Virus record (IMG/VR): IMGVR_UViG_3300042402_002641
Span: 216,020-280,019 of that record
Direction: 5' to 3' (one strand)
Length of the DNA: 64,000 nt
How positions within the stretch are numbered: position 1 is the first letter of the stretch; each line of letters starts with the position of its first letter. Positions 1 through 64,000 of the stretch are shown piece by piece. Below the pieces are notes generated by a model that was not told the origin of the DNA, searched no databases, and worked only from the letters and a program-made list of their open reading frames with translations. Both the position numbers and the translations under genes were made by a program.

Positions 1-3000
1 CCGGGGGTTGGGCGATATTTGAAAAAATCAACAACGCAGGTACAACTTTTTCAGATAGGTTTAAATTAGTGGCTAGACAGGACGGAACTTTGCAATTAAA
101 ATCTTCTCTATATGATACCACGGTGGCAGGTATAGGATTTGATAACGCACAGAGTTTTGACAACACTACCTATGATATTTCAAATTCAATAGAATTAAGA
201 AATATTTTACAGGCTGTAAAAAAAGATATTTTTGTTGCAGATTATGCTATAGAATGGAATAAATTATTTTTCTCTAGCATAAGATATACTTTGTCAGAAC
301 AACAATATGTTGATTGGGTTTTTAAAACTAGTTTCTTAAACGCTACACACTCTGTAGGCAGTTTTGAACAAAAGCTAAATTATAAAAATGATAATCTTGA
401 AAGTTATCAACAATATATAGATGAAGTTAAACCTTTTAGAACTACAGTAAGAGAGTATGTGAGTCGTTACAATACTCCCGAGCCCTATCAATCAGCTATT
501 GCAGATTTTGACCTTGCTCCGAATTATTCAGTTATAGATGGTAAAGTAGTTCCTATAACCTTTGATCGTGCAGAATTAACACAGTACCCTTGGAAATGGT
601 GGACAGACAATAACGGTTACTCAGTTACGGAAATTTTATTATATGAGTACGGCACCCTATATACCACTGTGCCTAGGGTGGTCATAGAAGGTAACGGTTC
701 AGGAGCTACAGCGCAGGCCTATATATCTAACGGTCGTGTATCTGGTATTAAAATGTTGACCACAGGCAGCGGCTATACACAAACGCCCACAGTAACCTTA
801 GTAGGGGGAAATTCCAACGACGGAACACAGGCTAAGGCTACAGCGGTGTTAGGCAATACTAAGATTAGAACTTTTAATCTCACAGTGAAATTTGATCGTG
901 TTAGCAAAACAGGTGATTATCAATCATATACACAAAATCAAATATTTGTAGCTACAGGCAGCACAGCGGTATTTGAACTAGGGTACGCTCCTACTAGAGA
1001 CAAAACTAAAATATCAATATTTAAAAATAATCAATTAGTCTTAACCAGCGAATATACTATCAGCTTATATTATTTGGACACTGATAATTATTCTTTGTTG
1101 AGAGGAAAAATTATATTTAATATAGCTCCAGTTAACGGCGATGTGATCACTGTAAACTATGAAAAAAATATCGAATTATTATCTGCTATAAACAGAATAG
1201 ATCGATTCTACACTCCCGTTTCCGGTATGGTAGGCAAAGAACTTAACCAACTTATGACCGGAATAGATTTTGGAGGTGTACAGATACAAGGTACTACTTT
1301 TGAAGTTACTGGAGGATGGGATGCGCTGCCATGGTTTACAGACAACTGGGACAGCGTAGAAGCCGCCAGCGACTATTACGTAGTTCATGATGGTAGCACT
1401 AATACAGTAACTCTTCCGTACATTCCAGCGGCCGGACAAGAAATTAACATTTATATCAAGCGAGCAGGAGAAACACAGACTCGAAGAATAGACGATCCGG
1501 CATATAATGATCAGATAGATTCATCTACAAGTGCAAATCCTAATGCAGAAATGCCTACTTTTATAGGCGATGGCGTTAACAATATTGTAGAAATTGGAGA
1601 TTATCTATCAACACAAAGTGGGGATACATTAATTTTCCGTCCTTCAGAAAGCGATGGATCAGTAACAATCACCGATGATAATTTGCTAGATACCAAACTC
1701 AGCGGAGGCACATTATCGGCCATAGATAATATATATGTCACCGCCAGAGGGACCACAGCAGAAGAAATAGCTATAACCGGTGGTAAGTTTATTGAACCTG
1801 ATCACGTGCCTGCTCCGGAAGAAAATATTCCTGGACAGGTTATGGACAGTGTGTCTATTAAAGTGTTTCAATCGACCCCGACAGGGTCAGCGGCCCTGCA
1901 ATCTAAAATTGTCAAAGGTAACGGAATCGATACCGACTTTGATATTGGACAACCTATTGTTGAAAACAACTCAGTAATTGTGTATGTAAATAAAGTTAAA
2001 AAATACTTAGGTATAGACTATACTTTGGATCTAGTACAGAATAGAGTAGAATTTAATACAGCACCTATTAATAATTCAGTAATAGAACTTATCTCTATAG
2101 GTGTAGGCGGAATAGGTATATTATCTTCAGATATATTCGTTGCCGATGGAGCCACTAACCTATTCCTAACAGATGCTAACTACAACGACACAGCATTAAT
2201 ATTTGTTAGTGTAAATGGTGAGCCCGTAGATACTGGGTTTATAGACAGCACAGAAGTCACAGATATTCCGGGTAAAACTTTAGTAGAATTCGGAATAATT
2301 CCGTCGGCGGATGCAGTGATAAAAATAATAAGTCTTCAAGCCAGTGCCGATGTAGATAGTTCAGGAGTGTCTGTGGTGCAGGTCAATACTCAAACGGTGT
2401 ATTTTGAAGGTAGTACGAGAAGTTTTGATCTTGAAGGGTTTGTAGAGATATCGAGGGGGTCGGCACCTAATTCAATGTTGGTAGAAGTAGATGGCCAATA
2501 TCTCAGAGGTGCAGATACAATCTATGTTGAATATGACGGAACTAACAACACGTTTATTCTAGGTCAAGATCCGTTAGAAGTATCTGGATCTATTCTACCC
2601 AGCAATATTAGAGTATATGTTAATAATCGATTGAAAACTTTTATCACGGAATATACCTATAACGCTGCTACGAAGGAATTAGTAATTATCCCGGCTGTTC
2701 TCAATAACGGAGATCGAATAAAAATTGAAAATAATCGTAGGGCAGAATATTCTATAGTTGATTCTAATCTTGTAATAGATTCTGGTGTTTCTATGATTAC
2801 TACCAACGAAACAGATAATGTAGAAATAAATGTTACATGGTTTAGCGAATATGCTTCATTGGATATGATATCGGATGAAATTGTAGGCGGCAAGGTACAG
2901 TATCAATTACCCCGTGCTCCTATATCTGCTAGTTATGTTTGGGTGTATAAGAACGGAACCCGCCTTACTCAGGATCAAGATTACTATGTCAATATACCCA

Positions 3001-3857
3001 GAAATGTAGTTTATCTGGTTGCAGATTCAACCGTGAATGATCAGATCAAGATAGTGTTATTTTCATCAGACGTTTATCGATCACCTAGTGCTTTTGAAAT
3101 TCATAAAGATATGTTGAATGTATATCATTATAATAGATTTTCTAGAGGCGAAGTAACACTGGCCTCAACACTTAACTATTATGATACTACTATTACGGTT
3201 ACTGACGGTTCAAAACTAACCGAACCAATTACTTCAAGGAACATTCCGGGAATTATAAATGTAGAGGGAGAAAGAATAGAATATATGAGTAAAGTTGGGA
3301 ATGTTCTATCACAGCTAAGAAGAGGTTCTCAAGGCACAGCTATCGCAGAAATTTACTCTGCGGGAACCGCGGTTATTGATGTAGGATACGAAGAAGTGTT
3401 GCCTTACAATGAAACACAGCAAAGAACAGATTTCTATAGTGACGGTAGTTCACTATTAGTTGGGCCTTTAGATTTTGTGCCTATACAAGGTGTTAGAACT
3501 TCGTGGTACAGAGACACTGTGCCTAGTTCTTACAGTGCCTGTGATCAAATTGAAGTGTTTGCGGGAGGCCGTAGATTGCGCAAAGATCCTGTCGCAGTAT
3601 GGGTGGAAGACAACGGAGCCTACAGCCCCGAAGCCGATGAAAGACTAGAAGCAGAATTTGCGGTGGACGGTATCACTGCTTATATTAGGCTCACAGCGCC
3701 ATTGGCTGCAGGTACAAGGGTAACTGTAATTAAAAGAACAGGCAGAATCTGGTACGATAGAGGAGAAACCGCAGCGTCTAGTGGCCAAACATTGCTGGAT
3801 AATTCAACGGCTGTAGCAAGATTCATAGCGGAGAAGACTACGGTTTTACCTCGATAA
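1..3857 (+). CDS. Very large virion structural protein (baseplate wedge/tail-associated), 5'-truncated
   Basis: The frame is open from base 3 (GGWAIFEK...) through the GTG at 69, so the gene starts upstream of the window. It has repeated beta-rich 'V.VNG....G.DYT' modules and a 'GSGYT..PTV...GG' motif, and sits upstream of the tail-fibre genes. Confidence 0.7.
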   Translation, partial: GGWAIFEKINNAGTTFSDRFKLVARQDGTLQLKSSLYDTTVAGIGFDNAQSFDNTTYDISNSIELRNILQAVKKDIFVADYAIEWNKLFFSSIRYTLSEQQYVDWVFKTSFLNATHSVGSFEQKLNYKNDNLESYQQYIDEVKPFRTTVREYVSRYNTPEPYQSAIADFDLAPNYSVIDGKVVPITFDRAELTQYPWKWWTDNNGYSVTEILLYEYGTLYTTVPRVVIEGNGSGATAQAYISNGRVSGIKMLTTGSGYTQTPTVTLVGGNSNDGTQAKATAVLGNTKIRTFNLTVKFDRVSKTGDYQSYTQNQIFVATGSTAVFELGYAPTRDKTKISIFKNNQLVLTSEYTISLYYLDTDNYSLLRGKIIFNIAPVNGDVITVNYEKNIELLSAINRIDRFYTPVSGMVGKELNQLMTGIDFGGVQIQGTTFEVTGGWDALPWFTDNWDSVEAASDYYVVHDGSTNTVTLPYIPAAGQEINIYIKRAGETQTRRIDDPAYNDQIDSSTSANPNAEMPTFIGDGVNNIVEIGDYLSTQSGDTLIFRPSESDGSVTITDDNLLDTKLSGGTLSAIDNIYVTARGTTAEEIAITGGKFIEPDHVPAPEENIPGQVMDSVSIKVFQSTPTGSAALQSKIVKGNGIDTDFDIGQPIVENNSVIVYVNKVKKYLGIDYTLDLVQNRVEFNTAPINNSVIELISIGVGGIGILSSDIFVADGATNLFLTDANYNDTALIFVSVNGEPVDTGFIDSTEVTDIPGKTLVEFGIIPSADAVIKIISLQASADVDSSGVSVVQVNTQTVYFEGSTRSFDLEGFVEISRGSAPNSMLVEVDGQYLRGADTIYVEYDGTNNTFILGQDPLEVSGSILPSNIRVYVNNRLKTFITEYTYNAATKELVIIPAVLNNGDRIKIENNRRAEYSIVDSNLVIDSGVSMITTNETDNVEINVTWFSEYASLDMISDEIVGGKVQYQLPRAPISASYVWVYKNGTRLTQDQDYYVNIPRNVVYLVADSTVNDQIKIVLFSSDVYRSPSAFEIHKDMLNVYHYNRFSRGEVTLASTLNYYDTTITVTDGSKLTEPITSRNIPGIINVEGERIEYMSKVGNVLSQLRRGSQGTAIAEIYSAGTAVIDVGYEEVLPYNETQQRTDFYSDGSSLLVGPLDFVPIQGVRTSWYRDTVPSSYSACDQIEVFAGGRRLRKDPVAVWVEDNGAYSPEADERLEAEFAVDGITAYIRLTAPLAAGTRVTVIKRTGRIWYDRGETAASSGQTLLDNSTAVARFIAEKTTVLPR

Positions 3858-3860
3858 ATA
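3854..3860 (+). promoter_or_regulatory. T4-like late promoter (ATAAATA)
   Basis: ATAAATA overlaps the TAA stop of the upstream gene, immediately before the 3862 ORF. The motif recurs before many genes. Confidence 0.6.
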
Positions 3861-3861
3861 C

Positions 3862-4533
3862 ATGATGAATTCAACAGAGAACAAAATGTCAGAAAATCAA
3901 TCAAAAATCTCCGAGATCCCCCAGGCCCGACCAAATGAAACGGGCGGTTTCCATTTTGAAGGACACATTAAGATCTTTGATCCTAACACCAAAGAAGTGT
4001 TCATTGATAAACGTAACGCTATCCATTATGAAAATATGAGTGTGGCCATGGTGCAGAGTCTTAGCAATCAAGGTCAGGGAACAATTTATCAAATGGCGTT
4101 TGGTTCTGGAGGCACAATCGTTGATCCAACTGGCCTGATAACATATCTAACACCTAATACTATAGGAGTTAACTCTAGTTTATACAACCAAACCTATGTA
4201 AAAGTTGTAGATCAAAACGCTATTGAAAATACAGACCCTGCTAGAAATCTCATGCAGGTAAGACATATCAGTGGCGCTACTTACAGTGATATTCTAATCA
4301 GTTGTTTACTAGACTATGGAGAACCTCTAGAACAACAGGCCTTTGATAACTCAGTCGACATGAATGGAAATTTCGTTTTTGATGAATTAGGATTAATTAG
4401 CTACAATCCTAATGGCGCAGGAAAACTGCTGACGCATGTGATATTTCATCCGGTGCAAAAAAGTTTAAACAGACTGTTACAGATCGATTATACAATCCGT
4501 GTACAGAGCTTAACCGGTTTCACAGAGGTATAA
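3862..4533 (+). CDS. Baseplate/tail-associated structural protein
   Basis: 223-aa ORF between structural genes, with a C-terminal 'FDELGL...LLTHVIFHPVQKS' segment. The start may instead be 3865 or 3886. Confidence 0.55.
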   Translation: MMNSTENKMSENQSKISEIPQARPNETGGFHFEGHIKIFDPNTKEVFIDKRNAIHYENMSVAMVQSLSNQGQGTIYQMAFGSGGTIVDPTGLITYLTPNTIGVNSSLYNQTYVKVVDQNAIENTDPARNLMQVRHISGATYSDILISCLLDYGEPLEQQAFDNSVDMNGNFVFDELGLISYNPNGAGKLLTHVIFHPVQKSLNRLLQIDYTIRVQSLTGFTEV

Positions 4534-4536
4534 TAG

Positions 4537-6648
4537 ATGCCATATTCAGTTAATTTTACAGATAAAGAAAACAAAACACCAATAACGGTGTTTGATAATA
4601 CTTCCAGCACAGACACCAGTCTAAAATTTCCAGGCAGAAATGTAACAGGATACGGACAGATTATCGCAGAAAACTTTTTGGCTCTGTTAGAAAATTTCTC
4701 TTCTGCCGACGAACCAATTAATCCTATAGAAGGACAGTTGTGGTATAATAGCACAGACGGGGTTCTTCAGATTTGGGATAACACTGCATGGAAAGCAGCT
4801 TCCGGCATACAAAAAGGTGTAAGTGAACCCTCAGTACAAACTAGTAAAGTTGGTGAACTATGGGTCGACACTACAAATCAACAGCTACGCATTTTCACAG
4901 GTACACGCTGGATTTTAGTAGGACCAACAGAAAGCTCTGTCGACGGACTACGATATGGACCTGTAGTAGAAAGGATCGCCGACTCTGATAACATTGACAG
5001 ATTTGTTCTTACGTTTTACATTGCAGACATACCAGTAATTATTTTTAGTAAAGATAGTTTTACTCCCAAGACCATAATACCCGGATTTAATATTATTCGT
5101 TCCGGTATGAATATATCTGATCCCGGTACCGCACCTGAGATAGCAGCATTCGTTGGAGGTTTTGAGCCGATAATGTTTGGCACAGCTACTCGAGCTAACG
5201 CATTAAATGTCGGAGGTATTGAAATTGATTCAGGCAAGTTTTTGAGATCGGATACAATTAATACTACAGATTTTGCATTCAACGTTAGAAATAACAACGG
5301 AATTACTGTTGGCATTGATGGAACATTTAACATTGGTACTTCTGCTACCGCAGCAAAAATATATAACAGTGCTGCCGGTAGTTCGATTGACATACAAACC
5401 AGTCGCGACGGAATTCCATCTACGATTTTAAAAGTTGTAGATAACAGAGTGGGCATTAATCAGGCTACCCCTAGTCAGGCATTAGACATTGATGGTAGTC
5501 TTACACTTACAGGTTCTGTTATTGTAACAAACAATACTGCTAGCACCAATTTTAATAATGGAAGTTTAAGAACAGCAGGTGGTGCCGCAATCACAAAAAA
5601 TCTCATAGTAGGAGACGGTGTTGACATCACTGGCACTACACAGCTCAACAACCTGCAACCTAAAACGACTGATTTGTATGACTTAGGCACCGGCCTCAAA
5701 CGTTGGAAAACCGTCAGAGCCAAAACAGTTATAGCAGATACTATAGAAGGCGTATTATCCGGAAATATCAGCGGTAACGCTAATACCGCTTCTAGTCTCA
5801 CGAATGTAACTAGTTTTCAACTAACAGGCGATGTGTCAAGCCCCCCTGTGCAGTTTGATGGGCAGGTTGGCAGTTTCACCAAAATATTTAATACCACCTT
5901 AACTGCTAATATCATTGTAGACAAAAATCAACCTTTTCCAAATATATCTAAATCCACAGACTTTGTGCTAGTTTATAGAGCAAGTGATGCAGCCCTAGCA
6001 TCATCGGGATTATTAAAACAAACTAGAGACACCTTTGTAGGAGATTTAGGTATTCCTATTGGTGGCATAATTCCTTACGCCGGAGCAACTGCTCCTTATG
6101 GATTTTTATTCTGTGACGGTTCCGAGATTGAAAGACCAAAATTTTCTGTATTATATGACATTATAGGCAGTACATATAATGGAGCGACCCCATTGGTCGG
6201 TGTAAACACTTTTAGATTACCAGACTTACGAGGCAGATTTCCATTGGGTAGAGACAACATGGATAATGCAGGAACAGTTCCTATAAGTACGGGTGGATTT
6301 GTAGATTCGGGTGGCGGCACTGCGGGTAGGGTATCTGACATACAGGCTACCACCACAGGCGGTGCTGCAGGTTCAAGTTCGACTACGCTTACATTGGCAA
6401 ACTTACCAGAACACAGCCATACACTAAGTTCCGGAGCACAAGATTACTCAGCTATAGCAGTGACTACAACTATCGATCCAGCTGCAACTACAGGACTTGG
6501 ACCAACTGCACCTGGTCAAGCACAATATCTCAAAGATTCAGGAGGAATTAAAAAACCGGCTCTGACTACACTGAGTACTCCGGTAGGCATCATGAATCCA
6601 TTTCTAACAATAAATTATATTATTAGATCTGGACCACCGTTATTTTAA
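4537..6648 (+). CDS. Tail fibre protein with C-terminal tail-collar domain
   Basis: Contains the collar motif 'PIGGIIPYAG...GFLFCDG...LYDIIG..Y...FRLPDLRGRF' and ends in 'NPFLTINYII'. Shares an N-terminal domain with three downstream paralogs. Confidence 0.85.
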   Translation: MPYSVNFTDKENKTPITVFDNTSSTDTSLKFPGRNVTGYGQIIAENFLALLENFSSADEPINPIEGQLWYNSTDGVLQIWDNTAWKAASGIQKGVSEPSVQTSKVGELWVDTTNQQLRIFTGTRWILVGPTESSVDGLRYGPVVERIADSDNIDRFVLTFYIADIPVIIFSKDSFTPKTIIPGFNIIRSGMNISDPGTAPEIAAFVGGFEPIMFGTATRANALNVGGIEIDSGKFLRSDTINTTDFAFNVRNNNGITVGIDGTFNIGTSATAAKIYNSAAGSSIDIQTSRDGIPSTILKVVDNRVGINQATPSQALDIDGSLTLTGSVIVTNNTASTNFNNGSLRTAGGAAITKNLIVGDGVDITGTTQLNNLQPKTTDLYDLGTGLKRWKTVRAKTVIADTIEGVLSGNISGNANTASSLTNVTSFQLTGDVSSPPVQFDGQVGSFTKIFNTTLTANIIVDKNQPFPNISKSTDFVLVYRASDAALASSGLLKQTRDTFVGDLGIPIGGIIPYAGATAPYGFLFCDGSEIERPKFSVLYDIIGSTYNGATPLVGVNTFRLPDLRGRFPLGRDNMDNAGTVPISTGGFVDSGGGTAGRVSDIQATTTGGAAGSSSTTLTLANLPEHSHTLSSGAQDYSAIAVTTTIDPAATTGLGPTAPGQAQYLKDSGGIKKPALTTLSTPVGIMNPFLTINYIIRSGPPLF

Positions 6649-6661
6649 TTAGAGAACAAGA

Positions 6662-8512
6662 ATGGCATACCAAATAAACAAAACTGACGGAACTATTATA
6701 GCCACAGTGGCTGATGGGCAGATAGATACCCTATCCACAGACATCACACTGATAGGTAAAAATTACAGTGGGTTTGGAGAAGCATTTAATGAAAATCTAG
6801 TAAAAATGCTAGAAAATTTTGCCAGCACCACAGCACCTCTACATCCATTAAAAGGCCAGGTTTGGTTTGATAATGCAGAAAATAAGTTAAAAGTTTATAA
6901 TGGCTCAACATTTATTCCTGTGAGTTCCGCCACCATTTCTAGCACACAACCCGATACCTTATCTATAGGTGATTTATGGTTTGATGATGTAGGAGCTCAG
7001 TTGTATTTCTTCGACGGGAATCAACCTATATTAATCGGACCAGCATATTCAACAGCACAAGGTAAAAGCGGATTAGAGGTCGACAGCATATTAGATACTC
7101 TGAATCAAACCAAAGTAATAACATATCTTTATAACAATGGTATATTACTAGGAATTTTTTCTAAAGACAGTTTCACACCTAAAATTTCTATTATTGGATT
7201 TAGCGGTAGCATAGAGCCTGGATTTAACGCAGGTACATTGGCTAATATAAAGTTTCGAGTAACCTGTACTAATTCAGAACAATTAGGAGGTGCAGTAGCT
7301 ACCACATATGCTAGAAGAGATTCAGCTAACACGTTGAACGGACAATTAAGTATAAACGTAGATGCAGGTCTAGTGATAGGCTCGGGTAATCAGATGAATC
7401 TCTTGGTAAGCTCGGGAGATATAGAAGTATCCAATTTTGCCAGCGACAAAGATCTATTTCTTAAAGTTAGAAAAGGTATTGATCAAGAAACTGCGGTATC
7501 TATAGATTCAAGCACACGAACAGTTGGAATATATTCAGGATTTCCAACCAGTATGGTTAATATCGGGGGCAGTTTAATAGTAGCAGGTGACCTTACTGTT
7601 GAAGGAACCACTACTACTATTAATACCGCTAATGTAACTATCGAAGACAAAACACTGACATTGGCCAACGTAGCAGCGCCAACGGAAACCACTGCTACTG
7701 GTGCTGGTATAATAATTAGATCTACTGGTTCAGATTCATCTGCCTACGATAAAGAAATAGTTTATAGATCTACCAGCGAAGGACCTCCGCCTACCGGAGT
7801 ATTTGACGTTAGTGAAGATCTAAATCTAGCAGCAGGCAAACAGTTACAGATAGGCGGGGTTAAAGTCATTGACGGTAACAGTCTTGGAAGTTCAATTACC
7901 AGTATTCCGGGAGTTACAGCTTTTGGTACACAGAATGTTCTAAACATTGGTCCTGGAGTACCGCCAGTAACACAGATGCGTTTAGAAAACCATAGGATCA
8001 GCACAGTGTCAACTAATTTTGACATCGAACTTGAACCAGACGGCTCGGGAAATGTTGCGTTAATAGGCTTGCCGAGAATCACAGGAATGCAGAATCCTGT
8101 GGGTCAACAAGATGCAGCCACCAAAGAATATGTAGATAGCACAGTAGAGTCAAGATCATTGGTATTCAGCACGGATTTATCTGATGGAAAATCTAACACA
8201 TATATTATTGCTAACATTTTAAATAATTTAGCTCCGGTAGCTGAATTTAGAAATGGTACTTATGCAAGAATATTGTGTACACTAATCAATCCTTCCAGCA
8301 CCAGTTTAGCTATCAATACATTGCCTCCTGGTATCGGTACTAATCCTTTCTTGACCGATCTATCAGGAAGCAGTTCTTTAGCCATTACTAGTATTTCATT
8401 CCCCACAGCTACAATTCCTGCAGCGTCTATTTCAACAACTAGAATTATTAAAACGTTTCAAATTGTAGCTAACGTTTGGACATGGCAGTCAGATTTGAGT
8501 TTACCACCATAA
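6662..8512 (+). CDS. Tail fibre protein (paralog 2)
   Basis: Shared N-terminus (MAY...DG.ID...LIGKNY.GFGE..NEN...LENFA...P..GQVWFD) and a 'DAATKEYVD' stalk motif. Confidence 0.75.
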   Translation: MAYQINKTDGTIIATVADGQIDTLSTDITLIGKNYSGFGEAFNENLVKMLENFASTTAPLHPLKGQVWFDNAENKLKVYNGSTFIPVSSATISSTQPDTLSIGDLWFDDVGAQLYFFDGNQPILIGPAYSTAQGKSGLEVDSILDTLNQTKVITYLYNNGILLGIFSKDSFTPKISIIGFSGSIEPGFNAGTLANIKFRVTCTNSEQLGGAVATTYARRDSANTLNGQLSINVDAGLVIGSGNQMNLLVSSGDIEVSNFASDKDLFLKVRKGIDQETAVSIDSSTRTVGIYSGFPTSMVNIGGSLIVAGDLTVEGTTTTINTANVTIEDKTLTLANVAAPTETTATGAGIIIRSTGSDSSAYDKEIVYRSTSEGPPPTGVFDVSEDLNLAAGKQLQIGGVKVIDGNSLGSSITSIPGVTAFGTQNVLNIGPGVPPVTQMRLENHRISTVSTNFDIELEPDGSGNVALIGLPRITGMQNPVGQQDAATKEYVDSTVESRSLVFSTDLSDGKSNTYIIANILNNLAPVAEFRNGTYARILCTLINPSSTSLAINTLPPGIGTNPFLTDLSGSSSLAITSISFPTATIPAASISTTRIIKTFQIVANVWTWQSDLSLPP

Positions 8513-8532
8513 TGAATACAGGAGCGCAATAA

Positions 8533-10803
8533 ATGGCTTACATAGTCAATAAATTTAGCGGAGCACAGTTAATAGTTCTTGAAGATGGAACTATTGATAC
8601 CTCCACCAGTCTGGGCCTAGTTGGTAGAAACTATGTAGGCTACGGTGAAACACAGAACGAAAATTTTGTGTTTTTATTGGAAAATTTTGCTAACGAGTCT
8701 CCACCATCGAGACCCCTACAAGGACAAATTTGGTTCAACACCACTACCAACTTAACCTATGCCTACGACGGTGCAACTTGGAGCCCTATAGGTGCTGCTG
8801 TATTAAGTGCAACAGCTCCCGCCGATTCTAATGCAGGAGCTCTTTGGCTAGACATCACTGCTAATCAACTGAAAATTTACACAGGGTCTACTTGGACTTT
8901 AATTGGTCCGGAAGTGGTAGCTGGATTCGGATCGACTAGAGCCAGGGCTACTTCCCTAGATGATTCTGTGGGTAATCCTAGACCTGTAGTAATTTTAGAA
9001 ACTGACGGTGTCGCTTTCGCTATATGCACAGCACAGGCATTTACTATAAATTCCTCTAATTCAGTTGTCGGGTTTGAAAATAATTTGATAGCAGGTATCA
9101 ATCTTTCAGCAACTGCAAAAGTCAAAGGAGATTTAATAGGCAATGCCGGTAGCGCAGATAGACTCAGCACCGCTAGGACTATTAACGGTGTGCCTTTTGA
9201 TGGTCAACAAAATGTTACTATACAATCTTCTACCACAAGCAAACTGGTCAAGGGCACATATATTCAAGGATCAGACTTTGATGGCAGCACAGAGATCACA
9301 TGGAGTGTAGATGCTACATCTTCAAATACTATAGGTAAGATAGTAGCTAGAAATTCAGAAGGCGGATTTTCAGCTGGTACTATTTCGGCAAACCTCATAG
9401 GAAATGTCATAGGTAATGTAACTGCTGAATCCGGAACTAGCACATTTAATGTTATACAGGCCAACACATTTATCGGTGCAACACTAACTGGTAATGCTAA
9501 TTCTGCTACGCAGTTAGCTACTTCAAGACAGATCAATGGTATAAATTTTAATGGTACTAGTGACATCACTGTAACAGCAGCAGCTGATACACTAACCGGC
9601 AATACTTTAAACTCTACGATAATTCAAAGTAGTTTGCAACAATTAGGAACATTAGTTAATTTAAATGTTACTGATAGCGGAGTTAATATAGGTAGTTCTG
9701 GTCAGTTAAAAATGTTTGTAGATGCAAGTAGACCAACTATAAGATCCAGCACAGGAATACTTAATTTTGATATGGGAGTTAGTGGTCCTGATATTTCTTT
9801 CGTAGACTCTGCGACCGCACTATCATTAGGCGGTCCTAATGCACCTGCTGTGCTAGGAGATAATACCACAAACCTAGGTATCACAGGATATAAATTTAAT
9901 AACATCTATGCTAACAATTTCTTAGGTAATGCTACTACATCTACTCTAGCCACAACTGCAACTAACATATCAGGCGGTGGCGCAGGAGCTATACCTTTTC
10001 AAACTGCCGCCGGTATTACTTCAATGTTGGGCCTTGGCTTGCCGGGTACAGTTCTAACAGCACAGGTCGGTGGTCTGGCTTGGCAGCCAAATTCACAAGA
10101 ATCTCTGACCAAAGGTAGTTATTTGAATATGATAAACACCACCACTAGTGGCAGTTTAAGTGTATTCAACGGTAATCTTCCTGCGACAATTTCAGTAGAT
10201 GCTACAACAACTAACACCGCTAGCAAAGTTGTAGCACGTGATGCTAGCGGTAATTTTGCAGCAGGAACTATCACAGCTAATCTTGTGGGGGCAATCACAG
10301 GTAATGCTGCTACTGCAACACAGTTACAAACTGCAAGAACTATCAACGGTGTATCATTTAACGGTACACAAGATATAACAATCACAGCCACTGATACTAC
10401 CAAAGTAGCATTAGCAGGCAGCACTATGACAGGATATCTAACATTAGTAGGAGCTCCTGTTAATGCAGATCACGCTACTACCAAAAACTATGTAGACAGT
10501 AGATTACCTCAGTACACTATTATCTCTGGAGTCAGTTACAGCATAGCAGGATTTACCAACCAGGTAGGATCATTTAACGATGGTGCCAACTACTTTGATG
10601 TGTATCCGCCTGCAGGTAAATCTATGGGGAACCTAGTAGCGTTTATACCAAGTATACATGTGGTTCACTATGCTGGAGGAGTAGATGGCAATGACAGTAT
10701 CAGATGTACCTATTCGTATTTGGGTGATAGAATTAGGGTCTATGTGCAAAACACAGAACAGCGTTCTACTCCTGCAGCTAACTATTTGGTAATTTGGAGT
10801 TAA
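8533..10803 (+). CDS. Tail fibre protein (paralog 3) with internal repeats
   Basis: Shared N-terminus, three 'NAxxAxxLxTxRxINGxxFxGxxxxT' repeats and 'HATTKNYVD'. AGGAG SD upstream. Confidence 0.8.
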   Translation: MAYIVNKFSGAQLIVLEDGTIDTSTSLGLVGRNYVGYGETQNENFVFLLENFANESPPSRPLQGQIWFNTTTNLTYAYDGATWSPIGAAVLSATAPADSNAGALWLDITANQLKIYTGSTWTLIGPEVVAGFGSTRARATSLDDSVGNPRPVVILETDGVAFAICTAQAFTINSSNSVVGFENNLIAGINLSATAKVKGDLIGNAGSADRLSTARTINGVPFDGQQNVTIQSSTTSKLVKGTYIQGSDFDGSTEITWSVDATSSNTIGKIVARNSEGGFSAGTISANLIGNVIGNVTAESGTSTFNVIQANTFIGATLTGNANSATQLATSRQINGINFNGTSDITVTAAADTLTGNTLNSTIIQSSLQQLGTLVNLNVTDSGVNIGSSGQLKMFVDASRPTIRSSTGILNFDMGVSGPDISFVDSATALSLGGPNAPAVLGDNTTNLGITGYKFNNIYANNFLGNATTSTLATTATNISGGGAGAIPFQTAAGITSMLGLGLPGTVLTAQVGGLAWQPNSQESLTKGSYLNMINTTTSGSLSVFNGNLPATISVDATTTNTASKVVARDASGNFAAGTITANLVGAITGNAATATQLQTARTINGVSFNGTQDITITATDTTKVALAGSTMTGYLTLVGAPVNADHATTKNYVDSRLPQYTIISGVSYSIAGFTNQVGSFNDGANYFDVYPPAGKSMGNLVAFIPSIHVVHYAGGVDGNDSIRCTYSYLGDRIRVYVQNTEQRSTPAANYLVIWS

Positions 10804-10805
10804 TC

Positions 10806-11162
10806 ATGTACTATGTATGTATAGAAAATAATCAGATCACAGGCATACAGAGTTATGAACCTGCGGTGCCTAACACAGTGTCTGTGGTTACTATCACAGA
10901 TACTCAACACGCACAGATCATGGCGCAGACACACCGATTCGATGTGGCTTCTAGAACTATAGTTGCTGTAGATCAAGCTATTATTAGTCAAAGAGAACAG
11001 GACAGGTTAAACGGTATAGAACGTGAATTTTTAAATTCAACTGATTGGAAAGTTATGCGCCATATTAGGCAAAAAGCTCTGGGAATTGCTACTAGCCTTA
11101 CTGATGCAGAGTACACAGAATTAGAGCAGCAGCGGCAGACCGCGGCAGCTCGCATAGTTTGA
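10806..11162 (+). CDS. Tail fibre assembly chaperone-like protein
   Basis: Small ORF directly after a fibre gene, with an 'R.FL..TDWKV.R....' motif typical of fibre assembly chaperones. Confidence 0.6.
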   Translation: MYYVCIENNQITGIQSYEPAVPNTVSVVTITDTQHAQIMAQTHRFDVASRTIVAVDQAIISQREQDRLNGIEREFLNSTDWKVMRHIRQKALGIATSLTDAEYTELEQQRQTAAARIV

Positions 11163-11194
11163 TAAGTAATAATAATGACTAGCGGAGTATATCA

Positions 11195-13003
11195 ATGGCA
11201 TATCAAGTAGATAAATTTAACGGTGCTTTTTTTGTATCCGTAGAAGACGGTACGATCGATACCACCTCGGATCTTAGATTTGTAGGTAAAAACTATGCGG
11301 GATACGGCGAAGTACAAAATGAAAACTTTCTACATCTTTTAGAAAATTTCTCAAACACCACTGCTCCGCCCAAAGTGATCACTGGACAGATTTGGTTCGA
11401 TAGTGCCAATAAAAAGTTAAAATTCTATGATGGTTCAAGATTTAAACTGGCAGGTGGAGCAGAAGTCAGTACTACTGCGCCTAGCGGGCTGAGTACCGGA
11501 GATTTTTGGTGGGATTCTGCAGCCAAACAATTATATGCATGGACAGGCACTGAATTTGCACTCATTGGTCCAGAAGCCAGTCCAGATCTCGGATCGTCAA
11601 TCATTAGTGCTGCCGTAGTTAAAGGCACTATAAGCACCGCGGTAGGACCGCATACTATACTTAAAGTCATAGCTGATGATAAAACTATAGGCATTTTCAG
11701 TAAGACTGCATTCACTTTAGACAATGCACAGAATGCTATAGATGATTTCACGGTTATTAAGAAAGGTTTCACGCTAGCTAAGTCTCAATCCGGAATCAGC
11801 TCCGATGACTACATTCTATGGGGTACTGCAAATAACGCAAATCGTCTAGGCGGGTTTGCCGCAGATCAATATTTAAAATTAGGAGATAACTCATTTACTG
11901 GCGAAGTTAAATTCTTTGATCCAGGTTTAACAGTAGGTGACGGTAATGATTTTAGACTGCGTGTAGAAAACGGTGATGAAGTAATTGTTGAAAATCGTTT
12001 GGGAAATCCTATAACATTTAGAATCACAGTAGTTGATACCACAGATGAACGAGATGTTGCTGTAATAACTAGTACAGGAGTAGTACCCGGTGATGACGCT
12101 GCTTATGCACTAGGCTCCGCCGGATCGCGCTGGAGCAATGTGTATGCTGCTATCCATACCGGAAACTTAATAGGTAACGTTACAGGAAATTCCACCGGAG
12201 TCCATACAGGCAATGTATTAGCCTCAGACAACACGGTGATGATCAATGCCGCAACTAAACAGATTGGATTTGCAGGAGCTAACATAATTGGCACCCTAAC
12301 TGGTTCAGTAACAGGAACAGCTAGTTCAGCCACCAATGCTAGTAAACTAAATGATTTAGATCCTAGTGCAACAGTACCGGGATCTGCTGTTGCTACTATT
12401 GCTGTAAGAAATGCATCTGGAAACATTTTAGCAAATCAATTCGTTGGTACATCGGATAAGTCAGATAGACTGTTTCTCGACGATAGCATAAGTGCTGGAG
12501 TATCGGATCCGGCATGGGACCCTGCAACTACCAGCACAAAATATAGAACTGCAAAAGTAACAGCTACCGCTTACAGCATAGCAGCTAGAGATGCCAGCGG
12601 TAATATTGCAGCTAATATTTTCTCGGGTACTGCAACTGCTGCTAGATATGCAGACTTAGCAGAAAAATATTTGCCCGATACAGAATACCTACCAGGTACA
12701 GTTGTTATGATCGGCGGAGAAAAGGAAATTACTGCAAGTGTATTCGGCAAACGTGCTATAGGAGTTATCAGTGCAAATCCTGCATTTATGATGAATAAAG
12801 ATCTAGAAGGTGGTGTGTATGTTGCTTTGAAAGGTCGAGTACCTGTTATGGTAATTGGACCTATTATAAAAGGTCAAGAGCTAGTTCCAGCAGAAAATGG
12901 CCATGCTGTATATAACGGTGATAATCCGACTAGAGCATTTGCGGTTGCATTAGAATCTAATAACAGTATAGAAGTTAAATTAATAGAGGCATTGGTGCTG
13001 TAA
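11195..13003 (+). CDS. Tail fibre protein (paralog 4) with C-terminal intramolecular chaperone/autocleavage domain
   Basis: Shared N-terminus. C-terminal 'YADLAEKY...GTVV.IGG...IGVIS.NPAF.MN...VALKGRVPV'. Confidence 0.75.
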   Translation: MAYQVDKFNGAFFVSVEDGTIDTTSDLRFVGKNYAGYGEVQNENFLHLLENFSNTTAPPKVITGQIWFDSANKKLKFYDGSRFKLAGGAEVSTTAPSGLSTGDFWWDSAAKQLYAWTGTEFALIGPEASPDLGSSIISAAVVKGTISTAVGPHTILKVIADDKTIGIFSKTAFTLDNAQNAIDDFTVIKKGFTLAKSQSGISSDDYILWGTANNANRLGGFAADQYLKLGDNSFTGEVKFFDPGLTVGDGNDFRLRVENGDEVIVENRLGNPITFRITVVDTTDERDVAVITSTGVVPGDDAAYALGSAGSRWSNVYAAIHTGNLIGNVTGNSTGVHTGNVLASDNTVMINAATKQIGFAGANIIGTLTGSVTGTASSATNASKLNDLDPSATVPGSAVATIAVRNASGNILANQFVGTSDKSDRLFLDDSISAGVSDPAWDPATTSTKYRTAKVTATAYSIAARDASGNIAANIFSGTATAARYADLAEKYLPDTEYLPGTVVMIGGEKEITASVFGKRAIGVISANPAFMMNKDLEGGVYVALKGRVPVMVIGPIIKGQELVPAENGHAVYNGDNPTRAFAVALESNNSIEVKLIEALVL

Positions 13004-13004
13004 T

Positions 13005-13901
13005 ATGTCTTTGAACTCAGATATCACAGCCGCTGGATTTGTAACAATACAGAACAAAGCTGAGGGATTGTTAGGTACCGGTGCCGCCACTAGAGGATAC
13101 AATCAAACAGTATTATCGTCGGATGTGTTTTCTGGAAATCAAATTACTAGAGCACAGTGGGATCTATTAAAAACTGACATTGTTAACATATTGTATCATC
13201 AAAATGGAGAGCTGCCAAATATTGTATCTGTTAATGCCGGCGATGTAATTGGATTCGGTGCCAGTCATCCGAATACCAACTATGATACTCTGTTAACAAC
13301 AGCAGATCAAAATAGATTTCAGATAGCAGCTACTCAGTCTGCGGTTAGTTCTAAAGGTTCAGCAACCTACACCAGTGCTTGGAGTTCATCTGTAGAATTT
13401 ACACTAACTGTAACATTTGCGTCTGCAGACCAGGGACGATATTTTTTTAACAGCGGCGGAAAAGTTAGAATTAACACAACTATTACCGGCGGCACAAACA
13501 CTGCTCAGTATAACGCCTGGCTTAATGTTTTAAATGCAGTAGGAATCCGATCATTTGGCGCAGACACCGACCCATTAGTGAACTATTATACTCTTACTAG
13601 TTCTTTCCAAATATATTATCAAAATTCTCTTTCAACACCATATTCTGCTAATAATTATCGATTAGAAGCCAAAACTGATGTGGCTAACAATTCTACAGGC
13701 ACGGCAACTATTTTAACTTTAAGAGTAACGTTAACTGATGCATATGTTGACCCAGGACCAGCAGTTCCGCCAGGAGACTCGGTCGACGGAACGCTGACTA
13801 TATCAGTAGAAGAATTAAAAGCGTCAGGCTCACTTATACCGTCAGGAACTTTTACAATTGTTAGCCCTTCATACTCGCTCTCTGTGATCAGTGGCAGTTA
13901 A
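13005..13901 (+). CDS. Virion structural protein (paralog A)
   Basis: S/T/N-rich. 'RYFFNSGGKVR' and 'PGDSVDGT' motifs are shared with the next gene. Confidence 0.55.
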   Translation: MSLNSDITAAGFVTIQNKAEGLLGTGAATRGYNQTVLSSDVFSGNQITRAQWDLLKTDIVNILYHQNGELPNIVSVNAGDVIGFGASHPNTNYDTLLTTADQNRFQIAATQSAVSSKGSATYTSAWSSSVEFTLTVTFASADQGRYFFNSGGKVRINTTITGGTNTAQYNAWLNVLNAVGIRSFGADTDPLVNYYTLTSSFQIYYQNSLSTPYSANNYRLEAKTDVANNSTGTATILTLRVTLTDAYVDPGPAVPPGDSVDGTLTISVEELKASGSLIPSGTFTIVSPSYSLSVISGS

Positions 13902-13936
13902 TCGATTAAATATAAGACTTAATCAAAGACAAACGC

Positions 13937-14881
13937 ATGCCAGTAAATGACATTATCACCCAAGCAGAATACAACAATATCAGAAACAAAGTACTCGGAG
14001 TGCTCGGCACAGGATCGGGGAATTCTGGCTATGGACAACCCTTTGTCAGCACCGCGGTAGCAGAAGGAAATTCTATTACCATTAATGAGTATGCTAATCT
14101 AAGATACGATATTTTCAGTGCTTATGTACATCAGGTAGGATCTAATCCTTCTACAGTTACCGTAGTAGAAGGTAACACGGTAAGATTTAGTGCTATAGAT
14201 GCGCCAGTTACTACATACGATACACTAGCTAATACACTCATATCAAATAGATTTAATGTAGGAGCTGGACAATCAGCTATAAACATTCCCACCGCACCTT
14301 CAAGTACTACCTGGCCTGGAATATATGGTGCAGATTGGTCTAGCCTTATACAGTGTACAGTGACTGCTACATGGCCTGATAGTAATCAAGCTAGATATTT
14401 TTGGAACAGTGGTGGTCAGATTCGATTTACAGCATCTCGTACCGGCACTACTCCTACTACTCAGAACACACAATGGACGTCTATTCTCAGCACTGCTGGT
14501 ACACAGACCTATGGCGGTAATAATCCTGGCACTGGTACTAGTCCCAATGATGGCCAAAACTGGTACAGATGCACCAACACTCGACAGTTGTGGTACAGTC
14601 AAAGCGGATCTAGTCCTTACGGATCTAATACCTATAAAATATATGCTAGAACTTTAGATGCAAGCAATAACTCTACAGGCACCGCTCGCCAAGGTGAATG
14701 GCACATAGAGTTTGTTGATAACTATACAGATCCAGGTGGCCCTGCTCCAGGAGATTCAGTAGACGGAACATTCACAGTATCAGTTAGTTTACAATATGCT
14801 ACAGGTATTTTGGTACCGCCAAGTCAGGGTAGTTTTACAGTAACATTGCCTACAGTTACTATTTCAGCTATAACACCTTAA
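13937..14881 (+). CDS. Virion structural protein (paralog B)
   Basis: 'RYFWNSGGQIR' and 'PGDSVDGT' motifs. Preceded by TTAAATA at 13906-13912. Confidence 0.55.
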   Translation: MPVNDIITQAEYNNIRNKVLGVLGTGSGNSGYGQPFVSTAVAEGNSITINEYANLRYDIFSAYVHQVGSNPSTVTVVEGNTVRFSAIDAPVTTYDTLANTLISNRFNVGAGQSAINIPTAPSSTTWPGIYGADWSSLIQCTVTATWPDSNQARYFWNSGGQIRFTASRTGTTPTTQNTQWTSILSTAGTQTYGGNNPGTGTSPNDGQNWYRCTNTRQLWYSQSGSSPYGSNTYKIYARTLDASNNSTGTARQGEWHIEFVDNYTDPGGPAPGDSVDGTFTVSVSLQYATGILVPPSQGSFTVTLPTVTISAITP

Positions 14882-14904
14882 TTTTTCCTTGAATCTCTAA
14901 GCCG

Positions 14905-14911
14905 CTAAATA
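14905..14911 (+). promoter_or_regulatory. Late promoter (CTAAATA) heading the glycosyltransferase/radical SAM operon
   Basis: TAAATA core in the 57-bp gap. All genes from 14939 to 27769 overlap or abut. Confidence 0.5.
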
Positions 14912-14938
14912 AAGTGCGCAGATAATCAAGGAAAATAC

Positions 14939-15289
14939 ATGAAGGATCAACTCAAAAAAGCTTTGGAGTTTGCTAATTACAGGCAGACGTTTTCAATTCA
15001 ACGTAAGATTCTAAAAGAAAAAATCGCAGCCAAGTTAACACTAGGTTATAATGGTGGACTATTTCAAATTGACAGAACGCTTCTGACTTTTATAGAAATG
15101 TTGCTAGTCAAAGGAAGAAGCAGCGGAGTTGTATTATTAGATACAAACGAAACCCCTATAATGATCGAGGATTTAGTTGCGTTTCGAGATGAATGCTTTG
15201 ATAGGTATTTCGAAGCCACTAGTGAGTATTTTGAACAAGACCAAAATCTCAAAAAAAGTAGATCAGTAGAAAAATTGCTAGAACAATGA
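14939..15289 (+). CDS. Hypothetical protein (possibly tail-assembly related)
   Basis: 116-aa ORF with AAGGA SD and an ATGA overlap with the next gene. Confidence 0.55.
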   Translation: MKDQLKKALEFANYRQTFSIQRKILKEKIAAKLTLGYNGGLFQIDRTLLTFIEMLLVKGRSSGVVLLDTNETPIMIEDLVAFRDECFDRYFEATSEYFEQDQNLKKSRSVEKLLEQ

Positions 15290-16146
15290 ACAAAGGTATA
15301 TTGATCTACGCTCATAATAATCGCACTGTGGACTATGCATTAATGGCGATTATTTCTGGAGGATTAGCTAAAAAATATCTTGGACAGCCTGCGTCGTTGG
15401 TTACTGACCAAGCCACGTTAGATTGGATGATAGAATCTAAGATATACACTCGTGCTCAAACAATTTTTGAAAATATTTTTATAGTTTCTAGACCCGAGTC
15501 AACTAATTCTAGAGGGTTGTATGATGGCACAGAACGCAGTACAGTTCAATTTATGAACGGTAACAGAAATTCCGCCTACGACATTACTCCATATCAACGA
15601 ACACTTTTGATTGACGCAGACTTTCTGATATTTTCCAATAGACTGGCAGAATATTGGGACATAGATGATGATTTTATGATTGGCGAATCTATTAATGATA
15701 TCTATGACAATCAACGACTAGGATATCATGATAACTATGTTTCGGACGTAGGTATTAAATTGTATTGGGCTACTACTGTGATGTTCACAAAAAATGATAA
15801 TTCAAAAATGTTTTTTGATCTTGTGCGCCATGTTAAGGATAACTATCAATACTATGCCGACACATACAGATTTGATTCAAAACAATACAGAAATGATATT
15901 GCATTTAGCGTGGCCAAACACGTATTAGCAGGATTTGAACAGTCACCATTGGGATGTTTACCGCCTGTGTTAACATCATTAGACAGAGATATACTACACT
16001 CTGTAGATGCCGATAAATTAACGTTTCTGATATCCCCGAAATTAGATGAGAATTATTGTGCGGCTTCGATACAGAATATTGACATTCATATAATGAATAA
16101 ACAGAGTATAGTAAGACATAGCGATAAATTACTGGAGCTGATATGA
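15286..16146 (+). CDS. GT-A fold glycosyltransferase-like protein (GT8-like)
   Basis: 'TPYQRTLLIDADFL' DxD motif, N-terminal beta-alpha Rossmann-like start, and 'RNDIAFS'. Confidence 0.65.
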   Translation: MNKGILIYAHNNRTVDYALMAIISGGLAKKYLGQPASLVTDQATLDWMIESKIYTRAQTIFENIFIVSRPESTNSRGLYDGTERSTVQFMNGNRNSAYDITPYQRTLLIDADFLIFSNRLAEYWDIDDDFMIGESINDIYDNQRLGYHDNYVSDVGIKLYWATTVMFTKNDNSKMFFDLVRHVKDNYQYYADTYRFDSKQYRNDIAFSVAKHVLAGFEQSPLGCLPPVLTSLDRDILHSVDADKLTFLISPKLDENYCAASIQNIDIHIMNKQSIVRHSDKLLELI

Positions 16147-16982
16147 AATTCGGATATCTGTTAATAGTAGCAGAGAATGAATTTGTGGACTATCTACAGT
16201 TAGCCTATGCCTTGGCTATCAGTATTAAAAATACACAAAAACCTGGGTTTGATCAAGTGGCACTAGTGATCAATGACAAGCAAAAACTTAAAGATTTAAA
16301 CAGCAGTTGGGTCTTTGATCATGTTATAGAATGGAATCAAGAAACATTCTGGGATGGTCGTAGCTGGATGGATCAGTTGACACCTTTTGACCACACAGTA
16401 TGCTTAGATGTTGACATGCTGTTTATGCGTGACTACAGTCATTGGGTCGAATACTTTATTGAAAACAGCGAATTATATGTTGCTAACAAAAGCTACACCT
16501 ATCGAGGAGAGATAGCTGTTGATCATCATTATCGAAAGACATTTATAAAAAACGATCTCCCTAATCTTTACAGCATGTATACCTTTTTTAAAAAAGATAG
16601 CGAAGCGGTTAAAGAATTTTTTGATCTAGGAAGATATATTATAAAAAATCCTATAGAATTTTCAAATATTTTTTTATCGGATCATAAACCTCGAGTTGTA
16701 GGTACAGATGAATCCTTTGCCTTGGCAGCTAAAATATTAGATATTACCGATGATATTGCATATCCTTTAGAGTTTCCCCGAGTTGTACATATGAAACCTA
16801 TGATACAGAATTGGCCATGGCCTGCTGATTGCTGGAGTGATCATGTAGGATTTTATCTAAATCAAAAAGGAAAACTAAAGATAGGAAATTATCAACAACA
16901 TGATATTGTTCATTATGTGGAAAAAGATAAAATTAACAAGGAAATGATCAATATTCTCGAGGAAGTTTTATGGAAGAAATAA
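16143..16982 (+). CDS. GT-A fold glycosyltransferase-like protein (GT8-like, paralog)
   Basis: 'TPFDHTVCLDVDML' DxD motif, 'TDESFALA', and a C-terminal 'VHY' His motif. Confidence 0.65.
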   Translation: MKFGYLLIVAENEFVDYLQLAYALAISIKNTQKPGFDQVALVINDKQKLKDLNSSWVFDHVIEWNQETFWDGRSWMDQLTPFDHTVCLDVDMLFMRDYSHWVEYFIENSELYVANKSYTYRGEIAVDHHYRKTFIKNDLPNLYSMYTFFKKDSEAVKEFFDLGRYIIKNPIEFSNIFLSDHKPRVVGTDESFALAAKILDITDDIAYPLEFPRVVHMKPMIQNWPWPADCWSDHVGFYLNQKGKLKIGNYQQHDIVHYVEKDKINKEMINILEEVLWKK

Positions 16983-17587
16983 TTGATTTTGATAATTGGC
17001 TTGCAAATTTCAAATTACCTCCTGTAAAATTTGTTGCGGTTTTTAATCCCGACACCGGCGCAGTAGTTAGTGTAGGACCTAGTCATGCCTTTAAAGATCA
17101 AAAACACAAAATATCTATAGATAAAGAATTGGCAGAATCTATAATTAATGCAGAAATTAAAATTAACAACTGCATAGTTGATATAAATTCAAATACTTTA
17201 GAAGTAGCAGAAATAAAAAATACCTATAAGATAGACGATGTGCTGCATAGAATTATTTCTAAGAAAGATTCTGAAATAAAAAACCCAGATATCTATATTA
17301 AATATGATTCAAAACTTAATACTTTTAAAATAGAAATGTCTTCAGAATTTGGGGGAACACGTAAGGCTAGGGCTGGGATAAAGAAAAGAAATATTGTATG
17401 GGATGGTGACACTGAAATGCAATTTTTTATTACAGAATACAACGACCCAAACTTGCTTTTTGAAACAGTAAGTGTTACAATTAACGATCTTACTGGAAAC
17501 CATAAATTGATTACAGGTTTTAACTATCCTAAATTTAGTGTGTACACTAGACGCTTGTTTAAAAACTATATGATAGAATATAAATGA
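16970..17587 (+). CDS. Hypothetical protein in glycosyltransferase cluster
   Basis: 205-aa ORF overlapping both neighbours. Confidence 0.6.
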   Translation: MEEIIDFDNWLANFKLPPVKFVAVFNPDTGAVVSVGPSHAFKDQKHKISIDKELAESIINAEIKINNCIVDINSNTLEVAEIKNTYKIDDVLHRIISKKDSEIKNPDIYIKYDSKLNTFKIEMSSEFGGTRKARAGIKKRNIVWDGDTEMQFFITEYNDPNLLFETVSVTINDLTGNHKLITGFNYPKFSVYTRRLFKNYMIEYK

Positions 17588-18501
17588 AAATTATTGAATT
17601 TGATGTTGTATTTTTAAGCTACGATGAACCTAATGCAGATCTACATTATGCAGATTTATGCAACAAAGTTCCTTGGGCTAAACGTGTACACGGTGTCAAG
17701 GGATCTGATCATGCTCATAAAGCCGCAGCAGAAGCTAGCGAAACAGATTGGTTTATCACTGTTGATGCTGACAACATTGTAGATCCTAAGTTTTTTAATA
17801 TTGACCTAGATATGAGTGATCCTAAGATTCAAGTCTACGGATGGTGCGGTCGAAATGTTATCAACGGCCTTCGATACGGCAATGGCGGTCTAAAAATTTG
17901 GAAAAAAGACTTTGTGCTTAATATGAAAACGCATGAAAACTCAGACAGCGATCGTGGACAGGTAGATTTCTGTTGGGAAGATGGATATCGAAATTTTCCT
18001 TTGAGTTTTAGCGATAGTGTTATTACTGGAAGTCCTTTTCAGGCCTGGAGAGCAGGGTTCCGTGAAGGTGTTAAAATGACCTTACTCGACGGAGTTAGGG
18101 TTCCAGCCCAAGAAATACAACAGAGAATATGGTGGCATAATATTCATAGGTTACGTATGTGGTCCACAGTTGGTAGCCATGAAGAAAACGGAATCTTTGC
18201 AGTTTATGGTGCAAGATTGGGAACCTGGATGGCTAATTGCACCAACTGGAATTATGTTGACGTTAGAGATTTTGAAATACTTAGAGGTATATGGAATCAA
18301 TACGGAAGACCATATGAAGAAGTTAATGGCGAAGGTCTCGTAGACGCAATAAAAGATCTTGGAGACAAAATAAAAATTAATTTAGGATTAGATTGGCCTT
18401 GGTTAGATGAAAGTCAAAGTAAGTATACTTTAGATCTCTACAATGAAACTATGAATTTAAACGATACATATTTTAAAATGCCGGTACCTGCCAATGTATG
18501 A
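17584..18501 (+). CDS. GT-A (GT2-like) glycosyltransferase
   Basis: 'DVVFLSYDEPNA', 'RVHGVKG...AH', 'TVDADN' (DxD), 'YGNGGLK' and 'AWRAGFRE'. Confidence 0.7.
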   Translation: MKIIEFDVVFLSYDEPNADLHYADLCNKVPWAKRVHGVKGSDHAHKAAAEASETDWFITVDADNIVDPKFFNIDLDMSDPKIQVYGWCGRNVINGLRYGNGGLKIWKKDFVLNMKTHENSDSDRGQVDFCWEDGYRNFPLSFSDSVITGSPFQAWRAGFREGVKMTLLDGVRVPAQEIQQRIWWHNIHRLRMWSTVGSHEENGIFAVYGARLGTWMANCTNWNYVDVRDFEILRGIWNQYGRPYEEVNGEGLVDAIKDLGDKIKINLGLDWPWLDESQSKYTLDLYNETMNLNDTYFKMPVPANV

Positions 18502-20161
18502 TATTTTTTATGTTTCTAAAACTGCAGGTAATGACAGTGACTGGGAATATATCAAGTCTAAATATCCCCTTGCGCATCGGTTAACCAACATAAGATCTTT
18601 TGACGACATTAAAATTAATTCTTTCACTAAGATGTTTTGGGTCATCTGGGATGATATACATCTAATAGACACATTTGATCTAACAGAATATAAAGCCACT
18701 AAGTGGGACGACATGTATGTTCACGTTTTTAAAAACGGAGAACATCACGATGGAGTATGTTTATTTCCTAAAGTATTGAACATCTCGCAACGAGAGTTTT
18801 ATCATAGATTTTTTACAGAAAAAAAAGAAATAGATATTTTAGCGAGCGTTCCTAAGAAATACAATGTATACTCACCTTCAAATTATGACGAGTATTTGTC
18901 TATTGATGATGAAATGTTTTGGTTAGTTTGGCCAGAAGTTGAAATTATAGACGAATCAGTTTTTAAATTGTATTTTAGTCATCATAATACCTACGATCGT
19001 AGAGAAAATCATATTTTTAAAAACACATGTAATAACGATGAATCGTATATGAGTGGAGTTATTCTCTGTAGTAAGTATAAACAAATTTCATCTCGAGAGT
19101 TTGAAAAACAATATGTGATCGATAAAAAAGAACATGATATAATTGCGAGTAGATTTCGATATCCGACGTATGTTATTCACAGCTATGAACAATATCTAGA
19201 AATTCTTAAAAATTTAAAAAATAAAATGTTTTGGGGTATATGGCCCGAAGTTGAAATAATTGACACAGAAATCTTTGATTTTTACTTCGATCCCAACAAT
19301 GGAACATACGACCATGATAGAAAAGAAAATCATACATTTAAACATCTGTTTAACAACACCGAAATTTATATTAACGGTGTAGTATTATTTTCTAAAGAAA
19401 AACAAATTAGTCAAAGAGAGTTTATTCATAGATTTTTGATTAATAAAAAAGAACACGATAGAATAGTATCAAAACATCGACTATATGATGTTGTGTTTAT
19501 ATCTTACAACGAATCTAATGCAGATGAAAATTACAATAAGTTACTTAATAAGTGTCCTAGAGCAAAAAGAATACACGGGGTTGAAGGTATACATCAAGCA
19601 CACATTGAAGCAGCATCTATTTGTAATACAGATATGATTTGGATAGTTGACGGAGATGCAATTATTGAAGATAGTTTTGATTTTGATATAGTTATGTCTA
19701 GTTATGATATTAATTGTGTACATGTGTGGCGTAGTCGTAATCCTATTAATGATTTAGAATATGGCAATGGCGGTGTTAAGTTATTGCCTAGAAAGTTAAC
19801 ATTAGATATGGACAAAACTACTCCGGATATGACAACAAGCATATCTAAAAAGTTTAAAGTCATGAATACTGTGTCAAATATTAATTCTTTTAATACTGAC
19901 GAATTTACTACGTGGAGATCGGCATTTAGAGAATGCTGCAAATTAGCCAGTAGAGTAATTAAACGGCAATATGAAGACGAAACACAACAGCGATTAGATA
20001 TTTGGTGCAGTGTAGGGAAAGATAAACAATACGGCGATTTTGCAATAATGGGTGCTAAAATGGGTAGACAATACGGATTAGATAATAAAAATAATCCTGA
20101 AGCGTTGCAAAAGATTAATGATTTTAAATGGCTAAGGAATATATTTAATAATGCTTACTGA
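18494..20161 (+). CDS. GT2-like glycosyltransferase with N-terminal repeated domains
   Basis: The C-terminal domain is paralogous to 17584 ('IVDGDA', 'YGNGGVK', 'WRSAFRE'). Three N-terminal repeats of 'MFW..W...H.FK...GV.L..K..IS.REF...KKE.D'. Confidence 0.7.
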   Translation: MYDIFYVSKTAGNDSDWEYIKSKYPLAHRLTNIRSFDDIKINSFTKMFWVIWDDIHLIDTFDLTEYKATKWDDMYVHVFKNGEHHDGVCLFPKVLNISQREFYHRFFTEKKEIDILASVPKKYNVYSPSNYDEYLSIDDEMFWLVWPEVEIIDESVFKLYFSHHNTYDRRENHIFKNTCNNDESYMSGVILCSKYKQISSREFEKQYVIDKKEHDIIASRFRYPTYVIHSYEQYLEILKNLKNKMFWGIWPEVEIIDTEIFDFYFDPNNGTYDHDRKENHTFKHLFNNTEIYINGVVLFSKEKQISQREFIHRFLINKKEHDRIVSKHRLYDVVFISYNESNADENYNKLLNKCPRAKRIHGVEGIHQAHIEAASICNTDMIWIVDGDAIIEDSFDFDIVMSSYDINCVHVWRSRNPINDLEYGNGGVKLLPRKLTLDMDKTTPDMTTSISKKFKVMNTVSNINSFNTDEFTTWRSAFRECCKLASRVIKRQYEDETQQRLDIWCSVGKDKQYGDFAIMGAKMGRQYGLDNKNNPEALQKINDFKWLRNIFNNAY

Positions 20162-21512
20162 AGAAAAAAAATACAAAAAAGTTATTGAAATTTTAGATTC
20201 TGTTAGTCCGAGTTTTTGTCTAGCAAAATGGCATCAATTAACATTGTATCTACAAAATGGATTTAATCATAGCTGTCACCATCCTAGTCCTCATCAGGTG
20301 CCGTTGGAGGAACTAGCTGTAAATCATAAAGCGTTGCATAACACACAATTTAAAAAAAAGCAGATGCAAAAAATGTTAGATGGCGAGCGTCCTAGTGAAT
20401 GTGATTATTGCTGGAAAGCAGAAGATGCAGGCAGAATAAGTGATCGTGTTTATAAGAGTGCATCGTCATGGGCAAAAATTAATTTTGATTCTGTAATAGA
20501 AAATAAAACAGCAGATGTTAATCCCGCTTATCTAGAAATTAGTTTTAGCAATGTTTGCAATTTTAAATGTGCTTATTGTAGTCCAGATTTAAGCAGCCAA
20601 TGGTTTGAAGAAATTAAAACTCACGGCCCGTATCCAACATCATACAAATACAATAATTTTGATTGGTTTGAAAAAACAGGAAAAATGCCTATTAAACATA
20701 GTGACTATAATCCTTATGTTGAAGCTTTTTGGAAATGGTGGCCTGAGTTATATAGAGATCTACATACCTTAAGATTGACCGGAGGTGAACCATTATTAAG
20801 CAAAGATGCTTGGAAAATGATAGATTATATTGAGGACAATCCTAATAAAAATTTAGTGTTTGCTATCAATACTAACTTATGTGTACCTGATGAGTTAGTT
20901 GATAAAATAATATCGAAGATACAAAATATTTCTATAGATACTAAAGAATTTCAGTTTTTTACCAGTGGTGAAGCACTAGGAGCTCCTGCTGAATATATCA
21001 GATATGGTCTTGATTACAACAAATGGTCTGCTAATCTAGAAAAAGTTTTAGATAACACAAATGTTATTGTTGCAATTATGACTACAGTTAACTTAACCAG
21101 TGTAACTACCTATGCCGACTTTTTGAGATACATTTTAGATCTCAGAGGAAAATATAATAAAAACGCCGATTTTAATAAAGTTCAGTTCATGACAAACTTT
21201 TTAAGATACCCTGAATTTTTATCTTTGACACTACTAGATCGAGAAACTAAAGCAACATTTACTCAAGATATCGAAACTCTAATAGCAGAGAGAGGTGTCT
21301 GGGACGGCTTTGCTACATTAACTTTTTCTGAAGTCGATCAACTACGGCGCATGCTAGATTATATGAATTCTTCAATAGATGATGACAAATTAACATTATT
21401 AAGAACGGATTTTAAATCGTTTGTTGACGAATATGACCGTAGACGAAATACTAATTTTAATCAAGTATTTCCTGAATTAACTAACTTTTACAACCTATGC
21501 AACAAGACATAA
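20151..21512 (+). CDS. Radical SAM protein with N-terminal twitch/SPASM-like Cys cluster
   Basis: CNFKCAYC (CxxxCxxC) and GGEP motifs. N-terminal C...C...CxxC. Confidence 0.85.
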   Translation: MLTEEKKYKKVIEILDSVSPSFCLAKWHQLTLYLQNGFNHSCHHPSPHQVPLEELAVNHKALHNTQFKKKQMQKMLDGERPSECDYCWKAEDAGRISDRVYKSASSWAKINFDSVIENKTADVNPAYLEISFSNVCNFKCAYCSPDLSSQWFEEIKTHGPYPTSYKYNNFDWFEKTGKMPIKHSDYNPYVEAFWKWWPELYRDLHTLRLTGGEPLLSKDAWKMIDYIEDNPNKNLVFAINTNLCVPDELVDKIISKIQNISIDTKEFQFFTSGEALGAPAEYIRYGLDYNKWSANLEKVLDNTNVIVAIMTTVNLTSVTTYADFLRYILDLRGKYNKNADFNKVQFMTNFLRYPEFLSLTLLDRETKATFTQDIETLIAERGVWDGFATLTFSEVDQLRRMLDYMNSSIDDDKLTLLRTDFKSFVDEYDRRRNTNFNQVFPELTNFYNLCNKT

Positions 21513-22825
21513 GAAAAACAATAGAGCTCATCAACGATATCAGTCCTAGTTTTTGTGCGGCCAAATGGTATAATGCCACTATCTGGTTAGGGAATGGTCG
21601 CACCGCCAGTTGCCATTTGCCTCCGGCGCACAGTATTCCCTTAGAAGAAATTAAAAATAATCCAAGTGCTTTACATAATACGACATTTAAAAAACATCGA
21701 AGACTAGAAATGATTCAAGGCAAAAGATGCAAAGAATGTGCATACTGCTGGACTGTAGAAGATAATGCTTCTCCTGATGTATACAGTGATCGTGTCTATA
21801 AGACCAGGATTTATCAAGAAAACGAAATATTGCAATTAGCCAGACTTGATCCTCAAGCAGATATTGATCCTAAAACATTAGAAATTAGTTTTGATAATTT
21901 ATGTAATTTAAGTTGCAGTTATTGTAATTCAGAATTCAGCACAACCTGGGCCAGCGATATTAAACTTAATGGCCCGTATACTGAATTAAAGACTCAGGGC
22001 GGTGGTGCATTTCAAAATTCAGGTGAACATGCATTGCCCTATGGCATTAAGAATGAAAATAATCCCTATATAGAAGCTTTTTTTAAATGGTTTCATGCTA
22101 GCCTTAAAAACAATTTACAAGAGCTTAGAATTACCGGAGGGGAACCTACACGAAGTCCTTGGTTTTGGAAATTATTAGACGAATGCAAAGATACAAAATT
22201 TGATTTTGCAGTTAACAGTAATCTTATAATGGACCAAAATAAACTTGCACAACTCATTGATGCTAGTAAAAAATTTAAAAAGTTTGATTTATACACCAGC
22301 GGAGAGGGCTATGGCGCTCACGGTGAGTTTATTAGATGGGGATTAGATTATAGTTTATGGAGAAAAAATTTAATTCAGTTTGCTCAAGAAGGCAAATACA
22401 GTATGATCCATGTAATGATGACTATTAGTGCTTTGAGCATTTGGTCAATAACTGAATTCATGACAGATATGCTAGAATTAAGAAAACAATTTGGTGGTCA
22501 TCAATTCCACATGAGTCTTAATTTAGTGAGATTTCCTAGCTTTCAAAATTTGAATGTGTTGCCGATAGATCTAAAACAAATCCAGGTAAATAAAATCGAA
22601 ACGTGGCTCAGTGATGCTGTTGGGTTAAGTTCATCCGAACAAAATCAAATAGAAAGAATCGTTGAGTATCTTAAAAATGTTGATCGCAGTCAAGAAGACA
22701 CAGATAGCCAAGAAAATAAACAGCATGATTTAAAAAAATTTACACAACAATATGCTGATAGAAAAAATGTTGATCTCTCAACAGTATTTCCAAAAGAATT
22801 CACACAATGGTTTAACACAATATGA
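21497..22825 (+). CDS. Radical SAM protein (twitch-like N-terminus)
   Basis: CNLSCSYC and GGEP motifs. Close paralog of the preceding gene. Confidence 0.85.
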   Translation: MQQDIRKTIELINDISPSFCAAKWYNATIWLGNGRTASCHLPPAHSIPLEEIKNNPSALHNTTFKKHRRLEMIQGKRCKECAYCWTVEDNASPDVYSDRVYKTRIYQENEILQLARLDPQADIDPKTLEISFDNLCNLSCSYCNSEFSTTWASDIKLNGPYTELKTQGGGAFQNSGEHALPYGIKNENNPYIEAFFKWFHASLKNNLQELRITGGEPTRSPWFWKLLDECKDTKFDFAVNSNLIMDQNKLAQLIDASKKFKKFDLYTSGEGYGAHGEFIRWGLDYSLWRKNLIQFAQEGKYSMIHVMMTISALSIWSITEFMTDMLELRKQFGGHQFHMSLNLVRFPSFQNLNVLPIDLKQIQVNKIETWLSDAVGLSSSEQNQIERIVEYLKNVDRSQEDTDSQENKQHDLKKFTQQYADRKNVDLSTVFPKEFTQWFNTI

Positions 22826-24036
22826 ACGAAGATAAATTCTGTATAATACCTTGGATACACCTTAACACAGAACCCAATGGGCGTGTTAAACCGTGTTGTG
22901 CATATTTTGGAGAAGAGTCGGGAAATTTAAAAAATACTACACTAGAAGAAATATGGAATAACGAACATACTAAATCTATGCGTAGAAGCTTTTTAGAAAA
23001 TAAAATCCCAGAAGGATGTCTAACCTGTACTAAAAAAGAAAGCAGTGGCGGAGTAAGCTACCGGATGGCAGTCACTGAAAGATTCAGTCATCATATCGAA
23101 AAAGCTAAAAGTAATACATTGCCCGATGGTACCTATGAAACATTTGAAATAATTTTTTGGGATTTTAGATTTAGTAATATCTGTAACTTTAAATGCCGTA
23201 TGTGTGGCCCCGGCGCAAGCAGTTCTTGGTACGACGATTTTAGTCCGGAAGAAAAGAAAACTAACATAAAATTCTTAGACAGTTCTTACTATGGAACTGA
23301 TTTAATGAAATATGTTGACCAGTTTATCGATAGTGTTGAAGAAATTTATTTTGCAGGCGGTGAACCGTTGCTTATGGCTGAACATTATCAAATATTAGAT
23401 AAGTTAATTTCTAAAGAACGCTATGATGTATTTTTAAGATACAACACCAACATGAGTACTATTAAGTATAAAGACTATGACTTAATCAACATATGGAAAA
23501 GATTTAAGAGCGTGAAAATATTTGCCAGTATTGACGGTATAGAAGAAAACGCAGAATACAGCAGATCAGGCACGGACTGGCCAAAGGTAGAAGAAAATTT
23601 AAAAAAACTGGTAAACTCTAAAGTTGACTACGTTGTATCTAGTACTATAAACATCTTTAATGTTTTTAATTTTACACACTTAGTAGACAGACTAATAGAA
23701 TTAAAAATGTCAACTAGAAAGATGTTAGTAAGTCATGTTAACTGGCCTCATTACTACATGACTTCAATTCTGCCGGAAGATATAAAGGATAAAATAAGAT
23801 TACAGTTAGACGAACACCTAGAAAAAATAACCCCAACAATTACAGAAGAAGAAAGTAGGTGGCTTGGTAACTTATACAACGAGATTAAATTTTATCTAAT
23901 ACCTACAACTTCACCAGAAGAAACTGTTAAATTGCGGAAAAAATTTAAGTATGATACTGTTAAATTAGATAGTATCAGAAAAGAAGATATTAGAATCGCT
24001 GCGCCCGAATTAGCTGAATGGTTTGATACATTATGA
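22822..24036 (+). CDS. Radical SAM protein (twitch/SPASM-like N-terminus)
   Basis: CNFKCRMC and GGEP motifs. N-terminal 'C..PW......G.V.PCC...GNL...TLEEIWN...C..C'. Confidence 0.85.
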   Translation: MNEDKFCIIPWIHLNTEPNGRVKPCCAYFGEESGNLKNTTLEEIWNNEHTKSMRRSFLENKIPEGCLTCTKKESSGGVSYRMAVTERFSHHIEKAKSNTLPDGTYETFEIIFWDFRFSNICNFKCRMCGPGASSSWYDDFSPEEKKTNIKFLDSSYYGTDLMKYVDQFIDSVEEIYFAGGEPLLMAEHYQILDKLISKERYDVFLRYNTNMSTIKYKDYDLINIWKRFKSVKIFASIDGIEENAEYSRSGTDWPKVEENLKKLVNSKVDYVVSSTINIFNVFNFTHLVDRLIELKMSTRKMLVSHVNWPHYYMTSILPEDIKDKIRLQLDEHLEKITPTITEEESRWLGNLYNEIKFYLIPTTSPEETVKLRKKFKYDTVKLDSIRKEDIRIAAPELAEWFDTL

Positions 24037-25241
24037 ACGATAAATTTATTTGCGACTTTCCCTGGGTGCATCTAAGTGTGTTTCCACAAGGTAATTGTAC
24101 AATTTGTTGTGTAGCCAAACATTCCGGAAAAGGTAACGGGCATTCATGGAATCGTATTAGCGAAGATAAAACTAAAACTGTTACAGTAATGAATAGCACA
24201 GTTTCAGAAATCATTAACTGTGATAATTACAGGGCAATTAGATTAGATATGCTTGCTGGAAAAGTTCCGACAGCATGCGAAGGATGTCACCAGGTAGAGC
24301 AAGCAGGCGGCAGAAGTAAGCGACAATTAGAAACTAATCGAAATTTAGATCATGCGGCATTAACTGCCGATGATGGAGCTATCAAATCAGACTTACGACA
24401 CATAGAACTACGCCTAGGCAACTTTTGTAATCTGAAATGTCGAAGCTGCAATGCAGATTCTAGCACAAGTTGGATTCAAGACTATTATAAACTTAAAGAT
24501 ACAGTAAAGTTAGCCAGCGGTTATCATTGGATTAAAAGCAATCCCGAATTTAGCTTTGACTGGGTCGATGATGAATCGTTTTACGACCAGTTAACAGAGC
24601 TAGCACCTAATCTTGAACAAATACATATCAGTGGCGGCGAACCATTTTTAGTGCCTACGCATTTTAAATTGTTAGAAAAACTTGTTCGCGAAGGCAAGAC
24701 TGATATTGCTATACACTATCATACCAATTTGAATTACAAGTGGGAGAAAATTACTCCGGCATTAGACCTGCTTACACAATTCAAAGAAGTACATATTAAT
24801 TTTAGTATCGACGATGTAGAAGAACGAAATACTTATATTAGAAGTTTAAGTGATTGGAATTTAACTATAAGTAATTTAAAATTATTTCTAACACACTACA
24901 ATTTCATTTTTGCTGTTACTCAAACTGTAAGTGTATATAACTTTATGTATGTAGAAGAATTAACACAATATCTTAAAGAAAACAATATTTACATTAAAGT
25001 GCGTTTGAATCATGTGCAGAGTCCGGATTACTTAGATGCTAATGTATTGCCTAAGCAAGTACGCCAAGATAAGATTAATTCGTTACAAGGAATTGTCATT
25101 CCCCGTATATGGGAAGATTTATACGGTCATTATTACAATCCGGAAGCTAACGGCCAGTGGGATTATTTTAAATACTTTACTGAAAAAATCGACGCAGTAC
25201 GTAACGAAAACTTAAATGATATTTTTCCAAAACTTGCATGA
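24033..25241 (+). CDS. Radical SAM protein (twitch-like N-terminus)
   Basis: CNLKCRSC and GGEP motifs. N-terminal 'CDFPW...CC...CEGC'. Confidence 0.85.
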   Translation: MNDKFICDFPWVHLSVFPQGNCTICCVAKHSGKGNGHSWNRISEDKTKTVTVMNSTVSEIINCDNYRAIRLDMLAGKVPTACEGCHQVEQAGGRSKRQLETNRNLDHAALTADDGAIKSDLRHIELRLGNFCNLKCRSCNADSSTSWIQDYYKLKDTVKLASGYHWIKSNPEFSFDWVDDESFYDQLTELAPNLEQIHISGGEPFLVPTHFKLLEKLVREGKTDIAIHYHTNLNYKWEKITPALDLLTQFKEVHINFSIDDVEERNTYIRSLSDWNLTISNLKLFLTHYNFIFAVTQTVSVYNFMYVEELTQYLKENNIYIKVRLNHVQSPDYLDANVLPKQVRQDKINSLQGIVIPRIWEDLYGHYYNPEANGQWDYFKYFTEKIDAVRNENLNDIFPKLA

Positions 25242-26038
25242 AATTTATTTTTTTAAAAACTGGTGATTATTTAGACCTAGAGCCTAATAATACTCCTATT
25301 GCGTCTGCGTGGTTTGATTATATTTTTTCTAAGCAGATGAATATGAGTTATTTTGCTAGAGATGCATTGTTTGTAACTCGAACTAATGACACTATTAAAG
25401 ATCTAAATTCCGCAATCGATATTGTACATCAATTTGCTATAGAAAAGAACTTGCCCCAACTTATTTTTAATAAAATTATTGACCTTGACCAATCATGGCT
25501 TAATGCTTCTCATAAAAAGTGGGTAAAATACACACACGAATTAAAAAACATTGTTAACGGCGACGATACAAAACAACACTATCCTGCCGTTGTAAAATCT
25601 TGGCAAAACATTAATCTGTTTATCCATTCGTTAGAAAACTATTACTCGGCTTATTTTACTAATACTAAAGGCGCATATCTAGAAGACGTCAAAGTCAATA
25701 TAAGACCAGAAGATTGCGAGTACGCACAACATGACTTAATTCTAAGATTTGACGATTTAGGTAAACACCAATACGATCAATGGTTGACAGGCAGTAGTGT
25801 TGACTGGGAAACTAGTAACTACAAGACAATATCGGCGAGATTTGAATACGCATATAATCCGCAAACAATTAAAGGATTACAGCCAAATCAAGATTATATT
25901 AACTGGTGTTCTAAAAACAACTTACAAGCAATGCCGCCGTTTATTATTTTAGGAAATTTTAAAAAGAATAGATGGGACGTTAAACAACTTATGCATCAAA
26001 ATCTATCGAAAGGATTAGAAGTAGGATTTGAGTTATGA
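25238..26038 (+). CDS. Hypothetical protein
   Basis: 266-aa ORF with ATGA overlaps at both ends. Confidence 0.6.
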   Translation: MKFIFLKTGDYLDLEPNNTPIASAWFDYIFSKQMNMSYFARDALFVTRTNDTIKDLNSAIDIVHQFAIEKNLPQLIFNKIIDLDQSWLNASHKKWVKYTHELKNIVNGDDTKQHYPAVVKSWQNINLFIHSLENYYSAYFTNTKGAYLEDVKVNIRPEDCEYAQHDLILRFDDLGKHQYDQWLTGSSVDWETSNYKTISARFEYAYNPQTIKGLQPNQDYINWCSKNNLQAMPPFIILGNFKKNRWDVKQLMHQNLSKGLEVGFEL

Positions 26039-26880
26039 AGATATATGTAAACGGTGATAGTTTCACCGACGGTGACGGTCTAGCTGATGCAGAAACATTC
26101 CCGGGCATGTACCCGGGACATCATCATGCAGATGGAAATCTAATTGTAGATCGCCGGTGGTCAAATGCTCGGCACGATATACTGTCAAATGACTTGTCAT
26201 TATGGGACACATATCGTAATAATAATCGGAAATATGTTTGGGCAACAATATTAGGAGAGCTTGTTGGTGCTAGTGTGGTTAATAATGCCGTTGGTGGTTC
26301 TTGTATGATGGGAATTGCAACTAGGACTATTGCAGATCTTAGCTCAATACACCTACGTGCAAATTTGCCAGACTACGTCTTTATAGGATTAACAATGTCT
26401 GATCGTCTAGGATGGTACGATAAAGAACATACAGAAAACAATCATACAGGAAGTTGGGTTAAAACAGCTATACCCGCATTCAGCGAAAGAATGTTACCCG
26501 AACACTATAAAAAGATGTTCATGGCTACATGGGCAACACTGTCTGACGAAGAATTGCTTATAAATTATCTAAAAGAATGTTTACAAATTAAAAATTATGT
26601 TAAGCGAAGAATTGGCCGAGATCCTATTTTTTTAAATACCTCATACCAATTTTGGGAGTATAAAAATATAGTTCAATCATCTAAAAATCAATGGCTTAGA
26701 ATGCTTTGGTTCGAGTTATTAGAATTTGATAAGATTAACCCCCAATGGTTTAATTCTGGATCGTTTGACATTGTAACAGCTTGTGGACATGCTATTCCGG
26801 AAGTTCATTCTCAATTTGCAAGAGATATAGCTAGAGAACACTTTGGTTGGGGCAAAAGTCCGGTTGACAAAGATGCCTAG
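26035..26880 (+). CDS. SGNH/GDSL-family protein (acyl hydrolase or acyltransferase)
   Basis: Block I 'YVNGDSFT', block II 'NNAVGGS', and C-terminal catalytic His 'CGHA'. Confidence 0.7.
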   Translation: MKIYVNGDSFTDGDGLADAETFPGMYPGHHHADGNLIVDRRWSNARHDILSNDLSLWDTYRNNNRKYVWATILGELVGASVVNNAVGGSCMMGIATRTIADLSSIHLRANLPDYVFIGLTMSDRLGWYDKEHTENNHTGSWVKTAIPAFSERMLPEHYKKMFMATWATLSDEELLINYLKECLQIKNYVKRRIGRDPIFLNTSYQFWEYKNIVQSSKNQWLRMLWFELLEFDKINPQWFNSGSFDIVTACGHAIPEVHSQFARDIAREHFGWGKSPVDKDA

Positions 26881-27778
26881 AATTTTTCTTCCAACAGTTA
26901 ACGAATATCGAGAAATAAATCGCATTGTAGCATTTGGGTGTAGCCAAACCGCAGGCTCAGAACTTCTTGATTCAAAAAGATATCCAAACATTCCTGATGT
27001 AGAATTAAAAAAACACAGCCTAGGAATAGAAGGATGGCACAAATATTCAGAGAATGAATCAAATCTGCCGTTACATTTTAAAATACAAGACGAAGAACGT
27101 ATGTTAGCGTGGCCTGCACAACTAGCAAAACTTTATAACATTCCTATTCATAACTATGCCGAGCCAGCAACTGGCAATGAGCAACAGATGGCACAATTCT
27201 TAAAAGCAAAATCTGAAGGTGTTATTAGTAACGACACACTAGTGCTCTGGGGATTTACTAGTATGAATCGAGGCTTTTGGATTGACCAAGAACAAGGATG
27301 TTCATATTATCTGCTCGGTAATAACAAGATCTTTAAACAACCCGTTGACATAAACATGTTTAATGAAAAACTGTGGTATAACGGTATAAATTCAGATTAT
27401 ATGTTAGCATGGAGATATTATCAAAGTTTATCTACTATCTTCCATTGGGCTAACGAAATATGTAACGAACAGTTTTTATTCATTCAGGCATTACATTATT
27501 CACCAAGTTACGAACAATGGTCTGCTAAAATAGAAGGTCCAGTAAATCCAACGGTCGAGCTGTTAATGCAAAGATTTTGGGATACTATAAAATACAATTA
27601 CGAAATAAAATACCCAATTTTTAAAGATTTTGAGCAGACAAATCTGTTCACTTGGAGTAAAAGTATTGGCGGTCGACTAGGGTGCGGGCATCCAACATTA
27701 GATGCACATGAAAAATATGCACTTTTAATTAAAAATGAGCTTGACCGGTTAGAACAAGAGTCCAGTTGACAAAGACGC
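26853..27778 (+). repeat. 24-bp direct repeat pair (21/24 identical) flanking the second SGNH gene
   Basis: CAAAAGTCCGGTTGACAAAGATGC (26853-26876) versus CAAGAGTCCAGTTGACAAAGACGC (27755-27778). Confidence 0.75.
26873..27769 (+). CDS. SGNH/GDSL-family protein (paralog)
   Basis: 'VAFGCSQTAG', 'NYAEPATGN' and 'CGHP'. The ATG at 26873 is preferred as the start. Confidence 0.65.
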   Translation: MPRIFLPTVNEYREINRIVAFGCSQTAGSELLDSKRYPNIPDVELKKHSLGIEGWHKYSENESNLPLHFKIQDEERMLAWPAQLAKLYNIPIHNYAEPATGNEQQMAQFLKAKSEGVISNDTLVLWGFTSMNRGFWIDQEQGCSYYLLGNNKIFKQPVDINMFNEKLWYNGINSDYMLAWRYYQSLSTIFHWANEICNEQFLFIQALHYSPSYEQWSAKIEGPVNPTVELLMQRFWDTIKYNYEIKYPIFKDFEQTNLFTWSKSIGGRLGCGHPTLDAHEKYALLIKNELDRLEQESS

Positions 27779-27858
27779 AGAATGATTACAAATGCGTATC
27801 ATTTTCCGTTGGATGAAGTCAATTACTTACATGAGACTGAATTTTAATTGCAAATACG

Positions 27859-28164
27859 TTAGAAAATATTCTTAGAGGAATCAGTAATATCCTTCTTTAA
27901 TCTTTCTACATCGACTTTAAAATCTATTTTTGTAATTTCGTTTTTGTATTCTTGAAGAGTGTTAAGTAGGATATCGGCAATATCCTCCGGTCTTTGTTTT
28001 TCTAATTCGGTATGAACATCTATTTCCCATACCCTGCCATCTTTGAATTCTAGATGTACTAGATCCAAATAGGCCACAGGCATGGTATTCATATAGAGAT
28101 CTTCAAAAACTTCCGGCCACTCTTTGACAAGATGTCGAGGTGGCCTAAACAACGGATTAGGCAT
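27859..28164 (-). CDS. Hypothetical protein
   Basis: 101-aa ORF, last gene of the minus-strand block. Confidence 0.65.
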   Translation of the reverse strand: MPNPLFRPPRHLVKEWPEVFEDLYMNTMPVAYLDLVHLEFKDGRVWEIDVHTELEKQRPEDIADILLNTLQEYKNEITKIDFKVDVERLKKDITDSSKNIF

Positions 28165-28792
28165 CTACTGTATCTTTTGCCTTTGTGGTTTTCTTCACTG
28201 TGGGATCTAGTTCTTCAGCTTCTTTACGCAATCTTGCTGCTTCTTTGTACATGGCGTCTGCTTGACTGCGATAGCTCTTAGCGATATCCTTGTCTGTGAG
28301 TACAGCATCGGTAGCAGCCTGCGCCCTAACTGGTGCAGGAACATCTGTGTCTATCGCAGGCGCTAGATCTTTAACTTCCGCCTTGACTTTAGGAGCACCT
28401 TTGACAAATGTGTAAAGATCGTCCACTGCGCAGTTTTTCTGTTCTGCAATCAGCGTGTTTAGACTACTTAACAGCACAGTATCATTGGTGGTAGGAGTCA
28501 TAGTTACAGCATCGGTGGCCACTTTCTGCAATCTACCATCAGCCTGCATGGCCTGTAACATGGGCCTGCCGTCTGGGAATGTGCGGATAAACATCATTTC
28601 GCCTAGTTCATAGGCTTCCTGACATTGATCAGTTTCAACCATGGTCATGATTGAATCGTGATAGGAATCGCTTAATTGTGTTACTGGTAATACCAGCGCC
28701 ATGTTTGATTCGCCTGGCAGAGTTCTAAACACCACAAGAACCTTAACTCCTGTGTTGTTGATCCTGCCGATGTGTTTTAGTGGTCGTGCCAT
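28157..28792 (-). CDS. Hypothetical protein with C-terminal coiled coil
   Basis: 211 aa with GGAGG SD. Confidence 0.7.
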   Translation of the reverse strand: MARPLKHIGRINNTGVKVLVVFRTLPGESNMALVLPVTQLSDSYHDSIMTMVETDQCQEAYELGEMMFIRTFPDGRPMLQAMQADGRLQKVATDAVTMTPTTNDTVLLSSLNTLIAEQKNCAVDDLYTFVKGAPKVKAEVKDLAPAIDTDVPAPVRAQAATDAVLTDKDIAKSYRSQADAMYKEAARLRKEAEELDPTVKKTTKAKDTVDA

Positions 28793-28793
28793 T

Positions 28794-29021
28794 TTAGGCC
28801 TCCTTTTTAGCCACAGCTTCTAAGAAGGTGTTTAGCTTGTTGAAAGCTTTGCCCACGGCTTCTAGTTCTGCTGCTTTGAACGCTCCTCGTTGTGTAGCAA
28901 CTTCGATGATGCTTCTCAGCGCAGCAAGATCGCTGACATTGAGATCTGGACCCTGTGCAGGGGCCGTTTCTGGTACTTGTGCCACAGCTTCGGGTGCTTG
29001 GTCTTTGACTTCTTCTGACAT
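28794..29021 (-). CDS. Hypothetical protein
   Basis: 75 aa with AGGAG SD. Contains 'IIEVATQRGAFKAAEL..VG'. Confidence 0.7.
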   Translation of the reverse strand: MSEEVKDQAPEAVAQVPETAPAQGPDLNVSDLAALRSIIEVATQRGAFKAAELEAVGKAFNKLNTFLEAVAKKEA

Positions 29022-29290
29022 TAGGTTCTCCTTAAATGGTTACATGCAAGCATGAAATACGTTAATTCTTTTTGATCTTCAAATCCTAGATAATGAGTAG
29101 AACGCAGATTTCCAGATTTATCAATACCTGGTTGTTTGGCCAAGCAGTAGCGGCCTTTCAATTTGGTCTTGACCCATTCTTCTACGCCTTCAAAAATTTC
29201 GTTATCTGAGATAGCAATTTTGCTGAAGTGGGGAGGAATGGTCTTAAGCCTGCGCTGTTTTAGTACATCAATAGGATTTAAATCAAACAT
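29021..29290 (-). CDS. Hypothetical protein
   Basis: 89 aa. A perfect TATAAATA lies 8 nt upstream. Confidence 0.65.
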   Translation of the reverse strand: MFDLNPIDVLKQRRLKTIPPHFSKIAISDNEIFEGVEEWVKTKLKGRYCLAKQPGIDKSGNLRSTHYLGFEDQKELTYFMLACNHLRRT

Positions 29291-29298
29291 CGTGAAAA

Positions 29299-29306
29299 TA
29301 TTTATA
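29299..29306 (-). promoter_or_regulatory. T4 late promoter consensus TATAAATA
   Basis: Exact match in the intergenic gap. Confidence 0.7.
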
Positions 29307-29308
29307 AG

Positions 29309-29716
29309 TCAATTAGATTCGAGGGTGGATTCTTGGCTTAGTCTTTTAGACATAGCCTTGGTGTGACCCAGCTTGGCAACATCACCAGAAAAAAGGTACA
29401 GTTCAAAAGCGGATTTTTCTTTCATAACTATGATATGTTTTTTATTGATGTAAAAAGGAGAATCAATAAAATGATCTAACCAAACTAAAACCTGCGGAGT
29501 GAACGCAAATTCTTTTGGAAAATCTATTTTATAAGTTTTGATTTTAGCATATTCTTCAATGAACTGCAAGGCCTGTTCTGTCAATCTAAGCCCACCTTGA
29601 GACTTTTCTCTGAAACTCCACCACCATACAGATCTATACTGTTTTACTGTGTCAGCATCTATAGGTAGTCCTGCTACCTGCAAGAACACCCTAGTATAGG
29701 CATCCTTAGAGTCCAT
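29309..29716 (-). CDS. Hypothetical protein
   Basis: Start refined to MDSKDAY. Contains 'GGLRLT..A'. Confidence 0.65.
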   Translation of the reverse strand: MDSKDAYTRVFLQVAGLPIDADTVKQYRSVWWWSFREKSQGGLRLTEQALQFIEEYAKIKTYKIDFPKEFAFTPQVLVWLDHFIDSPFYINKKHIIVMKEKSAFELYLFSGDVAKLGHTKAMSKRLSQESTLESN

Positions 29717-29717
29717 G

Positions 29718-30002
29718 TTATGCAACCTCTTCGCCGGCAGTGAGTTTAACCACAGCAAAGTCTGTGGTTTTAAAAAGTTTGTTTAATTTTTTAGCCAGAT
29801 TGTGTGCATGGCCAGGATTTGAGAATGATACTTTCTTATATTTAGGACCAGGATAGCTGGCTACTAGGCTACCACTCTTTAGATTAAACGGTTGGTGTCG
29901 ATAGAAAACAGCCCAAATGGCTTCCGAGTCCAGTATCTGCTCGACTTTGAAAGTTTCTTTGTTGGCATATTCTAAAAGTATCTTTGGTTTTGGTCTCGAC
30001 AT
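29718..30002 (-). CDS. Conserved phage hypothetical protein
   Basis: 94 aa with AGGA SD. Late promoter ATAAATA at 30033-30039. Confidence 0.7.
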   Translation of the reverse strand: MSRPKPKILLEYANKETFKVEQILDSEAIWAVFYRHQPFNLKSGSLVASYPGPKYKKVSFSNPGHAHNLAKKLNKLFKTTDFAVVKLTAGEEVA

Positions 30003-30043
30003 TTTATACGGGTTCCTAATTAACCACGTATATATTTATCTTT

Positions 30044-30292
30044 TTAGAATGAGCCGCCGTCGAACTTAACGTCTATACTTTGACTGGATTCTTTGATCTG
30101 AGCCAGCATTGCATGTATCTGCTGCACAGTGCTACCGAGTTTTGCGGAAAAAATAGCCAGCTCGGCGGTGAGATCTCTGGCTTCCTGTATAGTGATCCTT
30201 ATTTCTTTCTGCTGACTTTTTTCTGCCATTGTTATTCGTTGAAGTAGTTTCTCAACTGTAGGCAACACAGCAGGCATGTTATTTTGAGACAT
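30044..30292 (-). CDS. Hypothetical protein
   Basis: 82 aa, overlapping the upstream gene. Confidence 0.6.
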   Translation of the reverse strand: MSQNNMPAVLPTVEKLLQRITMAEKSQQKEIRITIQEARDLTAELAIFSAKLGSTVQQIHAMLAQIKESSQSIDVKFDGGSF

Positions 30293-30755
30293 TAGCTAAC
30301 ACCTGTTTCATTTCCATTTCTGTTTTAAACGGACCACGGTAGGGATATCTTTCTAAGGTGATCTTTTTAGGACAGAAACTCTTGACCCAACCTTTTTCAA
30401 ATTTAATAGTGTAGTAACCTGCACAATACAAACTTTTTGAATCTAGACTTTTGGTAAACAGTGGAAGTTTTTTGCGTATGTCGAACATGGCATTGTGAGG
30501 TGCTGTGCTGGTTGGATAACCGTGAACCTCATTAGGTAAGGCGTTTTCACTTTCTTTTACAATCTTAACAGTAAAGAATTTTTTACCGAATGTTCTGGTA
30601 ACGTGTTCTTTGGTTTCGTAGATTTTTATTCCATCTTGATTACTCATTACAAATCTATTGTCTTCGTTTTTTCTTAGAGTAGCAATCTTCTCGCCATTCT
30701 CTTCAACGATCCAAAACTTGTTATCTATTATAGGTTTGGCGTGTAAATCAGTCAT
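30279..30755 (-). CDS. Hypothetical protein
   Basis: Start refined to MTDLHAK with GGAG SD. Confidence 0.65.
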   Translation of the reverse strand: MTDLHAKPIIDNKFWIVEENGEKIATLRKNEDNRFVMSNQDGIKIYETKEHVTRTFGKKFFTVKIVKESENALPNEVHGYPTSTAPHNAMFDIRKKLPLFTKSLDSKSLYCAGYYTIKFEKGWVKSFCPKKITLERYPYRGPFKTEMEMKQVLANVSK

Positions 30756-31749
30756 TTCGTTCTCCAATTAGATACCTCGCATTCAATGGCTCCGAATAAC
30801 TTGCAGCTTGATCAGATATCTTCTTGAGATCATACAGTCCGCAGAATTTCATTAATCTAAGACCAACCTGACTGATATTTTTATCTGCACTGGTAGCCTT
30901 GGCAATGGTCTCTGAAATTATGGCCTTGATGTCATCGGGCTGATGACTGAGGTCAATCAATCTACGATTGCGTTCATAATCTTCTAGGACTCTGTGTTCT
31001 TTGCCTTCGTGATCAGTCCATCTCTGTAGCATGAGATTGTTCCACGCATATCCTTTGCTGCCACGATCTTCGAACGCTTCACTGAGACCCACTTTTTTGC
31101 TTGTGCCTTTAGTACGCACACCTGGATACGCTGAGAAGACATTATCACTGGTATCACCACGCATACATTTTTCGAATAAGAGCCATTCTGGATTCGGTGC
31201 TGGCTTGGGCTCTTGTGTTTTCTTGTCAATGATTCTTTTGCCTTTGTCATCGAAGATTCCTTCATGTGTGATTACATGTTCCATAACGCCGTTGTACTGT
31301 GTGACATTGGGTGCGATCAATTGTACAAAATCTGTGTCAGTACTGATAATCACATGTTTATCATTTGGATGACTCTGTATCCAGCCTGCGATTAAATCAT
31401 CTGCTTCTAGCTGTGGGTTCTGCATAACCGTGCAGTTTGTTTTGTCTGTGATAAACTCTTTGAACGTGTCAAAGGCTTCCCAAAACACACGATCTTCTTC
31501 TGCTTCTTTTTCTGTGTGAGCTGCACGAGCATCTGAACGATTACGCTTGTAGGGTGCATAATAATCTTTGCGCCATGATCTACCTTCTAAACAGAAAATG
31601 ACATGACTGCCGTTGAACTGCTGCCATGCTTTGCGAATTGAATTAAGGGTGATATGAAAGGCCATGCCTAGTTTGATATCAGCATCACCGTTGATCACGT
31701 GACGAGCACGGAAAAATGTATTTGCTGTATCAACTAAAATATAGGTCAT
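30748..31749 (-). CDS. rnh: T4-type RNase H / 5'-3' flap exonuclease
   Basis: 'ILVDTAN', 'EADDLIA', 'ISTDTDFVQL' and 'GDTSDNV...PGV' acidic PIN/FEN motifs. Confidence 0.85.
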   Translation of the reverse strand: MTYILVDTANTFFRARHVINGDADIKLGMAFHITLNSIRKAWQQFNGSHVIFCLEGRSWRKDYYAPYKRNRSDARAAHTEKEAEEDRVFWEAFDTFKEFITDKTNCTVMQNPQLEADDLIAGWIQSHPNDKHVIISTDTDFVQLIAPNVTQYNGVMEHVITHEGIFDDKGKRIIDKKTQEPKPAPNPEWLLFEKCMRGDTSDNVFSAYPGVRTKGTSKKVGLSEAFEDRGSKGYAWNNLMLQRWTDHEGKEHRVLEDYERNRRLIDLSHQPDDIKAIISETIAKATSADKNISQVGLRLMKFCGLYDLKKISDQAASYSEPLNARYLIGERND

Positions 31750-32183
31750 TGATTTGTCTTCTTCACTGTTTTAATGTCTATAACACCTGTGTTTACAGGG
31801 CCGCCAAAATCACCATCTACCACAACATTTGCACAAAGTTCACGGAACCAACGATCTACAATTTCTTCTTCTTTGTCACCATCTTCACCGTATCCCTCTT
31901 GCTTTAATTGTAGCACAAATTGGTCATTCCAGTCAAGCTCAAAAAAGCCATTTCGTATGTTATCTTTATTGACATGGGTGTTTATCACACCAACCCATGC
32001 TTCTTTGCGTCTAGTAGCACGTTCTTTCGGCGAGAGTTTAGCAGTTTCTTCTGCTTGTTCGGCAGTTTTAGATGCAGCCTCAGCCGCAGCCAACCTGTTG
32101 TTGGCTTCTGCCAAATCCAGTTCAGCTTTTTGGATAGAAGCTTCTAGTTTATCCAGCCCAAATAGTTTTTTAATTATTTTCAT
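31746..32183 (-). CDS. Hypothetical protein
   Basis: Start MKIIKKLFG overlaps the queE stop (TAATG). Contains 'GFFELDWN'. Confidence 0.65.
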   Translation of the reverse strand: MKIIKKLFGLDKLEASIQKAELDLAEANNRLAAAEAASKTAEQAEETAKLSPKERATRRKEAWVGVINTHVNKDNIRNGFFELDWNDQFVLQLKQEGYGEDGDKEEEIVDRWFRELCANVVVDGDFGGPVNTGVIDIKTVKKTNQ

Positions 32184-33037
32184 TAAGTACCCCATTCATT
32201 CTTAAACAGTGGCACCTGTAATCTGTCTGAATATCTCAGTCCATGTTTCATTGCCAGTTCTGCTACTCTGCGGTTATTCAGTGTGTATACACTTTCAACT
32301 CCGCCCACAGGCATGAGATAAACATTACCGGTGAAACCTTCTGCACGATAGATATCCACAGCTTCTAGAGCTTCTTCTGCATCATCCTCAGTGGCCACTA
32401 CTAGTTTGAGATATACATGACCAGCTTCTTGATATTCACAGACTATGTCTGGGCGTATGGCTTCACTGGGTTGTTCTCCTGAACAACTGAGTTTGGCACT
32501 GACTGAGAATGTGATTTCTCTACTGGCAAAAGGAGGGTTCTGTGACCATTCTTGCAGATATTTTTTAAACTCCGGAGTTAGATTTTGAGTGCCGTTGGTC
32601 TCAAAAGTAATTTCTTTAAGACCTGTCATACTCGGATGATTCAACAGATCCGGATAAGCACGTTGCCAACCTAACAACGGTTCGCCACCAGTGATTACAA
32701 GATGTTCATCTTCCCATTTATTATATGGCAAGATCTCACATATTCTTTCTGCGATGGCGTCTGATGTAAGCATTGGTGAAAGGTCTTTAAAACGTGGATC
32801 CCAACTAGCATAACTGTCGCAGCCAGTAGAAACCAATGGTAATTCTTCGTAAGTTTTAAAAGAATGTATCTGAGCCGCAATCGTTTCAACCTCATTGCTA
32901 GATTCACCTTTGGGCATACCAAACCCTGCACATTTGAAATTACAGCCAAATGTACGAAGGAATACACTGGGCACACCCATATATCTGCCTTCACCTTGTA
33001 TGCTGTAAAAAAGTTCTGCTATTTTTAATTTACTCAT
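32183..33037 (-). CDS. queE: 7-carboxy-7-deazaguanine synthase (radical SAM)
   Basis: 'ELFYSIQGEG..MG.PSVFLRTFGCNFKC...CDS', 'ITGGEPL', 'ETNG' and 'SAKL'. Confidence 0.9.
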   Translation of the reverse strand: MSKLKIAELFYSIQGEGRYMGVPSVFLRTFGCNFKCAGFGMPKGESSNEVETIAAQIHSFKTYEELPLVSTGCDSYASWDPRFKDLSPMLTSDAIAERICEILPYNKWEDEHLVITGGEPLLGWQRAYPDLLNHPSMTGLKEITFETNGTQNLTPEFKKYLQEWSQNPPFASREITFSVSAKLSCSGEQPSEAIRPDIVCEYQEAGHVYLKLVVATEDDAEEALEAVDIYRAEGFTGNVYLMPVGGVESVYTLNNRRVAELAMKHGLRYSDRLQVPLFKNEWGT

Positions 33038-33215
33038 CGTTTATTATACCACTTTTTATAAATGTTGTCAAGTCTTCCTTGACCAATTGCCAAGATCCAT
33101 CGTGTCGATCAATCCAATGTAGGCAATCACCTTCTCGCCATCCTGCAGCATCTAAAAGATCCTGCGGCAACGATATTATACCGCCTTCTTCCACTGTTAG
33201 TGTCCATGTTTGCAT
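33030..33215 (-). CDS. AbrB/MazE/SpoVT-family DNA-binding protein
   Basis: 'ISLPQDLLDAAGWREGD.L.W' swapped-hairpin signature. Confidence 0.7.
   Translation of the reverse strand: MQTWTLTVEEGGIISLPQDLLDAAGWREGDCLHWIDRHDGSWQLVKEDLTTFIKSGIINDE
33043..33071 (-). promoter_or_regulatory. Sigma70 promoter TTGACA-N17-TATAAT (queE, leaderless)
   Basis: Perfect consensus. The -10 element ends 5 nt before the ATG. Confidence 0.8.
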
Positions 33216-33216
33216 T

Positions 33217-33423
33217 TTATATATACCTATCTTTGGATTCTGTTTCTTGATTCAATCTACGCCATTCTTCTATTCTTAGTCTAGCACATTCTTGTTTGAC
33301 TTCTATGGGATAGTCTGGATGCCAATGCGCATCTCTGCAGTCGTAGACTCTGCCTTCGGGTCGATATCGCACCAGCACTACAATCAACACAATCATGATA
33401 CAGATATAGACAAAATGTTTCAT
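33217..33423 (-). CDS. Small membrane-anchored hypothetical protein
   Basis: N-terminal hydrophobic helix and an ATGA overlap. Confidence 0.6.
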   Translation of the reverse strand: MKHFVYICIMIVLIVVLVRYRPEGRVYDCRDAHWHPDYPIEVKQECARLRIEEWRRLNQETESKDRYI

Positions 33424-33614
33424 ATTTTATCGCTGATCATTATTTTACACATCAATGCATCTCGATCATCAGTGAAATCAAAATGCATGTGATCCGCAGT
33501 GATCTCAGTGACATACTTATCCCCTGGCAGACCGAAATGCTCTAAAATATTCGCACAGGTTTCATTCCACCATGTGTTGGATTGATTTTTCCAAGGCACA
33601 GTGATCCTAGTCAT
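33420..33614 (-). CDS. Hypothetical protein
   Basis: 64 aa with ATGA overlaps. Confidence 0.6.
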   Translation of the reverse strand: MTRITVPWKNQSNTWWNETCANILEHFGLPGDKYVTEITADHMHFDFTDDRDALMCKIMISDKI

Positions 33615-34003
33615 TTGCGATAGTTGCCCTTTTCCGGTATCACATGTCGCACACCGCCTGTAGGATCTGGCATGTCGCCCTTGCGTCTAGGGATCAAATG
33701 CACATGTGGCCAGCTACAGGTCTGTCCAGCGGCTTCACCTACATTCATTCCAAGATTAAACCCATCCCATTCGTGATCGAGTAGTTTTCTTTCTCCGTGT
33801 CTGATAGCACTGGCCACAGCATCATTCATCACAGCAATGGTATTATATTTAGGCACGAATAATAAATGTCCTTCAGTCACGGGATACATATCACGAAATA
33901 TTTTAACATGATAATCTTCGTCGACAAGTTCAGTCCAAGGAGCACCTTTTGAATCTTCGATACAGTCAGTTTCCCAAGGTATCATTTTTGCTAGGTCGTT
34001 CAC
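33611..34003 (-). CDS. HIT-family nucleotide hydrolase
   Basis: 'D.YPVTEGHLLFVPK' and 'N.GEAAGQT..WPHVHLIPRR.GD'. Confidence 0.85.
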   Translation of the reverse strand: MNDLAKMIPWETDCIEDSKGAPWTELVDEDYHVKIFRDMYPVTEGHLLFVPKYNTIAVMNDAVASAIRHGERKLLDHEWDGFNLGMNVGEAAGQTCSWPHVHLIPRRKGDMPDPTGGVRHVIPEKGNYRK

Positions 34004-34227
34004 CTTTTAAACTCCTTGCGTTCTTGAGGTAAATCATCTTCTTTGATAACAAATTCTCTACCGCCTATACTACCAGCAAATGCTCGTGTTCGTTCTAAGT
34101 ACGACAATCTAATTTTCACTGTCTGAAAAGCCACTTCTAAAAACGCCTTGGGTTTATACCCTATTACATGCATGTCAAAACTCTTACCTGCGTCTGTGCA
34201 GTGTACTTTCACCAGCGCATCAATCAT
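34000..34227 (-). CDS. Hypothetical protein
   Basis: Start refined to MIDALVK (ATGA overlap). Confidence 0.55.
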   Translation of the reverse strand: MIDALVKVHCTDAGKSFDMHVIGYKPKAFLEVAFQTVKIRLSYLERTRAFAGSIGGREFVIKEDDLPQERKEFKR

Positions 34228-34811
34228 TTCGTCCACCAATCTTCCCAGGGAAAGTCCACCCAAACAGGATCTTCGGCCTTGTTTATTTCCATCCCTACGT
34301 AATCCATTTTGACGTCACAGGCACTGGCTAAGTTATCTACTAGCACAGCAAATCGAACATTGTTGTTCCAGACTTCGTCCCAGCTAGGATCGTCCGGAAA
34401 ACACCCACTCTTCCAATCGTTCATGATCCAATTTAATGTTGTGCCTTGGTCATTGATATCGTCAACTATAAGTATATTCTTATACGTACCACCGTTTTCT
34501 AGTAGATCACTAGCAGCTGATAGTATTCCTGCTATATCATTTTCATCATTGACAAATCTATTTCTAGAATTAGGACCTAGAGCATCCTCGGCCATCCAAA
34601 GATTACTTTCTCCACTTTCACTATCACGTAGGCTTACGTTAAGAGTATGCATGGGCACATTGAGATAATGACTGAGATACAGTGCTGGTACTAGTCCTCC
34701 TCTCACTATGCCCACTATGTAATCAGGTTTCCAACCGCTGATAAAGATAGTGCGGCCAATATTAGCTATTAGTGACTGAATTTCATGCTGACTGATTTTG
34801 AGTTTTTTCAT
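34224..34811 (-). CDS. Type I phosphoribosyltransferase (purine/xanthine-guanine PRT-like)
   Basis: 'IVGIVRGGLVPA', PRPP loop 'ILIVDDINDQGTT', and 'WVDFPWE'. AGGAG SD. Confidence 0.85.
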   Translation of the reverse strand: MKKLKISQHEIQSLIANIGRTIFISGWKPDYIVGIVRGGLVPALYLSHYLNVPMHTLNVSLRDSESGESNLWMAEDALGPNSRNRFVNDENDIAGILSAASDLLENGGTYKNILIVDDINDQGTTLNWIMNDWKSGCFPDDPSWDEVWNNNVRFAVLVDNLASACDVKMDYVGMEINKAEDPVWVDFPWEDWWTK

Positions 34812-35253
34812 ATCTCTCCTTGAGGTACTGCTCATGTTGTATCCATTGATCGTTGACTAGAAATCCCCATTCACGACGATGAGGACCAGGCATAAACAGA
34901 GTCCAGGCCGTAACGCCTGGTTTTAATTCAATCCGGTGATAACTATTAGAACCACAAATACGAAAATGACCTGGACCTCGCCACTTCTGTATCTCGCCAA
35001 GCATTTTACCGTCTTTACCAAATTCCGGAACCCATTCATAATATCCGCCCTTCAAAATCAATGTGGCATAGGACCAAGGATGATCATGCACATCATCCGG
35101 ATCACCTTTGAGAAATTTGTGTAAAAATATATTAAAAGGAAAATGCTCACGTTCTTTCAAAAAGAGATAATACCTTACAAGGTAAGGTTCGTTGTGAACA
35201 CGATCATAAATGATGCGTTTACGACCTAATCTCTCAAGCAGTTTCAAAAACAT
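34783..35253 (-). CDS. Cupin-like protein
   Basis: 'HDHPW...ILKGGY.E ... YHRIEL' metal-binding cupin pattern. Confidence 0.6.
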   Translation of the reverse strand: MFLKLLERLGRKRIIYDRVHNEPYLVRYYLFLKEREHFPFNIFLHKFLKGDPDDVHDHPWSYATLILKGGYYEWVPEFGKDGKMLGEIQKWRGPGHFRICGSNSYHRIELKPGVTAWTLFMPGPHRREWGFLVNDQWIQHEQYLKERYEKTQNQSA

Positions 35254-35659
35254 CTCTTACCTCTTGGTCTAAATAACGGATTAATTCTTTATCAGTGGGT
35301 TCTACTGTGTAATTATGTTTAAAAAAGATCTCATAACTATCTGAACCATACTTACCAATGCCATATAACATTGTAGCATCATTTCCGTCCCAAGTCAAGT
35401 AGTCTTGACTCATTCCAATTAGTCTCTTGTAACGGACATTAACCATGCCTAGGGGCTGTATGATGCTTTTAACAAATTCTTCGTCGGCATTCAACAATGC
35501 ATGAGCATCAGGAAACCAATATAGAAATTCTGGCAGGCAGGTCTTTACAGGTTTTCGACTGGTTTGGTTAAGCATTATGACACCTACAAAGTGTTCCCAT
35601 GAATTTGAGATCTGTTGTTGCACCATTAGGTCATCACGCAAAGCTTTGAACCACATCAT
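35234..35659 (-). CDS. HhH-GPD base-excision DNA glycosylase-like protein (MBD4/EndoIII-like, no Fe-S cluster)
   Basis: 'W...VGVIMLNQT', 'IQPLGM...R..RL' and HhH 'LYGIGKYGSDSY.IF'. Confidence 0.75.
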   Translation of the reverse strand: MMWFKALRDDLMVQQQISNSWEHFVGVIMLNQTSRKPVKTCLPEFLYWFPDAHALLNADEEFVKSIIQPLGMVNVRYKRLIGMSQDYLTWDGNDATMLYGIGKYGSDSYEIFFKHNYTVEPTDKELIRYLDQEVRDVFETA

Positions 35660-35730
35660 CGTTTCCTTATTAGGATCCATAAGACTATGCCGATACCTAT
35701 GCCAACTATCATGCCTAGAGCAAATAACAT
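35656..35730 (-). CDS. 24-aa single-TM peptide (not in ORF track)
   Basis: MLFALGMIVGIGIGIVLWILIRKR*. Fills the gap exactly, with TAATG and ATGA overlaps. Confidence 0.55.
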   Translation of the reverse strand: MLFALGMIVGIGIGIVLWILIRKR

Positions 35731-35948
35731 TATTCTACCGCCTCACCGAACCAATCGTCGACCTGACGTTCAGCTTCTTGTTGTGTCATAGCATGTACAA
35801 ATATTCTTGCAGGCTTACCTACAGTGTGTTGAATGTTGAATTTGATGATACCTGCAGGAATAAGATTCCAATCTCGTTCTACAACAAACTCTTGTAGATG
35901 TTTCATTCTATGTATGAGGTTGTCAGATATATCTTTGGCTGTGTTCAT
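35730..35948 (-). CDS. Hypothetical protein
   Basis: Start refined to MNTAKD with GAGG SD. Confidence 0.6.
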   Translation of the reverse strand: MNTAKDISDNLIHRMKHLQEFVVERDWNLIPAGIIKFNIQHTVGKPARIFVHAMTQQEAERQVDDWFGEAVE

Positions 35949-36244
35949 TTTGACCTCTCGCTGGTGCACGAATCGTTCCATAGTGACTGTGCCTGTTTTT
36001 TATATTCGGATAATTCCCATTCATTTTTTTTAATTAAATAGTCATCTTCACTGAGTCCGTGCCATCCAATACATTTTCCGGTAGGCGATCGACCACAGCC
36101 GCATGTGCCAAATTCTGTTGGATCTTCTTTAACTCTTATCTGCATGTCTTTATCCTTTTTAAAAATTAAGTTCCACCGGTTATCAAATTCGTCCTGACTA
36201 ACACTGAATGGTCTTGCTTTAGATCCTTTTCCGCCGTCTCCCAT
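35945..36244 (-). CDS. CDGSH-like Fe-S/Zn-binding protein
   Basis: 'CGCGRSPTGKCIGWH' resembles the CDGSH CxCxxSxxxxCDGSH motif. Possible internal start at MQIRV. Confidence 0.6.
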   Translation of the reverse strand: MGDGGKGSKARPFSVSQDEFDNRWNLIFKKDKDMQIRVKEDPTEFGTCGCGRSPTGKCIGWHGLSEDDYLIKKNEWELSEYKKQAQSLWNDSCTSERSK

Positions 36245-36246
36245 AA

Positions 36247-36996
36247 TTACCTCGGCGAAAACTCTTGTTGCATCTTAATGTTGTCAAAGAATTCTTTCTT
36301 TGTGCTTTGGTCGTTTTTAAACGCACCTTTCAATACTGTAGTCTGTGTTAGACTAGAGTGTGCCATAATGCCACGATTTTCACAGCACCCGTGGGTGGCT
36401 TGAATATACACGCCTAGGTCTTTGGCTCCTGTGGCTTTTTCGATTTCTCTAGCAATGTCATTGCAAAGTTCCTCCTGGAGAGTACCTCGTCTTGCACACC
36501 ACTGGGCGATGCGTGTGTATTTGCTAAGTCCGATAAGTTTCTCAGCGGCAATAAGACCAATATAAGCAACGCCAGTAACGGGTTGGTGATGATGGCTACA
36601 CATACTGCGAAGCTCACTGCGAACAACCAGCATACCTTCGTAACGGTCCTCCGTATCATTTGGAAACGCTGTACAATCTGGTGCTGGTTCATATCTTCCC
36701 GCCATTATTTCATTAAAGTACATCTTAGCAAGCCTGCGGGCTGTGCCTTTGCTGTTAGGATCGTTTTCTCTATCAATCAACAGGGTGTCTAGCACTTGTT
36801 CAAATGCCTCTGTTGCTTCGTCGATTAGTTTTTCTATATCACCTTCGTGTAAATAGTCGCTGATATTATCACCTGCCCAGAAACGCTTGCCTTCACGTTT
36901 CATTTTAAAGCGAATGTGATCACCCAAGTAAGCTTCTTGATACCCACCATCGCCTGCCATTGCGTCTAGTGCTGTTTCTTGTTTTTTTAATTTCAA
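36247..36996 (-). CDS. folE: GTP cyclohydrolase I
   Basis: 'SMCSHH', 'IGLSK..RI.....RR..LQEEL' and 'H.C...RG'. TTG start with GGAG SD. Confidence 0.92.
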   Translation of the reverse strand: MKLKKQETALDAMAGDGGYQEAYLGDHIRFKMKREGKRFWAGDNISDYLHEGDIEKLIDEATEAFEQVLDTLLIDRENDPNSKGTARRLAKMYFNEIMAGRYEPAPDCTAFPNDTEDRYEGMLVVRSELRSMCSHHHQPVTGVAYIGLIAAEKLIGLSKYTRIAQWCARRGTLQEELCNDIAREIEKATGAKDLGVYIQATHGCCENRGIMAHSSLTQTTVLKGAFKNDQSTKKEFFDNIKMQQEFSPR

Positions 36997-37034
36997 TTAT
37001 ATTCTCCGAGTTAATGTCGTGGATGACATATGTA

Positions 37035-38111
37035 TTATTTTAACTTCTCTAGCAGGTTATTGCAACTAAAAAAGTTTCCTGTTAATGTATCTACTTGTTT
37101 ATTTAGGCTAGGTAGTCGAGTTCTGTAATTTTCCATATGTTCTATAATTGTTTTACAGATGTTCGGGCGATACACAGTATAAGCCTCAAATGATTCAGTC
37201 CACTCACTAGGGTACTTAAAGGTATCAAAAGCCATCTCACTGTAGCTTAAACGATCTGGCACCATAGGAATAGCATCTACTAATGCACCTTCGTACCAAC
37301 TGATGCCAAGTGTTTCTTGTAGGTTGGCACTGAACACCATCTTTGCTTCGCCTAATAAGTTGTGATATTCATTCTTTGTGAGTTGTTGATCTTGACAAAC
37401 AACAAATTCATATTGTGGCAAATGATGTTTTAAATCTCTAAAAATTTCAACCTGCTTCTCAGGAGCGATACGATGCGGAAAAAGAATAAGATCACGCTTG
37501 GACATATTCTTGTACATTGCTAGAGTATCAGGCATATACTCCATTGGCCAGCCTGAGCGTACTATTTTGCCTTTATTAATATATGAAAGTTTTGCTGTTT
37601 CATAATCTATACTTAACAAATTGTGAACAAACATATCAATATGAAAGTCTGTAGCAAAGTAGTTGTGATCAAATGCGTGAAAGAATGACTTCTCGGCATT
37701 TCTAACCCAGGGCTTATCACCTACAAGACGTCCTAGAAAGTCTTGTGGATCATATGAACCGGCATGCCAAAGTCCATGTGTGACTACTGGAATGCCCAGC
37801 AACTCACTCATGTACTTTAAGTTTATAATGCCCGGATGCCAAGCGTCAGTAAAAATAAAGTGGTCGCCAGGATGAACGGACCCGTTACAAAACAGTCGAC
37901 CTAGTTGTTCTACTTGACTGGCTTTGTATATGTTAGTGCCACCGAAGTTAAGAAAAGCGCCAGGAGTAGTGGCTGTAGGAATATCCGTAGGACCAGAAAT
38001 AACATGAACGTCATGTCCTGCCTTTCGTAAGAGACTAGGTACATGAGCCTTCCACTGGCCCGTGTACCTTGTTTCTACAGCTTCTAGATCAACGAGAAAA
38101 ACGCGGCTCAT
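37035..38111 (-). CDS. GT-B (GT4-like) glycosyltransferase
   Basis: 'FPHRIAPEKQ' and 'ETLGISWYEG' (EX7E) motifs, with two Rossmann-like halves. Confidence 0.75.
   Translation of the reverse strand: MSRVFLVDLEAVETRYTGQWKAHVPSLLRKAGHDVHVISGPTDIPTATTPGAFLNFGGTNIYKASQVEQLGRLFCNGSVHPGDHFIFTDAWHPGIINLKYMSELLGIPVVTHGLWHAGSYDPQDFLGRLVGDKPWVRNAEKSFFHAFDHNYFATDFHIDMFVHNLLSIDYETAKLSYINKGKIVRSGWPMEYMPDTLAMYKNMSKRDLILFPHRIAPEKQVEIFRDLKHHLPQYEFVVCQDQQLTKNEYHNLLGEAKMVFSANLQETLGISWYEGALVDAIPMVPDRLSYSEMAFDTFKYPSEWTESFEAYTVYRPNICKTIIEHMENYRTRLPSLNKQVDTLTGNFFSCNNLLEKLK
37037..37065 (-). promoter_or_regulatory. Sigma70 promoter TTGCAA-N17-TAAAAT (folE)
   Basis: 17-nt spacer. Embedded in the 3' end of the upstream GT gene. 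Confidence 0.6.
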
Positions 38112-38346
38112 TGTTGTGTCTAGGCCTGTTGTTATCCCACCGAGGTTTATTGCCTTGATATGGTTTTCTAGGACGCTTGCTGGCTAAGAAAGCACCGTAG
38201 TTTACAGAATCTTTGCGATAAAGATCTGCTGGATTAAAATCACACAGCTCTAGTCTGCACCAATCGTGGTAGGCTTCAAGATCCTCCCACACCTTTACGA
38301 CATCAGGACGACTTTCGAAGTACTTATAGTCCTTGTAGTTTTTCAT
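38089..38346 (-). CDS. Hypothetical protein
   Basis: Start MKNYKDY with AAGGA SD. Basic C-terminal tail. Confidence 0.6.
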   Translation of the reverse strand: MKNYKDYKYFESRPDVVKVWEDLEAYHDWCRLELCDFNPADLYRKDSVNYGAFLASKRPRKPYQGNKPRWDNNRPRHNNEPRFSR

Positions 38347-38356
38347 CTTTGTTCCT

Positions 38357-38752
38357 TTAATATTTGATGAACGACCCGTTTTCTCCGTCTTCGGAGACCT
38401 CAATCCAGATCTCACGACCTGGATACTTCAGTGCGATGATGTTGTGTAATTCATCAGACATCATCTCACAGCTCTTATGATCAAGACTCAAAACTGAACC
38501 TTGACCCATATACAACGCTTCAAGCCATCGCTTGAATTGGATGAATTCAATGTCCCTGTCATTGTGGAGCACAGAGATCCACACCCTGAAATGAAAGATG
38601 TGACGATGAGGATTGGCCAAAAACGAAACATCATATTCATCTCCTGTGGCTAGATTAGGGTCTGTGGCAGCTGCTGGGTAGCAGTGAATGCCTTCTTTAC
38701 GGAATGTGACCCAGATCATTTTATTAGGTCGTTGGTCTTGACGGATAATCAT
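38357..38752 (-). CDS. QueD-like T-fold protein with LxxxHRHxF motif (DpdL-like)
   Basis: 'EGIH', 'LANPHRHIFHF', 'KSCEMM' and 'IEVSED'. Lacks the QueD CxxxHGH cysteine. Confidence 0.65.
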   Translation of the reverse strand: MIIRQDQRPNKMIWVTFRKEGIHCYPAAATDPNLATGDEYDVSFLANPHRHIFHFRVWISVLHNDRDIEFIQFKRWLEALYMGQGSVLSLDHKSCEMMSDELHNIIALKYPGREIWIEVSEDGENGSFIKY

Positions 38753-38976
38753 ATTGACATTAATCCTTGGCAAAGAGTTTTGATTTCATCTCTAGTCATA
38801 TGAAAATTATATGAACTGGAGTCTGTGACAGAGCCTTTGTCATCGAGACATTCTTGAATTATATCTACTGCCAACAGTCCTTTAGGACTCACTGATTCCC
38901 AGGATTCTACACGAACTTTGAAAGCCGGAGTTTGTTTCACAGTGATATGTTTTACATTTAAACTGGAGTGTTTCAT
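38749..38976 (-). CDS. Hypothetical protein
   Basis: 75 aa, overlapping its neighbours. Confidence 0.55.
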   Translation of the reverse strand: MKHSSLNVKHITVKQTPAFKVRVESWESVSPKGLLAVDIIQECLDDKGSVTDSSSYNFHMTRDEIKTLCQGLMSI

Positions 38977-39350
38977 CTTAGTTGTTCCATTGTTATAATT
39001 TTTGCTAATTCTTCACCTAGATCTTTGTCTTCAGTAACTACATGAAGACTGTGTCGATTCTCATCGCTCTTACGATCGTACTTGGTGGTTTCTACAATAG
39101 TACCGCCGCTGGCACTAAAAACTTGTAAGCGGAAACCTCGGGAATGGAGGTCAACACTTTCACTGTCCTCAGCGTATGCTAGCTCGCAGTCGTCATTGTC
39201 TTTCATTAGCCAGTTTCGAATTCGTTCTTTAATTGATAATTTCATAGTTGTTGTCTGAATTGGCCTTGCACGTTTAATTTGATTTGCACCGGTAATTCTA
39301 GGAAGTCGTCTTTGACTAGCTGTCGATGCTACTGCGTATCCACCACTCAT
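38973..39350 (-). CDS. Hypothetical protein
   Basis: 125 aa, overlapping its neighbours. Confidence 0.6.
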   Translation of the reverse strand: MSGGYAVASTASQRRLPRITGANQIKRARPIQTTTMKLSIKERIRNWLMKDNDDCELAYAEDSESVDLHSRGFRLQVFSASGGTIVETTKYDRKSDENRHSLHVVTEDKDLGEELAKIITMEQLR

Positions 39351-39880
39351 TTTATAATCTCATCTTTGCCATATTGATCCCAATTAGTGAAGCGATCTCT
39401 TCCTAATAGGTCCTGCAGGTTATGGCACCACACCCCGGGATTAGTTGCTTTAAAATCTTTGTCATCTATCTTTAGTGTAGCGTTATAACCTAATTGATTT
39501 AGATAAGGTAATTTTACACTAATTTGCGGAATAAATCTACGCTTTTCGGTAAGACCGCTTTCAAGCAATCCTTCCGTTTCACTAACATCAAAGTCTAGAG
39601 TACACCAGAATCCATCTTCAGCATCAAGGCATACATAAATCATATTCTCCCATGGACGCCAGGTTTCTGTATCGTTGATGCCCTTAGTTTTGAAACTTTG
39701 ATTAGCTCCAAAATAGATATGTTCGCATTTATGATTTCGAGCCAGTTCCATGATTACATAGGGATCATGCTCTCCGACCACAAATAGAGTTCGCATTCCG
39801 TATGCAGGTGTGCGTTCGATTTCTACGCCTACAAAGAATGTAATGGTATCAGCGACACCAGATTCGTAATTTCTTTTCAT
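39347..39880 (-). CDS. Conserved hypothetical protein in deazaguanine locus
   Basis: Start MKRNYE. Contains 'FFVGVEIERTPA.GMRTLFV', 'HIYFGANQSF' and 'KIDDKDF.ATNPGVW'. Confidence 0.65.
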   Translation of the reverse strand: MKRNYESGVADTITFFVGVEIERTPAYGMRTLFVVGEHDPYVIMELARNHKCEHIYFGANQSFKTKGINDTETWRPWENMIYVCLDAEDGFWCTLDFDVSETEGLLESGLTEKRRFIPQISVKLPYLNQLGYNATLKIDDKDFKATNPGVWCHNLQDLLGRDRFTNWDQYGKDEIIK

Positions 39881-40023
39881 CGTTGGAACCATTTCTTGAT
39901 AGTATTGAGCAAGTTGAGATATCTATAATGATAATCAGTTAACATCGAGGGATGATGAGGACAGCGGCCTTGATGATAGTCACACTGCGGACTGTACTCT
40001 CGATGGCACAATTCACACTTCAT
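39877..40023 (-). CDS. 48-aa Cys/His-rich peptide (not in ORF track)
   Basis: MKCELCHREYSPQCDYHQGRCPHHPSMLTDYHYRYLNLLNTIKKWFQR*. ATGA overlaps at both ends. Confidence 0.6.
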   Translation of the reverse strand: MKCELCHREYSPQCDYHQGRCPHHPSMLTDYHYRYLNLLNTIKKWFQR

Positions 40024-40472
40024 TGTTCGAATCCTTGTTTAATTAATTGTCGTTCTTCACGAGCAGTTCTGTGAGTTTCGCACAATGTCACTAGCCATCC
40101 TTGTCCACCTGTTGTGCCAGAGTTACCACACTCTTCACAAGTGACTCCGCTCATGCTTTCTGCCATACGTACCATACCGTCAATAACATCATCTCCACCT
40201 GTGTAGTAGAAACGCAGTGTGCCAAACTTTTCTTTGACTTGATCCAGCGTTACTTGCGGTACTTGTTTGTACTGTGTATAACCTTTTTCAAAGTTCTTAT
40301 TGTTCCAATCAATGTGATGCTGAATATTACCCATGAGCTGATCTAGTACATTGAACCAGCCATCACCACATTCAAATCCCCAGCACATACAAGTTTCCTG
40401 CATGCTTTTGTTGCGATTAATCATCATCTTGGGATATTTTTCGCACAACAACTTATCTAGTTCTTGTTTCAT
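40020..40472 (-). CDS. Conserved phage protein with Zn-ribbon
   Basis: 'CGDGWF', 'QVKEKFGTLRFY' and 'CEECG...LC..H'. Confidence 0.7.
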   Translation of the reverse strand: MKQELDKLLCEKYPKMMINRNKSMQETCMCWGFECGDGWFNVLDQLMGNIQHHIDWNNKNFEKGYTQYKQVPQVTLDQVKEKFGTLRFYYTGGDDVIDGMVRMAESMSGVTCEECGNSGTTGGQGWLVTLCETHRTAREERQLIKQGFEQ

Positions 40473-40480
40473 ATATTTTC

Positions 40481-40648
40481 CTAATGAACTGCTTCTTTAG
40501 AGTCGCACTCACATTCGACGACCCAGTTGTTAAACTGAGTAAATTTATCAACCTCTACACCTAGACCAACTGCTTCATTTACAAAGTGCTGAAGCAATGA
40601 ATTATACAGTTCATCCGGCATAGTGTGTTTGTCAAATTTGATTTTCAT
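40481..40648 (-). CDS. 55-aa hypothetical protein (not in ORF track)
   Basis: MKIKFDKHTMPDELYNSLLQHF...EAVH*. TAATG overlap with the upstream gene. Confidence 0.55.
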   Translation of the reverse strand: MKIKFDKHTMPDELYNSLLQHFVNEAVGLGVEVDKFTQFNNWVVECECDSKEAVH

Positions 40649-40857
40649 TACCAAGTGCTCACATCAGTGATGTCGATGGTGGTATCTTCATCCTTGTCAT
40701 GATCACCGAAAAGATTAAACTTCACGGAAACTGTAGGACCGATACCACTTGAGCTGTTTGATTCTAGGGTGAACCATTCTACTTCTTTGAAGTGATCTGC
40801 CATCTTAGCGAGTTTTTCAACCTGTGTGCGATTGAGACTAAAAGTATGCGCTGCCAT
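40648..40857 (-). CDS. Hypothetical protein
   Basis: 69 aa with 'SSSGIG' and C-terminal 'DITDVSTW'. Confidence 0.6.
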   Translation of the reverse strand: MAAHTFSLNRTQVEKLAKMADHFKEVEWFTLESNSSSGIGPTVSVKFNLFGDHDKDEDTTIDITDVSTW

Positions 40858-40859
40858 CG

Positions 40860-41045
40860 TTATGCCTGTGTGTGAAGTTGTTGTTTATGTTTAAGTATAG
40901 CAATATTGTCTTTGAGATGCAACCTCTGTTTCTTCATTTCTTCCAGTTTTAGGTCCTGAAACACTCCTGTTTTTTCCAAAGTGTCAATCTGTTTGTCCAA
41001 AGCACGGTGAGCTTCTTCCAAATGTTTAATACGCTGTTCGTACAT
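40860..41045 (-). CDS. YdcH/DUF465-like coiled-coil protein
   Basis: 'L.E.H..LDKQI..LE.....L..MKKQRL.LKD.I'. AGGAG SD. Confidence 0.7.
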   Translation of the reverse strand: MYEQRIKHLEEAHRALDKQIDTLEKTGVFQDLKLEEMKKQRLHLKDNIAILKHKQQLHTQA

Positions 41046-41054
41046 ACGGTCTCC

Positions 41055-42593
41055 TTATACAATTACACTTTCTTCCAAAGCACGTAGTTCATCATCATCG
41101 GGATTTGAGAAATCTATCTCATCAGTTTTCTTACCATCTTCAAATGTCAAGATGTTTGGTACAGCATAGGCCACTGGGCCACCCTGCAGTCGGGCACCTT
41201 CTAGACTGGTCAAGAATCTCGAAGCAGTTTCGATCATGTCAAACGCTTCTTGTTTGGTAGACTTAGAGAACAGTTCTTTTACAAAGTTACTGAAGTATAG
41301 TATCTTGTTAGGCACCCATTCGCTGTAGTCTTTTTCTTTCTTGCCTTCAATACCCCACATACGCCAATCTGGATCAAACTTAGCACACTCAATATCCATT
41401 AAGTTGTTGGCACGTTGCACAGCACGAATATGACATTCAACATTATGACCCATCATCAATGCATAGGCAAATGAATCCCATGATGTCTTGCCTTCTTTCT
41501 TGATCTTGTTCAACATGCCTGGTGCGTAATGGCATATATCTGCGATCGTAAGTCTTCGACCAAAATCGCTTTCGAAAGGAAAAGGTATATCGTGCCGTCC
41601 GGAAAGATTCTTAGTGTCCGGGGCTTTATCCATGATAACACTGAATCGTTTATTGGAATGTTGGGCATTAGTATATACCAATCCGTGAGCTGTTGCGATG
41701 AAAGGTGATGCGCAGTCAAAGGAAATAGTGAAGTTTTCATTTATTTTTTTGATCTCCCGTTGGATCAGTGTGAGATAACAGGCCCAGTCTAGTTGAGCTG
41801 TACCTAAGAAGTGCATCCAGTCCTTGCCTTCTAACATACCTTCAAACTTTAATGTGATCAGTCTGCGTAAGGTAATAGGCATCTTGCACATGTTAGCGCC
41901 ACCCATAGCCCAGCCTTCTGCTTCCTTACCAGCATACTTGCCTTTGGGATCTGAAAACTCTTTGACACCTTCGTACCAACGTTCAGCTGTGTCCCAGTCG
42001 CTGCCTTGTAGTACGTTTAACCACTTGGTCTGACCTAGACGATTCTGTAAAAAGTAGTCGTTGTTAAATTTGGTCTTTTCTAGGCAGTCTTCAAACGTCT
42101 TTAGACCAGTCTTAGGTGAATGAATATGATCACAGGCCCATGTAGGAACGTCAAGCATCATGGACCAATCTGCAGTAACTTCTAGCCATTCCAGTATCTT
42201 TTGACGAGTCTTGTTGGCTTCTGCACCTTCAAAATTTAACCAATCGAACTTGAGTACACCTTTACCAATCTGGTATCCACCAGAGTCGCCTAGGATCATA
42301 GTTTTCGATCGATCACGGTCCTGTATCATGGATTCCTGTACGAGACTCTTGTTGAGATCCAGTTGTGCGTGACCTGCTGAATATAGACCATACTTGTAAT
42401 AGAAATAGCCCTGTTCGGGATTTAGAAAGTTCATGCCTTCAATGCCGCGATCAAACTCTTTAGGAATTCGATCTTTAGGAATAAATTCTTCTACTCTCTG
42501 CTTGGCTATGTATGTGGAATAAAAACTGCTGATAGCAGGCAAATATACCGCATAGTCTTTTTGTAGGGGTGTTAGGTCAATTGGTTGTTTCAT
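41055..42593 (-). CDS. tRNA-guanine transglycosylase-fold protein, probable DNA 7-deazaguanine transglycosylase (DpdA-like)
   Basis: TGT motifs 'DSGGYQ', 'LDVP', 'VLQG', 'AMGG', 'HFLG' and 'SFD'. Sits downstream of pol/clamp and upstream of folE/queE. Confidence 0.75.
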   Translation of the reverse strand: MKQPIDLTPLQKDYAVYLPAISSFYSTYIAKQRVEEFIPKDRIPKEFDRGIEGMNFLNPEQGYFYYKYGLYSAGHAQLDLNKSLVQESMIQDRDRSKTMILGDSGGYQIGKGVLKFDWLNFEGAEANKTRQKILEWLEVTADWSMMLDVPTWACDHIHSPKTGLKTFEDCLEKTKFNNDYFLQNRLGQTKWLNVLQGSDWDTAERWYEGVKEFSDPKGKYAGKEAEGWAMGGANMCKMPITLRRLITLKFEGMLEGKDWMHFLGTAQLDWACYLTLIQREIKKINENFTISFDCASPFIATAHGLVYTNAQHSNKRFSVIMDKAPDTKNLSGRHDIPFPFESDFGRRLTIADICHYAPGMLNKIKKEGKTSWDSFAYALMMGHNVECHIRAVQRANNLMDIECAKFDPDWRMWGIEGKKEKDYSEWVPNKILYFSNFVKELFSKSTKQEAFDMIETASRFLTSLEGARLQGGPVAYAVPNILTFEDGKKTDEIDFSNPDDDELRALEESVIV

Positions 42594-42942
42594 ATTCTCT
42601 CGATAGGTGTGCTATTATTGTTAGTTGGTCTTGTGCCTCTTTTACATTTTCTAGCGCAATGCGAACTGCTTCATTTTTCATAGCTTTTTCTAAAATCTCA
42701 ATCTCTTGGCGTTGTTTACTTTTTGCCCAAGACAATAAATTTTGTGTTTCTTGATCTAGTCCTACAGTGGCATAACTGGTAGTTAGGTTCATCCACGTAC
42801 TACCATCAAATACCTGCATGTCTGATCCCCATACACGGACCATACCTTGCATTGGATTGGTAATATTCATATTAATATATGGCACACTGGTGTTACCACC
42901 AGATACTGTTAGTCCGCTAACACCCTGTAGACCTTTAATCAT
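42577..42942 (-). CDS. Hypothetical protein
   Basis: 121 aa, containing 'MQVFDGSTW'. Confidence 0.6.
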   Translation of the reverse strand: MIKGLQGVSGLTVSGGNTSVPYINMNITNPMQGMVRVWGSDMQVFDGSTWMNLTTSYATVGLDQETQNLLSWAKSKQRQEIEILEKAMKNEAVRIALENVKEAQDQLTIIAHLSREYETTN

Positions 42943-42944
42943 AT

Positions 42945-43682
42945 TTAGGCAGCTTGTGCAGGAACAATATATTTGTAAGTGGCTAATCCACTGTCGAGTG
43001 TGATCTGAATAGCACCTTCATTGCTCAGAGACATCTTGGTGTTATTAACATCAGCGATCTTAAGGATACTTAAGATTGGAAGCACTGGCCAAGTCCAACC
43101 ACGATCCAGTTTACCTGCTACGTTCTGTGCAAAAATAAACTCACCACCGTGTGTGCTTGCATCACCAAAGATAAACTTGAGATTACCGCCGTCTGTCTTG
43201 GCCAAGAATGTTGGATGCTCGTTGTTAGCACCTGCCTGGAAGTTGAAACGCTGTACCGCGGCCACGCTAGGTTCCAGTTCCACATCCCACTTGACACCAC
43301 GGAACTTGACAGTTTTCATCTTTTCGTTGATGATTTCTGCATTCATAAAACGATAATCGTTTTTAAAATCGCTGTCTTTGTTTTCAAAGTGAATGCCTAC
43401 AGGAATAACGTCACCGTTGCGTTCTGCAGTAGTGATTGAAATCTTTGCATCATCCTTGTATTCTGCCCCGTCTAACAGATACTTTAGTTTGTTGAGCTGC
43501 GGCATACCAAACACACCCAACATGTCTGGATAAGGGTTAACAGTTTCTGCTTCCATGATCACTGAACGGTCATCAGCCATTGAGTTGATTGTGGTTTTTT
43601 CTTCTGTGCCTGTGACCTTGACCGTGGTCAAGAAGCCTAGGTTCTGTGTGTGGCTTACGATGTCTTGTAGTATATCTTTCAT
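42945..43682 (-). CDS. DNA polymerase sliding clamp (gp45/PCNA-like)
   Basis: 245 aa with a two-domain alpha/beta pattern, adjacent to the polymerase. The polymerase ends in a clamp-binding-like 'FSKLFDF'. Confidence 0.6.
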   Translation of the reverse strand: MKDILQDIVSHTQNLGFLTTVKVTGTEEKTTINSMADDRSVIMEAETVNPYPDMLGVFGMPQLNKLKYLLDGAEYKDDAKISITTAERNGDVIPVGIHFENKDSDFKNDYRFMNAEIINEKMKTVKFRGVKWDVELEPSVAAVQRFNFQAGANNEHPTFLAKTDGGNLKFIFGDASTHGGEFIFAQNVAGKLDRGWTWPVLPILSILKIADVNNTKMSLSNEGAIQITLDSGLATYKYIVPAQAA

Positions 43683-43707
43683 TTAGAGATTCTCCATGTA
43701 TATTAAG

Positions 43708-43736
43708 ATTATATTTAGATCTTGAGAAAAAATCAA
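43708..43736 (-). promoter_or_regulatory. Sigma70 promoter TTGATT-N17-TATAAT overlapping late CTAAATA
   Basis: Both motifs are readable upstream of the clamp gene. Confidence 0.6.
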
Positions 43737-43744
43737 CCTAGAAA

Positions 43745-46408
43745 TCACTCAAAATCAAACAGTTTGCTGAATGTGTTATCCGACCTTGTTGAACTGATGT
43801 CCCATTCCAAAACACCAATAAGGTTTTCTAGCTTTTCGTCAATGACAGTGGTTTCCATTTCGCCATCGTCGAAAGGCAGATCTTTGAACCATTGCGGCAG
43901 TCTCAGTTCATCCACAGGATATGCCACTGAGGTATAGCCCATAGGATTGTCTTTGACCTTGCAGACAATGACTTTAGCACCATCTACGATGTTCATAGAA
44001 TATTTGTCATCCATCATTCGCTTAAGAGTGTTCCAGTTTAGACTAGCTCGAACATGACCGGGCATGTTGGTTTTGCCGGCTTTCTTTTCTTTGTCACGAT
44101 AGTCAGTGATGTTATTGGCACGTTTAGGTGAACCTTTTTCCCAGCCTGGCCGTGTCTTGAATTCTGTGCGAAAGTTAGTGATGTATTCCAACACTGATTC
44201 CTTAGTCTCGCCGTTTAGCACTCGGGTCAGTACCGCACTCAAGAAGTCTTGGATAACAACCGGGGTATCTGACCGCTTGAGGTCAAGCCCCATGGCTTTG
44301 ATTTTGCCTGGACCGTCGACATCAGCACGTTTGCCTTCTTTGTCGTAGTAGAGAACTGCGTATCGTTTTTTGGTGATAAACAGTCCTTTGCTTGCAACAA
44401 TCTCGCGACCTGCTTTGATGACGTCCCCTCGAGTCTTTGGACAGTGGAAGGCGTCCTGCATGAATTTGACAAATGTTCCATTGACTGTTTCTCCTATGGT
44501 ATCGTAAAGTTCAACCACTGATTCTCTGTTCCAGGGAATCAGTCCTTTCTCAATGTCTTTCTTCAGCGTAGAATACGCAGAGAAATAACAAGAGTCTGTG
44601 TCACCGTAGATAATAGCACGACCAACATGATCTGCTTCTCCGGTAATGATTTCATTGACTTTTGACGCCATATGGCGAGCAATAGCTCTGCCAGTGAGTG
44701 TAGTCGATTGACCGATTCTGTTATCAAAGAATCTGCAGCCTGGATTTAAGATAGCACCATACAGGCTGTTCAAGTTAATCTTCTTAACCAGCTGTCGCTT
44801 GTCCCAGTATTCTTCTTCGATCTTGTTGCCAGCGGCAATACATTCTTTGAGTTTGGCCTGCATTTCTTTGCGTTCTGCATACCAACGTTTCAGCAGTCCG
44901 GGAATGATACCTTCTTTCTCATAGGTAAAGATAGTGCCGTTGGCGCTCAGCATCCAAGGTTGATTTGATTCAAAAATTAAATCGTAGATCTGTGCTGCGC
45001 TTAAAGTATCAGATCCACCATCTTCCCAGTCAATGGTGATTTCACGCCCTACCTTTCTTTCAAGTACGTCAGTGTATTCGATACTGCCAAACATTCCTTC
45101 CCAGGCTGAGGCAAAGGATTTATTTTTAGCCATTTGACCGTCGATATATTCCTTGGTGCCATCTTGGCGCAGTTGTCCCACGATGGTTTCCGGTCCCATG
45201 TTCAGCGCACGAATCGCACTAGGATACAGTGAATTAATATCTAGTGAGCCAATCCATTCGTGTATGCCCTTCTTGGGATAGGCCACATAAGCACCTGCAG
45301 CCTGTGTATCTATGCCATCACGATTCACACGATTAGGAACGATCATACCACGCTTGTGTGCTTCGTTGATGATGGCCTGTTCTGTAACCGCCACGGCACC
45401 CATAGTGGTAGCCAACAGCACTGTGCATTCGTGCGCCAGTGTGTTAGCCAGAGCCAAGAATTTTAATTTCTTGTCTAACTTGTCCAGTAGAGCAGTGTCT
45501 TGCCTGTTGTATTCTATGAATCTACGGAAGTCATTGTTGTACAATTGGTCTAAGGTGCCTTCATAGACAGTCTTGTTTTCCCCAATTTCCATTTCACCAA
45601 TGGCATCCAGTCGATAGGTATGTCGTTCTTCATAGGTATATTTGCGATACAGTTCAAGACTGTCGAGGTGTACACGACCGATGAAGTCATAGGTCACGGC
45701 AGTTTTGCCATACTTTTCGTATTCTCGCTTTTTAGGAAACTGATTCCACAGACAGAAACGGCGTGTGTCCTCTTTGCTTAGGACCTTGGTCACACGATTC
45801 ACTGTATAGGGAATATCAAAACCTTCTGAGTTCCAACCGCTGAGAACATCAACATCTTGTATGATATCTAAAAATGTGTCCAGCATTTCTGATTCAGTTT
45901 CGAACAGCATAGTATTGGGGATGTCTTCGATCTGACGCTTGGCTTCGGCCATGCTGAGTGTTTTAGGAGGGATGGCCAAACATATCATGGTCTCCATCCA
46001 TTGTAGATACACAGCAATAGCGGTGATAGGCATGAATGCATCTTCTGGTGATGCATAACCGCGTTCTGGATCAAAGTCTACTTCGATGTCGAAGAATGCT
46101 ACATTAAGTTTAGGAGCGTCGGTGTTAAGATAATGATCTTCGAGGCAACGATATATGGGATTGATATCGCTTTCGTAGAGTTTTTTGTTGCTGTGTATGG
46201 CTAGTTCTTTGCGATGTTCTTTGACATTTTTTGAACTAACACGGCTTAATGGTTCGCCTTTGATTGATTGGAACTTGCCGCGGGGATCGATGTAATAAAA
46301 AACATGCCTAGCTGGATATTCTTTGAAATGTCTCTGACCTTTGTCATCGCGTTCAACCACACGGATGATATCATTGTCGCGATCATAGAAAGCGTCTACG
46401 TAACTCAT
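43745..46408 (-). CDS. Family B DNA polymerase (T4 gp43-like)
   Basis: Exonuclease motifs 'FFDIEVD', 'GWNSEGFDIPY' and 'YNRQD'. Polymerase motifs 'LDINSLYPS', 'KINLNSLYG', 'YGDTDS' and 'KKRYA'. Confidence 0.95.
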   Translation of the reverse strand: MSYVDAFYDRDNDIIRVVERDDKGQRHFKEYPARHVFYYIDPRGKFQSIKGEPLSRVSSKNVKEHRKELAIHSNKKLYESDINPIYRCLEDHYLNTDAPKLNVAFFDIEVDFDPERGYASPEDAFMPITAIAVYLQWMETMICLAIPPKTLSMAEAKRQIEDIPNTMLFETESEMLDTFLDIIQDVDVLSGWNSEGFDIPYTVNRVTKVLSKEDTRRFCLWNQFPKKREYEKYGKTAVTYDFIGRVHLDSLELYRKYTYEERHTYRLDAIGEMEIGENKTVYEGTLDQLYNNDFRRFIEYNRQDTALLDKLDKKLKFLALANTLAHECTVLLATTMGAVAVTEQAIINEAHKRGMIVPNRVNRDGIDTQAAGAYVAYPKKGIHEWIGSLDINSLYPSAIRALNMGPETIVGQLRQDGTKEYIDGQMAKNKSFASAWEGMFGSIEYTDVLERKVGREITIDWEDGGSDTLSAAQIYDLIFESNQPWMLSANGTIFTYEKEGIIPGLLKRWYAERKEMQAKLKECIAAGNKIEEEYWDKRQLVKKINLNSLYGAILNPGCRFFDNRIGQSTTLTGRAIARHMASKVNEIITGEADHVGRAIIYGDTDSCYFSAYSTLKKDIEKGLIPWNRESVVELYDTIGETVNGTFVKFMQDAFHCPKTRGDVIKAGREIVASKGLFITKKRYAVLYYDKEGKRADVDGPGKIKAMGLDLKRSDTPVVIQDFLSAVLTRVLNGETKESVLEYITNFRTEFKTRPGWEKGSPKRANNITDYRDKEKKAGKTNMPGHVRASLNWNTLKRMMDDKYSMNIVDGAKVIVCKVKDNPMGYTSVAYPVDELRLPQWFKDLPFDDGEMETTVIDEKLENLIGVLEWDISSTRSDNTFSKLFDFE

Positions 46409-46487
46409 TTATTCTCCTATGCAATTTTTAGGCTTGCAAATACCAATGTGCGGTTTATGGCCACGCCTACCATCTACTTTTATTTAA
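46409..46487 (-). promoter_or_regulatory. Structured leader of the polymerase gene (candidate translational operator) with TTAAATA
   Basis: Hairpin TGCAA/TTGCA abuts the AGGAG SD. A second hairpin ATGG/CCAT has a complementary loop (TAGGC/GCCTA). Confidence 0.5.
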
Positions 46488-46774
46488 CTACTTAGCATCC
46501 TTACTAGGCCAACGCTGTCAATACTGACTAGCAAGAGGTAGTTAGCCAACATGCCAAACGATTTCCTAGTATAAGCAGCCCAAGCATACATGGCACAACC
46601 AGAAATCCATATAGGATAAAGAGCCAGTAAAGGCGGAGTGGGGACGGTGACTGCCATAGTGATCGCACAGCCAATACTAATAGCCCAAGCAAGCAGCTCA
46701 ACACCAAAGCGAAACTTATTAGACTTCCAATCATCATGTATCCAATCGAATGTAGGTTTTAATAAATCATTCAT
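46484..46774 (-). CDS. Small multi-TM membrane protein
   Basis: Three hydrophobic segments. Confidence 0.65.
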   Translation of the reverse strand: MNDLLKPTFDWIHDDWKSNKFRFGVELLAWAISIGCAITMAVTVPTPPLLALYPIWISGCAMYAWAAYTRKSFGMLANYLLLVSIDSVGLVRMLSS

Positions 46775-46780
46775 GCATTA

Positions 46781-46809
46781 ATTATACTATTATTGTTTGA
46801 CATTGTCAA
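46781..46809 (-). promoter_or_regulatory. Sigma70 promoter TTGACA-N17-TATAAT (leaderless)
   Basis: Perfect consensus, 6 nt from the -10 element to the ATG at 46774. Confidence 0.8.
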
Positions 46810-46818
46810 ATTTTAATA

Positions 46819-47922
46819 TCATTTTATCAATCTAGATAGTTCTGGAAACACTTCGGCCCAGTTTAATCTACGTCTATAGTCTATGGCATCGAGTGCGTCA
46901 ATCCAGTTGAAGTTGTCACCATTTGTACTCGTTTGAATAAACCGTCTAAGACGTTCAAACTGAGGACCCATGGGTATAATTTCTAGCATGGCCGCTTTAA
47001 CATCGGCAGATACTGTGTCAAATGATAACTTCCCTATTGTTAGTTCTGGAGCTAGTATATAGGTAGTATTATCCTGTCTAAGCCCATTGAACCAATCAAC
47101 TAGCTTAGAAAACTCTAGGGCATTATGTACGCCGAGATTAGGGGCTATATTAATTACTAGCTGTTTATCAAATAGTTTGCCAAAGCTAGCTACATTGTTG
47201 GCTACTTCAGTCCAGTTTAATGGATAGCGTATGTATTCAAACTGTGGGCCTACAGCTTCTACACTACATATCAACATTATGCTCCTACATTCGTTCCAAA
47301 GAGCTACATCTTCCTTAGTAGGCATGATGCTACAATTGGTGTTGACCACCAGACTCAACTTATCTAACGAGCCCTGCTGCTCTTTAACTTTGGTTAGTAT
47401 CTTGTTAATATCTGTGCTTAGGAACGGCTCCCCCCCGTTGAAGTAAATCTGTGTTAACTTGCTAAAGTCCACGTTAAATTCCGGATCAGATTTACGTATT
47501 TGATTAAAACTGCGAAAGCCAACGCCTACAGTATTAAACTTTTCGTCCTCTGCGGCCCAAGCACTGCTCCAATTACTTCCACAGGTAATACATTTGGCAT
47601 TGCATAACGGAGCAACATTATAATGCATTGTTAATAACTCAACTTCATATGGATCTTCTGCCGGGTTAGCGATTCTTCTTTCTCTACTACTAGGCACACC
47701 TGCATCTTCTTTGCGCCAACAGAAGTTGCAGCTACTAGGTCTATTGCCTTTATTAAACTCTTCACGTTGGTTGGTTAGATATACATCTTTATGAAAATCA
47801 ATTACAGATATTGCTGGCCCTGTTTGGTTAACACAACAGGCGCTTATTTTAGCTTGATTATCAGGTTCGGCAGAAACATACAGTCCCTTATAAATTGCCG
47901 CACAATAGTTAGATTGAGTCAA
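46819..47922 (-). CDS. Radical SAM protein (twitch-like N-terminus), paralog of the 20-25 kb family
   Basis: 'CNAKCITC' and 'NGGEPF' motifs, N-terminal C...CC...CNFC, and C-terminal 'D.RR...W.EVFPEL'. Confidence 0.8.
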   Translation of the reverse strand: MTQSNYCAAIYKGLYVSAEPDNQAKISACCVNQTGPAISVIDFHKDVYLTNQREEFNKGNRPSSCNFCWRKEDAGVPSSRERRIANPAEDPYEVELLTMHYNVAPLCNAKCITCGSNWSSAWAAEDEKFNTVGVGFRSFNQIRKSDPEFNVDFSKLTQIYFNGGEPFLSTDINKILTKVKEQQGSLDKLSLVVNTNCSIMPTKEDVALWNECRSIMLICSVEAVGPQFEYIRYPLNWTEVANNVASFGKLFDKQLVINIAPNLGVHNALEFSKLVDWFNGLRQDNTTYILAPELTIGKLSFDTVSADVKAAMLEIIPMGPQFERLRRFIQTSTNGDNFNWIDALDAIDYRRRLNWAEVFPELSRLIK

Positions 47923-47936
47923 GATATGCTGAATAA

Positions 47937-48665
47937 TTAATTATTCTTTTTATTAGCTAACAAGTTTAACAGATTTTTAATTTTTGTCAAGTTTTTGTAT
48001 TCCAATATATTGTCAGTCATGCTATTAACGCTGTCTAATATTCGCTTATGGTACACGGATTTTAGAGGAACAACATCCATCTTAACAAAGAACAAACTGG
48101 TTTCGGAATCTATTTTGGCAGTGGTTTGTGTTTCAGATCTAAAATATAAATCTTCCAGGCCAACGGGGTCAATTTCTTTTTTGTTGTTAGGATGATTACT
48201 TAAATCAGGATTGGTAGTTATAGTCCAAACCCACCTGCGAAAACTCGCTTGTTCACACATTACTCTACTGATACCAGGACTGGCTTTTACCAACAGTTCA
48301 CTATCTGCTACCGGTCGATGAATATCTTCTAAAGTCATACCCAATCGTTGTGATGGGATAAAGCCGCTGGGAAAGCAAAAACAAATAGCTGTTAGTTTGC
48401 CTTGATGCATGACAGCAACATCTTCCTCCAGTCGTAGTGCTAGATCTTGGATTTGATTAGAGTATACACCGCAATATCTTGCAGCACGTTCTACGGTAGC
48501 TTCTGATCCTGCTATCTGACCAAATAAATCTGTGTTATACTTTGCTAATTCTTCTTTTTTCTTTTGTATTATGTCTAGATCAGGAGAAGAAATAAAAACA
48601 GGTCCGGTATTACGAATCATATTAGGACCTGTGGTATACGGTGTTTTTACAAAATCAATCTGCAT
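47937..48665 (-). CDS. DUF3445 / heme-dependent oxidative N-demethylase alpha-like protein
   Basis: 'EED..V...L.A..FCFPSG......LG..L..IH.PV', 'R.VWTI' and 'FRSETQT'. Confidence 0.65.
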   Translation of the reverse strand: MQIDFVKTPYTTGPNMIRNTGPVFISSPDLDIIQKKKEELAKYNTDLFGQIAGSEATVERAARYCGVYSNQIQDLALRLEEDVAVMHQGKLTAICFCFPSGFIPSQRLGMTLEDIHRPVADSELLVKASPGISRVMCEQASFRRWVWTITTNPDLSNHPNNKKEIDPVGLEDLYFRSETQTTAKIDSETSLFFVKMDVVPLKSVYHKRILDSVNSMTDNILEYKNLTKIKNLLNLLANKKNN

Positions 48666-49014
48666 GCCTAGTCAAAAAGTTAACCCGCATTTTCTTAGGA
48701 TGAAAATATTCATTGACTACCTGTTTTGCAACTTCAAGATCAAATTCTTTACAACTGAAAATATCAAAGTAGGCTGTGCCATCTAATTCCATAAAATGAC
48801 CACTGATGTTACTAGTAGTAATTAATTGCATGAGACTATATCCCTGTTTGGGATCGCCTGGTAGAAGATATTCGATGATAGGTTCTCCGTGTGCAGTCAT
48901 ATCGATACGTGCCACTAACTCTTTTACGAACTTGTATATGTTATCACGATCTTTTACGGCAGCTATGTCACAGCCGCTGCAATCTAATAATAAATGATAT
49001 CCCCAGTAGCTCAT
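48655..49014 (-). CDS. S-adenosylmethionine decarboxylase-like pyruvoyl proenzyme (SpeD family)
   Basis: 'GYHLLLDCSGC', 'GYS..QLITTSNISGHF' and 'YFDIFSCKEFD'. Confidence 0.75.
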   Translation of the reverse strand: MSYWGYHLLLDCSGCDIAAVKDRDNIYKFVKELVARIDMTAHGEPIIEYLLPGDPKQGYSLMQLITTSNISGHFMELDGTAYFDIFSCKEFDLEVAKQVVNEYFHPKKMRVNFLTRHAD

Positions 49015-49274
49015 TATTCAGGCAACCTTTTAGTGACACCCAGAATCATTTCAATCTCGTTCCATTCTTGTTCGTGGTCTTTCCAATTATCTTTGTGTGC
49101 TATGCGTATGGCCTTGTTGATGATTGAGGGTTTGATCTGTAGTTCTTCTGCGACAGCTTTAACAGTTTCTTTGAGACCTTCTTGCAGATCTTCAAGCTCA
49201 CGTAGTACATTTGAGCCTTCAGTGATTAATCTTTCTAGTTTGGCTTTTTCTTCGGGACCGTACATTTTTGTCAT
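49014..49274 (-). CDS. DsbA(T4)/GapR-like dsDNA-binding protein
   Basis: Helical 'L..LI.EG..V..E...LQEGLKETVKAVAEEL..KP.IINKAI.IA'. Confidence 0.6.
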   Translation of the reverse strand: MTKMYGPEEKAKLERLITEGSNVLRELEDLQEGLKETVKAVAEELQIKPSIINKAIRIAHKDNWKDHEQEWNEIEMILGVTKRLPE

Positions 49275-49300
49275 GTATATTGACTCCAGTTTATGTATTA

Positions 49301-49329
49301 ATTATACAGGAATAAAAAAAGCCAGTCAA
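49301..49329 (-). promoter_or_regulatory. Sigma70 promoter TTGACT-N17-TATAAT
   Basis: Near-consensus with a 17-nt spacer. Confidence 0.75.
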
Positions 49330-49341
49330 TGAATGACTGGC
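49314..49341 (-). terminator. Rho-independent terminator
   Basis: GCCAGTCA-N5-TGACTGGC followed by T7 on the minus strand. Confidence 0.8.
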
Positions 49342-49363
49342 TTAGGTTTACCAAACGGTTGAA

Positions 49364-50236
49364 TTATTTTTGAGCTTCACTGAGCACGTCGTACATTTCA
49401 AATACACCGCCGTTGCGCTCATAGATTAGACCAGCATAAAGTTCTGCTTTCATGCCTTCGCCCAGTTTGCTGGCAGCTACACGAGTAGCCCAGTTGAACA
49501 ATGACTTGTCTAGAGGATCGATCTGTTGTTGTCCGCCGCTTTCTTGAACCAGTTGTACCATCTGCTTGAAACTTAGTTTTTGTTCTATTGATTCTTTCAC
49601 CGGACGCTTTTTGCCTGTTGGCATCATCTTTGATTCATTCTTTTTGCCGAAGTATTTTGCTTGAGCAGCACTCATACCTTTCTTAGCGCCGTCTTTTTTA
49701 TCTTCGCCTTTCTCTCCAGCAGCTTTCTTCATTGGTTCTTTCTTGTCACCATCTTTGTCGATGTCTAGAAAGTCTGGCTTAGATCCTTCAGCCATCTTTT
49801 CTTTCTTGGCCATCTTCTTTTTCTTATCTGTTTCTTCTTTCTTGGCCTCAACCATCTTCATGAATTTGCTTTTGAATTCGGGTTCTACACTTTCTTTCTT
49901 AGCTTTCTTTTTGGACTTAGGAGCATCTTCATCATCATCTTCAGGTTCTGCCTTGCTGCCACCATAGTTCTTGCCAGCATGGTGTTTGACGCCTGTAGCA
50001 GTCTTTTCTATTGTGCCACCTGTAGAACTAGGTTTTTTATCGCCAGTTTTCATTTCTTCTTTGACATCTTCTTCTTTCTTTTTCTTGGCTTCAGCTACAT
50101 AGGTGCTTTGTCCTGCTAGCACACGCAGAGCAGCATCTTCGTTGAGCTGCACAGCTTTGTCTAGTACGGGAGCAGCTACCGTGGAGATCTGATCATCCAT
50201 TGAGCTGATTTTAGTGATAAGTGATTTAAAGTCCAT
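49364..50236 (-). CDS. K/E-rich putative prohead core/internal head protein
   Basis: Many LNE/VAE/VKE/MAE/KNE sites and a DxDxDG loop 'DIDKDGD'. Late promoter at 50269-50275. Confidence 0.55.
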   Translation of the reverse strand: MDFKSLITKISSMDDQISTVAAPVLDKAVQLNEDAALRVLAGQSTYVAEAKKKKEEDVKEEMKTGDKKPSSTGGTIEKTATGVKHHAGKNYGGSKAEPEDDDEDAPKSKKKAKKESVEPEFKSKFMKMVEAKKEETDKKKKMAKKEKMAEGSKPDFLDIDKDGDKKEPMKKAAGEKGEDKKDGAKKGMSAAQAKYFGKKNESKMMPTGKKRPVKESIEQKLSFKQMVQLVQESGGQQQIDPLDKSLFNWATRVAASKLGEGMKAELYAGLIYERNGGVFEMYDVLSEAQK

Positions 50237-50271
50237 AATCGATTCCTTGTTCCTAACAGTTGGTAATGTAT

Positions 50272-50532
50272 TTATCTTTTTACTGCAGAGCCAGCACCAA
50301 ACAAACTAGTGCTTTGATCTAGGGCATTTTTGGCCGTGCCGTCCTTGTTTTTAGGCTGGTGAACCTTGGGTTGTGGGGGTGATTTAGTACCTCCAGGGCC
50401 CCCCGGCTTGCCTAAATAGCTGGTCTTTCCTCGAGCTTTTCCTGGGCTAATATGCGGATTTACCACAGTACCTATGCTAGCAGCTGAAGTAGCACCGGCA
50501 GTAGCTGATTCTATGATTTCTTGTATTTTCAT
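50272..50532 (-). CDS. Small putative internal head protein
   Basis: N-terminal 'MKIQEIIE'. ATAAATA 5 nt upstream. Confidence 0.55.
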   Translation of the reverse strand: MKIQEIIESATAGATSAASIGTVVNPHISPGKARGKTSYLGKPGGPGGTKSPPQPKVHQPKNKDGTAKNALDQSTSLFGAGSAVKR

Positions 50533-50536
50533 AGTA

Positions 50537-51580
50537 TTATTTATTTTTTTTGGCTCTACCGGCTTTCATGTTAGCTAGCCAGTGTGCCATACGTGCTTTT
50601 TCACCTGATGAATTTTTAGCTGTTTTTCTTAGGCTGCTAACGCTGGCTTTGGTATTAACACCACTGCGTTTGGCAAGACCTTTGCGTCCTGGCTTCTTTC
50701 CATCTGCGAAATTTTCGTTGGCTTGCCGGCTCTGTGGCATGTGATCTTTGCCGTAACTGATACGACTGCCTGTGATAGTTTCTATAGCAACGTGCAGTGC
50801 TGTTCCGGATAGATGTTTACGCAGCCATTTCTCCGCTAGATTGTTGATGATCTTTTCATTGGCATGCACACGGCCGCTACCTTTGGTACGATCATGTACA
50901 TAAGCGTGGCATGCTTCGTGTGCTGCAATGGCAACATCTTTAGCGGCCTTACTTTCTAAATTTGGAATATTGATACTGCCACCGGGCCCCGAATCTTCAG
51001 TGTCTGTAAACATAGGAGAAGCACTGCTCTGATATACATAGTACATACCTGGCTCGATTTCTTCTTCATCGTCCGTTACACGATTTTTGCCTAATATACT
51101 TTGGATAGTCTCGTATGCAGTCCACAGTGTAGGAGCAGGTGCACCACCCACTCTTGTAGTTGGCAACATGGGTTTATCTTCGGAATCAAAATCGCCATAA
51201 CGCTGACGCAACTCGTCGTCACTGGCTTCAGCTTCTTTAACATCGTCGAACTCTTGCCCCTGAAGTTTTACCCCTACTATATCCTGTACCAGTTTCCATG
51301 CCAATCCCTTCTTACCTCGTTCTAGCAGTTGTTTGAACAGAGTTTTTTGTTCTTCATCAGCCATGCTGAAGAACTTGGCCAACTCCATCATGCCTATGTT
51401 ACCGGGATAAGATGCTTCGTGCTTAATGCTTTCTCCGCCACCACCGTCACCACCTGATGACCCACCGTCTCCGCTGTAGCCGGTATAGTAGCCATAGCCC
51501 CCATAGGGACCTGGACCGTATGCAGCCCAACGTGGTCTGCGCTTACGTTTTCTTTCAACAACAAATTCATGAGATTTCAT
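50537..51580 (-). CDS. Modular putative internal head polyprotein with HExxH module
   Basis: 'MKSHEFVVE', a Gly/Tyr-rich segment, 'AHEACHAY', and a basic C-terminal module after 'ANE'. Confidence 0.55.
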   Translation of the reverse strand: MKSHEFVVERKRKRRPRWAAYGPGPYGGYGYYTGYSGDGGSSGGDGGGGESIKHEASYPGNIGMMELAKFFSMADEEQKTLFKQLLERGKKGLAWKLVQDIVGVKLQGQEFDDVKEAEASDDELRQRYGDFDSEDKPMLPTTRVGGAPAPTLWTAYETIQSILGKNRVTDDEEEIEPGMYYVYQSSASPMFTDTEDSGPGGSINIPNLESKAAKDVAIAAHEACHAYVHDRTKGSGRVHANEKIINNLAEKWLRKHLSGTALHVAIETITGSRISYGKDHMPQSRQANENFADGKKPGRKGLAKRSGVNTKASVSSLRKTAKNSSGEKARMAHWLANMKAGRAKKNK

Positions 51581-51648
51581 ACAGGTGAATAAGGATTGCG
51601 TGGACGATCTGTACCGTCATCTTCTGGGTATACTGGATAGGGGTTCAT
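51577..51648 (-). CDS. 23-aa peptide (not in ORF track)
   Basis: MNPYPVYPEDDGTDRPRNPYSPV*. ATGA overlaps at both ends. Confidence 0.5.
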   Translation of the reverse strand: MNPYPVYPEDDGTDRPRNPYSPV

Positions 51649-51851
51649 ACAGGACGTTCTCCTGTGAGATACGGTAAACTGAACCATAATTGGAACCATT
51701 CTGGGGTACCTGGCTTTATGTTGTGTTTTTTCATAAGCTCACCTTTTTCATTGCCAGTAATTGAGATATTGCTCCCTTCGTAAGGTTGATAACCTTTGAA
51801 TTCTGTAATACCAGCTAACTTTTTGAGTTCGTTAATCTGCAGATCCGGCAT
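51645..51851 (-). CDS. Small hypothetical protein
   Basis: 'ELKKLAGITE' and 'IKPGTPEWFQLWF'. Confidence 0.65.
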   Translation of the reverse strand: MPDLQINELKKLAGITEFKGYQPYEGSNISITGNEKGELMKKHNIKPGTPEWFQLWFSLPYLTGERPV

Positions 51852-52881
51852 AATATTTTCCGTCTTTTCCTAGAGTTACGGTAACTGCGCTTAACCCTCT
51901 AACACCAACTAGTGTTGCTGGTACTTTAATTTCTTTTCCGCCCTTTGGAGCTGCCTCAGTTCTTCCAGCAAATTTATAAGTTTCGCCTTCGTATTCTATA
52001 GTATATGCTGCTGGCCACTGTGCTCCTGAGGTATATCTACTGCTTAAAGGAACTGCATCTTGTTTTGGTATATCGGATTGAGACACCTGAGTTGCGATTG
52101 GTTTACCAGTTAACCGGTTAATACTAGGATCTCCATCACCCGACACTCTAGCCGCAGCATTCCCTGCGCCTAAAGCCATAGCGCCTGCTAAACCTGCTGC
52201 CGCTAATTTTTCTTTCCAACCCTCATCTATACTTTCAGTGGCTTTCTCACCAGTTTTATAAACTTCCCACTTCTTACCAGTCTGTTCTGATTTTCTGCGA
52301 GCCATGTCTTTGAGTCTATAGTATTCGCGTTCTTCTTCCGGACTGTCGGCATAGGCACCATATGGTCCAGGAAACACTTTCCATTTCTTACCATTGATAT
52401 AGATAGCGAAATTATTACCAGGCTCTGTGTTGCCTTCATCCCAATCTTCTGGATCGCGAATTCTTTCTGTAGTTTTTCTCATACTTGGTGATACAGCAAT
52501 AATAGAATCAGGATCGACTCTAGGTTCAACCGTTAAAAACTTCCAACCCGGATCAACTACGATTTCAATATCGCCTCCGCTGTTAGGGAACGGTTTATTA
52601 TTTGCGTTCTTAATTTTAACCGCATCTTCGTCAAAGTCAACAGCAGTGACTATAGAAGGAAACTTTTCTCCTCTGCCCGTAGTATAGACTACTCGTTGGC
52701 CTACACGGAAATCATTGCCGGTTGCCTCCGCCACACCTTGATCATAGGGCTTCTTATGCTTAACATCGCCCTGTTTCTCAGCTCGCTTCTTGTCTTTGTG
52801 GACCCCAGCACCAGCAGTCTTAGAATTCTTAGCCACAAAGTTACGTGGTTTTGATGCGGGTATAAAATCTTTTGCTCTCAT
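51832..52881 (-). CDS. Modular putative internal head polyprotein
   Basis: Segments are delimited by QGVAE, TTE and ATE/IDE. Confidence 0.55.
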   Translation of the reverse strand: MRAKDFIPASKPRNFVAKNSKTAGAGVHKDKKRAEKQGDVKHKKPYDQGVAEATGNDFRVGQRVVYTTGRGEKFPSIVTAVDFDEDAVKIKNANNKPFPNSGGDIEIVVDPGWKFLTVEPRVDPDSIIAVSPSMRKTTERIRDPEDWDEGNTEPGNNFAIYINGKKWKVFPGPYGAYADSPEEEREYYRLKDMARRKSEQTGKKWEVYKTGEKATESIDEGWKEKLAAAGLAGAMALGAGNAAARVSGDGDPSINRLTGKPIATQVSQSDIPKQDAVPLSSRYTSGAQWPAAYTIEYEGETYKFAGRTEAAPKGGKEIKVPATLVGVRGLSAVTVTLGKDGKYYAGSAD

Positions 52882-53924
52882 ACAGTGATTCCTCTAGACC
52901 GAGTTCCGCCTTTGCGTTTGATTCTACTGAGTTCATCTAAAGCATGGCGAATCTGTTCCATGTTCATTTTTAATTCTTCAAACTGACGAGCCATTATTTG
53001 CCACTCGCTAGGACTAGCGCCATCAGCACGACTAGCAAGATCCTTTAATTGGCCAGCAGCACGTAGCATGCGATATTTTAATTTTGCAGGATTGGCTTTG
53101 TCATGGCTGTGAATCATGGGATCCATGGGATCTGCGGGATCCATCTCAATAGGAGCTTCTTTAATTGTGCCTTCATTTTTTTTGTACAGTGGAGATATAG
53201 ACCTTACAACGTCTTTTTTCATTTGATATGATTTGAAGAATTCTTTTTCTTTTTGACTCAACGGTCTATCGGTTTTAATTTTAGTCAGAATAAATTTAAA
53301 ATAAGCATCGTCATCTGCCAATTCGTTGATTGTGCTTTCGTTGATGCCCATACCGTTACGTACCGCTGAAAACAAAGGTTTAGCAAGTTCTCCTGCACCT
53401 GTAGCTTCTTTGAATCCTTCAAAGTCGTTGTTGGCAGCAGCAGCTCTAGCACCGCTGGCACTGACACCCGCTACACCTTCAGCTCCATCTTCACGTTCCC
53501 CACTGCTGACGAAATCCAGCACTTCGAAATCGTAGAATCCGTGTGCCTTGCCTTCAACACCGTTGTACTGTGTGAGAAGACTTTTCATATCTTCTAATCT
53601 ATCACTGCCTGCCACAAAGGTAGCACTGTTATATCCCTGCTCATGTAGGTATGAAGCCACCTTGCCTATGGTGTTAATGCCAGCATTATCGACCACATCA
53701 CCGGCGTATTCAGGAAACATTTCTTTGATAAATTTGATTTTAGTGGCATAGTCTAGAGGATTTTTCTTTTTATCCTGAGTCTGGCTGACAAATATCCTCA
53801 TGTCGCCACCTTGCTGCTTCATGGTGTCCAGTACCTGTTTGTGTCCAATGGTAGGAGGATTCATCCTGCCGAAACAGAACGTCACATGTTTTGCACCAGC
53901 TTCAAATAATTCTAACAGCAGCAT
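52878..53924 (-). CDS. Cytidylyltransferase-like (HxGH nucleotidyltransferase) with appended modules
   Basis: 'FGRMNPPTIGH', 'VAGSDR' and 'GVSASGAR'. N-terminal 'MLLLELFE'. Confidence 0.75.
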   Translation of the reverse strand: MLLLELFEAGAKHVTFCFGRMNPPTIGHKQVLDTMKQQGGDMRIFVSQTQDKKKNPLDYATKIKFIKEMFPEYAGDVVDNAGINTIGKVASYLHEQGYNSATFVAGSDRLEDMKSLLTQYNGVEGKAHGFYDFEVLDFVSSGEREDGAEGVAGVSASGARAAAANNDFEGFKEATGAGELAKPLFSAVRNGMGINESTINELADDDAYFKFILTKIKTDRPLSQKEKEFFKSYQMKKDVVRSISPLYKKNEGTIKEAPIEMDPADPMDPMIHSHDKANPAKLKYRMLRAAGQLKDLASRADGASPSEWQIMARQFEELKMNMEQIRHALDELSRIKRKGGTRSRGITV

Positions 53925-54259
53925 TAGTCGTAGTCGCCTTTTTCAAGATATTTTTCCTGCTCATCAGCAATGCGTTTTGCTAGGTCTATGAGTTTTTCTT
54001 TGGGAAACTTTTTTTCTCTATCATCGATGTCGTATTTTTCGCAGTAATGATCCAAACAGGTTTCGATAGGTCGTATATAAACTTTGAATACTCGTGGATT
54101 ACCTTGATGTTCTTTGTGTCTTTTCACAGCAGGAAAGAAATATTGGTTCAACATAGCATCGTCGTTGTCTATGAAGAACTTGAGATCGTCTAACCAATCA
54201 ATTTCTTGTTGATCATCTTTAGGTGCACCAATAGCACTCCACATTTCTCTTAACAGCAT
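53924..54259 (-). CDS. Hypothetical protein (putative head-associated)
   Basis: N-terminal 'MLLREMW'. 111 aa. Confidence 0.6.
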   Translation of the reverse strand: MLLREMWSAIGAPKDDQQEIDWLDDLKFFIDNDDAMLNQYFFPAVKRHKEHQGNPRVFKVYIRPIETCLDHYCEKYDIDDREKKFPKEKLIDLAKRIADEQEKYLEKGDYD

Positions 54260-55503
54260 TACCAGCTCCTACATGACCAATAACGTGCTTTCCAACGTGG
54301 ACCTGGATTTTTGCAGTTATGACGAGCACGGAAACTTTTTCTACGTGCTGGATTACTTTTCTTAATACGCATTTTCTTATCGCCGAAGTTTACCTTGACA
54401 ATATTGCCGTTAGGCTTGCGTACATATACTTTGGATTTCTTAACATCGCCAGCCATTTTCTTGCCCAGCGGAACTTCACGTCCTTGATACTTGGCTTCAT
54501 CTACATCACCTTCTTCCACGCCTTGCGATCTATAAACTCCGTCTACATTCTGTTTTGGTGTGCCACCGGTGGCCTGTACAACAGCAGTTAATAAATCGTT
54601 GAATTTTAATTTAGGATTAATTAACGCATTAGGAACAATAGTTTGGTCGCCATGTACTAGATCAACATCATCAAAGTAAAGTGGAGCATTTTTTTCTAAT
54701 CCCGCTTCTTTACGTAGCCAGTTTGTGAGTTTCTTTTGGTCGCCATTTTTTTCGTACCATTTAGCAACATTATAACCGTGTGCCGAACCTTCCGTCACGC
54801 CTTCTTCGTACTTCTGTGCTTTCATGTAATCACGGGCTGTGTCGATGTAGTCTACGGCTTTGGTGATCTTGCTCTGTACCCATTCTGGAAGATTGTCATC
54901 TGCTTGTAGAATGCTGTACAATTCTTCAGCGGCACTGTCTATAGTACGTAGATCATCCTTGGCCATGTCGCCTTCACGATCATACTCTCCGTAGTTTACA
55001 GGATCTTTGGGATCTTCAGGACCGTGGTCCTCCATTTTAACGCAGTTGTCTACGGTCTTGCCGCCTTTCTGTTTGGTGCCCATGCGCTTGTAACCTTTCC
55101 AACAGGCTTTGCCATCGACACCTTTTTGTTTGTCTTCTACTAATTCGCCCTCTAAAAACTCTAAACCCTCATTGGTCAGCATATCTATGGCAGTGTCATC
55201 CAATTCGATTACAATACCATCTTCTAGAATGTCTACAATTTCTGTGGCGATTTCGTGATCTTCAGAAAAACTAATGCCAAATGCATCACCTATCTGAAAT
55301 GATTCTGAAAATCCTTTGGCTTTGGCTTCTTTTTCGAGATCAGCCTTGCGTTGTATAATTGCTTGGGAAATTTCTGGATCTTTGTTGGCTGTGGGATCTG
55401 ATTCTAGATCGTCTAGTGCCTGTCTTTTGGCTTTGAGATCGTCCTGATCTTTAAGAGCTGTTTCGTTGACGATAGCGTCTAGTTTGGATATAAGGTCTCT
55501 CAT
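54259..55503 (-). CDS. Modular putative internal head polyprotein
   Basis: Modules include 'ACWKGYK..GTK.KGGKTV.NCV', 'EGDMAK..L...LPEWVQSKI' and 'AKYQGREV.L.K...ARYWSCR.W', separated by xxE linkers. Confidence 0.6.
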   Translation of the reverse strand: MRDLISKLDAIVNETALKDQDDLKAKRQALDDLESDPTANKDPEISQAIIQRKADLEKEAKAKGFSESFQIGDAFGISFSEDHEIATEIVDILEDGIVIELDDTAIDMLTNEGLEFLEGELVEDKQKGVDGKACWKGYKRMGTKQKGGKTVDNCVKMEDHGPEDPKDPVNYGEYDREGDMAKDDLRTIDSAAEELYSILQADDNLPEWVQSKITKAVDYIDTARDYMKAQKYEEGVTEGSAHGYNVAKWYEKNGDQKKLTNWLRKEAGLEKNAPLYFDDVDLVHGDQTIVPNALINPKLKFNDLLTAVVQATGGTPKQNVDGVYRSQGVEEGDVDEAKYQGREVPLGKKMAGDVKKSKVYVRKPNGNIVKVNFGDKKMRIKKSNPARRKSFRARHNCKNPGPRWKARYWSCRSW

Positions 55504-55534
55504 AGTATGTTCCGTAAGGTCATACTATATTTAT
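55502..55534 (-). promoter_or_regulatory. Late promoter ATAAATA plus start-codon-sequestering hairpin
   Basis: The ATAGTATG...CATACTAT 8-bp stem covers the ATG, and the promoter abuts the 5' arm. Confidence 0.6.
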
Positions 55535-55547
55535 CGAAACTCTATCT

Positions 55548-55913
55548 CTAATAACTATAACGGATTTCTGTGATCGTGCCTTCTTCCAGCTGGTAAGCAG
55601 CACGGATATACACGAATTTGCCTGTGAATGTACACGCAGCGTTATTTGTTAGGGGGGTACTATCAATAGCGGTCAATGTTACATCAGCACTATCATAGAC
55701 TATATCAAACCAATCCGCATCACCAGGATACAGTTCTAGAGTAGCCTGTATCTTGACGGATCCTTTGAAATTATCAAACTCAAATACCGCGGTATGGACT
55801 CCGTTGTTGTTTCGGTAGTAACCTGCAGCTGGACTTTTGGCAGAATATTGATAGTTGGGATACTGACTGTTATCAGCAGTAGCGGCCAGCAGTACACGAG
55901 TTTGATTGGACAT
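55548..55913 (-). CDS. Beta-rich late protein (possible virion protein)
   Basis: 'FKGSVKIQATL...W...FTGKFVYIRA'. ATAAATA 4 nt upstream (55918-55924). Confidence 0.55.
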   Translation of the reverse strand: MSNQTRVLLAATADNSQYPNYQYSAKSPAAGYYRNNNGVHTAVFEFDNFKGSVKIQATLELYPGDADWFDIVYDSADVTLTAIDSTPLTNNAACTFTGKFVYIRAAYQLEEGTITEIRYSY

Positions 55914-55916
55914 CAG

Positions 55917-56597
55917 TTATTTATCGGAGATAACAAAGTTGTAGATCTTGCCCACCACTTCGGCATTACGCAGCTTCATCATTAACAGGGTCTGATCATC
56001 TTCTACCAACACATATCTGCGATCCCAGTTCCAGTCTGTGGCCAAAAACCATTTTTCCACAGCAGGTGTGCAGGTCACATGTGGTATCTGTGTTTTTAAC
56101 CAGTCGATATAGCGTTTTTTGCCTGGACGATCGTTGGCCATTTTATGTGGTAATAGATATACCCTGTAGTTGAATCTATCTTTGGGTAGTTTTTTTACAG
56201 TAATAGAGTTTTTATTTTCGTTAAGTATGTCTATAGAATCTGTTGAAGGCTCGAAACAGTGTTTTAACTGAGATCCAAATTTAATAATTGCACCGTTATA
56301 AAAATCTACATCATTGGTGTACAGATCGATAGTGTTACGTTCTATTCTTGTGGCGTATTGTGTCTTATCATAAACTTCTAAAAACTCACATAGGACTAGA
56401 ATTTCCTCACGATTATTCCAATATTCTAGTTTGTATCGATATCGGTCAATTTCGGGTTCAGGACCTTTACAGAAATCTTTGATTGCATCAATGGTATGCA
56501 ATCTCAGCATTGTGCAACCTCTGAGATTTACAGTAACCTTGTACAGCCATTTGCCGTAGAATTTATGATTGGTGTATTTGATTTTCTGGTTCTGCAT
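55917..56597 (-). CDS. Hypothetical protein
   Basis: 226 aa, overlapping the clpA 3' end. Confidence 0.65.
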   Translation of the reverse strand: MQNQKIKYTNHKFYGKWLYKVTVNLRGCTMLRLHTIDAIKDFCKGPEPEIDRYRYKLEYWNNREEILVLCEFLEVYDKTQYATRIERNTIDLYTNDVDFYNGAIIKFGSQLKHCFEPSTDSIDILNENKNSITVKKLPKDRFNYRVYLLPHKMANDRPGKKRYIDWLKTQIPHVTCTPAVEKWFLATDWNWDRRYVLVEDDQTLLMMKLRNAEVVGKIYNFVISDK

Positions 56598-58917
56598 TTT
56601 TTCCAGCCTCTTCTAGACTCTGTTGTGCTTTCAGCAATTTGCGTTCAGCTTTGGTCAAAGGTTTAGGCAATTCAGTTACAACAAAATCTAGTTTATCATC
56701 TACGATATCTACAGTAACACGACCACCGTTAACTAGATCTCCAAACAGCACTCTGCGACTCAGGGGTGATTTAACTTCATTGTCTATCAATCTTGCCAAC
56801 GGTCTAGCACCCATCTTGGAATCATAGCCACGCTCTGCTAGATATTTTGCTGCCTTGGCGGTCAACACTATCTCTATGCCTTTGTCTTTGAGTTGTGAAT
56901 TGAGATCTCCCACAAACTTCTTAACAATCTGTTCAACCACTTTGTGGTCTAGCTTACCAAATTTGATAACAGCATCTAGTCGATTGCGGAATTCAGGCGC
57001 AAAGAATTTCTTAATGGCTTTGTCATCTTCGTCGTCACGCTCTAGTGTACCAAAACCTATCGAGTTACGTTCGTTGTCTGCGGCTCCTAGGTTACTGGTC
57101 ATAATAAGGATGCAGTTGCGGCCATCTGCTTGCTTACCATTTGAACCTGTGACAAATCCATTGTCCATGAATGCCAACAAGATGTTCATGACATCCGGGT
57201 GTGCTTTTTCTACCTCATCTAATAATAGAATGCTGTTAGCATGCTCTTGCAGTTTGGTAATCAGCTGTCCGGCATTGTCTTCGTAGCCCACGTATCCCGG
57301 AGGAGCTCCGATCAACCGTGCTACAGAATGTTTCTCCTGATATTCACCCATATCAAATCGAATCAACTGCATGCCCATCTTGTCTGCTAGTTGTTTGGCA
57401 GTTTCTGTTTTACCTGTGCCTGTTGGACCAGAGAATAAAAAACTACCAATGGGTTTGTTAGGAGCTTTCATGCCTGCCTGACTAACAAAGATTTTATCCA
57501 GCAGTGTTTCTACTGCACGATCCTGTCCATAGACTACACCCTTCATCTGAGAATCTAAATCACTGAGATTCTTTGATTCTTTTTGTGCCACGGTTTCTAA
57601 AGGCATGTTAATCATTTTACTCAACTCGTAAGTGACCTGTTCAATGTCTACAATCTGTGGTACACCTTCCATACCTTCATCATCTTTTAGTTTATATCTG
57701 GCGCTGGCACAATCTATAATGTCAATAGCCTTATCTGGCAGTTTTTTATCTGCCATGTATTTGACACTGAGTTTAACTGCCTGTTCTATAGCAGCATCTG
57801 ATATTTTTACATTGTGATGACTTTCGTAGTATTTTTTAAGTCCTTTTAGAATCTTTATAGACATTTCTTCAGACGGTTCTTCGATAGTCACACGTTGGAA
57901 TCTACGCATCAGAGCACGATCACTTTCAAAGTGTTTGCGATATTCTTCCCAGGTAGTAGATGCTATCAGCTTAATTACACCCTTGGTCAGTATGGGTTTC
58001 AGCATGTTGCTCATGTCGTTGGAACTTTGATTAGCTGCTCCTGCTCCCTGCATCATATGTGCTTCATCTATGAATAGAATAATTTTGCCTTTCTTTTCCA
58101 ACGCTGCTAACACTGCCTTGACACGTTCTTCAAAATCACCTCTATACTTAGACCCTGCCAACATGGCAGAAATATCTAAGGTATAGACCTGATGATCTTG
58201 TATGAATTTAGGAACCTTCTTTTCATGTATCTTGCGAGCGATACCTTCGGCGATGGCAGTTTTACCTACTCCGGGATCTCCTACCATCAACACATTGGCT
58301 TTGTTTCTACGAGCCAACACCAATTGTATTTTTTCAATTTCTTCATCGCGGCCAATTACTGGATCGAGTTTGCGTTGTTTGGCTTTGAGGCTGAGATTGG
58401 TGCAGAATTGATTGAGAATCCTATCGATCTGATTACTAGACACCTGTTTGATTTCTCCTTCAACATCCACAGACTCTGGTTGTACTATGTTTTCTTGGAA
58501 AAATTTAACAAACTTTTCTTTAGTGACTCCGCCTTTTTGTAGAAAGTAAAAACCAAAACTGTTCTTCTCACTGAGCACACTGATAATCACGTCAGCCACT
58601 TCCATGCGTTGACGTCCACTAAACAACACCTGAGTAAAACAGCGATTCAGCACACGCTCTACTGAATTAGTTTTTTTAGGTTTATAGTTTTTTTCTGCGG
58701 TCTTAATGTCGTTGAGATTGTTTTTTAGATAATGATCGAGATTGGTTTTAACAAAGGCAGCGTCTGCCCCAAAACTTTCTAACAGAGTGTAGGTTTCTTG
58801 ATCACTGATCATAGCATATACAATATGTTCTATGGTAATGTACTCATGTCCAAGACCTTTAGCCAAATTGATAGAGTTTTCAAAAATGTCTTGTAGGTGT
58901 TTGCTGGGTTCTATCAC
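56563..58917 (-). CDS. clpA: ClpA-like ATP-dependent Clp protease ATP-binding subunit
   Basis: Clp N domain, Walker A motifs GDPGVGKT and GPTGTGKT, pore loop GYVG and IGF ClpP-docking loop. No M domain. Confidence 0.88.
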   Translation of the reverse strand: MIEPSKHLQDIFENSINLAKGLGHEYITIEHIVYAMISDQETYTLLESFGADAAFVKTNLDHYLKNNLNDIKTAEKNYKPKKTNSVERVLNRCFTQVLFSGRQRMEVADVIISVLSEKNSFGFYFLQKGGVTKEKFVKFFQENIVQPESVDVEGEIKQVSSNQIDRILNQFCTNLSLKAKQRKLDPVIGRDEEIEKIQLVLARRNKANVLMVGDPGVGKTAIAEGIARKIHEKKVPKFIQDHQVYTLDISAMLAGSKYRGDFEERVKAVLAALEKKGKIILFIDEAHMMQGAGAANQSSNDMSNMLKPILTKGVIKLIASTTWEEYRKHFESDRALMRRFQRVTIEEPSEEMSIKILKGLKKYYESHHNVKISDAAIEQAVKLSVKYMADKKLPDKAIDIIDCASARYKLKDDEGMEGVPQIVDIEQVTYELSKMINMPLETVAQKESKNLSDLDSQMKGVVYGQDRAVETLLDKIFVSQAGMKAPNKPIGSFLFSGPTGTGKTETAKQLADKMGMQLIRFDMGEYQEKHSVARLIGAPPGYVGYEDNAGQLITKLQEHANSILLLDEVEKAHPDVMNILLAFMDNGFVTGSNGKQADGRNCILIMTSNLGAADNERNSIGFGTLERDDEDDKAIKKFFAPEFRNRLDAVIKFGKLDHKVVEQIVKKFVGDLNSQLKDKGIEIVLTAKAAKYLAERGYDSKMGARPLARLIDNEVKSPLSRRVLFGDLVNGGRVTVDIVDDKLDFVVTELPKPLTKAERKLLKAQQSLEEAGKNAEPENQIHQS

Positions 58918-58920
58918 TGT

Positions 58921-59766
58921 TTATATTCCCTGTTGTTGTAATTGTTTAATCTGTGCTCGTTGATTTTCGCTGAGATTCTGTGGCACATGCACTTTTAGTT
59001 TAACCAAAAGGTTTCCTCGCTGTCTATTTCTCATGTTAGGTAAACCTTCTCCTCTGCAACTCAATACCGTTTCTGGCTGTGTGCCAGCTGGCACAGTGAT
59101 GTTGAGTGTTTTATTGTCCAGAGTCTCTATAGTTAACGAGGTACCTAACATAGCATCCCAAACAGAAATCTGCTGTTCTAAGATCAAAGATGTATGATCT
59201 CTGTGAAATCGAGCATGCTGTTTGACTAACACATTTACTATGAGGTCTCCAGGTCTAAGACCCTGTATGGAATTATCTCCCATACCTTCGTAGCGTATCT
59301 GCTGACCATGTTCTATACCAGCGGGAATCACAATGTTGATCATCTTGTTCTTACCGCCAGGTATAGAAATCTCTGCATTGAGTTCCTTGCCCTGTAACAC
59401 ATCCTCTAACGTAATTTCTATAGTGATATTCAGTGTTTTATTTTTCCTTAGAGGTTCTCGACCAAATCCACCTCCGAAGCCAAAGTTTCCGAACAGATCA
59501 TTTAGATTGCCTGTGCCAAAGTGAAACTCAAATGGATTCTGTTGGCCTTGATGGTGAAAGCCCTGTTGATTGGGATCCATACCAGCATCAATCATTCTGC
59601 GTTTGTCCGGATCGCTGAGTGATTCATAAGCCGTAGAAATTTCTTTGAATTTGGCCTGATCACCTCCTCGATCGGGATGATGTTTCATAGCCATCGATCG
59701 ATAGGCTTTTTTGATTTCGGCGTCTGTGGCGCCTCTTTTTAATCCTAGGGTAGCGTAATAATCCAT
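58921..59766 (-). CDS. DnaJ class II (CbpA-like) co-chaperone
   Basis: J domain 'MDYY..LG...KKAYR...HHPD', G/F region and C-terminal domain. No CxxCxGxG Zn finger. Confidence 0.88.
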   Translation of the reverse strand: MDYYATLGLKRGATDAEIKKAYRSMAMKHHPDRGGDQAKFKEISTAYESLSDPDKRRMIDAGMDPNQQGFHHQGQQNPFEFHFGTGNLNDLFGNFGFGGGFGREPLRKNKTLNITIEITLEDVLQGKELNAEISIPGGKNKMINIVIPAGIEHGQQIRYEGMGDNSIQGLRPGDLIVNVLVKQHARFHRDHTSLILEQQISVWDAMLGTSLTIETLDNKTLNITVPAGTQPETVLSCRGEGLPNMRNRQRGNLLVKLKVHVPQNLSENQRAQIKQLQQQGI

Positions 59767-59772
59767 GTTTAT

Positions 59773-59801
59773 AGTATACAATAAAAATAGGACTACGTCA
59801 A
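59773..59801 (-). promoter_or_regulatory. Sigma70 promoter TTGACG-N17-TATACT (dnaJ, leaderless)
   Basis: 17-nt spacer, 6 nt to the ATG. Confidence 0.7.
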
Positions 59802-59810
59802 GTAGTCCTA
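59781..59810 (-). terminator. Rho-independent terminator
   Basis: TAGGACTAC-N5-GTAGTCCTA followed by TTTTTATT. Confidence 0.75.
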
Positions 59811-59840
59811 AGTATTTACTACAGATTTACTGAACAAGAA

Positions 59841-60062
59841 TTATTTTTTTACTGGTACTGCTGTGCCTTCATGCTTTTTATGCACTTTGACTTCTTTGCA
59901 GTTCTGCTTGGGTTTTTTAGTTTTCGGATCTATCACCGGTTTTCCATCTTTGCCCTGTTGATCCACACAGACTTTTTTAGTTTCTGGTTTTGCATCTTCG
60001 GCACCATACACAGGCATAGCCACGGTAAGTGCGAGACCTAGTGCTAGAATAATATTTTTCAT
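59841..60062 (-). CDS. Small secreted Lys-rich protein
   Basis: Signal peptide 'MKNIILALGLALTVAMPVYGA' and two Cys. Confidence 0.65.
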   Translation of the reverse strand: MKNIILALGLALTVAMPVYGAEDAKPETKKVCVDQQGKDGKPVIDPKTKKPKQNCKEVKVHKKHEGTAVPVKK

Positions 60063-60071
60063 ATGTGTTCC

Positions 60072-60575
60072 TTATAGTTCTGGTTGATCTGGTTGCATAG
60101 GCATCGGCTTACCTGTGCTACTTGTCATTGGCCTTGCTGGCGCAACTGGTGTTGTACCCCAACTCGGTGCTGGTGCAAAACTTGTGCTTGAGGCTGGTGC
60201 TGCAGAACCGAAGCCTCCTGGTGTTGCGCCAAATCCTGGCGACGGTGCACCAAATGTTGTAGTAACGCTTTGGGATACCGGTGCGAGCCCGCCATTGTTT
60301 GCTCCGTTTAATTTTTCTTGTGTACGGCCAAATGCTGCAATGCCTAATACAGCTCCCATGGCGATGTGGAACAATCCTGCACCTTGCAGTGTTAATGGAT
60401 TCCATTGTGTAAGACCTGTTCCTACAGTAGTTTGCAATAAACTCCACAATACTGGAAATACAACCATGTCCATGGTACAGACCAGCATGTACATCCACCC
60501 CATCATTGGACGCCATTTACTGTTCATCCAATCTTCTTTTTTCTTTTCTGATTCGCTTTTAACTTCCTCGCTCAT
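60072..60575 (-). CDS. Holin (3TM GTA-holin-like)
   Basis: 'KWRPMMGWMY' TM segment and 'GAVLGIAAFGRTQEK'. Lies in the lysis cassette. Confidence 0.65.
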   Translation of the reverse strand: MSEEVKSESEKKKEDWMNSKWRPMMGWMYMLVCTMDMVVFPVLWSLLQTTVGTGLTQWNPLTLQGAGLFHIAMGAVLGIAAFGRTQEKLNGANNGGLAPVSQSVTTTFGAPSPGFGATPGGFGSAAPASSTSFAPAPSWGTTPVAPARPMTSSTGKPMPMQPDQPEL

Positions 60576-60592
60576 ATCTTATTCCTTTTCCG

Positions 60593-60712
60593 TTATTGCT
60601 TTTTAGCCAGCATTGCTTGAATCTTTTCTTGCATGGCCTTAGCCCAAAACGGTTGTGGAAAGTTCCAACCTACAAATGCTCCAACCGCTATCCATAATAA
60701 AATATCTAACAT
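60593..60712 (-). CDS. 39-aa membrane peptide (not in ORF track)
   Basis: MLDILLWIAVGAFVGWNFPQPFWAKAMQEKIQAMLAKKQ*. AGGAG SD. Confidence 0.65.
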   Translation of the reverse strand: MLDILLWIAVGAFVGWNFPQPFWAKAMQEKIQAMLAKKQ

Positions 60713-60731
60713 AATCTGCTCCTAGTTGTTG

Positions 60732-61295
60732 TTAAAACCAAAGGTATAGGCCGTTCATACTCAGCACTATACCTAGTCCTGCTACGACAAAACTACCCCA
60801 GAACATTGACATACTAACTGCAAGAATACTTGCGGTCAACACAACAATGGCTAACTGATATGCTGTATTGGCATATGCAATCCAAGGACTAGATTTCTTA
60901 GCCACTTCTCGCTCTGCTTCCATGGCTCTTGCTTTGATAGCAATTTCTTTCTTGTCAGCATCCATGCGTTCTGCTTCTGCTTTGAATTCTTTCTTTAACA
61001 CAGGATCACTAGTTGTTTTACTGGCAATTTCAAAACTTACTAGACGATTGTTCTTGGCTTGATACTGTGCCCAGGCATTGTTGGCACCTAGAGTATTACT
61101 TAATACTGTGCTGGACAGTTTACCACCATACCAACTGTTGACTGCTAAGAATAGTGCAAATATAGAAATAACCATACCTGCCTTGTCTTTGATTTTGGCT
61201 TCTCTTTCACTGCGAGAACCCGGCGCTGGCTTTGGCGCATCGGGATCTTTAGCTTCTTTTGTGAATATTTTTAAAACTGAATCTGTTACACTCAT
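60732..61295 (-). CDS. DUF4337-like membrane protein
   Basis: N-terminal TM, 'NAWAQYQAK', and C-terminal TMs 'YQLAIVVLTASIL'. Confidence 0.6.
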   Translation of the reverse strand: MSVTDSVLKIFTKEAKDPDAPKPAPGSRSEREAKIKDKAGMVISIFALFLAVNSWYGGKLSSTVLSNTLGANNAWAQYQAKNNRLVSFEIASKTTSDPVLKKEFKAEAERMDADKKEIAIKARAMEAEREVAKKSSPWIAYANTAYQLAIVVLTASILAVSMSMFWGSFVVAGLGIVLSMNGLYLWF

Positions 61296-61320
61296 TACTG
61301 CGCTCCTGCTTCATATACTA

Positions 61321-61941
61321 TTATTTAACTGATTCGAAGATTTTCTTCTGGTCTCGGTACCATTCCTGCCAGGCCCTTAGTTTTTCTGCGTTTTCGTGGC
61401 AGGCTCCGTAGTTTTCGACGACGGTGTCGAGGAGCCTACTGGCTTCAACTCCACTGGGGGTTCCATCAGTTGCGGCGGCACGCTCGGGAATTTCATTACG
61501 ACTGGCGCTGTCGTGCAAGCTGACAGTAGACTTAGGCAAAGTACACTGAGCATCCAGTTGCTTACCCGCAACTTCTTTGATAATTTCTCTATTGACATAT
61601 ACATTTTCCTTGACGACTTTAATCTTTGTAACAACTCGTGTTTCTATCACTGTGTTAACCTGCTGACTTTTTTCTTCTGCGATTTTAACTTTTGCTTCTA
61701 GTTCTCTTACACGGTCGCGCCATAGCATTTCTGTGCCATAGCTGCCAAACATATATACTCCTACCATTAATACACCTACTCCGATCAGTTCTGATGGTAA
61801 CTTGTACTGCGACATCAAAGGAATCCATGCCACTAGTTTGCTGGCCACATACAGTCCTGCTCCTAGGATCATCAATACATAGGTGATCCATACGAAAAAA
61901 CTATCCGGGATAAGACTTAACATCCATCCTAGTTGAGCCAT
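61321..61941 (-). CDS. Inner-membrane spanin (Rz-like)
   Basis: Start refined to MAQLGW. N-terminal TMs, a coiled coil, and 'CTLP...LHD.A...VVENYGACHENAEKL'. Follows the endolysin. Confidence 0.7.
   Translation of the reverse strand: MAQLGWMLSLIPDSFFVWITYVLMILGAGLYVASKLVAWIPLMSQYKLPSELIGVGVLMVGVYMFGSYGTEMLWRDRVRELEAKVKIAEEKSQQVNTVIETRVVTKIKVVKENVYVNREIIKEVAGKQLDAQCTLPKSTVSLHDSASRNEIPERAAATDGTPSGVEASRLLDTVVENYGACHENAEKLRAWQEWYRDQKKIFESVK
61377..61571 (-). CDS. Outer-membrane spanin lipoprotein (Rz1-like), nested in another frame
   Basis: Lipobox LSAC followed by Pro-rich 'PVVMKFPSVPPQLMEPP'. The start is uncertain (TTG 61571 or ATG 61553). Confidence 0.65.
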   Translation of the reverse strand: MRVSNWMLSVLCLSLLSACTTAPVVMKFPSVPPQLMEPPVELKPVGSSTPSSKTTEPATKTQKN

Positions 61942-62570
61942 TAGTGTGCTCCGAAGATATGCAGTGCGTGTTCGTAATGTTTGATGCGATCTTCTAGACC
62001 AATAGTACCACCGTTGATGCGTTTGGTCAGCGTGAGGATATCTCCTGAGTCTGCCCACTTGTTGAGATTGTTCTGTTCCCAAAAGAAACAAGCACTCTGT
62101 ACAGCACCTTCAAATGTCTGTAGGTATTCGGATGCTTCCTCTACAGGTACATCTATACTGGCTGCAAAGAATGTATAGTTGTCTTTGCCGGTAAGCTGGA
62201 TCAGCCCACGACCGCAGTAGCGCCAACCATCGCCGGAATCTTCCGGACCATTGCCCATCCTATTGGCATAGACTCTGTTGGCTATGCGTTCTGGTTTGTT
62301 GGCATATGCGGCTGCGGTGGCATCGTCTGGAAAGTATTTAGGAAACACCTTGCGCAGACTGGCGGCCTTGTAGTTGAGGTTCTCTTTGAGAAAAACAAAT
62401 CCACCGCTTTCATGAGCGCATTGCGCTAGGAAAGCTGCCACACGCTGAGGAGTGTTGATTTCATATTCTGGAAGAATGCTAGAGATAGCTTCATACCATT
62501 GTGACACATAGGAATTCCGTGGAATCATTTCTTTCAACTGTTCTTGAGTAAAGTTAAATGTAAAGCTCAT
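61941..62570 (-). CDS. Glycoside hydrolase family 19 endolysin
   Basis: 'AAFLAQCAHESGGF...ENLNY', 'YCGRGLIQLTGKDNY' and 'TKRINGG..GLEDR'. Confidence 0.9.
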   Translation of the reverse strand: MSFTFNFTQEQLKEMIPRNSYVSQWYEAISSILPEYEINTPQRVAAFLAQCAHESGGFVFLKENLNYKAASLRKVFPKYFPDDATAAAYANKPERIANRVYANRMGNGPEDSGDGWRYCGRGLIQLTGKDNYTFFAASIDVPVEEASEYLQTFEGAVQSACFFWEQNNLNKWADSGDILTLTKRINGGTIGLEDRIKHYEHALHIFGAH

Positions 62571-63319
62571 TGTTCTGTCCTTTTTAATAGCATAGACCTT
62601 GCGCCGTTGTTGAAAACAAAATTTTCGCCAACTTTATTTATATGGTAGTCACCTAATACTTTAGTAAGCCAAAACATTTCACTGCTGGCTGCCTCGTCTA
62701 CGGTATAGCCATCGTCTATGCCTTCTAGTATAGATTCTGTGGCACCGTCTTTGACTATCTGTAACTTGATAGAACGATCAAATGGTTTGTGGATGGTAAT
62801 GATGTCACCATCTAGAGTGAGATCATCCATTAAAGTTTTTGTGAAAAAGTCACGCACACTTTCTGTGCGCATGCGATCCATTAGTCCTTGATAAGCAGAA
62901 GAATTGTCAGGAATCTTTTTCTTTAGATTTTCTTCAGTGGCTTCGTGTACTTGATTTTCTTTATAATATTTAAATTTTAGATCATCTAGTCCTGTGAGTT
63001 TTTTCACACCGTAGGTGAGTTCTTTGATCTGCTCAGACAGTTTAGCTGTGCGAGCTATTTCTACAAACACAGAGTACTCGCCGCGGTTGTCTTCGCCGCT
63101 GCTGACATCTGCGTCTAACACAAAAGCATATCCCTTCTCGATAAATTCCATTAGATCCTTGGCCGGTGAACGATCGTTGACCTTGAAACTGATCACACAT
63201 ACGTCTTGATCTTCACCCATCTTGGATCTAAATGAATCTACCTCAAAGGTTGGATGAACCATTTCTTTGAGATCGTCGGCTCTGAGACCTTCGTTAAGCT
63301 GCTGGTGCTGGTTGTGCAT
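62567..63319 (-). CDS. Hypothetical protein (possible head-associated)
   Basis: Start refined to MHNQHQQLNEGL. Confidence 0.65.
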   Translation of the reverse strand: MHNQHQQLNEGLRADDLKEMVHPTFEVDSFRSKMGEDQDVCVISFKVNDRSPAKDLMEFIEKGYAFVLDADVSSGEDNRGEYSVFVEIARTAKLSEQIKELTYGVKKLTGLDDLKFKYYKENQVHEATEENLKKKIPDNSSAYQGLMDRMRTESVRDFFTKTLMDDLTLDGDIITIHKPFDRSIKLQIVKDGATESILEGIDDGYTVDEAASSEMFWLTKVLGDYHINKVGENFVFNNGARSMLLKRTEQ

Positions 63320-63827
63320 TTGCCATTTCCTGTGCTTGTTGTTCTGCAGGATCAATCTGTGCATTAACTCCTGATGCACTGACTATGTCCTCTATTTTGT
63401 TCTTGTCTAGTTCTGTGTAGCCTCGATTGATATCGTTCATTAACTTCTTAGGCATAGTGATTTTGATCATCCACACAGGTTCCTGATCGATCTTACCTTT
63501 GCGTGTGCCCGGGCGAATGTCATCCGGAGTCTTGATCTTGCGCACTTTTGATATAGCGGTTTCAGCTACCTGTACCTTGCAGCCGTACTCCAACAGTCTT
63601 TTTCCGCCTGCAGGCTCCGGCATGTCTTTTTCGGGCCACATAAATGTACATTCCACGAAATATCTGGATTCTTTAGGACCAGACACCAGTTCTCCGTCTA
63701 GCCAGTTGTCGTAGACATAGACATCTAGTTCGTCGATCACACGTTCAAAATCCTTGAGTAAATTCAAGCTGTTATTAGAACCGTAAACCTGTTCTATGTT
63801 AGCTATCACGTCTTTAATATCTGCCAT
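63294..63827 (-). CDS. Conserved hypothetical late protein
   Basis: Start MADIKD with GGGAG SD. ATAAATA at 63842-63848. Confidence 0.7.
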   Translation of the reverse strand: MADIKDVIANIEQVYGSNNSLNLLKDFERVIDELDVYVYDNWLDGELVSGPKESRYFVECTFMWPEKDMPEPAGGKRLLEYGCKVQVAETAISKVRKIKTPDDIRPGTRKGKIDQEPVWMIKITMPKKLMNDINRGYTELDKNKIEDIVSASGVNAQIDPAEQQAQEMANAQPAPAA

Positions 63828-63890
63828 AGTATCTCCCTTTGTATTTATCGCCAAAAATCAAACATAACACTTTACTTTTCCCACCATTGG

Positions 63891-63967
63891 TTAAATACAC
63901 ATGTGTTCGGCTACGGACACTACGGTTAGAGGTCCGTGCCTAACACTTACAGGAGGGCTAACCTTAT
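63891..63967 (+). promoter_or_regulatory. Late promoter TTAAATA and pseudoknotted 5' leader
   Basis: Stem 63903-63918/63932-63946. Loop GGTTAG (63924-29) is complementary to CTAACC (63958-63) just 3' of AGGAGG. Confidence 0.55.
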
Positions 63968-64000
63968 ATGAAGCGAAAAAGAGCGCAAGTACAGCAAAAA
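63968..64000 (+). CDS. Start of divergent gene, 3'-truncated
   Basis: AGGAGG SD followed by MKRKRAQVQQK. Confidence 0.6.
   Translation, partial: MKRKRAQVQQK

What the first reader, a model, noticed from the sequence alone, without database searches (positions are those of the whole stretch)
14905..27769. Late-expressed glycosyltransferase + radical SAM + SGNH operon attached to the tail genes: candidate virion glycan-building/tailoring system
Seen: 13 genes that all overlap or abut, behind a TAAATA late promoter right after the S/T/N-rich fibre genes. They are 2 GT8-like and 2 GT2-like DxD proteins, 4 radical SAM enzymes, 2 SGNH proteins and 3 unknowns. The block looks more AT-rich than the minus-strand core. 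Known: twitch radical SAM enzymes such as BtrN oxidise sugar-like substrates, SGNH domains (AlgX, OatA-type) transfer or remove O-acyl groups on glycans, and some phages glycosylate their virions. Inference: a pathway that attaches, radically tailors and acylates a glycan on virion proteins (shielding or receptor mimicry), or that remodels the host surface. It is physically and temporally separate from the DNA-modification locus. I know of no characterised pathway with this gene set.
Basis: partly seen in the sequence, partly recalled or inferred. Interest (0 to 1): 0.82.

Follow-up and report, generated by a model that had tools for sequence, protein, structure and literature searches.

The report
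Phage fibre-linked glycosyltransferase and radical-SAM island
A lake-water jumbo phage carries, right behind its tail-fibre genes, a tightly packed operon of four sugar-transferring enzymes, four radical enzymes and two esterase-like proteins; it most likely builds and chemically tailors a sugar coat, probably on the phage's own fibres, though that target is untested.

Summary
There are thirteen + strand ORFs at 14939-27769. All 12 junctions overlap by 4-38 nt. They sit behind a CTAAATA motif (14905-14911) that is invariant in 13 divergent relatives.

Enzyme calls:
- g7-g10 are full-length N-terminal-twitch radical SAM proteins (NCBIfam NF033640).
- g2 and g3 are paralogous GT8-like GT-A enzymes; the g2 model matches glycogenin, UGGT, GlyE and LgtC.
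- g5 and the C-terminus of g6 are divergent GT-A enzymes with an invariant DxD; the best PDB match is the PBCV-1 capsid glycosyltransferase.
- g12 and g13 are distant paralogs of a viral GDSL/DUF6071-like family. This rests on motifs and predicted folds only.
- g1, g4 and g11 stay unknown.

New findings:
- Fibre genes plus g1-g5 form a fixed core in more than 450 viral contigs and in Ralstonia jumbo phage RsoM2USA.
- Everything from g6 onward is a swappable cassette rich in radical SAM genes. In relatives it also holds nucleotide-sugar enzymes.
- None of the 13 proteins has a membrane segment.

A sugar-building and tailoring function is well supported. The virion as target is inference. Similar fibre-linked islands were described in pelagimyophages, so I rate this a new variant of a known kind.

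The parts
11195..13003 (+). Tail fibre protein (602 aa). It has an N-terminal domain shared with three upstream fibres and is part of the conserved block preceding the operon.
   Evidence: PHROG tail-fibre hits. Conserved at 51-98% in relatives.
13005..14881 (+). Two paralogous S/T/N/G-rich fibre-like proteins: u298 (13005-13901) and u314 (13937-14881). They are candidate acceptors and are always directly upstream of g1.
   Evidence: 40-43% S/T/N/G and 0-2 Cys. Synteny in about 80 loci. A u314-like domain lies in RsoM2USA ORF355, directly upstream of the g1 homolog. No family or PDB match.
14905..14911 (+). CTAAATA, a T4-late-type promoter-like motif 33 nt before the g1 start.
   Evidence: Invariant TAAATAA in 13 loci. 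Positional enrichment genome-wide. TAAATA is also present upstream of the RsoM2USA g1 homolog.
14939..15289 (+). g1, a conserved 116-aa protein of unknown function and first gene of the core.
   Evidence: No hits. 50-96% identical in non-identical relatives. 27% identical to RsoM2USA ORF354, E 5e-17.
15286..16146 (+). g2, a GT8-like retaining-type GT-A glycosyltransferase with DxD at D110/D112 and invariant H268.
   Evidence: AF2 model pLDDT 89. Foldseek top hits are glycogenin, UGGT, GlyE and LgtC at E about 6e-7 over 230-246 columns. The profile hits only glycogenin in PDB sequences, E 0.18, over the DxD. Invariant residues.
16143..16982 (+). g3, a paralog of g2 (GT8-like GT-A) with DxD at D89/D91.
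   Evidence: hhalign of the g2 family against the g3 family gives 96% probability, E 3e-9. Alignment.
16970..17587 (+). g4, a conserved 205-aa protein of unknown function.
   Evidence: No hits. 33-98% identical in non-identical relatives. Its C-terminus is conserved in RsoM2USA.
17584..18501 (+). g5, a divergent GT-A glycosyltransferase with a novel helical C-terminal domain. It is the most conserved gene of the locus (86-100% identity).
   Evidence: 1232 cluster representatives. Invariant E15, D61, D63, R156, R160 and E161. AF2 pLDDT 92.9. PDB top hit is PBCV-1 A64R, followed by GT-A enzymes. BFVD hits are viral GTs including Che8.
18494..20161 (+). g6. It holds three degenerate copies (aa 27-329, nt 18572-19480) of a roughly 100-aa segment of its own GT-A domain, with the DxD lost. 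An intact g5-like GT-A domain follows (nt 19484-20161). Similarity to the nearest non-identical relative breaks at about 18865, the end of repeat 1.
   Evidence: g5 against g6 C-terminus, 35% identity. Repeat HMM finds 1-7 degenerate copies in relatives. DNA identity drops from 91.6% to 73% at 18865 and to nothing after 20139.
20151..25241 (+). g7-g10, four N-terminal-twitch radical SAM enzymes: 20151-21512, 21497-22825, 22822-24036 and 24033-25241. g7/g8 and g9/g10 are paralog pairs.
   Evidence: NF033640 at E 1e-84 to 1e-113, full length. SPASM lies N-terminal to the rSAM core in Pfam. Invariant C7, C25, C66, C69, CX3CX2C and GGEP. Paralogy.
25238..26038 (+). g11, a 266-aa protein of unknown function in the variable cassette.
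   Evidence: No hits. Only a 27%-identical homolog in L086.
26035..26880 (+). g12, an SGNH/GDSL-like protein of a virus-only family (GDS Ser9, N83, G88, H252, H258).
   Evidence: 51 homologs, none with a GDSL Pfam hit. Invariant residues. The Atlas model has TM 0.55-0.63 to viral clusters carrying Lipase_GDSL/DUF6071. No PDB sequence hit.
26843..27769 (+). g13, a distant paralog of g12 with GCS in place of GDS. It is rare and has a TTG start overlapping g12 by 38 nt.
   Evidence: hhalign against the g12 family gives 99.4% probability, E 6e-22, with motifs in register. Only 3 clusters in 5.8 billion proteins.

Best explanation
This is a late-expressed, entirely cytoplasmic operon for glycosyl transfer and sugar tailoring, physically and evolutionarily tied to the tail-fibre module of a freshwater jumbo myovirus.

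Proposed mechanism:
1. A fixed core attaches and extends a base glycan from host nucleotide sugars. The core is g1, two GT8-like retaining GT-A enzymes (g2, g3), g4 and the highly conserved GT-A enzyme g5. The acceptor is most likely the S/T/N-rich fibre-like proteins encoded immediately upstream.
2. A swappable cassette then diversifies that glycan. In this genome it holds g6 (dead GT-A repeats plus a live GT-A domain), four N-terminal-twitch radical SAM enzymes, g11 and two SGNH-like proteins.
3. The radical SAM enzymes abstract hydrogen from sugar C-H bonds. The outcome could be oxidation, epimerisation, deoxygenation or C-C chemistry; which one is unknown.
4. The SGNH-like proteins add or remove O-acyl groups.

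What is shown: gene content, folds, catalytic motifs, operon structure, the promoter-motif footprint, the core-plus-cassette architecture, and the sugar-enzyme company kept by these radical SAM enzymes.

What is inferred: late timing, a sugar substrate for the radical SAM enzymes, acyl chemistry, and above all the virion protein as acceptor.
For: Glycosyl transfer:
- Four GT-A domains have invariant DxD motifs.

Radical SAM enzymes:
- All four are full-length family members with both Fe-S motifs intact.

Sugar context of the radical SAM family:
- L084 has 3 GT7-LamG genes, a cytidylyltransferase, 7 N-twitch rSAMs, then RmlC-like, RmlD/epimerase and TPP enzyme genes.
- Sister cassettes at the same locus carry an NAD epimerase/dehydratase, a UDP-Glc/GDP-Man dehydrogenase, a B12-rSAM and a 2OG oxygenase.
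- All 3 bacterial contexts examined contain a GT. One also has FdtA and a hexose 2,3-dehydratase.

Link to the fibres:
- The order fibre, u298/u314, g1 to g5 is fixed in about 80 loci.
- The same order recurs in RsoM2USA at only 27-41% protein identity, next to the tail sheath and structural genes (PMC8504454).

Co-transcription and the late-type signal.

Cytoplasmic location:
- No hydrophobic segment reaches transmembrane level in any of the 13 proteins.

Diversifying exchange:
- The cassette is replaced between relatives that are 92% identical in DNA, with the breakpoint at the g6 repeats.

Precedent:
- The nearest solved structure to g5 is a virus-encoded capsid-glycosylating GT.
- The GT of Che8, a phage cited for virion glycosylation, is among the viral fold matches (Freeman et al. 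2023 as cited in PMC12801897).
- Virion glycoproteins were stained in jumbo phage XacN1, which is related to RsoM2USA (PMC5852040).

Expression:
- Short contigs from lake metatranscriptomes match g1-g3 and the g5/g6 junction. This is weak, because DNA carry-over is not excluded.
Against: - No glycan has been observed on any virion of this clade.
- XacN1, where glycoproteins were seen, gave no hit to g2, g3 or g5.
- GT8-like and GT-A folds do not discriminate protein acceptors from lipid, glycan or small-molecule acceptors.
- The window encodes no recognisable nucleotide-sugar synthesis gene near the operon.
- Cassettes are unusually rich in radical SAM genes. A further 9 of 31 accessory ORFs are other rSAM types. 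That pattern is more typical of peptide or natural-product tailoring than of known glycan pathways.
- TAAATA motifs also precede some minus-strand genes near replication genes, so 'late' rests on analogy with T4.
- The SGNH assignment fails curated thresholds, lacks the block III Asn, and has a non-conserved Asp.
Confidence: 0.45

Rival explanations
1. Host envelope remodelling. The GTs and tailoring enzymes alter the infected cell's LPS, capsule or S-layer glycan at the cytoplasmic face, using host lipid carriers and export machinery. This would block superinfection by competing phages or stop progeny re-adsorbing to lysing cells.
For: This is the published reading of the analogous fibre-linked island with GT8 genes and rSAM cassettes in pelagimyophages (PMC7029224). 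LgtC, an LOS-acting GT8, is among the g2 fold hits. Hypervariability resembles O-antigen loci. Jumbo phages have long latent periods (270 min in RsoM2USA, PMC8504454), which leaves time for a surface change to matter.
Against: None of the 13 proteins has a membrane segment, and nothing resembles a flippase, polymerase or ligase. The late-type promoter and conserved adjacency to fibre genes, even in a very distant phage, fit a virion role better than an exclusion function, which is usually expressed early. The extreme conservation of g5 (86-100%) across phages with divergent fibres, and so possibly different hosts, argues against a host-specific glycan acceptor.
Confidence: 0.2
2. Small-molecule pathway. 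The operon makes a free glycoside or an aminoglycoside-like or oligosaccharide metabolite late in infection, for example one that inhibits competing phages or microbes. It would not modify a macromolecule.
For: Bacterial N-twitch rSAM homologs sit in natural-product-like clusters. One has ACP/KS/GT2 genes. Another has B12-rSAM, FdtA, a 2,3-dehydratase, GT28 and PKS genes. BtrN-type twitch enzymes act in aminoglycoside pathways (established knowledge). A cyanophage paper speculates on 'antibiotic synthesis' for an rSAM plus amino-sugar gene group (PMC12801897).
Against: There is no scaffold-forming enzyme (PKS, NRPS, cyclitol synthase) and no exporter in the window operon. The conserved linkage to fibre genes is unexplained by this model. 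Two GT8-like, one GT-A and one further GT-A enzyme in a fixed order look more like stepwise glycan assembly on a fixed acceptor.
Confidence: 0.12
3. RiPP-like protein maturation. The radical SAM enzymes act directly on amino-acid residues of a phage structural protein or of a small peptide such as g1, by epimerisation, C-methylation or cross-linking. The GTs add sugars as one modification among several.
For: Cassettes are dominated by radical SAM enzymes of several types, including B12-binding ones, plus a 2OG oxygenase. This recalls proteusin-type maturation (established knowledge). One bacterial homolog lies beside small ORFs, a C39-peptidase ABC exporter and a GT2. The glycocin S-glycosyltransferases SunS and ThuS are among the g5 fold hits.
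Against: The fibre proteins have 0-2 Cys, so thioether chemistry is unlikely. There is no recognisable leader-peptide-binding (RRE) domain or protease. In viral contigs the family travels with nucleotide-sugar enzymes.
Confidence: 0.13
4. DNA hypermodification. The GTs glycosylate modified bases in phage DNA and the radical SAM enzymes tailor the adduct.
For: Phage GTs classically glucosylate DNA, and radical SAM enzymes occur in thymidine hypermodification pathways (established knowledge). The genome invests in DNA modification: FolE at 36247-36996 and QueE-like at 32183-33037.
Against: The operon is on the structural strand behind a late-type promoter, attached to fibre genes in both distant lineages. 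The deazaguanine genes lie elsewhere on the other strand. No base hydroxymethylase or kinase is in the operon. DNA modification must act during replication, not late.
Confidence: 0.05

Closest known systems
Host recognition cluster (HRC) of pelagimyophages and cyanomyophages (Zaragoza-Solas et al. 2020, PMC7029224)
   Same: A hypervariable island inside the tail-fibre region of large T4-related myoviruses. It contains GT8-type glycosyltransferases, LPS-type sugar genes and radical SAM gene cassettes that differ between close relatives.
   Different: The phage here is a freshwater jumbo phage whose DNA polymerase is nearest to Phosso/Atu_ph07, not a pelagimyophage. The HRC description is at annotation level. 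It did not define the fixed g1-g5 core, the N-twitch rSAM family, the SGNH-like pair or the degenerate GT repeats, and it interpreted the GTs as host O-chain modifiers.
Virus-encoded virion glycosylation: PBCV-1 A64R and partners; mycobacteriophage Che8-type GTs (Freeman et al. 2023, cited in PMC12801897)
   Same: Soluble, virus-encoded GT-A enzymes that glycosylate structural proteins in the cytoplasm. In phages the GT genes lie next to structural genes. A64R is the nearest solved structure to g5 and the Che8 GT appears among the viral fold matches.
   Different: Sequence identity is only 11-22% over the Rossmann-like half. Those systems have no radical SAM or SGNH partners and no core-plus-cassette architecture. 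Glycosylation is demonstrated there and not here.
NCBIfam NF033640, N-terminal twitch domain radical SAM family
   Same: g7-g10 are bona fide full-length members with both cluster motifs.
   Different: To my knowledge, and in the library searched, the family has no characterised member. Here it occurs as 4 tandem paralogs in a phage. Characterised twitch enzymes such as BtrN and MoaA carry the auxiliary domain at the C-terminus.
Ralstonia jumbo phage RsoM2USA ORF347-355 (MG752970; PMC8504454)
   Same: The only deposited phage genome of 50,697 with the core. It has homologs of g1, g2, g3, g4 (C-terminus) and g5, an N-twitch rSAM and a g6-C-like GT. They are in the same order, behind a u314-like fibre protein and TAAATA motifs.
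   Different: 27-45% identity. There is a single rSAM and no degenerate GT repeats or SGNH-like genes. All ORFs are annotated hypothetical, and none was among the ten virion bands identified.
Bacterial O-antigen/capsule loci and deoxysugar natural-product clusters
   Same: Stepwise GTs plus tailoring enzymes. Cassette-like replacement generates structural diversity. Related cassettes contain epimerase/dehydratase, dehydrogenase and RmlC-type genes.
   Different: No Wzx/Wzy/ABC export, no initiating phosphoglycosyl transferase and no membrane protein. The radical SAM content is far higher than in typical O-antigen loci.

Membership tests
Radical SAM superfamily / NF033640 N_Twi_rSAM | Full-length match above the curated NCBIfam cut-off (170 bits) | tested here: met
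   g7 348, g8 283, g9 380 and g10 335 bits, covering model positions 1-2 to 394-398 of 398.
Radical SAM superfamily / NF033640 N_Twi_rSAM | CX3CX2C motif for the SAM-binding [4Fe-4S] cluster, plus the GGE motif | tested here: met
   C121, C125, C128 and G179-G180-E181-P182 (g9 numbering) are invariant in 17 sequences including g7-g10.
Radical SAM superfamily / NF033640 N_Twi_rSAM | Auxiliary-cluster (twitch/SPASM) cysteines N-terminal to the core | tested here: met
   Pfam SPASM at residues 7-70 (g9) and 7-86 (g10), before the Radical_SAM domain at 117-284 and 128-268. C7, C25, C66 and C69 are invariant.
Radical SAM superfamily / NF033640 N_Twi_rSAM | Reductive SAM cleavage and identity of the substrate | not testable with these tools
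   Needs anaerobic enzyme assays.
GT8-like retaining GT-A glycosyltransferases (g2, g3) | GT-A fold closest to GT8/GT24 structures | tested here: met
   The g2 model (pLDDT 89.3) has top-50 Foldseek hits to glycogenin, UGGT, GlyE, LgtC and Skp1 GalT, at probability 1.0 and E 6e-7 to 1e-5. g3 was not modelled; it is linked through hhalign at 96%.
GT8-like retaining GT-A glycosyltransferases (g2, g3) | DxD metal/nucleotide-sugar motif | tested here: met
   D110/D112 (g2) and D89/D91 (g3) are invariant and align with each other and with the glycogenin DxD.
GT8-like retaining GT-A glycosyltransferases (g2, g3) | Match to Pfam PF01501 (Glyco_transf_8) at gathering threshold | tested here: not met
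   No Pfam hit at E<=0.01. The PDB profile hit to glycogenin has E 0.18 only. I therefore call these GT8-like, not GT8 members.
GT2-like GT-A glycosyltransferases (g5, g6 C-terminal domain) | GT-A fold with DxD | tested here: met
   The g5 model (pLDDT 92.9) has PDB hits that are nearly all GT-A glycosyltransferases, with a few related nucleotidyltransferases (HddC, thymidylyltransferase), at probability up to 1.0. D61/D63 are invariant in 37 sequences. The g6 C-terminus is 35% identical to g5.
GT2-like GT-A glycosyltransferases (g5, g6 C-terminal domain) | Match to a Pfam GT2 model at gathering threshold | tested here: not met
   Only sub-threshold matches across the three GT2 models (6, 3 and 2 members of 37 scanned), best E 0.019, confined to the DxD strand. 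TM-scores of 0.24-0.37 reflect a novel C-terminal helical half.
SGNH/GDSL hydrolase superfamily (g12, g13) | Block I G-D-S nucleophile Ser and block II Gly | tested here: met
   G7, S9, N83 and G88 are invariant in 18 g12-family sequences. g13 has G32-C33-S34 in register.
SGNH/GDSL hydrolase superfamily (g12, g13) | Block III Asn (GxND) and block V DxxH | tested here: not met
   Block III reads G-L-T with no Asn. Block V has invariant His252 and His258, but the Asp is absent or displaced (C-G-H here, D-G-H in some relatives).
SGNH/GDSL hydrolase superfamily (g12, g13) | SGNH flavodoxin-like fold or a curated model match | tested here: inconclusive
   No Pfam, NCBIfam or PDB-sequence hit. The Atlas's own model of g12 (pTM 0.80) aligns at TM 0.55-0.63 with viral clusters of which 10-22% carry Lipase_GDSL and up to 40% DUF6071.
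T4-type late promoter | TATAAATA-like element at a fixed short distance upstream of late genes | tested here: met
   CTAAATA (7 of 8) lies 33 nt before g1. It is invariant in 13 loci. Eight of 40 TAAATA sites lie at 30-38 nt, against 0.23 expected.
T4-type late promoter | gp55-type sigma dependence and late timing | not tested
   No time-resolved expression data. Metatranscriptome contigs show presence only.
Phage virion glycosylation systems | GT genes embedded in the structural gene module | tested here: met
   Directly downstream of fibre genes here and in RsoM2USA.
Phage virion glycosylation systems | Glycan demonstrably attached to virion proteins | not testable with these tools
   Needs virions. 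The only indirect precedent is in XacN1, related to RsoM2USA (PMC5852040), which gave no hit to g2, g3 or g5.
Pelagimyophage/cyanomyophage host recognition cluster | Hypervariable island with fibres, GT8-type genes and rSAM cassettes | tested here: met
   compare PMC7029224.
Pelagimyophage/cyanomyophage host recognition cluster | Belongs to the PMP/CMP lineage of T4-like phages, between VrlC and gp14 | tested here: not met
   The DNA polymerase is nearest to the jumbo phages Phosso and Atu_ph07 (50% and 46%). Related contigs reach 195-282 kb. VrlC and gp14 were not identified in the window.

The most novel reading that the evidence does not exclude
Tail-fibre proteins of a widespread clade of freshwater and soil jumbo phages carry glycans whose sugars are rewritten by batteries of N-terminal-twitch radical SAM enzymes. 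The tailoring cassette is exchanged between near-identical phages by recombination at the degenerate GT-A repeats of g6. This would give the phage a glycan 'serotype' that tunes host recognition or evades host defences. It would be the first radical-SAM-tailored viral glycoprotein and the first assigned function for family NF033640.
Probability: 0.3. Interest if true: 0.85.

Novelty: new variant of a known kind. Interest (0 to 1): 0.62.

Why it matters
Phage virion glycosylation is known from only a few systems, and none involves radical chemistry. If this operon decorates fibres, host recognition by a very common group of lake phages would depend on a swappable, enzyme-written glycan layer as well as on fibre protein sequence. 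The group includes more than 450 viral contigs and recurs in at least 18 lake metagenome runs. That would affect host-range prediction and phage engineering.

It would also give a substrate class and a tractable model to NF033640, a radical SAM family with thousands of members and no known function. The model is RsoM2USA, which is cultured. Even under the rival readings (host-surface remodelling or a late-made metabolite), the fixed GT core plus rSAM cassette is an undescribed biosynthetic unit.

Tried and rejected
Searches that found nothing useful:
- Megablast of the block and of 24 kb of core against 50,697 phage records gave no match, or only a 71-nt match.
- Pfam, NCBIfam and PHROGs gave nothing usable for g1-g6 and g11-g13.
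- PDB sequence-profile searches gave nothing for g3, g12, g4, g1, g11 and u298/u314.
- Literature searches for the N-twitch family, and for rSAM with phage glycosylation, found no characterised member.

Procedural failures:
- The first genome-contig query, with a 17-sequence rSAM alignment, was too divergent. It was repeated with 9 sequences.
It was rerun without them.

Ideas considered and set aside:
- Foreign origin inferred from low GC. GC3 equals that of the fibre genes.
- An intrinsic terminator after g13. The fold is not better than shuffles, z = -0.69.
- The cytidylyltransferase-like gene at 52878-53924 as a sugar-activating partner. It has only a generic CTP_transf_like hit, lies on the other strand and is far away.
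- Correlation between g6 repeat number and rSAM count. None is evident.
- The DNA-modification reading (see rivals).

Full report
**What is there**

The window carries thirteen + strand ORFs between 14939 and 27769. I call them g1-g13. All twelve junctions overlap by 4-38 nt, and a 57-nt spacer separates g1 from the preceding gene. Upstream lie four tail-fibre proteins and two paralogous S/T/N/G-rich fibre-like proteins, u298 and u314. Downstream, the block ends against convergent minus-strand genes.

GC is 0.30-0.38 in the block against 0.40-0.46 elsewhere. Third-position GC (0.22-0.31) is the same as in the fibre genes (0.27-0.28). The AT-richness is therefore real but mostly reflects amino-acid composition. 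It is not evidence of recent import.

**Promoter**

The spacer holds CTAAATA at 14905-14911. In an alignment of this spacer from 13 relatives, whose flanking proteins are only 33-83% identical, TAAATAA is invariant while the surrounding bases vary freely.

Across the window, 8 of 40 TAAATA sites lie 30-38 nt upstream of a same-strand ORF start. Random placement gives 0.23, and none of 5000 trials reaches 8. The fourteen other hexamers of the same composition give 0-3. TAAATA is also the rarest of the fifteen.

It is therefore a real positional signal of the T4-late type. That it acts late is inferred by analogy. Some copies precede minus-strand genes near replication functions.

**Radical SAM enzymes**

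g7-g10 all match NCBIfam NF033640 (twitch domain-containing radical SAM protein) over its full length, at 283-380 bits against a cut-off of 170. Pfam places the SPASM-type auxiliary domain before the radical SAM core, not after it.

Four N-terminal cysteines, the CX3CX2C motif and GGEP are invariant in 17 diverse members, including all four paralogs. g7/g8 and g9/g10 are paralog pairs. I found no characterised member of this family.

**Glycosyltransferases**

No curated model recognises g2, g3, g5 or g6.

- g2 and g3 families: they are homologous (hhalign 96%, E 3e-9). A g2 profile hits only glycogenin in PDB sequences (E 0.18), aligned across the DxD.
- g2 model: the AlphaFold model (pLDDT 89) matches glycogenin, UGGT, GlyE, LgtC and the Skp1 galactosyltransferase at E about 1e-6 over 230-246 columns. 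D110, D112 and H268 are invariant. g2 and g3 are thus GT8-like retaining-type GT-A enzymes, but not Pfam GT8 members.
- g5 model: it has pLDDT 92.9. Its N-terminal half is a GT-A domain. The best solved match is the PBCV-1 A64R capsid-glycosylating enzyme, followed by GT2-type enzymes. Viral matches include GTs of giant viruses and of mycobacteriophage Che8.
- g5 residues and family: D61 and D63 are invariant. The C-terminal helical half has no match. The family has 1232 cluster representatives. The Atlas clusters nearest to g5 are 58-100% viral.
- g6: it ends in a g5-like domain (35% identity).

**SGNH-like proteins**

g12 belongs to a small family known only from metagenomes, whose nearest Atlas clusters are 98-100% viral. 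It has invariant G7, S9, N83, G88, H252 and H258. This gives blocks I and II and the block V histidine of SGNH hydrolases. The block III asparagine and a conserved aspartate are missing.

The Atlas's own model of g12 superposes at TM 0.55-0.63 on viral clusters that partly carry Lipase_GDSL or DUF6071. PDB sequences give nothing.

g13 is rare, with three clusters. It is clearly homologous to the g12 family (hhalign 99.4%, E 6e-22) with the motifs in register and GCS in place of GDS.

An esterase or acyltransferase-like function is plausible but not established. g1, g4 and g11 remain unknown.

**Comparative anatomy**

A scan with g5 found 453 viral contigs. In about 80 fetched loci the order fibre, u298/u314, g1, g2, g3, g4, g5, g6 is fixed. 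g5 is by far the most conserved gene at 86-100% identity. The fibre is 47-98% identical and g4 33-98%.

From g6 onward the content changes:
- One to five N-twitch radical SAM genes, sometimes fused in pairs.
- Other radical SAM types: 9 of 31 accessory ORFs.
- A B12-binding radical SAM, a UDP-Glc/GDP-Man dehydrogenase, an NAD epimerase/dehydratase and a 2OG oxygenase.
- g11 and g12 occur only in this genome and one other fetched locus.

The nearest non-identical relative is 91.6% identical in DNA up to window position 18865. Identity then falls to 73%, and nothing aligns after 20139. The cassette is thus replaced wholesale.

The breakpoint coincides with the end of the first of three degenerate repeats in g6. 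These repeats are copies of a roughly 100-aa segment of g6's own GT-A domain with the DxD lost (WDD or WPE). Their number ranges from 1 to 7 in relatives.

**Who carries it**

The DNA polymerase is nearest to the jumbo phages Phosso and Atu_ph07 (50% and 46%). Related contigs reach 195-282 kb. The sequence recurs in at least 18 lake-water metagenome runs.

Among 50,697 deposited phage genomes, only Ralstonia jumbo phage RsoM2USA has homologs of g2, g3 and g5. There, ORF354-347 repeat the order g1, g2, g3, g4, g5, N-twitch rSAM, g6-C-like GT. They follow a u314-like fibre protein (ORF355) and TAAATA motifs. They sit next to the tail sheath (ORF359) and a structural protein (ORF356) (PMC8504454).

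Conservation of this neighbourhood at 27-45% protein identity is the strongest argument that the GT core is functionally tied to the fibre module.

**Company kept by the radical SAM family**

On a 200-kb viral contig, seven N-twitch genes lie between three GT7-LamG fusions with a cytidylyltransferase on one side and RmlC-like, RmlD/epimerase-like and TPP-enzyme genes on the other.

About 400 bacterial loci encode relatives at 26-41% identity. I examined three:
- One has ACP, ketosynthase and GT2 genes.
- One has B12-rSAM, FdtA, a hexose 2,3-dehydratase, GT28 and PKS genes.
- One has small ORFs, a C39 ABC exporter and a GT2.

A GT is present in every case. Sugar chemistry is the common denominator, although peptide or natural-product contexts are not excluded.

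**Mechanism and rivals**

None of the 13 proteins has a transmembrane-grade hydrophobic segment, and no export function is present. The chemistry is therefore cytoplasmic.

The best-supported model is stepwise glycosylation by the fixed core, followed by cassette-specific radical and acyl tailoring. The adjacent fibre-like proteins are the most likely acceptor. My confidence is about 0.8 for the glycan-building and tailoring part and about 0.45 for the whole statement including the virion target.

Rivals:
- Host envelope remodelling, the published reading for the analogous pelagimyophage island (PMC7029224).
- A soluble glycoside.
- RiPP-like protein maturation.
- DNA hypermodification.

Indirect precedent for virion glycoproteins in related jumbo phages exists for XacN1 (PMC5852040), but XacN1 gave no hit to g2, g3 or g5. 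Metatranscriptome contigs cover parts of g1-g3 and the g5/g6 junction at low depth. This is compatible with expression but proves neither expression nor its timing.

**Verdict**

The system is a new variant of a known kind (phage fibre-linked glycosylation islands). Three features are undescribed: a fixed five-gene core, a radical-SAM-dominated swappable cassette, and degenerate GT repeats at the exchange point. A cultured model, RsoM2USA, makes the question directly testable.

Noticed in passing
window 18572-19480 (g6 aa 27-329): Three tandem, catalytically degenerate copies of a segment of g6's own GT-A domain. The copy number varies from 1 to 7 among relatives. The similarity breakpoint with the closest relative falls at the end of repeat 1 (about 18865), which suggests the repeats act as recombination substrates for cassette exchange.
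   Followed up: partly
window 32183-33037 (-) and 36247-36996 (-): A QueE-like radical SAM and GTP cyclohydrolase I (FolE).
   Followed up: no
window 46819-47922 (-) and 47937-48665 (-): A fifth radical SAM protein (367 aa) matches the same PHROG (14086) as g7. It lies next to a HODM_asu-like (haem-dependent oxidative N-demethylase alpha-like) protein and close to the DNA polymerase gene. Its function and its relation to the operon are unknown.
   Followed up: no
window, whole: TAAATA is the rarest of the 15 hexamers of its composition (40 sites against 55-145). A fifth of its sites sit 30-38 nt before ORF starts on both strands. These include sites upstream of u314 (13907) and of several minus-strand genes (59818, 55533, 43717, 30038).
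   Followed up: partly
window 18558-18564 (+): A second CTAAATA lies inside the start of g6, just upstream of the variable part. It could be an internal promoter for the cassette. Its conservation was not checked.
   Followed up: no
L009:14252-16705 and L066:14201-16678: In some relatives two N-twitch radical SAM enzymes are fused into one 817-825 aa protein.
   Followed up: no
L084:289-19628 (200-kb JGI viral contig): A much larger version of the theme on another big phage. It has three GT7 (beta-1,4-GalT-like) enzymes fused to LamG lectin-like domains, a cytidylyltransferase, seven consecutive N-twitch rSAM genes, RmlC-like, three SDR epimerase/dehydratases and a TPP-dependent enzyme.
   Followed up: partly
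window 10807-11160 (+): The 391-nt 'gap' between two fibre genes holds a small unannotated ORF of about 118 aa that starts right at the stop of the upstream fibre gene. It could be a fibre chaperone or assembly factor.
   Followed up: no
window 56563-58917 (-): A 784-aa protein has a very strong match (E 2.5e-248) to a PHROG annotated as ATP-dependent (Lon-like) protease. This is an unusual phage-encoded function.
   Followed up: no
window 11195-13003 (tf602 C-terminus): By eye, the fibre C-terminus resembles an intramolecular chaperone or auto-cleaving (S74-like) domain. This was not confirmed by Pfam at E<=0.01.
   Followed up: no

What the first reader, a model, noticed from the sequence alone, without database searches (positions are those of the whole stretch)
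20151..25241. Expanded family of radical SAM proteins with the auxiliary Cys cluster placed N-terminally
Seen: four tandem copies, plus a fifth at 46819-47922 on the other strand. All have a Cys-rich N-terminal segment (C...C(C)...CxxC), then CxxxCxxC, GGEP, and a shared tail 'D..R...(F/A)P(E/K)(L/F)'. Known: in characterised SPASM/twitch enzymes the auxiliary domain is C-terminal. Inference: a permuted, phage-expanded subfamily with diversified substrates, representing uncharacterised radical chemistry. No obvious RiPP precursor is adjacent.
Basis: partly seen in the sequence, partly recalled or inferred. Interest (0 to 1): 0.65.

Follow-up and report, generated by a model that had tools for sequence, protein, structure and literature searches.

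The report
Phage radical SAM cassette, N-terminal twitch
A large lake-water phage carries five radical SAM enzymes whose extra iron-sulfur domain sits at the front of the protein instead of the back; they belong to an already catalogued but never characterised family, and four of them form a conserved cassette behind sugar-transferase-like genes next to the tail-fibre genes, so they most likely tailor a phage-made glycan.

Summary
Five intact ORFs (20151-21512, 21497-22825, 22822-24036, 24033-25241 on +; 46819-47922 on -) share four invariant N-terminal Cys, CxxxCxxC, GGEP and the C-terminal D..R...[FA]P[EK] tail.

The architecture is not new to databases. All five score above the curated cut-off of NCBIfam NF033640, "N_Twi_rSAM, twitch domain-containing radical SAM protein". 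I found no biochemical paper on it.

The N-terminal domain alone matches one solved structure, the C-terminal twitch domain of BtrN, with all four cluster cysteines aligned.

"Phage-expanded" is only partly right:
- The family is very large and also occurs in bacterial MAG contigs.
- The four tandem copies are old, distinct ortholog groups (21-37% identical) under purifying selection.
- Related phages keep them in a variable slot holding one to six copies.

Across 80 related viral contigs, 43 show the same gene order: two GT8-like genes, a spacer, a GT-A-fold gene, then the radical SAM array. The annotated neighbours are mostly carbohydrate enzymes.

Best reading: tailoring enzymes of a phage-encoded glycan module in the tail-fibre (host-recognition) region. 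The substrate is inferred, not shown. Interest is moderate.

The parts
20151..21512 (+). P1, N-terminal-twitch radical SAM protein (453 aa). This is the 'core' copy, present directly after the 555-type gene in every relative examined.
   Evidence: NF033640 at 347.8 bits against a cut-off of 170. It is 91-92% identical to its L011 ortholog with dN/dS 0.046. P1-type copies occur in L176, L177 and L178.
21497..22825 (+). P2, N-terminal-twitch radical SAM protein (442 aa).
   Evidence: NF033640 at 282.6 bits. It has its own ortholog group with L011_8668, L006_8658 and L013_8658.
22822..24036 (+). P3, N-terminal-twitch radical SAM protein (404 aa). It is the best match to the family model and the copy that was folded.
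   Evidence: NF033640 at 380 bits. Pfam SPASM at residues 7-70 and Radical_SAM at 117-284. AF2 model with pLDDT 94.4. Nearest solved folds are SkfB, BlsE, anSME and CteB at Z 12.6-12.8.
22840..23031 (+). Twitch-like auxiliary-cluster domain of P3 (residues 7-70; Cys 7, 26, 66, 69).
   Evidence: Pfam SPASM model 1-67/67, E 3e-11. The domain-only profile A6 hits only the BtrN twitch region 168-238, E 3.5e-4, with all four Cys aligned.
23182..23205 (+). CxxxCxxC radical SAM cluster motif of P3 (Cys 121, 125, 128).
   Evidence: Invariant in the 60-sequence alignment A2.
23356..23367 (+). GGEP SAM-binding motif of P3 (residues 179-182).
   Evidence: Invariant in A1 and A2.
23968..24021 (+). Conserved C-terminal tail of P3 (D383, R386, E388, P395, W400).
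   Evidence: Nearly invariant columns of A2. It is helical in the model. Its role is unknown.
24033..25241 (+). P4, N-terminal-twitch radical SAM protein (402 aa).
   Evidence: NF033640 at 334.6 bits, with SPASM at residues 7-86. Its ortholog group includes L011_12016, L006_12520 and L013_11232.
46819..47922 (-). P5, a divergent stand-alone N-terminal-twitch radical SAM protein (367 aa) among replication genes.
   Evidence: NF033640 at 183.3 bits, just over the cut-off. It sits on a long branch in the tree. Its subfamily is single-copy in two other phage-like contigs.
46484..46774 (-). A 96-aa hydrophobic (likely membrane) protein directly downstream of P5; a possible partner.
   Evidence: The same gene follows the P5 ortholog in L094 and is 73% identical, while the enzymes are 49% identical. 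It has no Pfam family.
15286..16982 (+). Two paralogous GT8-like glycosyltransferase candidates (286 and 279 aa).
   Evidence: Protein-atlas look-alikes are nucleotide-diphospho-sugar transferase, Glyco_transf_8 and Mannosyl_trans3 clusters; this is a lead only. DxD-like motifs are seen in the sequence. The family is present in 49 of 80 viral loci that carry the array.
17584..20161 (+). Two paralogous GT-A-fold proteins: 305 aa, and 555 aa whose C-terminal half is homologous to the 305-aa protein.
   Evidence: AF2 model with pLDDT 84. Residues 1-150 match GT-A glycosyltransferases (B4GALNT1 Z 10.7, STIV A197 10.2, PBCV-1 A64R 9.4) and also nucleotidyltransferases. D61-x-D63 is invariant. The family is present in 61 of 80 viral loci.
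25238..27769 (+). Variable accessory genes after the array: 266 aa (unknown), 281 aa (GDS motif, faint GDSL match), 308 aa (unknown).
   Evidence: The L011 homolog of the 281-aa protein corresponds in size and position to the DUF6473 gene of L176. Content differs between relatives.
8533..14881 (+). Tail-fibre-like genes (756 and 602 aa) and two Ser/Thr-rich paralogs (298 and 314 aa), upstream on the same strand.
   Evidence: Repetitive fibre-like sequences. A Collar/gp10_C protein lies at 4537-6648. Homologs sit upstream of the same module in L011, L065 and L040.

Best explanation
The five genes encode functional radical SAM enzymes of the catalogued but uncharacterised family NF033640.

How each enzyme is expected to work:
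- Each should bind two [4Fe-4S] clusters. One sits on CxxxCxxC and cleaves SAM to the 5'-deoxyadenosyl radical.
- The second is fully Cys-ligated and sits on an N-terminal twitch domain homologous to the C-terminal twitch domain of BtrN. It would act as the electron relay for the substrate radical.

What the four tandem copies are:
- They are four distinct, anciently diverged enzymes.
- They sit in a variable slot at the end of the late, tail-fibre ('host recognition') gene block.
- The order is fixed: two GT8-like genes, a spacer, one or two GT-A-fold genes, then the radical SAM array.

Proposed function: they most likely act as tailoring enzymes on sugars. Possible reactions are oxidation to keto-sugars, epimerisation, deoxygenation or C-C chemistry. 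The substrate could be a nucleotide-sugar or a glycan already attached. This would diversify a phage-made glycan that decorates the virion fibres or the host envelope.

Shown versus inferred:
- Shown: family membership, motifs, the homology and position of the twitch domain, purifying selection, and synteny.
- Inferred: cluster binding, the chemistry, a sugar substrate, and the acceptor.

The fifth copy, among early or replication genes and paired with a small hydrophobic protein, probably has a separate role.
For: Family and architecture:
- All five score over the NF033640 cut-off.
- Pfam SPASM lies N-terminal to Radical_SAM.
- The C-terminal SPASM regions of the NirJ2, AhbD and PqqE models align to residues 5-84.
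- The domain-only profile hits only the BtrN twitch region, with four Cys aligned.
- Exactly seven Cys are invariant, three plus four.

Functionality:
- dN/dS is 0.05-0.16 against orthologs.
- The sequence is identical in independent lake metagenomes.
- The phage encodes two A-type Fe-S carrier proteins.

Distinct enzymes rather than recent copies:
- Pairwise identity is 21-37%.
- Each copy sits in its own starred clade with orthologs from L011, L006, L009 and L013.

Glycan link:
- The stereotyped order '8 8. A R...' occurs in 43 of 80 viral loci, and in 41 of the 64 with enough upstream sequence.
- The 305-aa protein has a GT-A fold and an invariant DxD.
- Annotated neighbours in viral loci are carbamoyltransferases (6), GT7 with a lectin domain (6), NDP-sugar epimerase/dehydratases (3), dTDP-sugar isomerase and APS kinase.
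- L006 has seven copies flanked by three GT7 genes, a cytidylyltransferase and a 6-deoxyhexose-type enzyme set.
- Bacterial neighbours include GT2, GT1, GDSL, carbamoyltransferase and transketolase.

Variable slot: one to six copies lie between constant flanks in close relatives, and the GC content dips to 0.32-0.36.

Literature: pelagimyophage host-recognition clusters carry GT8 genes and radical SAM cassettes (PMC7029224).
Against: - No member of the family has a known substrate, so the sugar assignment rests on gene neighbourhood only.
- Most neighbours have no Pfam match at all.
- The GT-A fold match cannot be told apart from sugar-nucleotidyltransferases, which score about equally. The GT8 call is a language-model lead.
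- Bacterial members are fused to TPR or Sel1 repeats, and Asp/Asn beta-hydroxylase or PhyH genes sit nearby. Both fit protein substrates as well.
- The 80 viral loci were chosen as the best matches to one query, so the synteny counts are biased towards relatives of this phage.
- I could not read model coordinates, so the clustering of the four Cys and their distance to the SAM cluster were not measured.
Confidence: 0.5

Rival explanations
1. The enzymes modify proteins or peptides. Candidates are phage structural proteins such as the neighbouring fibre proteins or the Ser/Thr-rich 298/314-aa proteins. Possible reactions are Calpha/Cbeta oxidation as in anSME, epimerisation, or thioether or C-C cross-links. 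The glycosyltransferase-like genes would then act on the same protein independently.
For: - The nearest solved folds are mostly peptide or protein modifiers: SkfB, anSME, CteB, SuiB.
- Bacterial members are fused to TPR or Sel1 protein-binding repeats.
- Asp/Asn beta-hydroxylase and PhyH dioxygenases are neighbours.
- The cassette is co-directional with the tail-fibre genes.
Against: - No RRE/PqqD domain and no precursor gene are present.
- Only one auxiliary cluster is predicted, whereas most peptide-modifying SPASM enzymes carry two.
- The only solved relative of the N-terminal domain is BtrN, which acts on a carbohydrate-like aminocyclitol.
- The annotated neighbours are dominated by carbohydrate enzymes.
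Confidence: 0.22
2. The enzymes act on nucleotides, DNA or a diffusible small molecule. Examples would be a modified nucleotide, a DNA hypermodification or an aminoglycoside-like product used in phage-host conflict. The transferase-like genes would build or attach that molecule.
For: - Weak similarities to viperin, MoaA and BlsE, all of which act on nucleotides or nucleosides.
- The GT-A-like protein matches nucleotidyltransferases about as well as glycosyltransferases.
- Carbamoyltransferases and BtrN-type enzymes are, from my own knowledge, typical of aminoglycoside pathways.
- The phage has GTP cyclohydrolase I and a further weak radical SAM gene, which hints at 7-deazaguanine chemistry elsewhere in the window.
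Against: - Scores for viperin (about 25 bits against a cut-off of 180) and MoaA (43 against 284) are far below their cut-offs.
- The cassette sits in the late structural block beside fibre genes, not with the nucleotide-metabolism genes on the other strand.
- Lectin-domain GT7 proteins in relatives point to glycan acceptors.
Confidence: 0.15
3. One reading: a recent, phage-specific expansion of one permuted enzyme whose copies are drifting towards new substrates.
For: - Several copies lie in tandem, and copy number differs between relatives.
- P3 is much less conserved than P1 between relatives: 53% against 92%.
Against: - The paralogs are 21-37% identical.
- Each has orthologs in several other phage contigs.
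- Members from bacterial MAG contigs interleave in the tree.
- The family is found in bacterial genome collections at 29-37% identity.
- Variation in the slot looks like gain and loss of pre-existing types, not local duplication.
Confidence: 0.05

Closest known systems
NCBIfam NF033640, N_Twi_rSAM (twitch domain-containing radical SAM protein)
   Same: All five proteins match the model end to end and above its curated cut-off. They have the same N-terminal four-Cys domain, CxxxCxxC, GGEP and C-terminal helical tail.
   Different: Nothing differs structurally. The family has a descriptive name only, and I found no paper on its function. P5 is a marginal member at 183 bits against the cut-off of 170.
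BtrN (2-deoxy-scyllo-inosamine dehydrogenase of butirosin biosynthesis), the founding twitch-domain enzyme
   Same: The N-terminal domain profile aligns to BtrN residues 168-238 with all four auxiliary-cluster Cys matched and nearly the same spacing. Both have a single auxiliary cluster. BtrN's substrate is a carbohydrate-like aminocyclitol.
   Different: In BtrN the domain follows the barrel; here it precedes it, and a roughly 85-residue helical bundle closes the C-terminus instead. The whole-protein match is weak (E 0.007). There is no evidence for the same reaction.
SPASM-domain maturases (anSME, SkfB, CteB, SuiB, PqqE)
   Same: They are the best structural neighbours of the barrel, at Z 11.9-12.8. 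The Pfam SPASM model matches the N-terminal domain.
   Different: Those enzymes carry the domain C-terminally. Most bind two auxiliary clusters through seven or eight Cys, and many use an RRE and a precursor peptide. Here there are four Cys, no RRE and no precursor.
Radical SAM cassettes in the 'host recognition cluster' of pelagimyophages and other marine T4-like phages (PMC7029224; PMC5332604)
   Same: They have the same genomic setting: a variable region with tail fibres, GT8-type glycosyltransferases and radical SAM gene cassettes that come and go between close relatives. Fe-S assembly genes occur in the same genomes.
   Different: Those papers only mention the genes. They do not describe the domain order, the ortholog structure or the fixed gene order. 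This phage is from lake water and is larger (280 kb or more).

Membership tests
Radical SAM superfamily | CxxxCxxC cluster motif at the start of a partial (beta/alpha)6 barrel, plus a GGE-type SAM-binding motif | tested here: met
   C136/C140/C143 and GGEP are invariant in all five copies. PF04055 hits all five; three are over the cut-off and two fall below it as stand-alone hits. The model's nearest folds are all radical SAM barrels.
NF033640 N_Twi_rSAM | Whole-protein score at or above the curated cut-off of 170 bits, with a full-length model match | tested here: met
   Scores are 347.8, 282.6, 380.0, 334.6 and 183.3 bits. The model is covered from positions 1-2 to 394-398 of 398.
NF033640 N_Twi_rSAM | Twitch-type auxiliary domain placed N-terminal to the radical SAM core | tested here: met
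   Pfam SPASM lies at residues 7-70 and 7-86, ahead of Radical_SAM at about 117-284. The domain-only profile hits the BtrN twitch domain.
Twitch domain (one auxiliary [4Fe-4S]) | Three or four conserved Cys that bind one extra cluster (definition as in PMC9477430) | tested here: met
   Four invariant Cys are found in 60 sequences. All four align to the BtrN Cys positions. Actual metal binding was not tested.
Twitch domain (one auxiliary [4Fe-4S]) | The domain actually binds a [4Fe-4S] cluster close to the SAM cluster | not testable with these tools
   This needs reconstitution, iron/sulfide analysis and EPR or Moessbauer spectroscopy. Model coordinates could not be read to measure Cys-Cys distances.
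SPASM domain (two auxiliary clusters) | A seven- or eight-Cys motif C-terminal to the barrel | tested here: not met
   Only four extra invariant Cys are present, all N-terminal. No conserved Cys lies after the barrel.
RiPP radical SAM maturases | An RRE/PqqD-like recognition domain and an adjacent precursor-peptide gene | tested here: not met
   No PqqD/RRE family appears in the Pfam scans. Genes overlap or abut from 15286 to 27769, leaving no space for a small ORF. All named maturase models score far below their cut-offs.
Prokaryotic viperins, MoaA and NrdG-type activases | Score over the equivalog cut-off of the NCBIfam model | tested here: not met
   viperin_w_prok scores 21-26 bits against 180. 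MoaA scores at most 43 against 284. NrdG2 scores at most 29.5 against 131.
GT-A glycosyltransferases (for the neighbouring 305-aa protein) | A Rossmann-like nucleotide-sugar-binding fold with a DxD metal-binding motif | tested here: inconclusive
   The fold matches GT-A enzymes at Z 9-10.7 over residues 1-150, but MobA and IspD nucleotidyltransferases score about 10 as well. D61-x-D63 is invariant. No Pfam family matches.

The most novel reading that the evidence does not exclude
The module of GT8-like genes, GT-A-fold genes and a radical SAM array is a virus-side glycan diversification system. A conserved transferase core plus a swappable set of one to seven N-terminal-twitch radical SAM enzymes would build strain-specific rare sugars on the tail fibres or virion surface of abundant aquatic T4-like phages. 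That would tune host recognition or shield the fibres, in analogy to O-antigen serotype variation in bacteria. Each ortholog group would carry out a different, so far undescribed radical reaction on a sugar.
Probability: 0.25. Interest if true: 0.75.

Novelty: new member of a known kind. Interest (0 to 1): 0.5.

Why it matters
The family is large: the word search returned more than 5000 protein clusters. At least 593 viral contigs encode relatives, and this cassette recurs in lake metagenomes from 19 studies. No member has an assigned reaction.

Three results make it approachable:
- The copies are distinct ortholog groups.
- They sit in a fixed order behind glycosyltransferase-like genes.
- They vary as a cassette beside the fibre genes.

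Together these give enzymologists defined targets: one core type (P1) and several accessory types. They also give phage biologists a testable idea about virion or host-surface glycan diversification. The enzymes would also be a natural case of a twitch domain moved to the other end of the barrel, which is useful for asking how auxiliary clusters are positioned.

Tried and rejected
- DNA search of the cassette against 50,697 phage records found no match. By protein, only distant relatives appear in Vibrio KVP40-like phages, Vibrio phage K566 and Ralstonia phage RsoM2USA.
- Literature searches for 'N-terminal twitch', 'N-terminal SPASM' and 'N-terminal auxiliary' returned nothing. The exact NCBI product name gave six papers, none on this family. 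A search for radical SAM sugar or capsule epimerases gave no characterised member.
- Pfam and PHROGs scans of ten neighbouring genes gave essentially no hits.
- BLASTP of the 555-aa protein against a GT7 protein of L006 showed no similarity.
- The haem N-demethylase-like gene next to P5 is not conserved beside P5 relatives, so I dropped it as a partner.
- Promoter and terminator scans were no better than shuffled sequence, so they give no operon evidence beyond the gene overlaps.
- A recent local duplication was rejected by the tree. Pseudogenes or decay were rejected by intact frames, invariant motifs and low dN/dS.
- No RNA run holds the stretch, so expression and timing are untested.

Full report
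**The thing itself**

The window is the last 64 kb of a 280-kb linear IMG/VR virus record, estimated 79% complete. It is a T4-like jumbo phage. Its DNA polymerase (43745-46408, minus strand) is 50% identical to that of Sinorhizobium phage Phosso and 46% to Agrobacterium phage Atu_ph07.

At 20151-25241 lie four overlapping ORFs on the plus strand, of 453, 442, 404 and 402 aa. I call them P1 to P4. A fifth ORF of 367 aa, P5, lies at 46819-47922 on the minus strand. The five proteins are only 21-37% identical to each other. They share these invariant columns, in P1 numbering:
- four N-terminal Cys: C23, C42, C84, C87
- CxxxCxxC: C136, C140, C143
- GGEP at 211-214
- a Pro inside the tail D..R...[FA]P[EK]

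**What the proteins are**

All five exceed the curated cut-off (170 bits) of NCBIfam NF033640, 'N_Twi_rSAM, twitch domain-containing radical SAM protein'. The scores are 348, 283, 380, 335 and 183 bits, and the matches run end to end.

Pfam puts a complete SPASM model at residues 7-70 of P3 and 7-86 of P4, in front of the Radical_SAM domain. The C-terminal SPASM parts of the NirJ2, AhbD and PqqE models also align to residues 5-84 of P3.

A profile of the N-terminal 100 residues alone (A6, 45 sequences) has one significant hit among all PDB sequences. That hit is the C-terminal twitch region of BtrN, residues 168-238, at E 3.5e-4, and all four Cys are aligned.

Only seven Cys are invariant across 60 family members: three for the SAM cluster and four for one auxiliary cluster. 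This fits a twitch domain and not a seven-Cys SPASM domain.

An AlphaFold model of P3 is confident (pLDDT 94.4). It shows the N-terminal domain, the barrel and a helical C-terminal bundle of about 85 residues. The nearest solved folds are SkfB, BlsE, anSME, CteB, SuiB and MoaA at Z 11.7-12.8, with TM-scores of only 0.34-0.45. The enzyme therefore belongs to the SPASM/twitch clade but has no close solved relative.

The literature defines SPASM and twitch domains as C-terminal. It notes that some members of that megacluster have extra Cys N-terminal to the barrel, with no structures available (PMC9477430). I found no paper on the N-terminal-twitch family itself. The architecture is thus real and permuted, already catalogued, and biochemically uncharacterised.

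**Are the genes functional and real?**

- dN/dS against the orthologs in contig L011 is 0.046 for P1 and about 0.16 for P2 and P3, with dS saturated.
- The same sequence, with no differences in the laid contig pieces, is present in lake-water metagenomes. Holders come from 19 studies; no RNA run holds it.
- The phage also encodes two A-type Fe-S carrier proteins elsewhere in the genome. This matches an earlier remark that marine T4-like genomes rich in radical SAM genes carry Fe-S assembly genes (PMC5332604).

**Is it a phage expansion?**

Only in part.
- The word search returned more than 5000 protein clusters at E of 1e-5 or better.
- A scan of 185,579 species genomes found 307 stretches that encode relatives at 29-37% identity. 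They come from contigs assigned to Bdellovibrionota, Bacteroidota, Elusimicrobiota, Verrucomicrobiota and Synechococcus, nearly all of them MAGs, and often hold two to five copies within 20 kb.
- In a maximum-likelihood tree of 135 members, each tandem copy sits in its own well-supported group with orthologs from other phage contigs, and sequences from bacterial MAG contigs interleave. The groups are P1 with L011_7322, L006_7297 and L013_7303; P2 with L011_8668, L006_8658 and L013_8658; P3 with L011_9980, L006_10001, L009_10001 and L013_10001; and P4 with L011_12016, L006_12520 and L013_11232.
- The copies are therefore old and distinct, not recent duplicates.
- In 80 related IMG/VR loci, copy numbers per 21 kb or less are 1 (9 loci), 2 (13), 3 (12), 4 (4), 5 (19), 6 (21) and 7 (2). 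An array of four is ordinary for this group.

**The surroundings**

Upstream on the same strand lie, in order:
- baseplate or fibre genes, including a Collar/gp10_C protein at 4537-6648
- two fibre-like proteins of 756 and 602 aa
- two Ser/Thr-rich paralogs of 298 and 314 aa
- a 116-aa protein
- two paralogs of 286 and 279 aa
- a 205-aa protein
- two paralogs of 305 and 555 aa

None of these has a Pfam or PHROG family. The 286-aa protein resembles nucleotide-diphospho-sugar transferase and GT8 clusters by language-model features, which is a lead only.

The 305-aa protein was folded (pLDDT 84). Its first 150 residues match GT-A glycosyltransferases: B4GALNT1 at Z 10.7, STIV A197 at 10.2 and the PBCV-1 capsid glycosyltransferase A64R at 9.4. 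Nucleotidyltransferases score about equally. An invariant D-x-D is present. This protein is strikingly abundant and conserved: about 8000 clusters, and the best 120 are all at least 82% identical.

After the array come proteins of 266, 281 (GDS motif, faint GDSL match) and 308 aa. Then the strand switches. GC content falls to 0.32-0.36 between 16 and 28 kb, against 0.40-0.45 elsewhere.

**Synteny across phages**

I built HMMs of the 305-aa family and of the 286/279-aa family and searched the 80 viral loci.
- 61 loci carry the 305-aa family and 49 carry the GT8-like family.
- 43 loci show the full same-strand order: two GT8-like genes, zero to two spacer genes, the 305-aa family once or twice, then the radical SAM array. 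That is 41 of the 64 loci with enough upstream sequence.
- In 55 loci the 305-aa family lies within four genes upstream of the first radical SAM gene.

The loci were picked as the best matches to a P3-type query, so these fractions describe relatives of this phage group and not all viruses.

Among the bacterial-collection loci, only L038, L040 and L065 have these partner genes. They also carry the fibre-like genes, so they are probably phage contigs binned into MAGs.

**The slot is variable**

The flanks are constant: the 555-type gene on one side and the 101-aa minus-strand gene on the other. Between them, close relatives hold:

| Contig | Content of the slot |
|---|---|
| L176, L177 | one P1-type enzyme plus a DUF6473 gene |
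| window | four enzymes plus three accessory genes |
| L011 | four enzymes plus two accessory genes |
| the P0044 contig | four enzymes with a 262-aa gene inserted |
| L178 (356-kb contig) | five enzymes in the order P1, P2, P4, P3 and one further type, plus a sixth gene that matches the family profile only weakly (35 bits) |

P1 is always present and is the most conserved copy: 90-92% identical in L011 and L178. P3 is about 53-54% identical.

This matches the description of pelagimyophage 'host recognition clusters'. There, tail fibres sit with GT8 glycosyltransferases, and close relatives differ by radical SAM cassettes (PMC7029224).

**What the neighbours say about the substrate**

Most neighbours are unannotated. 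Those with a family are mainly carbohydrate enzymes.
- In 148 neighbours from viral loci: carbamoyltransferase 6, GT7 with a lectin-like domain 6, NDP-sugar epimerase/dehydratase 3, APS kinase 2, dTDP-sugar isomerase 1, methyltransferase 1, SufE 2 and Asp/Asn hydroxylase 1.
- L006 has seven copies between three GT7 genes, a cytidylyltransferase, three NDP-sugar epimerase/dehydratases, an RmlC-type isomerase and a thiamine-enzyme fragment.
- L009 has GT7 genes and a carbamoyltransferase.
- In 148 neighbours from bacterial-collection loci: PhyH 7, GT2 5, GT1 3, GDSL 3, carbamoyltransferase 2, transketolase 2 and TPR 4.

Against a pure sugar reading, some bacterial members are fused to TPR or Sel1 repeats, and hydroxylases of the protein-modifying type occur nearby.

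**Most likely mechanism**

Each enzyme binds SAM at the CxxxCxxC cluster and generates the 5'-deoxyadenosyl radical. That radical abstracts a hydrogen from the substrate. The fully Cys-ligated twitch cluster then passes an electron to or from the substrate radical, the role proposed for BtrN (from my own knowledge of that enzyme).

Four different enzymes lie in a row behind four transferase-like genes, in a variable, low-GC slot next to the fibre genes. This is best explained as tailoring of a phage-made glycan. The reactions could be oxidation, epimerisation, deoxygenation or carbon-chain chemistry on nucleotide-sugars or on attached sugars.

The position in the late, fibre-encoding strand block slightly favours the virion itself as the acceptor, for example the Ser/Thr-rich proteins. 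That step is inference only.

I put this whole reading at about 0.5, protein modification at about 0.2, and nucleotide, DNA or small-molecule chemistry at about 0.15.

**The fifth copy**

P5 is a long-branch member. It lies between the DNA polymerase gene and a haem N-demethylase-like gene. Its subfamily is single-copy in two other phage-like contigs.

Its neighbour downstream, a 96-aa hydrophobic protein, is kept next to the ortholog in L094. That protein is more conserved than the enzyme, 73% against 49%. P5 probably works in a different process; I have no good hypothesis for it.

**Verdict**

What this analysis adds is the ortholog structure, the fixed gene order with GT-A-like genes across dozens of viral contigs, and the cassette-like variation beside the fibre genes. 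I rate it as new members of a known, unstudied kind, of moderate interest.

Noticed in passing
window 17584-18501: The 305-aa GT-A-fold protein is extraordinarily abundant and conserved in metagenomes. The word search returned about 8000 clusters, and the best 120 are all 82-89% identical. It is far more conserved than the radical SAM genes next to it.
   Followed up: partly
window 16000-28000: GC content drops to 0.32-0.36 across the transferase and radical SAM cassette, against 0.40-0.45 in the rest of the window. This looks like a compositional island, as in O-antigen gene clusters.
   Followed up: no
window 46484-46774 (-) and L094:7104-7394: A 96-aa hydrophobic protein directly follows the fifth radical SAM gene here and in a distant contig. 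It is 73% identical while the enzymes are 49% identical. It has no Pfam family.
   Followed up: partly
window 47937-49014 (-): A haem-dependent oxidative N-demethylase alpha-subunit-like protein (PF11927, E 8e-22) sits next to an S-adenosylmethionine decarboxylase (PF02675, E 8e-20). Both lie beside a SAM-consuming radical enzyme.
   Followed up: no
G000:C1:32912-33923 (outside the window): Two adjacent A-type Fe-S cluster carrier genes (PF01521, 58 and 63 bits) lie in the same phage genome. This fits a phage that has to load many Fe-S enzymes.
   Followed up: partly
window 32183-33037 (-), 36247-36996 (-), 34224-34835 (-): A sixth, weak radical SAM protein (PF04055 at 25.7 bits, below the cut-off) lies near GTP cyclohydrolase I and a phosphoribosyltransferase. 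This may be a 7-deazaguanine-type pathway. It was not examined.
   Followed up: no
window 56563-59781 (-); L095:1-3416: The phage encodes a ClpB-like chaperone (784 aa) and a DnaJ (286 aa). The same DnaJ and ClpB pair, with a peptide deformylase, lies near the P5-type gene in a 350-kb contig.
   Followed up: no
L016, L017, L027, L050 (bacterial MAG loci): Bacterial family members are fused to Sel1 or TPR repeats, either N- or C-terminally. This hints that at least some members recognise protein partners or substrates.
   Followed up: partly
L065:6906-9113: A 735-aa protein fuses an N-terminal-twitch radical SAM enzyme to a second Radical_SAM domain at residues 440-603.
   Followed up: no
L038, L040 (Haliscomenobacter MAG), L065 (Rickettsiales MAG): These 'bacterial' contigs carry the same module of fibre-like genes, GT8-like genes, the 305-aa family and the radical SAM array as the phage. 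They are probably phage contigs binned into MAGs.
   Followed up: partly
window 20151-25241: The cassette is found near-identical in lake-water metagenomes and one crustacean-associated metagenome, from 19 studies dated 2016-2025. The phage is a widespread freshwater lineage. Its host is unknown.
   Followed up: partly
window 8533-10803 and 11195-13003: Two fibre-like proteins share a nearly identical N-terminal ~130 residues ('MAY.V.KF.GA...EDGTIDT...') and then diverge. This looks like alternative fibres on a common attachment domain.
   Followed up: no

Follow-up and report, generated by a model that had tools for sequence, protein, structure and literature searches.

The internal proteins IPI, IPII and IPIII and the Alt protein of bacteriophage T4 carry a short N-terminal capsid targeting sequence (CTS) that is removed by cleavage with gp21, and the IP loci of T-even phages are hyperplastic (PMC3012670, PMC5694885). 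The inner-body or ejection proteins of the phiKZ-like giant phages phiKZ, 201phi2-1 and SPN3US are also processed by the prohead protease. Many of these head-internal proteins are cut after Glu, sometimes at several sites, and at least one mature fragment, that of SPN3US gp47, begins with a transmembrane segment (PMC5694885). In those phages the motif is (S/A/G)-x-E, and the identified cuts produce N-terminal propeptides that are discarded (PMC10052503). The polyvalent proteins of phages and conjugative elements combine disparate domains in one polypeptide, are predicted to be packaged and injected, and are possibly released by proteolysis (Iyer et al. 2017, PMC5512222). Viral polyproteins with internal signal sequences, such as those of flaviviruses, provide an analogy only; in these, one translation product yields several proteins and internal signal peptides direct parts of it across a membrane.

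We analysed a 64,000-nucleotide stretch of DNA (the window) from a giant freshwater phage, a T4-related jumbo phage of ~280 kb. Eight co-oriented genes in this window (49364-55503, minus strand) resemble the T4 internal protein system in several ways: leaders of the MKxxxEFxxE type that end in a hydrophobic-x-Glu site, conserved leaders followed by highly variable cargo, a T4-type late-promoter-like motif, basic cargo, and a gp21-type protease in the clade. However, a T4 IP is one cargo behind one leader with a single cut, whereas here up to seven unrelated modules are chained with a candidate cut site at each junction, modules move between genes, some modules would expose Sec/Tat signals, and two members use copies of scaffold and major capsid protein (MCP) segments instead of, or in addition to, a CTS. 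There is no sequence homology to the T4 IPs. Compared with the phiKZ-like proteins, P3 is I/V/L, the pieces on both sides of a cut look like functional modules, and the phage belongs to a different group (group 2, gp23-type MCP, no virion RNAP). Polyvalent proteins are very large, carry a characteristic repertoire (MuF, ART, methylase-helicase, MPTase, etc.) and are proposed to self-process through embedded peptidases; none of those domains was found here apart from a sporadic zincin-like module, and the cut sites match the head protease. Flaviviruses are eukaryotic RNA viruses that use co-translational signal peptidase and viral protease cleavage, whereas the cleavage proposed here is inside a phage prohead and export would be post-translational.

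Table 1. Features of the array and its surroundings (window coordinates; E^X marks a predicted cut after E).
Coordinates	Strand	Feature	Description
49319..49343	-	Terminator	Intrinsic terminator closing the array, followed by a sigma-70-like promoter (49329-49301) for the DsbA-like gene
49364..50236	-	g290	Lys/Glu-rich, low-complexity protein; conserved leader MDFKSLI(T/S)KI
50269..50276	-	Late-promoter-like motif	GATAAATA, upstream of g290
50272..50532	-	g86	Leader 1-8 (MKIQEIIE^), then SATAGATSAAS..., a copy of the MCP maturation site and mature N-terminus of related jumbo phages
50538..50545	-	Late-promoter-like motif	AATAAATA, upstream of g86
50537..51580	-	g347	Polyprotein; leader 1-9 (MKSHEFVVE^R); basic/Gly-Tyr module 10-55; helical module 56-116; zincin-like HEACH module 117-289; basic C-terminal module 290-347 (NFADGK...)
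51645..51851	-	g68	Small protein; N-terminus INELKKLAGITEF copies the C-terminal tail of the scaffold protein of related phages
51832..52881	-	g349	Leader MRAKDFIP; DUF7230 head 1-52 (GVAE^A); module 53-139 (beta-barrel-like in the initial annotation; fold not tested); module 140-220 (RIRDPEDWDEGNTE..., ends SIDE^G); module 221-349, starting with a Sec-type signal peptide, GWKEKLAAAGLAGAMALGAGNAAA
52878..53924	-	g348	Leader 1-8 (MLLLELFE^A); cytidylyltransferase-like module 9-196 (HxGH); mini-linker 197-201; module 202-256; module 257-348 (APIEMDP...)
53924..54259	-	g111	Conserved 111-aa protein; MLLREMW, leader MLL(K/R)EM(F/W)S; not modular
54259..55503	-	g414	Polyprotein; MRDLISKLDAIVNE; leader 1-14 (AIVNE^T); modules 15-67, 68-123, 124-158 (Cys pair), 159-238, 239-331/336 and 337-414 (basic, DUF5754-like); predicted cuts after E14, E67, E123, E158, E238, E331/E336
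55528..55535	-	Late-promoter-like motif	GATAAATA, about 25 nt upstream of the g414 start
55548..55913	-	g121	Upstream neighbour with its own conserved GATAAATA motif; resembles virion structural protein families
59801-59773		Sigma-70-like promoter	Upstream of the operon
61941-62570		Endolysin-like gene	Separate from the array

The initial annotation described consecutive late genes with similar short leaders and with bodies made of unrelated modules separated by (I/L/V/M)xE-type linkers, and this observation was confirmed. The genes and leaders are exactly where they were placed. The HxGH nucleotidyltransferase is real (PF01467, E 1.1e-07), and the Cys-pair module, the HExxH module (HEACH) and the signal-peptide-like segment GWKEKLAAAGLAGAMALG are all present. 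One correction is needed. The raw density of [LIVM]xE in the array (1.9 per 100 aa) is not higher than in the rest of the window (1.5), so the list of xxE triplets is not by itself beyond chance. Many [LIVM]xE also lie inside predicted folded modules, so the motif alone cannot define cleavage. What is far beyond chance is the coincidence of these triplets with module breakpoints in orthologues. The designation of the genes as late is supported only indirectly, by the promoter motifs described below. g68, like g111, is not modular.

The leaders are strongly conserved in about 70 syntenic related loci, while the bodies vary from 57 to 818 aa. We verified the T4 CTS sequences from NC_000866 (MKTYQEFIAE^A). 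A strict T4-CTS-like pattern matches 3 of 8 array genes, 0 of 73 other window genes and T4 IPII/IPIII itself, and it fits 57 distinct leader variants in relatives.

Whether module boundaries in orthologues fall at the xxE linkers had been put forward with the initial annotation as a way to test its reading, and boundaries that ignored the linkers would have counted against it. We examined 378 distinct orthologous array proteins from 80 related contigs. Sharp homology breakpoints begin on Glu in 68 of 161 distinct contexts (42%; random 6.5%) and within 3 residues of Glu in 121 of 161 (75%; random 17.8%), although the contexts are not phylogenetically independent. Asp accounts for only 14 of the N-boundaries, and at C-boundaries Glu outnumbers Asp by 65 to 1, although the two residues are about equally common. 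At 95 distinct junction Glu, P3 is I24 V22 A7 L7 M6 F4 (about 74%, against roughly 38% at all Glu in the array), but some junctions have a non-hydrophobic P3 (KHE, TTE, TDE). P1' is A/N/D/T/S/G.

Modules move between genes, and leaders can be fused directly to terminal modules. Each module of g414 has independent homologues (in cyanophages, pelagiphages, roseophages and an archaeal virus), and breakpoints in this protein cluster at 121, 158, 173-175, 235-238 and 327-334. Its module 12-75 sits inside g349 orthologues in the related loci L030-L037, and its C-terminal module is a 79-aa stand-alone viral family. For g348, 555 phage records match only residues about 14-196/216. In three related loci (L016, L038 and L052) a signal-peptide module is inserted after the NTase module, and the junction triplets before APIEM are ISE, VTE, VSE, IKE and VKE. 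Orthologues of g349 are 56-422 aa long and are built from different module sets after the same head. Orthologues of g347 are 66-581 aa long and range from the leader fused directly to NFADGK (MRASEFIVE^NFADGK) to chains carrying HAD/NT5C, zincin, and signal peptide + GH19; Glu precedes every junction seen. In an AF2 model of g347, domains 58-115 and 297-345 are confident, whereas E9, E55 and E289 lie in linkers with pLDDT<50. Module 117-289 has Zn-metallopeptidase structural neighbours (TM 0.61).

Internal Sec/Tat-like signal segments show a similar placement. Of 31 distinct internal cases, 27 follow xxE and sit just after a junction Glu, at a distance of 4-9 residues. Two are textbook Tat signals, and there are Pfam TAT_signal hits.

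Three links point to the prohead. The first is the MCP maturation site. Among related jumbo phages, 115 MCPs have (L/I/V/M)xE^(S/T/A)ATAGATSAGN(I/V)A, with P3 distributed as L106/I6/V2/M1, and [LIVM]xE runs at 9.5 per 100 aa in the propeptide against 0.2 in the mature MCP. g86 copies this site plus the next 10-14 residues, and its orthologues read MKIREI(L/F)E^(S/T)ATAGATSAGN(I/V)A. The next link is g68. Of 118 scaffold proteins encoded next to the MCP, 97 end in ..L(K/R)(K/R)LAG(I/L)xx, and g68 starts with this tail (LKKLAGI). The pattern L[KRQ][KRQ]LAG[IL] occurs once in the six-frame translation of the window, in g68, and is conserved in all g68 orthologues. The last link is the T4-like late-promoter motif [GA]ATAAATA. 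It is present in 24 of 24 distinct upstream regions of g414 orthologues, 25 of 25 for g121, 31 of 31 for g86 and 26 of 28 for g290, and is absent before clpA, g226 and dsbA. ATAAATA occurs only 9 times in the whole window. g121 itself matches phrog_14467 ('virion structural protein', 1.6e-06) and phrog_13657. Related jumbo phages have a gp21 homologue (phmmer E 1e-15 to 1e-19), and group 2 jumbo phages carry a gp21/S77 protease (PMC7824862). Three walks from the window and two head-gene searches did not recover this phage's own MCP, scaffold or protease, and the head-protein motifs therefore come from relatives in the same superclade; one of these, L276, shows 52-61% identity in neighbouring baseplate genes.

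Published virion proteomics of cyanophage S-CREM2 detected homologues of the array proteins (PMC10665884), namely the cytidylyltransferase homologue and neighbouring multi-module proteins. The alignment of g348 to S-CREM2 virion protein ORF154 (38% identity, E 1e-34) stops at INE196/KNE218, and the Cys-pair module of g414 matches virion protein ORF160 (E 1e-6). These detections are of low coverage (3-7 peptides) in a list that also holds unlikely virion proteins, and no proteomic or biochemical data exist for the phage studied here or its close relatives. The cultured phage Melnitz has MKKFSEIIE^A followed by the NTase and 4 or more modules in one 650-aa ORF.

Based on these results, we propose with moderate confidence that the array encodes prohead-internal (ejection-type) proteins that are cut by a gp21-type protease. 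In this model the genes are transcribed late, and each product is brought into the assembling prohead by one of three devices: a short N-terminal T4-CTS-like leader (g347, g86, g348, and probably g414 and g349), a copy of the scaffold's C-terminal tail (g68), or a copy of the capsid protein's N-terminal arm (g86). Inside the prohead, the maturation protease would cut after Glu in (I/V/L/M)-x-E, which would remove the leaders and separate g414, g348, g349 and g347 at every module junction. One gene would therefore yield 3-7 small independent proteins, including a cytidylyltransferase-like enzyme, a zincin-like module, Cys-pair and basic DNA-binding-like modules, and modules whose new N-terminus is a Sec or Tat signal peptide. 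The pieces would leave the head with the DNA at the next infection, so that many small proteins, some with export signals, would be delivered into the next host from a few genes. Because function would need only a Glu-bearing junction, modules could be freely gained, lost and moved between genes, which would make the locus hyperplastic. Our analysis demonstrates the anatomy of the array, the coincidence of breakpoints with Glu, the mimicry of head-protein motifs and the conservation of the late-promoter-like motifs; the presence of homologues in virions is taken from a published study, and every step of the model is inferred, as neither cleavage, packaging in this phage nor injection was observed. 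The model must also accommodate the sigma-70-like promoter upstream of the operon, which makes early read-through expression possible, and the storage of hydrophobic signal peptides inside a DNA-filled head, which is unprecedented.

The interpretation in the initial annotation, that one targeting leader loads many small effectors that are cut apart in the head and injected as an anti-defence/takeover arsenal, is supported only in part. The T4-CTS-like leaders, the shuffled modules with (I/V/L)xE junctions and the link to the prohead support it in silico. The idea of one leader loading many effectors fits g414, g348, g349 and g347, but not g111, g68 or g86. The anti-defence label is not supported: no recognisable anti-defence domain appeared in Pfam or PHROGs (PADLOC was not run). 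The repertoire consists of cell-wall hydrolases (GH19, M23, LysM, PG-binding), Sec/Tat-signal modules, nucleotide enzymes (cytidylyltransferase-like, NT5C/HAD), a zincin-like module and basic tails, and looks envelope- and nucleotide-directed.

We considered three other explanations, all of which seem unlikely. The least improbable is that the polyproteins are cut at xxE outside the capsid, in the cytoplasm of the producing cell, by another Glu-specific protease (a second phage protease, an embedded zincin module or a host enzyme), and that the released signal-peptide modules (GH19, M23, small periplasmic domains) are exported by Sec/Tat in the same cell to serve lysis, superinfection exclusion or envelope remodelling. 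Signal peptides and cell-wall hydrolases suit proteins exported by the cell that makes them, the G/A-rich hydrophobic segments resemble signal-arrest-release domains of endolysins, a sigma-70-like promoter lies upstream, and some members contain zincin-like modules. However, zincin modules are present in only a minority of loci, so they cannot be the general processing enzyme, and the window already has a separate endolysin-like gene. The T4-CTS-like leaders and the copies of the MCP site and scaffold tail have no role in a cytoplasmic scheme, the junction motif matches the MCP site of the clade's prohead protease, and homologues are found in purified virions.

It is more doubtful that these are ordinary multidomain fusions that are never cut, in which the Glu reflects a preferred acidic linker or the way illegitimate recombination joins cassettes, and the hydrophobic segments are internal membrane anchors. 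The background xxE density fits this view, multi-DUF viral proteins of 270-800 aa holding the same modules are common, and internal type II signal anchors do not need a free N-terminus. But the boundary residue is Glu and not Asp, and P3 is hydrophobic in about 74% of junctions while P2 varies freely, which is the signature of a protease site and not of a linker. The upstream contexts differ completely, so there is no shared nucleotide homology to guide recombination, and Tat signals after a 60-aa unrelated head and AxA sites 20 residues after the Glu are hard to explain without a new N-terminus. We regard as least likely the possibility that the array encodes prohead core or scaffold accessory proteins that are chopped up and expelled during maturation, like T4 gp22/gp67/gp68, with modules that have no life after cleavage. 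T4 core proteins are cut into small fragments (PMC5694885), g68 and g86 mimic scaffold and MCP segments, and g290 is Lys/Glu-rich with the highest [LIVM]xE density in the array (3.8 per 100 aa). Against this, many modules are recognisable enzymes or widespread stand-alone proteins in phages that lack T4-type heads, such as pelagiphage podoviruses and an archaeal spindle virus, and extreme cargo variability behind conserved leaders is the pattern of T4 internal proteins, not of scaffolds (PMC3012670).

g290 shows no module breakpoints and only noise-level similarity to T4 gp67/gp22; it is possibly a core/scaffold-like or DNA-associated internal protein. g111 has a constant length and 62-97% identity across loci, and gave no Pfam, PHROG or tblastn hit. 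The terminator that closes the array has a 10-bp stem and a T-run, and the promoter that follows it reads TTGACT-17-TATAAT (11 of 12).

The window forms the last 64 kb of a 280,019-bp viral contig (positions 216,020-280,019), and the gp43-type DNA polymerase that it encodes is closest to those of the jumbo phages Phosso (50%), Atu_ph07 (46%) and GAP32-like phages. These phages belong to the T4-related 'group 2' jumbo phages, which carry a gp23-type capsid protein and a gp21/S77 prohead protease (PMC7824862). The finding concerns eight co-oriented genes of this phage. Upstream of them lie a ClpA-like ATPase, g226 and g121, the last of which resembles a virion structural protein, and downstream lie an intrinsic terminator followed by DsbA-like, SpeD, radical-SAM and DNA polymerase genes. 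Pfam and PHROGs searches with the eight proteins gave only PF01467, a sub-threshold DUF7230 hit and unnamed PHROGs, and tblastn searches with g347, g349 and g111 against 50,697 phage records returned no match.

Positions of the array genes and of other features mentioned in the text (window coordinates unless stated)
Feature	Coordinates	Strand
g414	55503-54259	-
g111	54259-53924	-
g348	53924-52878	-
g349	52881-51832	-
g68	51851-51645	-
g347	51580-50537	-
g86	50532-50272	-
g290	50236-49364	-
ClpA/ClpB-like AAA+ ATPase	56563-58917	-
Terminator with sigma-70-like promoter, upstream of the array	59773-59810	-
Terminator with sigma-70-like promoter, downstream of the array	49301-49343	-
SpeD-like gene and radical-SAM protein	48655-49014 and 46819-47922	-
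Region suggesting 7-deazaguanine-type DNA modification	30748-36996	-
GTP cyclohydrolase I-like gene	36247-36996	
Phosphoribosyltransferase-like gene	34224-34835	
QueE-like radical SAM gene	32183-33037	
Low-G+C gene block	16000-28000	+
1262-aa structural protein	69-3857	
Giant ORF, on a contig reaching left of the window start	L241:1-10100	

The leaders of several array proteins resemble the capsid targeting sequence (CTS) of T4 internal proteins. We read the T4 sequences from NC_000866, where IPII and IPIII have MKTYQEFIAE↓A and IPI has MKTFKEFTS...ITE↓A (the arrow marks a known or predicted cut). A strict pattern, M[KRL]x1-3[DE][FILMV][FILMVWT]x0-1E, fits T4 IPII/III as well as g347 (MKSHEFVVE), g86 (MKIQEIIE) and g348 (MLLLELFE), but none of the 73 other window genes. 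It also fits 106 of 378 distinct array proteins in relatives, with 57 leader variants. g414, g349, g111 and g290 have other conserved leaders. A hydrophobic-x-Glu motif is present at every leader end (VVE↓R, IIE↓S, LFE↓A, VNE↓T) and matches the MCP maturation site of the clade, although cleavage itself was not measured. In about 70 syntenic loci retrieved with g348, every gene keeps its leader while the bodies range from 57 to 818 aa and carry different module sets. This is the pattern described for the hyperplastic internal-protein loci of T-even phages (PMC3012670).

The initial annotation described these proteins as strings of unrelated modules separated by (I/L/V/M)xE-type linkers, and this observation held. 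However, the raw frequency of [LIVM]xE is ordinary (1.9 per 100 aa in the array against 1.5 in the rest of the window), so the annotation's list of triplets proves nothing alone and we did not use motif enrichment as evidence. The annotation had also proposed a comparison of orthologues, asking whether module boundaries coincide with these linkers, and this comparison was decisive. g414 is a mosaic in which residues 124-160, 175-244 and 329-414 each have separate homologues in cyanophages, pelagiphages, roseophages and even a Nitrosopumilaceae virus. In the g347 family the leader is fused directly to the terminal module in some phages (MRASEFIVE↓NFADGK), whereas in others up to six different modules are inserted. 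In every junction seen by eye a Glu precedes the switch (VGE↓, EHE↓, TDE↓, VKE↓, ANE↓, IKE↓, NVE↓ and others). Modules also move between genes: g349 residues 205-265 sit inside g348 orthologues, and g414 residues 12-75 sit inside g349 orthologues.

We quantified this pattern with an all-against-all BLASTP of the 378 proteins. An analysis of all HSPs was noisy, with E-E in 22% of termini, and we therefore kept only HSPs of at least 60% identity with sharp ends. Among 161 distinct N-side contexts, the first aligned residue was Glu in 68 (42%, compared with 6.5% at random positions), and Glu lay within the first three aligned residues in 121 (75%, compared with 17.8%). Asp, which is about as frequent as Glu in composition, was the first aligned residue in only 14. 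Among 204 C-side contexts, the last aligned residue was Glu in 65 and Asp in one. At 95 distinct junction Glu residues, P3 was I24, V22, A7, L7, M6 and F4 (about 74%, against roughly 38% at all Glu), P2 varied freely (ISE, VTE, VSE, IKE and VKE all precede APIEM), and P1' was A, N, D, T, S or G. The contexts are not phylogenetically independent, so these numbers describe a pattern and do not give a probability. The pattern is the footprint of a protease site of the T4 gp21 type, not of an acidic linker.

A scan for uncharged hydrophobic stretches found 31 distinct internal ones, of which 27 have a Glu within 9 residues upstream. The typical form is xxE↓GWKEK-LAAAGLAGAMALGAGNAAA, with a basic n-region, a hydrophobic h-region and an AxA site. 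Two are textbook twin-arginine signals (VDE↓DISRRGFLRGIGAAAAGIGAASTAQA and VDE↓VDRRGFLKGLG...), and the Pfam TAT_signal model hits one member. The segments occur at depths of 55-624 residues, and in relatives they are followed by GH19, LysM or small beta-rich domains. Their fixed spacing from a junction Glu is most simply explained if cleavage makes them N-terminal. We also asked whether some of these modules resemble SAR or signal-anchored endolysins, in which a weakly hydrophobic G/A-rich export segment stands at the N-terminus of a muralytic domain. In relatives, GH19 modules are preceded by E↓GWKDW-AAGALG... segments, but these lie 55-300 residues inside the ORF and would be N-terminal only after cleavage, and no GH19 module is present in the window's own array, so that the comparison does not speak clearly either way.

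Additional links point to the prohead. Related contigs (L253-L287), including L276, a 231-kb contig whose baseplate genes are 52-61% identical to genes just beyond the window end, have portal, gp21-like protease, scaffold and MCP genes in T4 order (phmmer E 1e-15 to 1e-19 against T4 gp21 and 1e-39 to 1e-50 against gp23). Whether this very genome encodes the same protease and capsid protein is not settled by our searches. A walk from the right end of the window found baseplate, clamp-loader and MazG genes; a walk from the left end found one uninterrupted ORF of at least 3366 aa, a giant virion or fibre protein that precedes the 1262-aa structural protein; a walk guided by L276 synteny found no head genes; and a portal alignment search and an MCP search returned other clades only. 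In 115 MCPs from relatives the maturation site is L106/I6/V2/M1-x-E↓S72/T25/A11, followed by ATAGATSAGN(I/V)ATLN, and [LIVM]xE runs at 9.5 per 100 aa in the roughly 40-aa propeptide but at 0.2 in the mature protein. The g86 family reads MKIREI(L/F)E↓(S/T)ATAGATSAGN(I/V)A, which is the same cleavage site plus the first 10-14 mature residues of the MCP. The scaffold proteins next to those MCPs end in ..(I/L)(I/V)xL(K/R)(K/R)LAG(I/L)xx in 97 of 118 loci, and the g68 family begins M..EL(K/R)(K/R)LAGI(T/N)EF; in the six-frame translation of the window this motif occurs only there. As the C-terminal tails of other phage scaffolds bind the coat protein, the g68 N-terminus is, by analogy, a plausible second address tag. 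Finally, the N-termini of MCP and scaffold (MSEKLFE..., MSQNLFEN..., MLDALKTLFEN...) resemble the g348 leader (MLLNELFE).

The timing of expression was addressed through promoter motifs. The exact T4 late promoter TATAAATA has only two hits in the window and none in the array, but its relaxed core proved informative. ATAAATA occurs only nine times on both strands of the window, against roughly 28 expected by our own estimate from base composition, and most copies sit just upstream of start codons (3854, 29305, 30039, 50275, 50544, 55534, 55924, 62641, 63848), which is consistent with selection against stray late promoters. Four of them lie 6-35 nt upstream of g121, g414, g86 and g290. [GA]ATAAATA is present in 25/25, 24/24, 31/31 and 26/28 distinct upstream regions of their orthologues, respectively, and in none of the upstream regions of clpA, g226, g348, g349, g68 or dsbA. 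The terminators on either side of the array are each immediately followed by, or overlap, a near-consensus sigma-70-type promoter (TTGACG-17-TATACT upstream and TTGACT-17-TATAAT downstream) and look like punctuation between transcription units. The upstream pair could also drive early read-through, and no RNA-family or read-mapping analysis was included. Thus, late expression is likely but not exclusive.

An experimental anchor comes from the literature. The virion proteome of the T4-like cyanophage S-CREM2 lists the cytidylyltransferase ORF154 and the adjacent ORF155, ORF156 and ORF160 (PMC10665884). g348 residues 17-196 align with ORF154 (38% identity, E 1e-34), and the alignment ends at INE196/KNE218, after which each protein continues with a different module. 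ORF154 starts MKNFSSFLTE↓A. ORF160 carries the Cys-pair module of g414 (E 1e-6) and a module found in g349 orthologues. This evidence for a virion location of the array proteins is indirect only. The cultured phage Melnitz encodes a 650-aa ORF that reads MKKFSEIIE↓A, then the NTase, an SH3-like module (assigned by eye), the Cys-pair module, further sequence and the g414 C-terminal module. The ESM Atlas shows that this C-terminal module is a 79-aa stand-alone viral family (1932 members) that is also embedded in 270-800-aa viral multi-DUF proteins with CTP_transf_like. Small genes next to the cytidyltransferase in the cyanophages S-WAM2 and S-CREM2 start with T4-IPI-like leaders (MKTFKQLREE, MKDFKKLREE, MKNFSSFLTE), and CTS-like leaders may therefore be widespread in Kyanoviridae.

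AF2 predictions for the g347 family give confident small domains at 58-115 and 297-345, and linkers with pLDDT below 50 contain E9, E55 and E289. Module 117-289 (HEACH) has Zn-metallopeptidase structural neighbours (TM 0.61), which is a lead and not proof. The g414 model was too poor to use (mean pLDDT 50), and no fold search was run with it. In some relatives the g347-type leader is followed by a HAD/NT5C-type 5'-nucleotidase module (KKLVVFDIDDTLV...), and an SprT/WLM-like zincin (HELVHRKQNE) also occurs.

Based on these results, the best-supported mechanism is late synthesis, recruitment to the prohead by CTS-like leaders or by scaffold/MCP mimicry, cleavage at every (I/V/L)xE junction by the gp21-type protease, storage with the DNA, and ejection. 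We consider this model more likely than not. The leaders, the modular anatomy, the coincidence of breakpoints with Glu, the copies of head-protein motifs and the conserved late-promoter-like motifs were seen directly in the sequences, and the presence of homologues in virions is taken from a published proteome; the late synthesis, recruitment, cleavage, storage and ejection steps are inferred. The initial annotation's interpretation, that one targeting leader loads many small effectors that are cut apart in the head and injected as an anti-defence arsenal, is supported only in part. The anti-defence label is not supported, although PADLOC was not applied. A Pfam scan of 98 array proteins found CTP_transf_like 13, DUF7230 9, GH19 8, PG_binding 2, LysM 2, M23 1, NT5C 2, HAD 1, several DUFs, and one GIY-YIG that is probably a homing endonuclease. 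Cargo directed at the envelope and at nucleotides is a better description.

Other explanations appear less likely. Cleavage might take place outside the head, with export of the products in the producing cell, and although we think this improbable, it is the strongest of the alternatives. It is more doubtful that the proteins are never cut, as the junctions have the footprint of a protease site. Least likely is that they are disposable core proteins. phmmer and blastp comparisons of array proteins with T4 and L276 head proteins and with T4 internal proteins gave no significant whole-protein homology, the array lies beside ClpA-like, DsbA-like and DNA polymerase genes and not beside head genes, and only short segments of g68 and g86 copy scaffold and MCP motifs. 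We also considered the ClpA-like ATPase as a reader of the leaders. It is a full-length two-ring ClpA/ClpB-like protein (784 aa), 42-44% identical to ClpA genes of Phosso, PA5oct-like and other jumbo phages, and it sits three genes upstream of the array, with no ClpP seen in the window. No evidence bears on such a role, and the gene lacks the late-promoter motif.

The system belongs with the T4 internal proteins, but differs in chaining many modules per leader, in junction-based module shuffling, in exposing export signals, and in using copies of head-protein segments as tags. In the phiKZ-like inner body or ejection proteins the cleavage motif is (S/A/G)-x-E and the phages belong to the nucleus-forming, vRNAP-bearing giant phage group, whereas here P3 is I/V/L/M in 59 of 95 junctions and the DNA polymerase, and the head genes of related contigs, are of the T4/group 2 type. 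In SPN3US, all identified prohead-protease cuts other than the protease's own self-cleavage yield N-terminal propeptides (PMC10052503). The array proteins share with polyvalent proteins (Iyer et al. 2017, PMC5512222) the chaining of disparate domains (two to 15 in that class) in a virion or late-gene context, here NTase, GH19, M23, LysM, NT5C/HAD, zincin and DUF modules with late-promoter-like motifs. However, polyvalent proteins have another repertoire and are proposed to self-process; none of their characteristic domains (MuF, ART, DarB-like methylase-helicase, MPTase, PBECR and others) was found in the 98 array proteins, and a zincin-like module occurs only in a minority of members. Full-text literature searches yielded no description of such a system.

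If our model is right, T4-type capsid targeting is not limited to a handful of single-cargo internal proteins in coliphages, but would be a general, modular delivery platform in abundant aquatic phages (this freshwater jumbo clade, Melnitz and cyanomyoviruses). It would explain many multi-DUF 'hypothetical proteins' and the long-puzzling conserved 'cytidyltransferase' of cyanophages as virion cargo, and it would give a simple sequence rule, (I/V/L)xE at module junctions, for splitting such ORFs into functional units. It would also raise the testable idea that phages inject proteins destined for the periplasm, and would offer natural address tags for packaging foreign proteins into large capsids. 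A further possibility, which we regard as unlikely, is that the phage stores a pre-made 'secretome' in its head. In this view, prohead-protease cleavage would create dozens of small proteins whose new N-termini are Sec or Tat signal peptides, and these would be ejected with the DNA and then exported by the Sec/Tat machinery of the newly infected cell, or act directly in the periplasm, remodelling the envelope before any phage gene is expressed. Loading would use three interchangeable address tags (a CTS-like leader, a scaffold-tail mimic and an MCP-arm mimic), and any ORF could then be plugged in by adding a Glu junction.

Elsewhere in the window, the SpeD-like (S-adenosylmethionine decarboxylase) gene and the radical-SAM protein between the array and the DNA polymerase are auxiliary metabolic genes shared with cyanophages. 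The GTP cyclohydrolase I-like, QueE-like radical SAM and phosphoribosyltransferase-like genes suggest a 7-deazaguanine-type DNA modification pathway. Between the tail-fibre genes and the minus-strand block are about a dozen tightly packed genes with markedly lower G+C (0.32-0.36 against about 0.41 elsewhere); they were not annotated, and are possibly a horizontally acquired sugar or surface-modification island.
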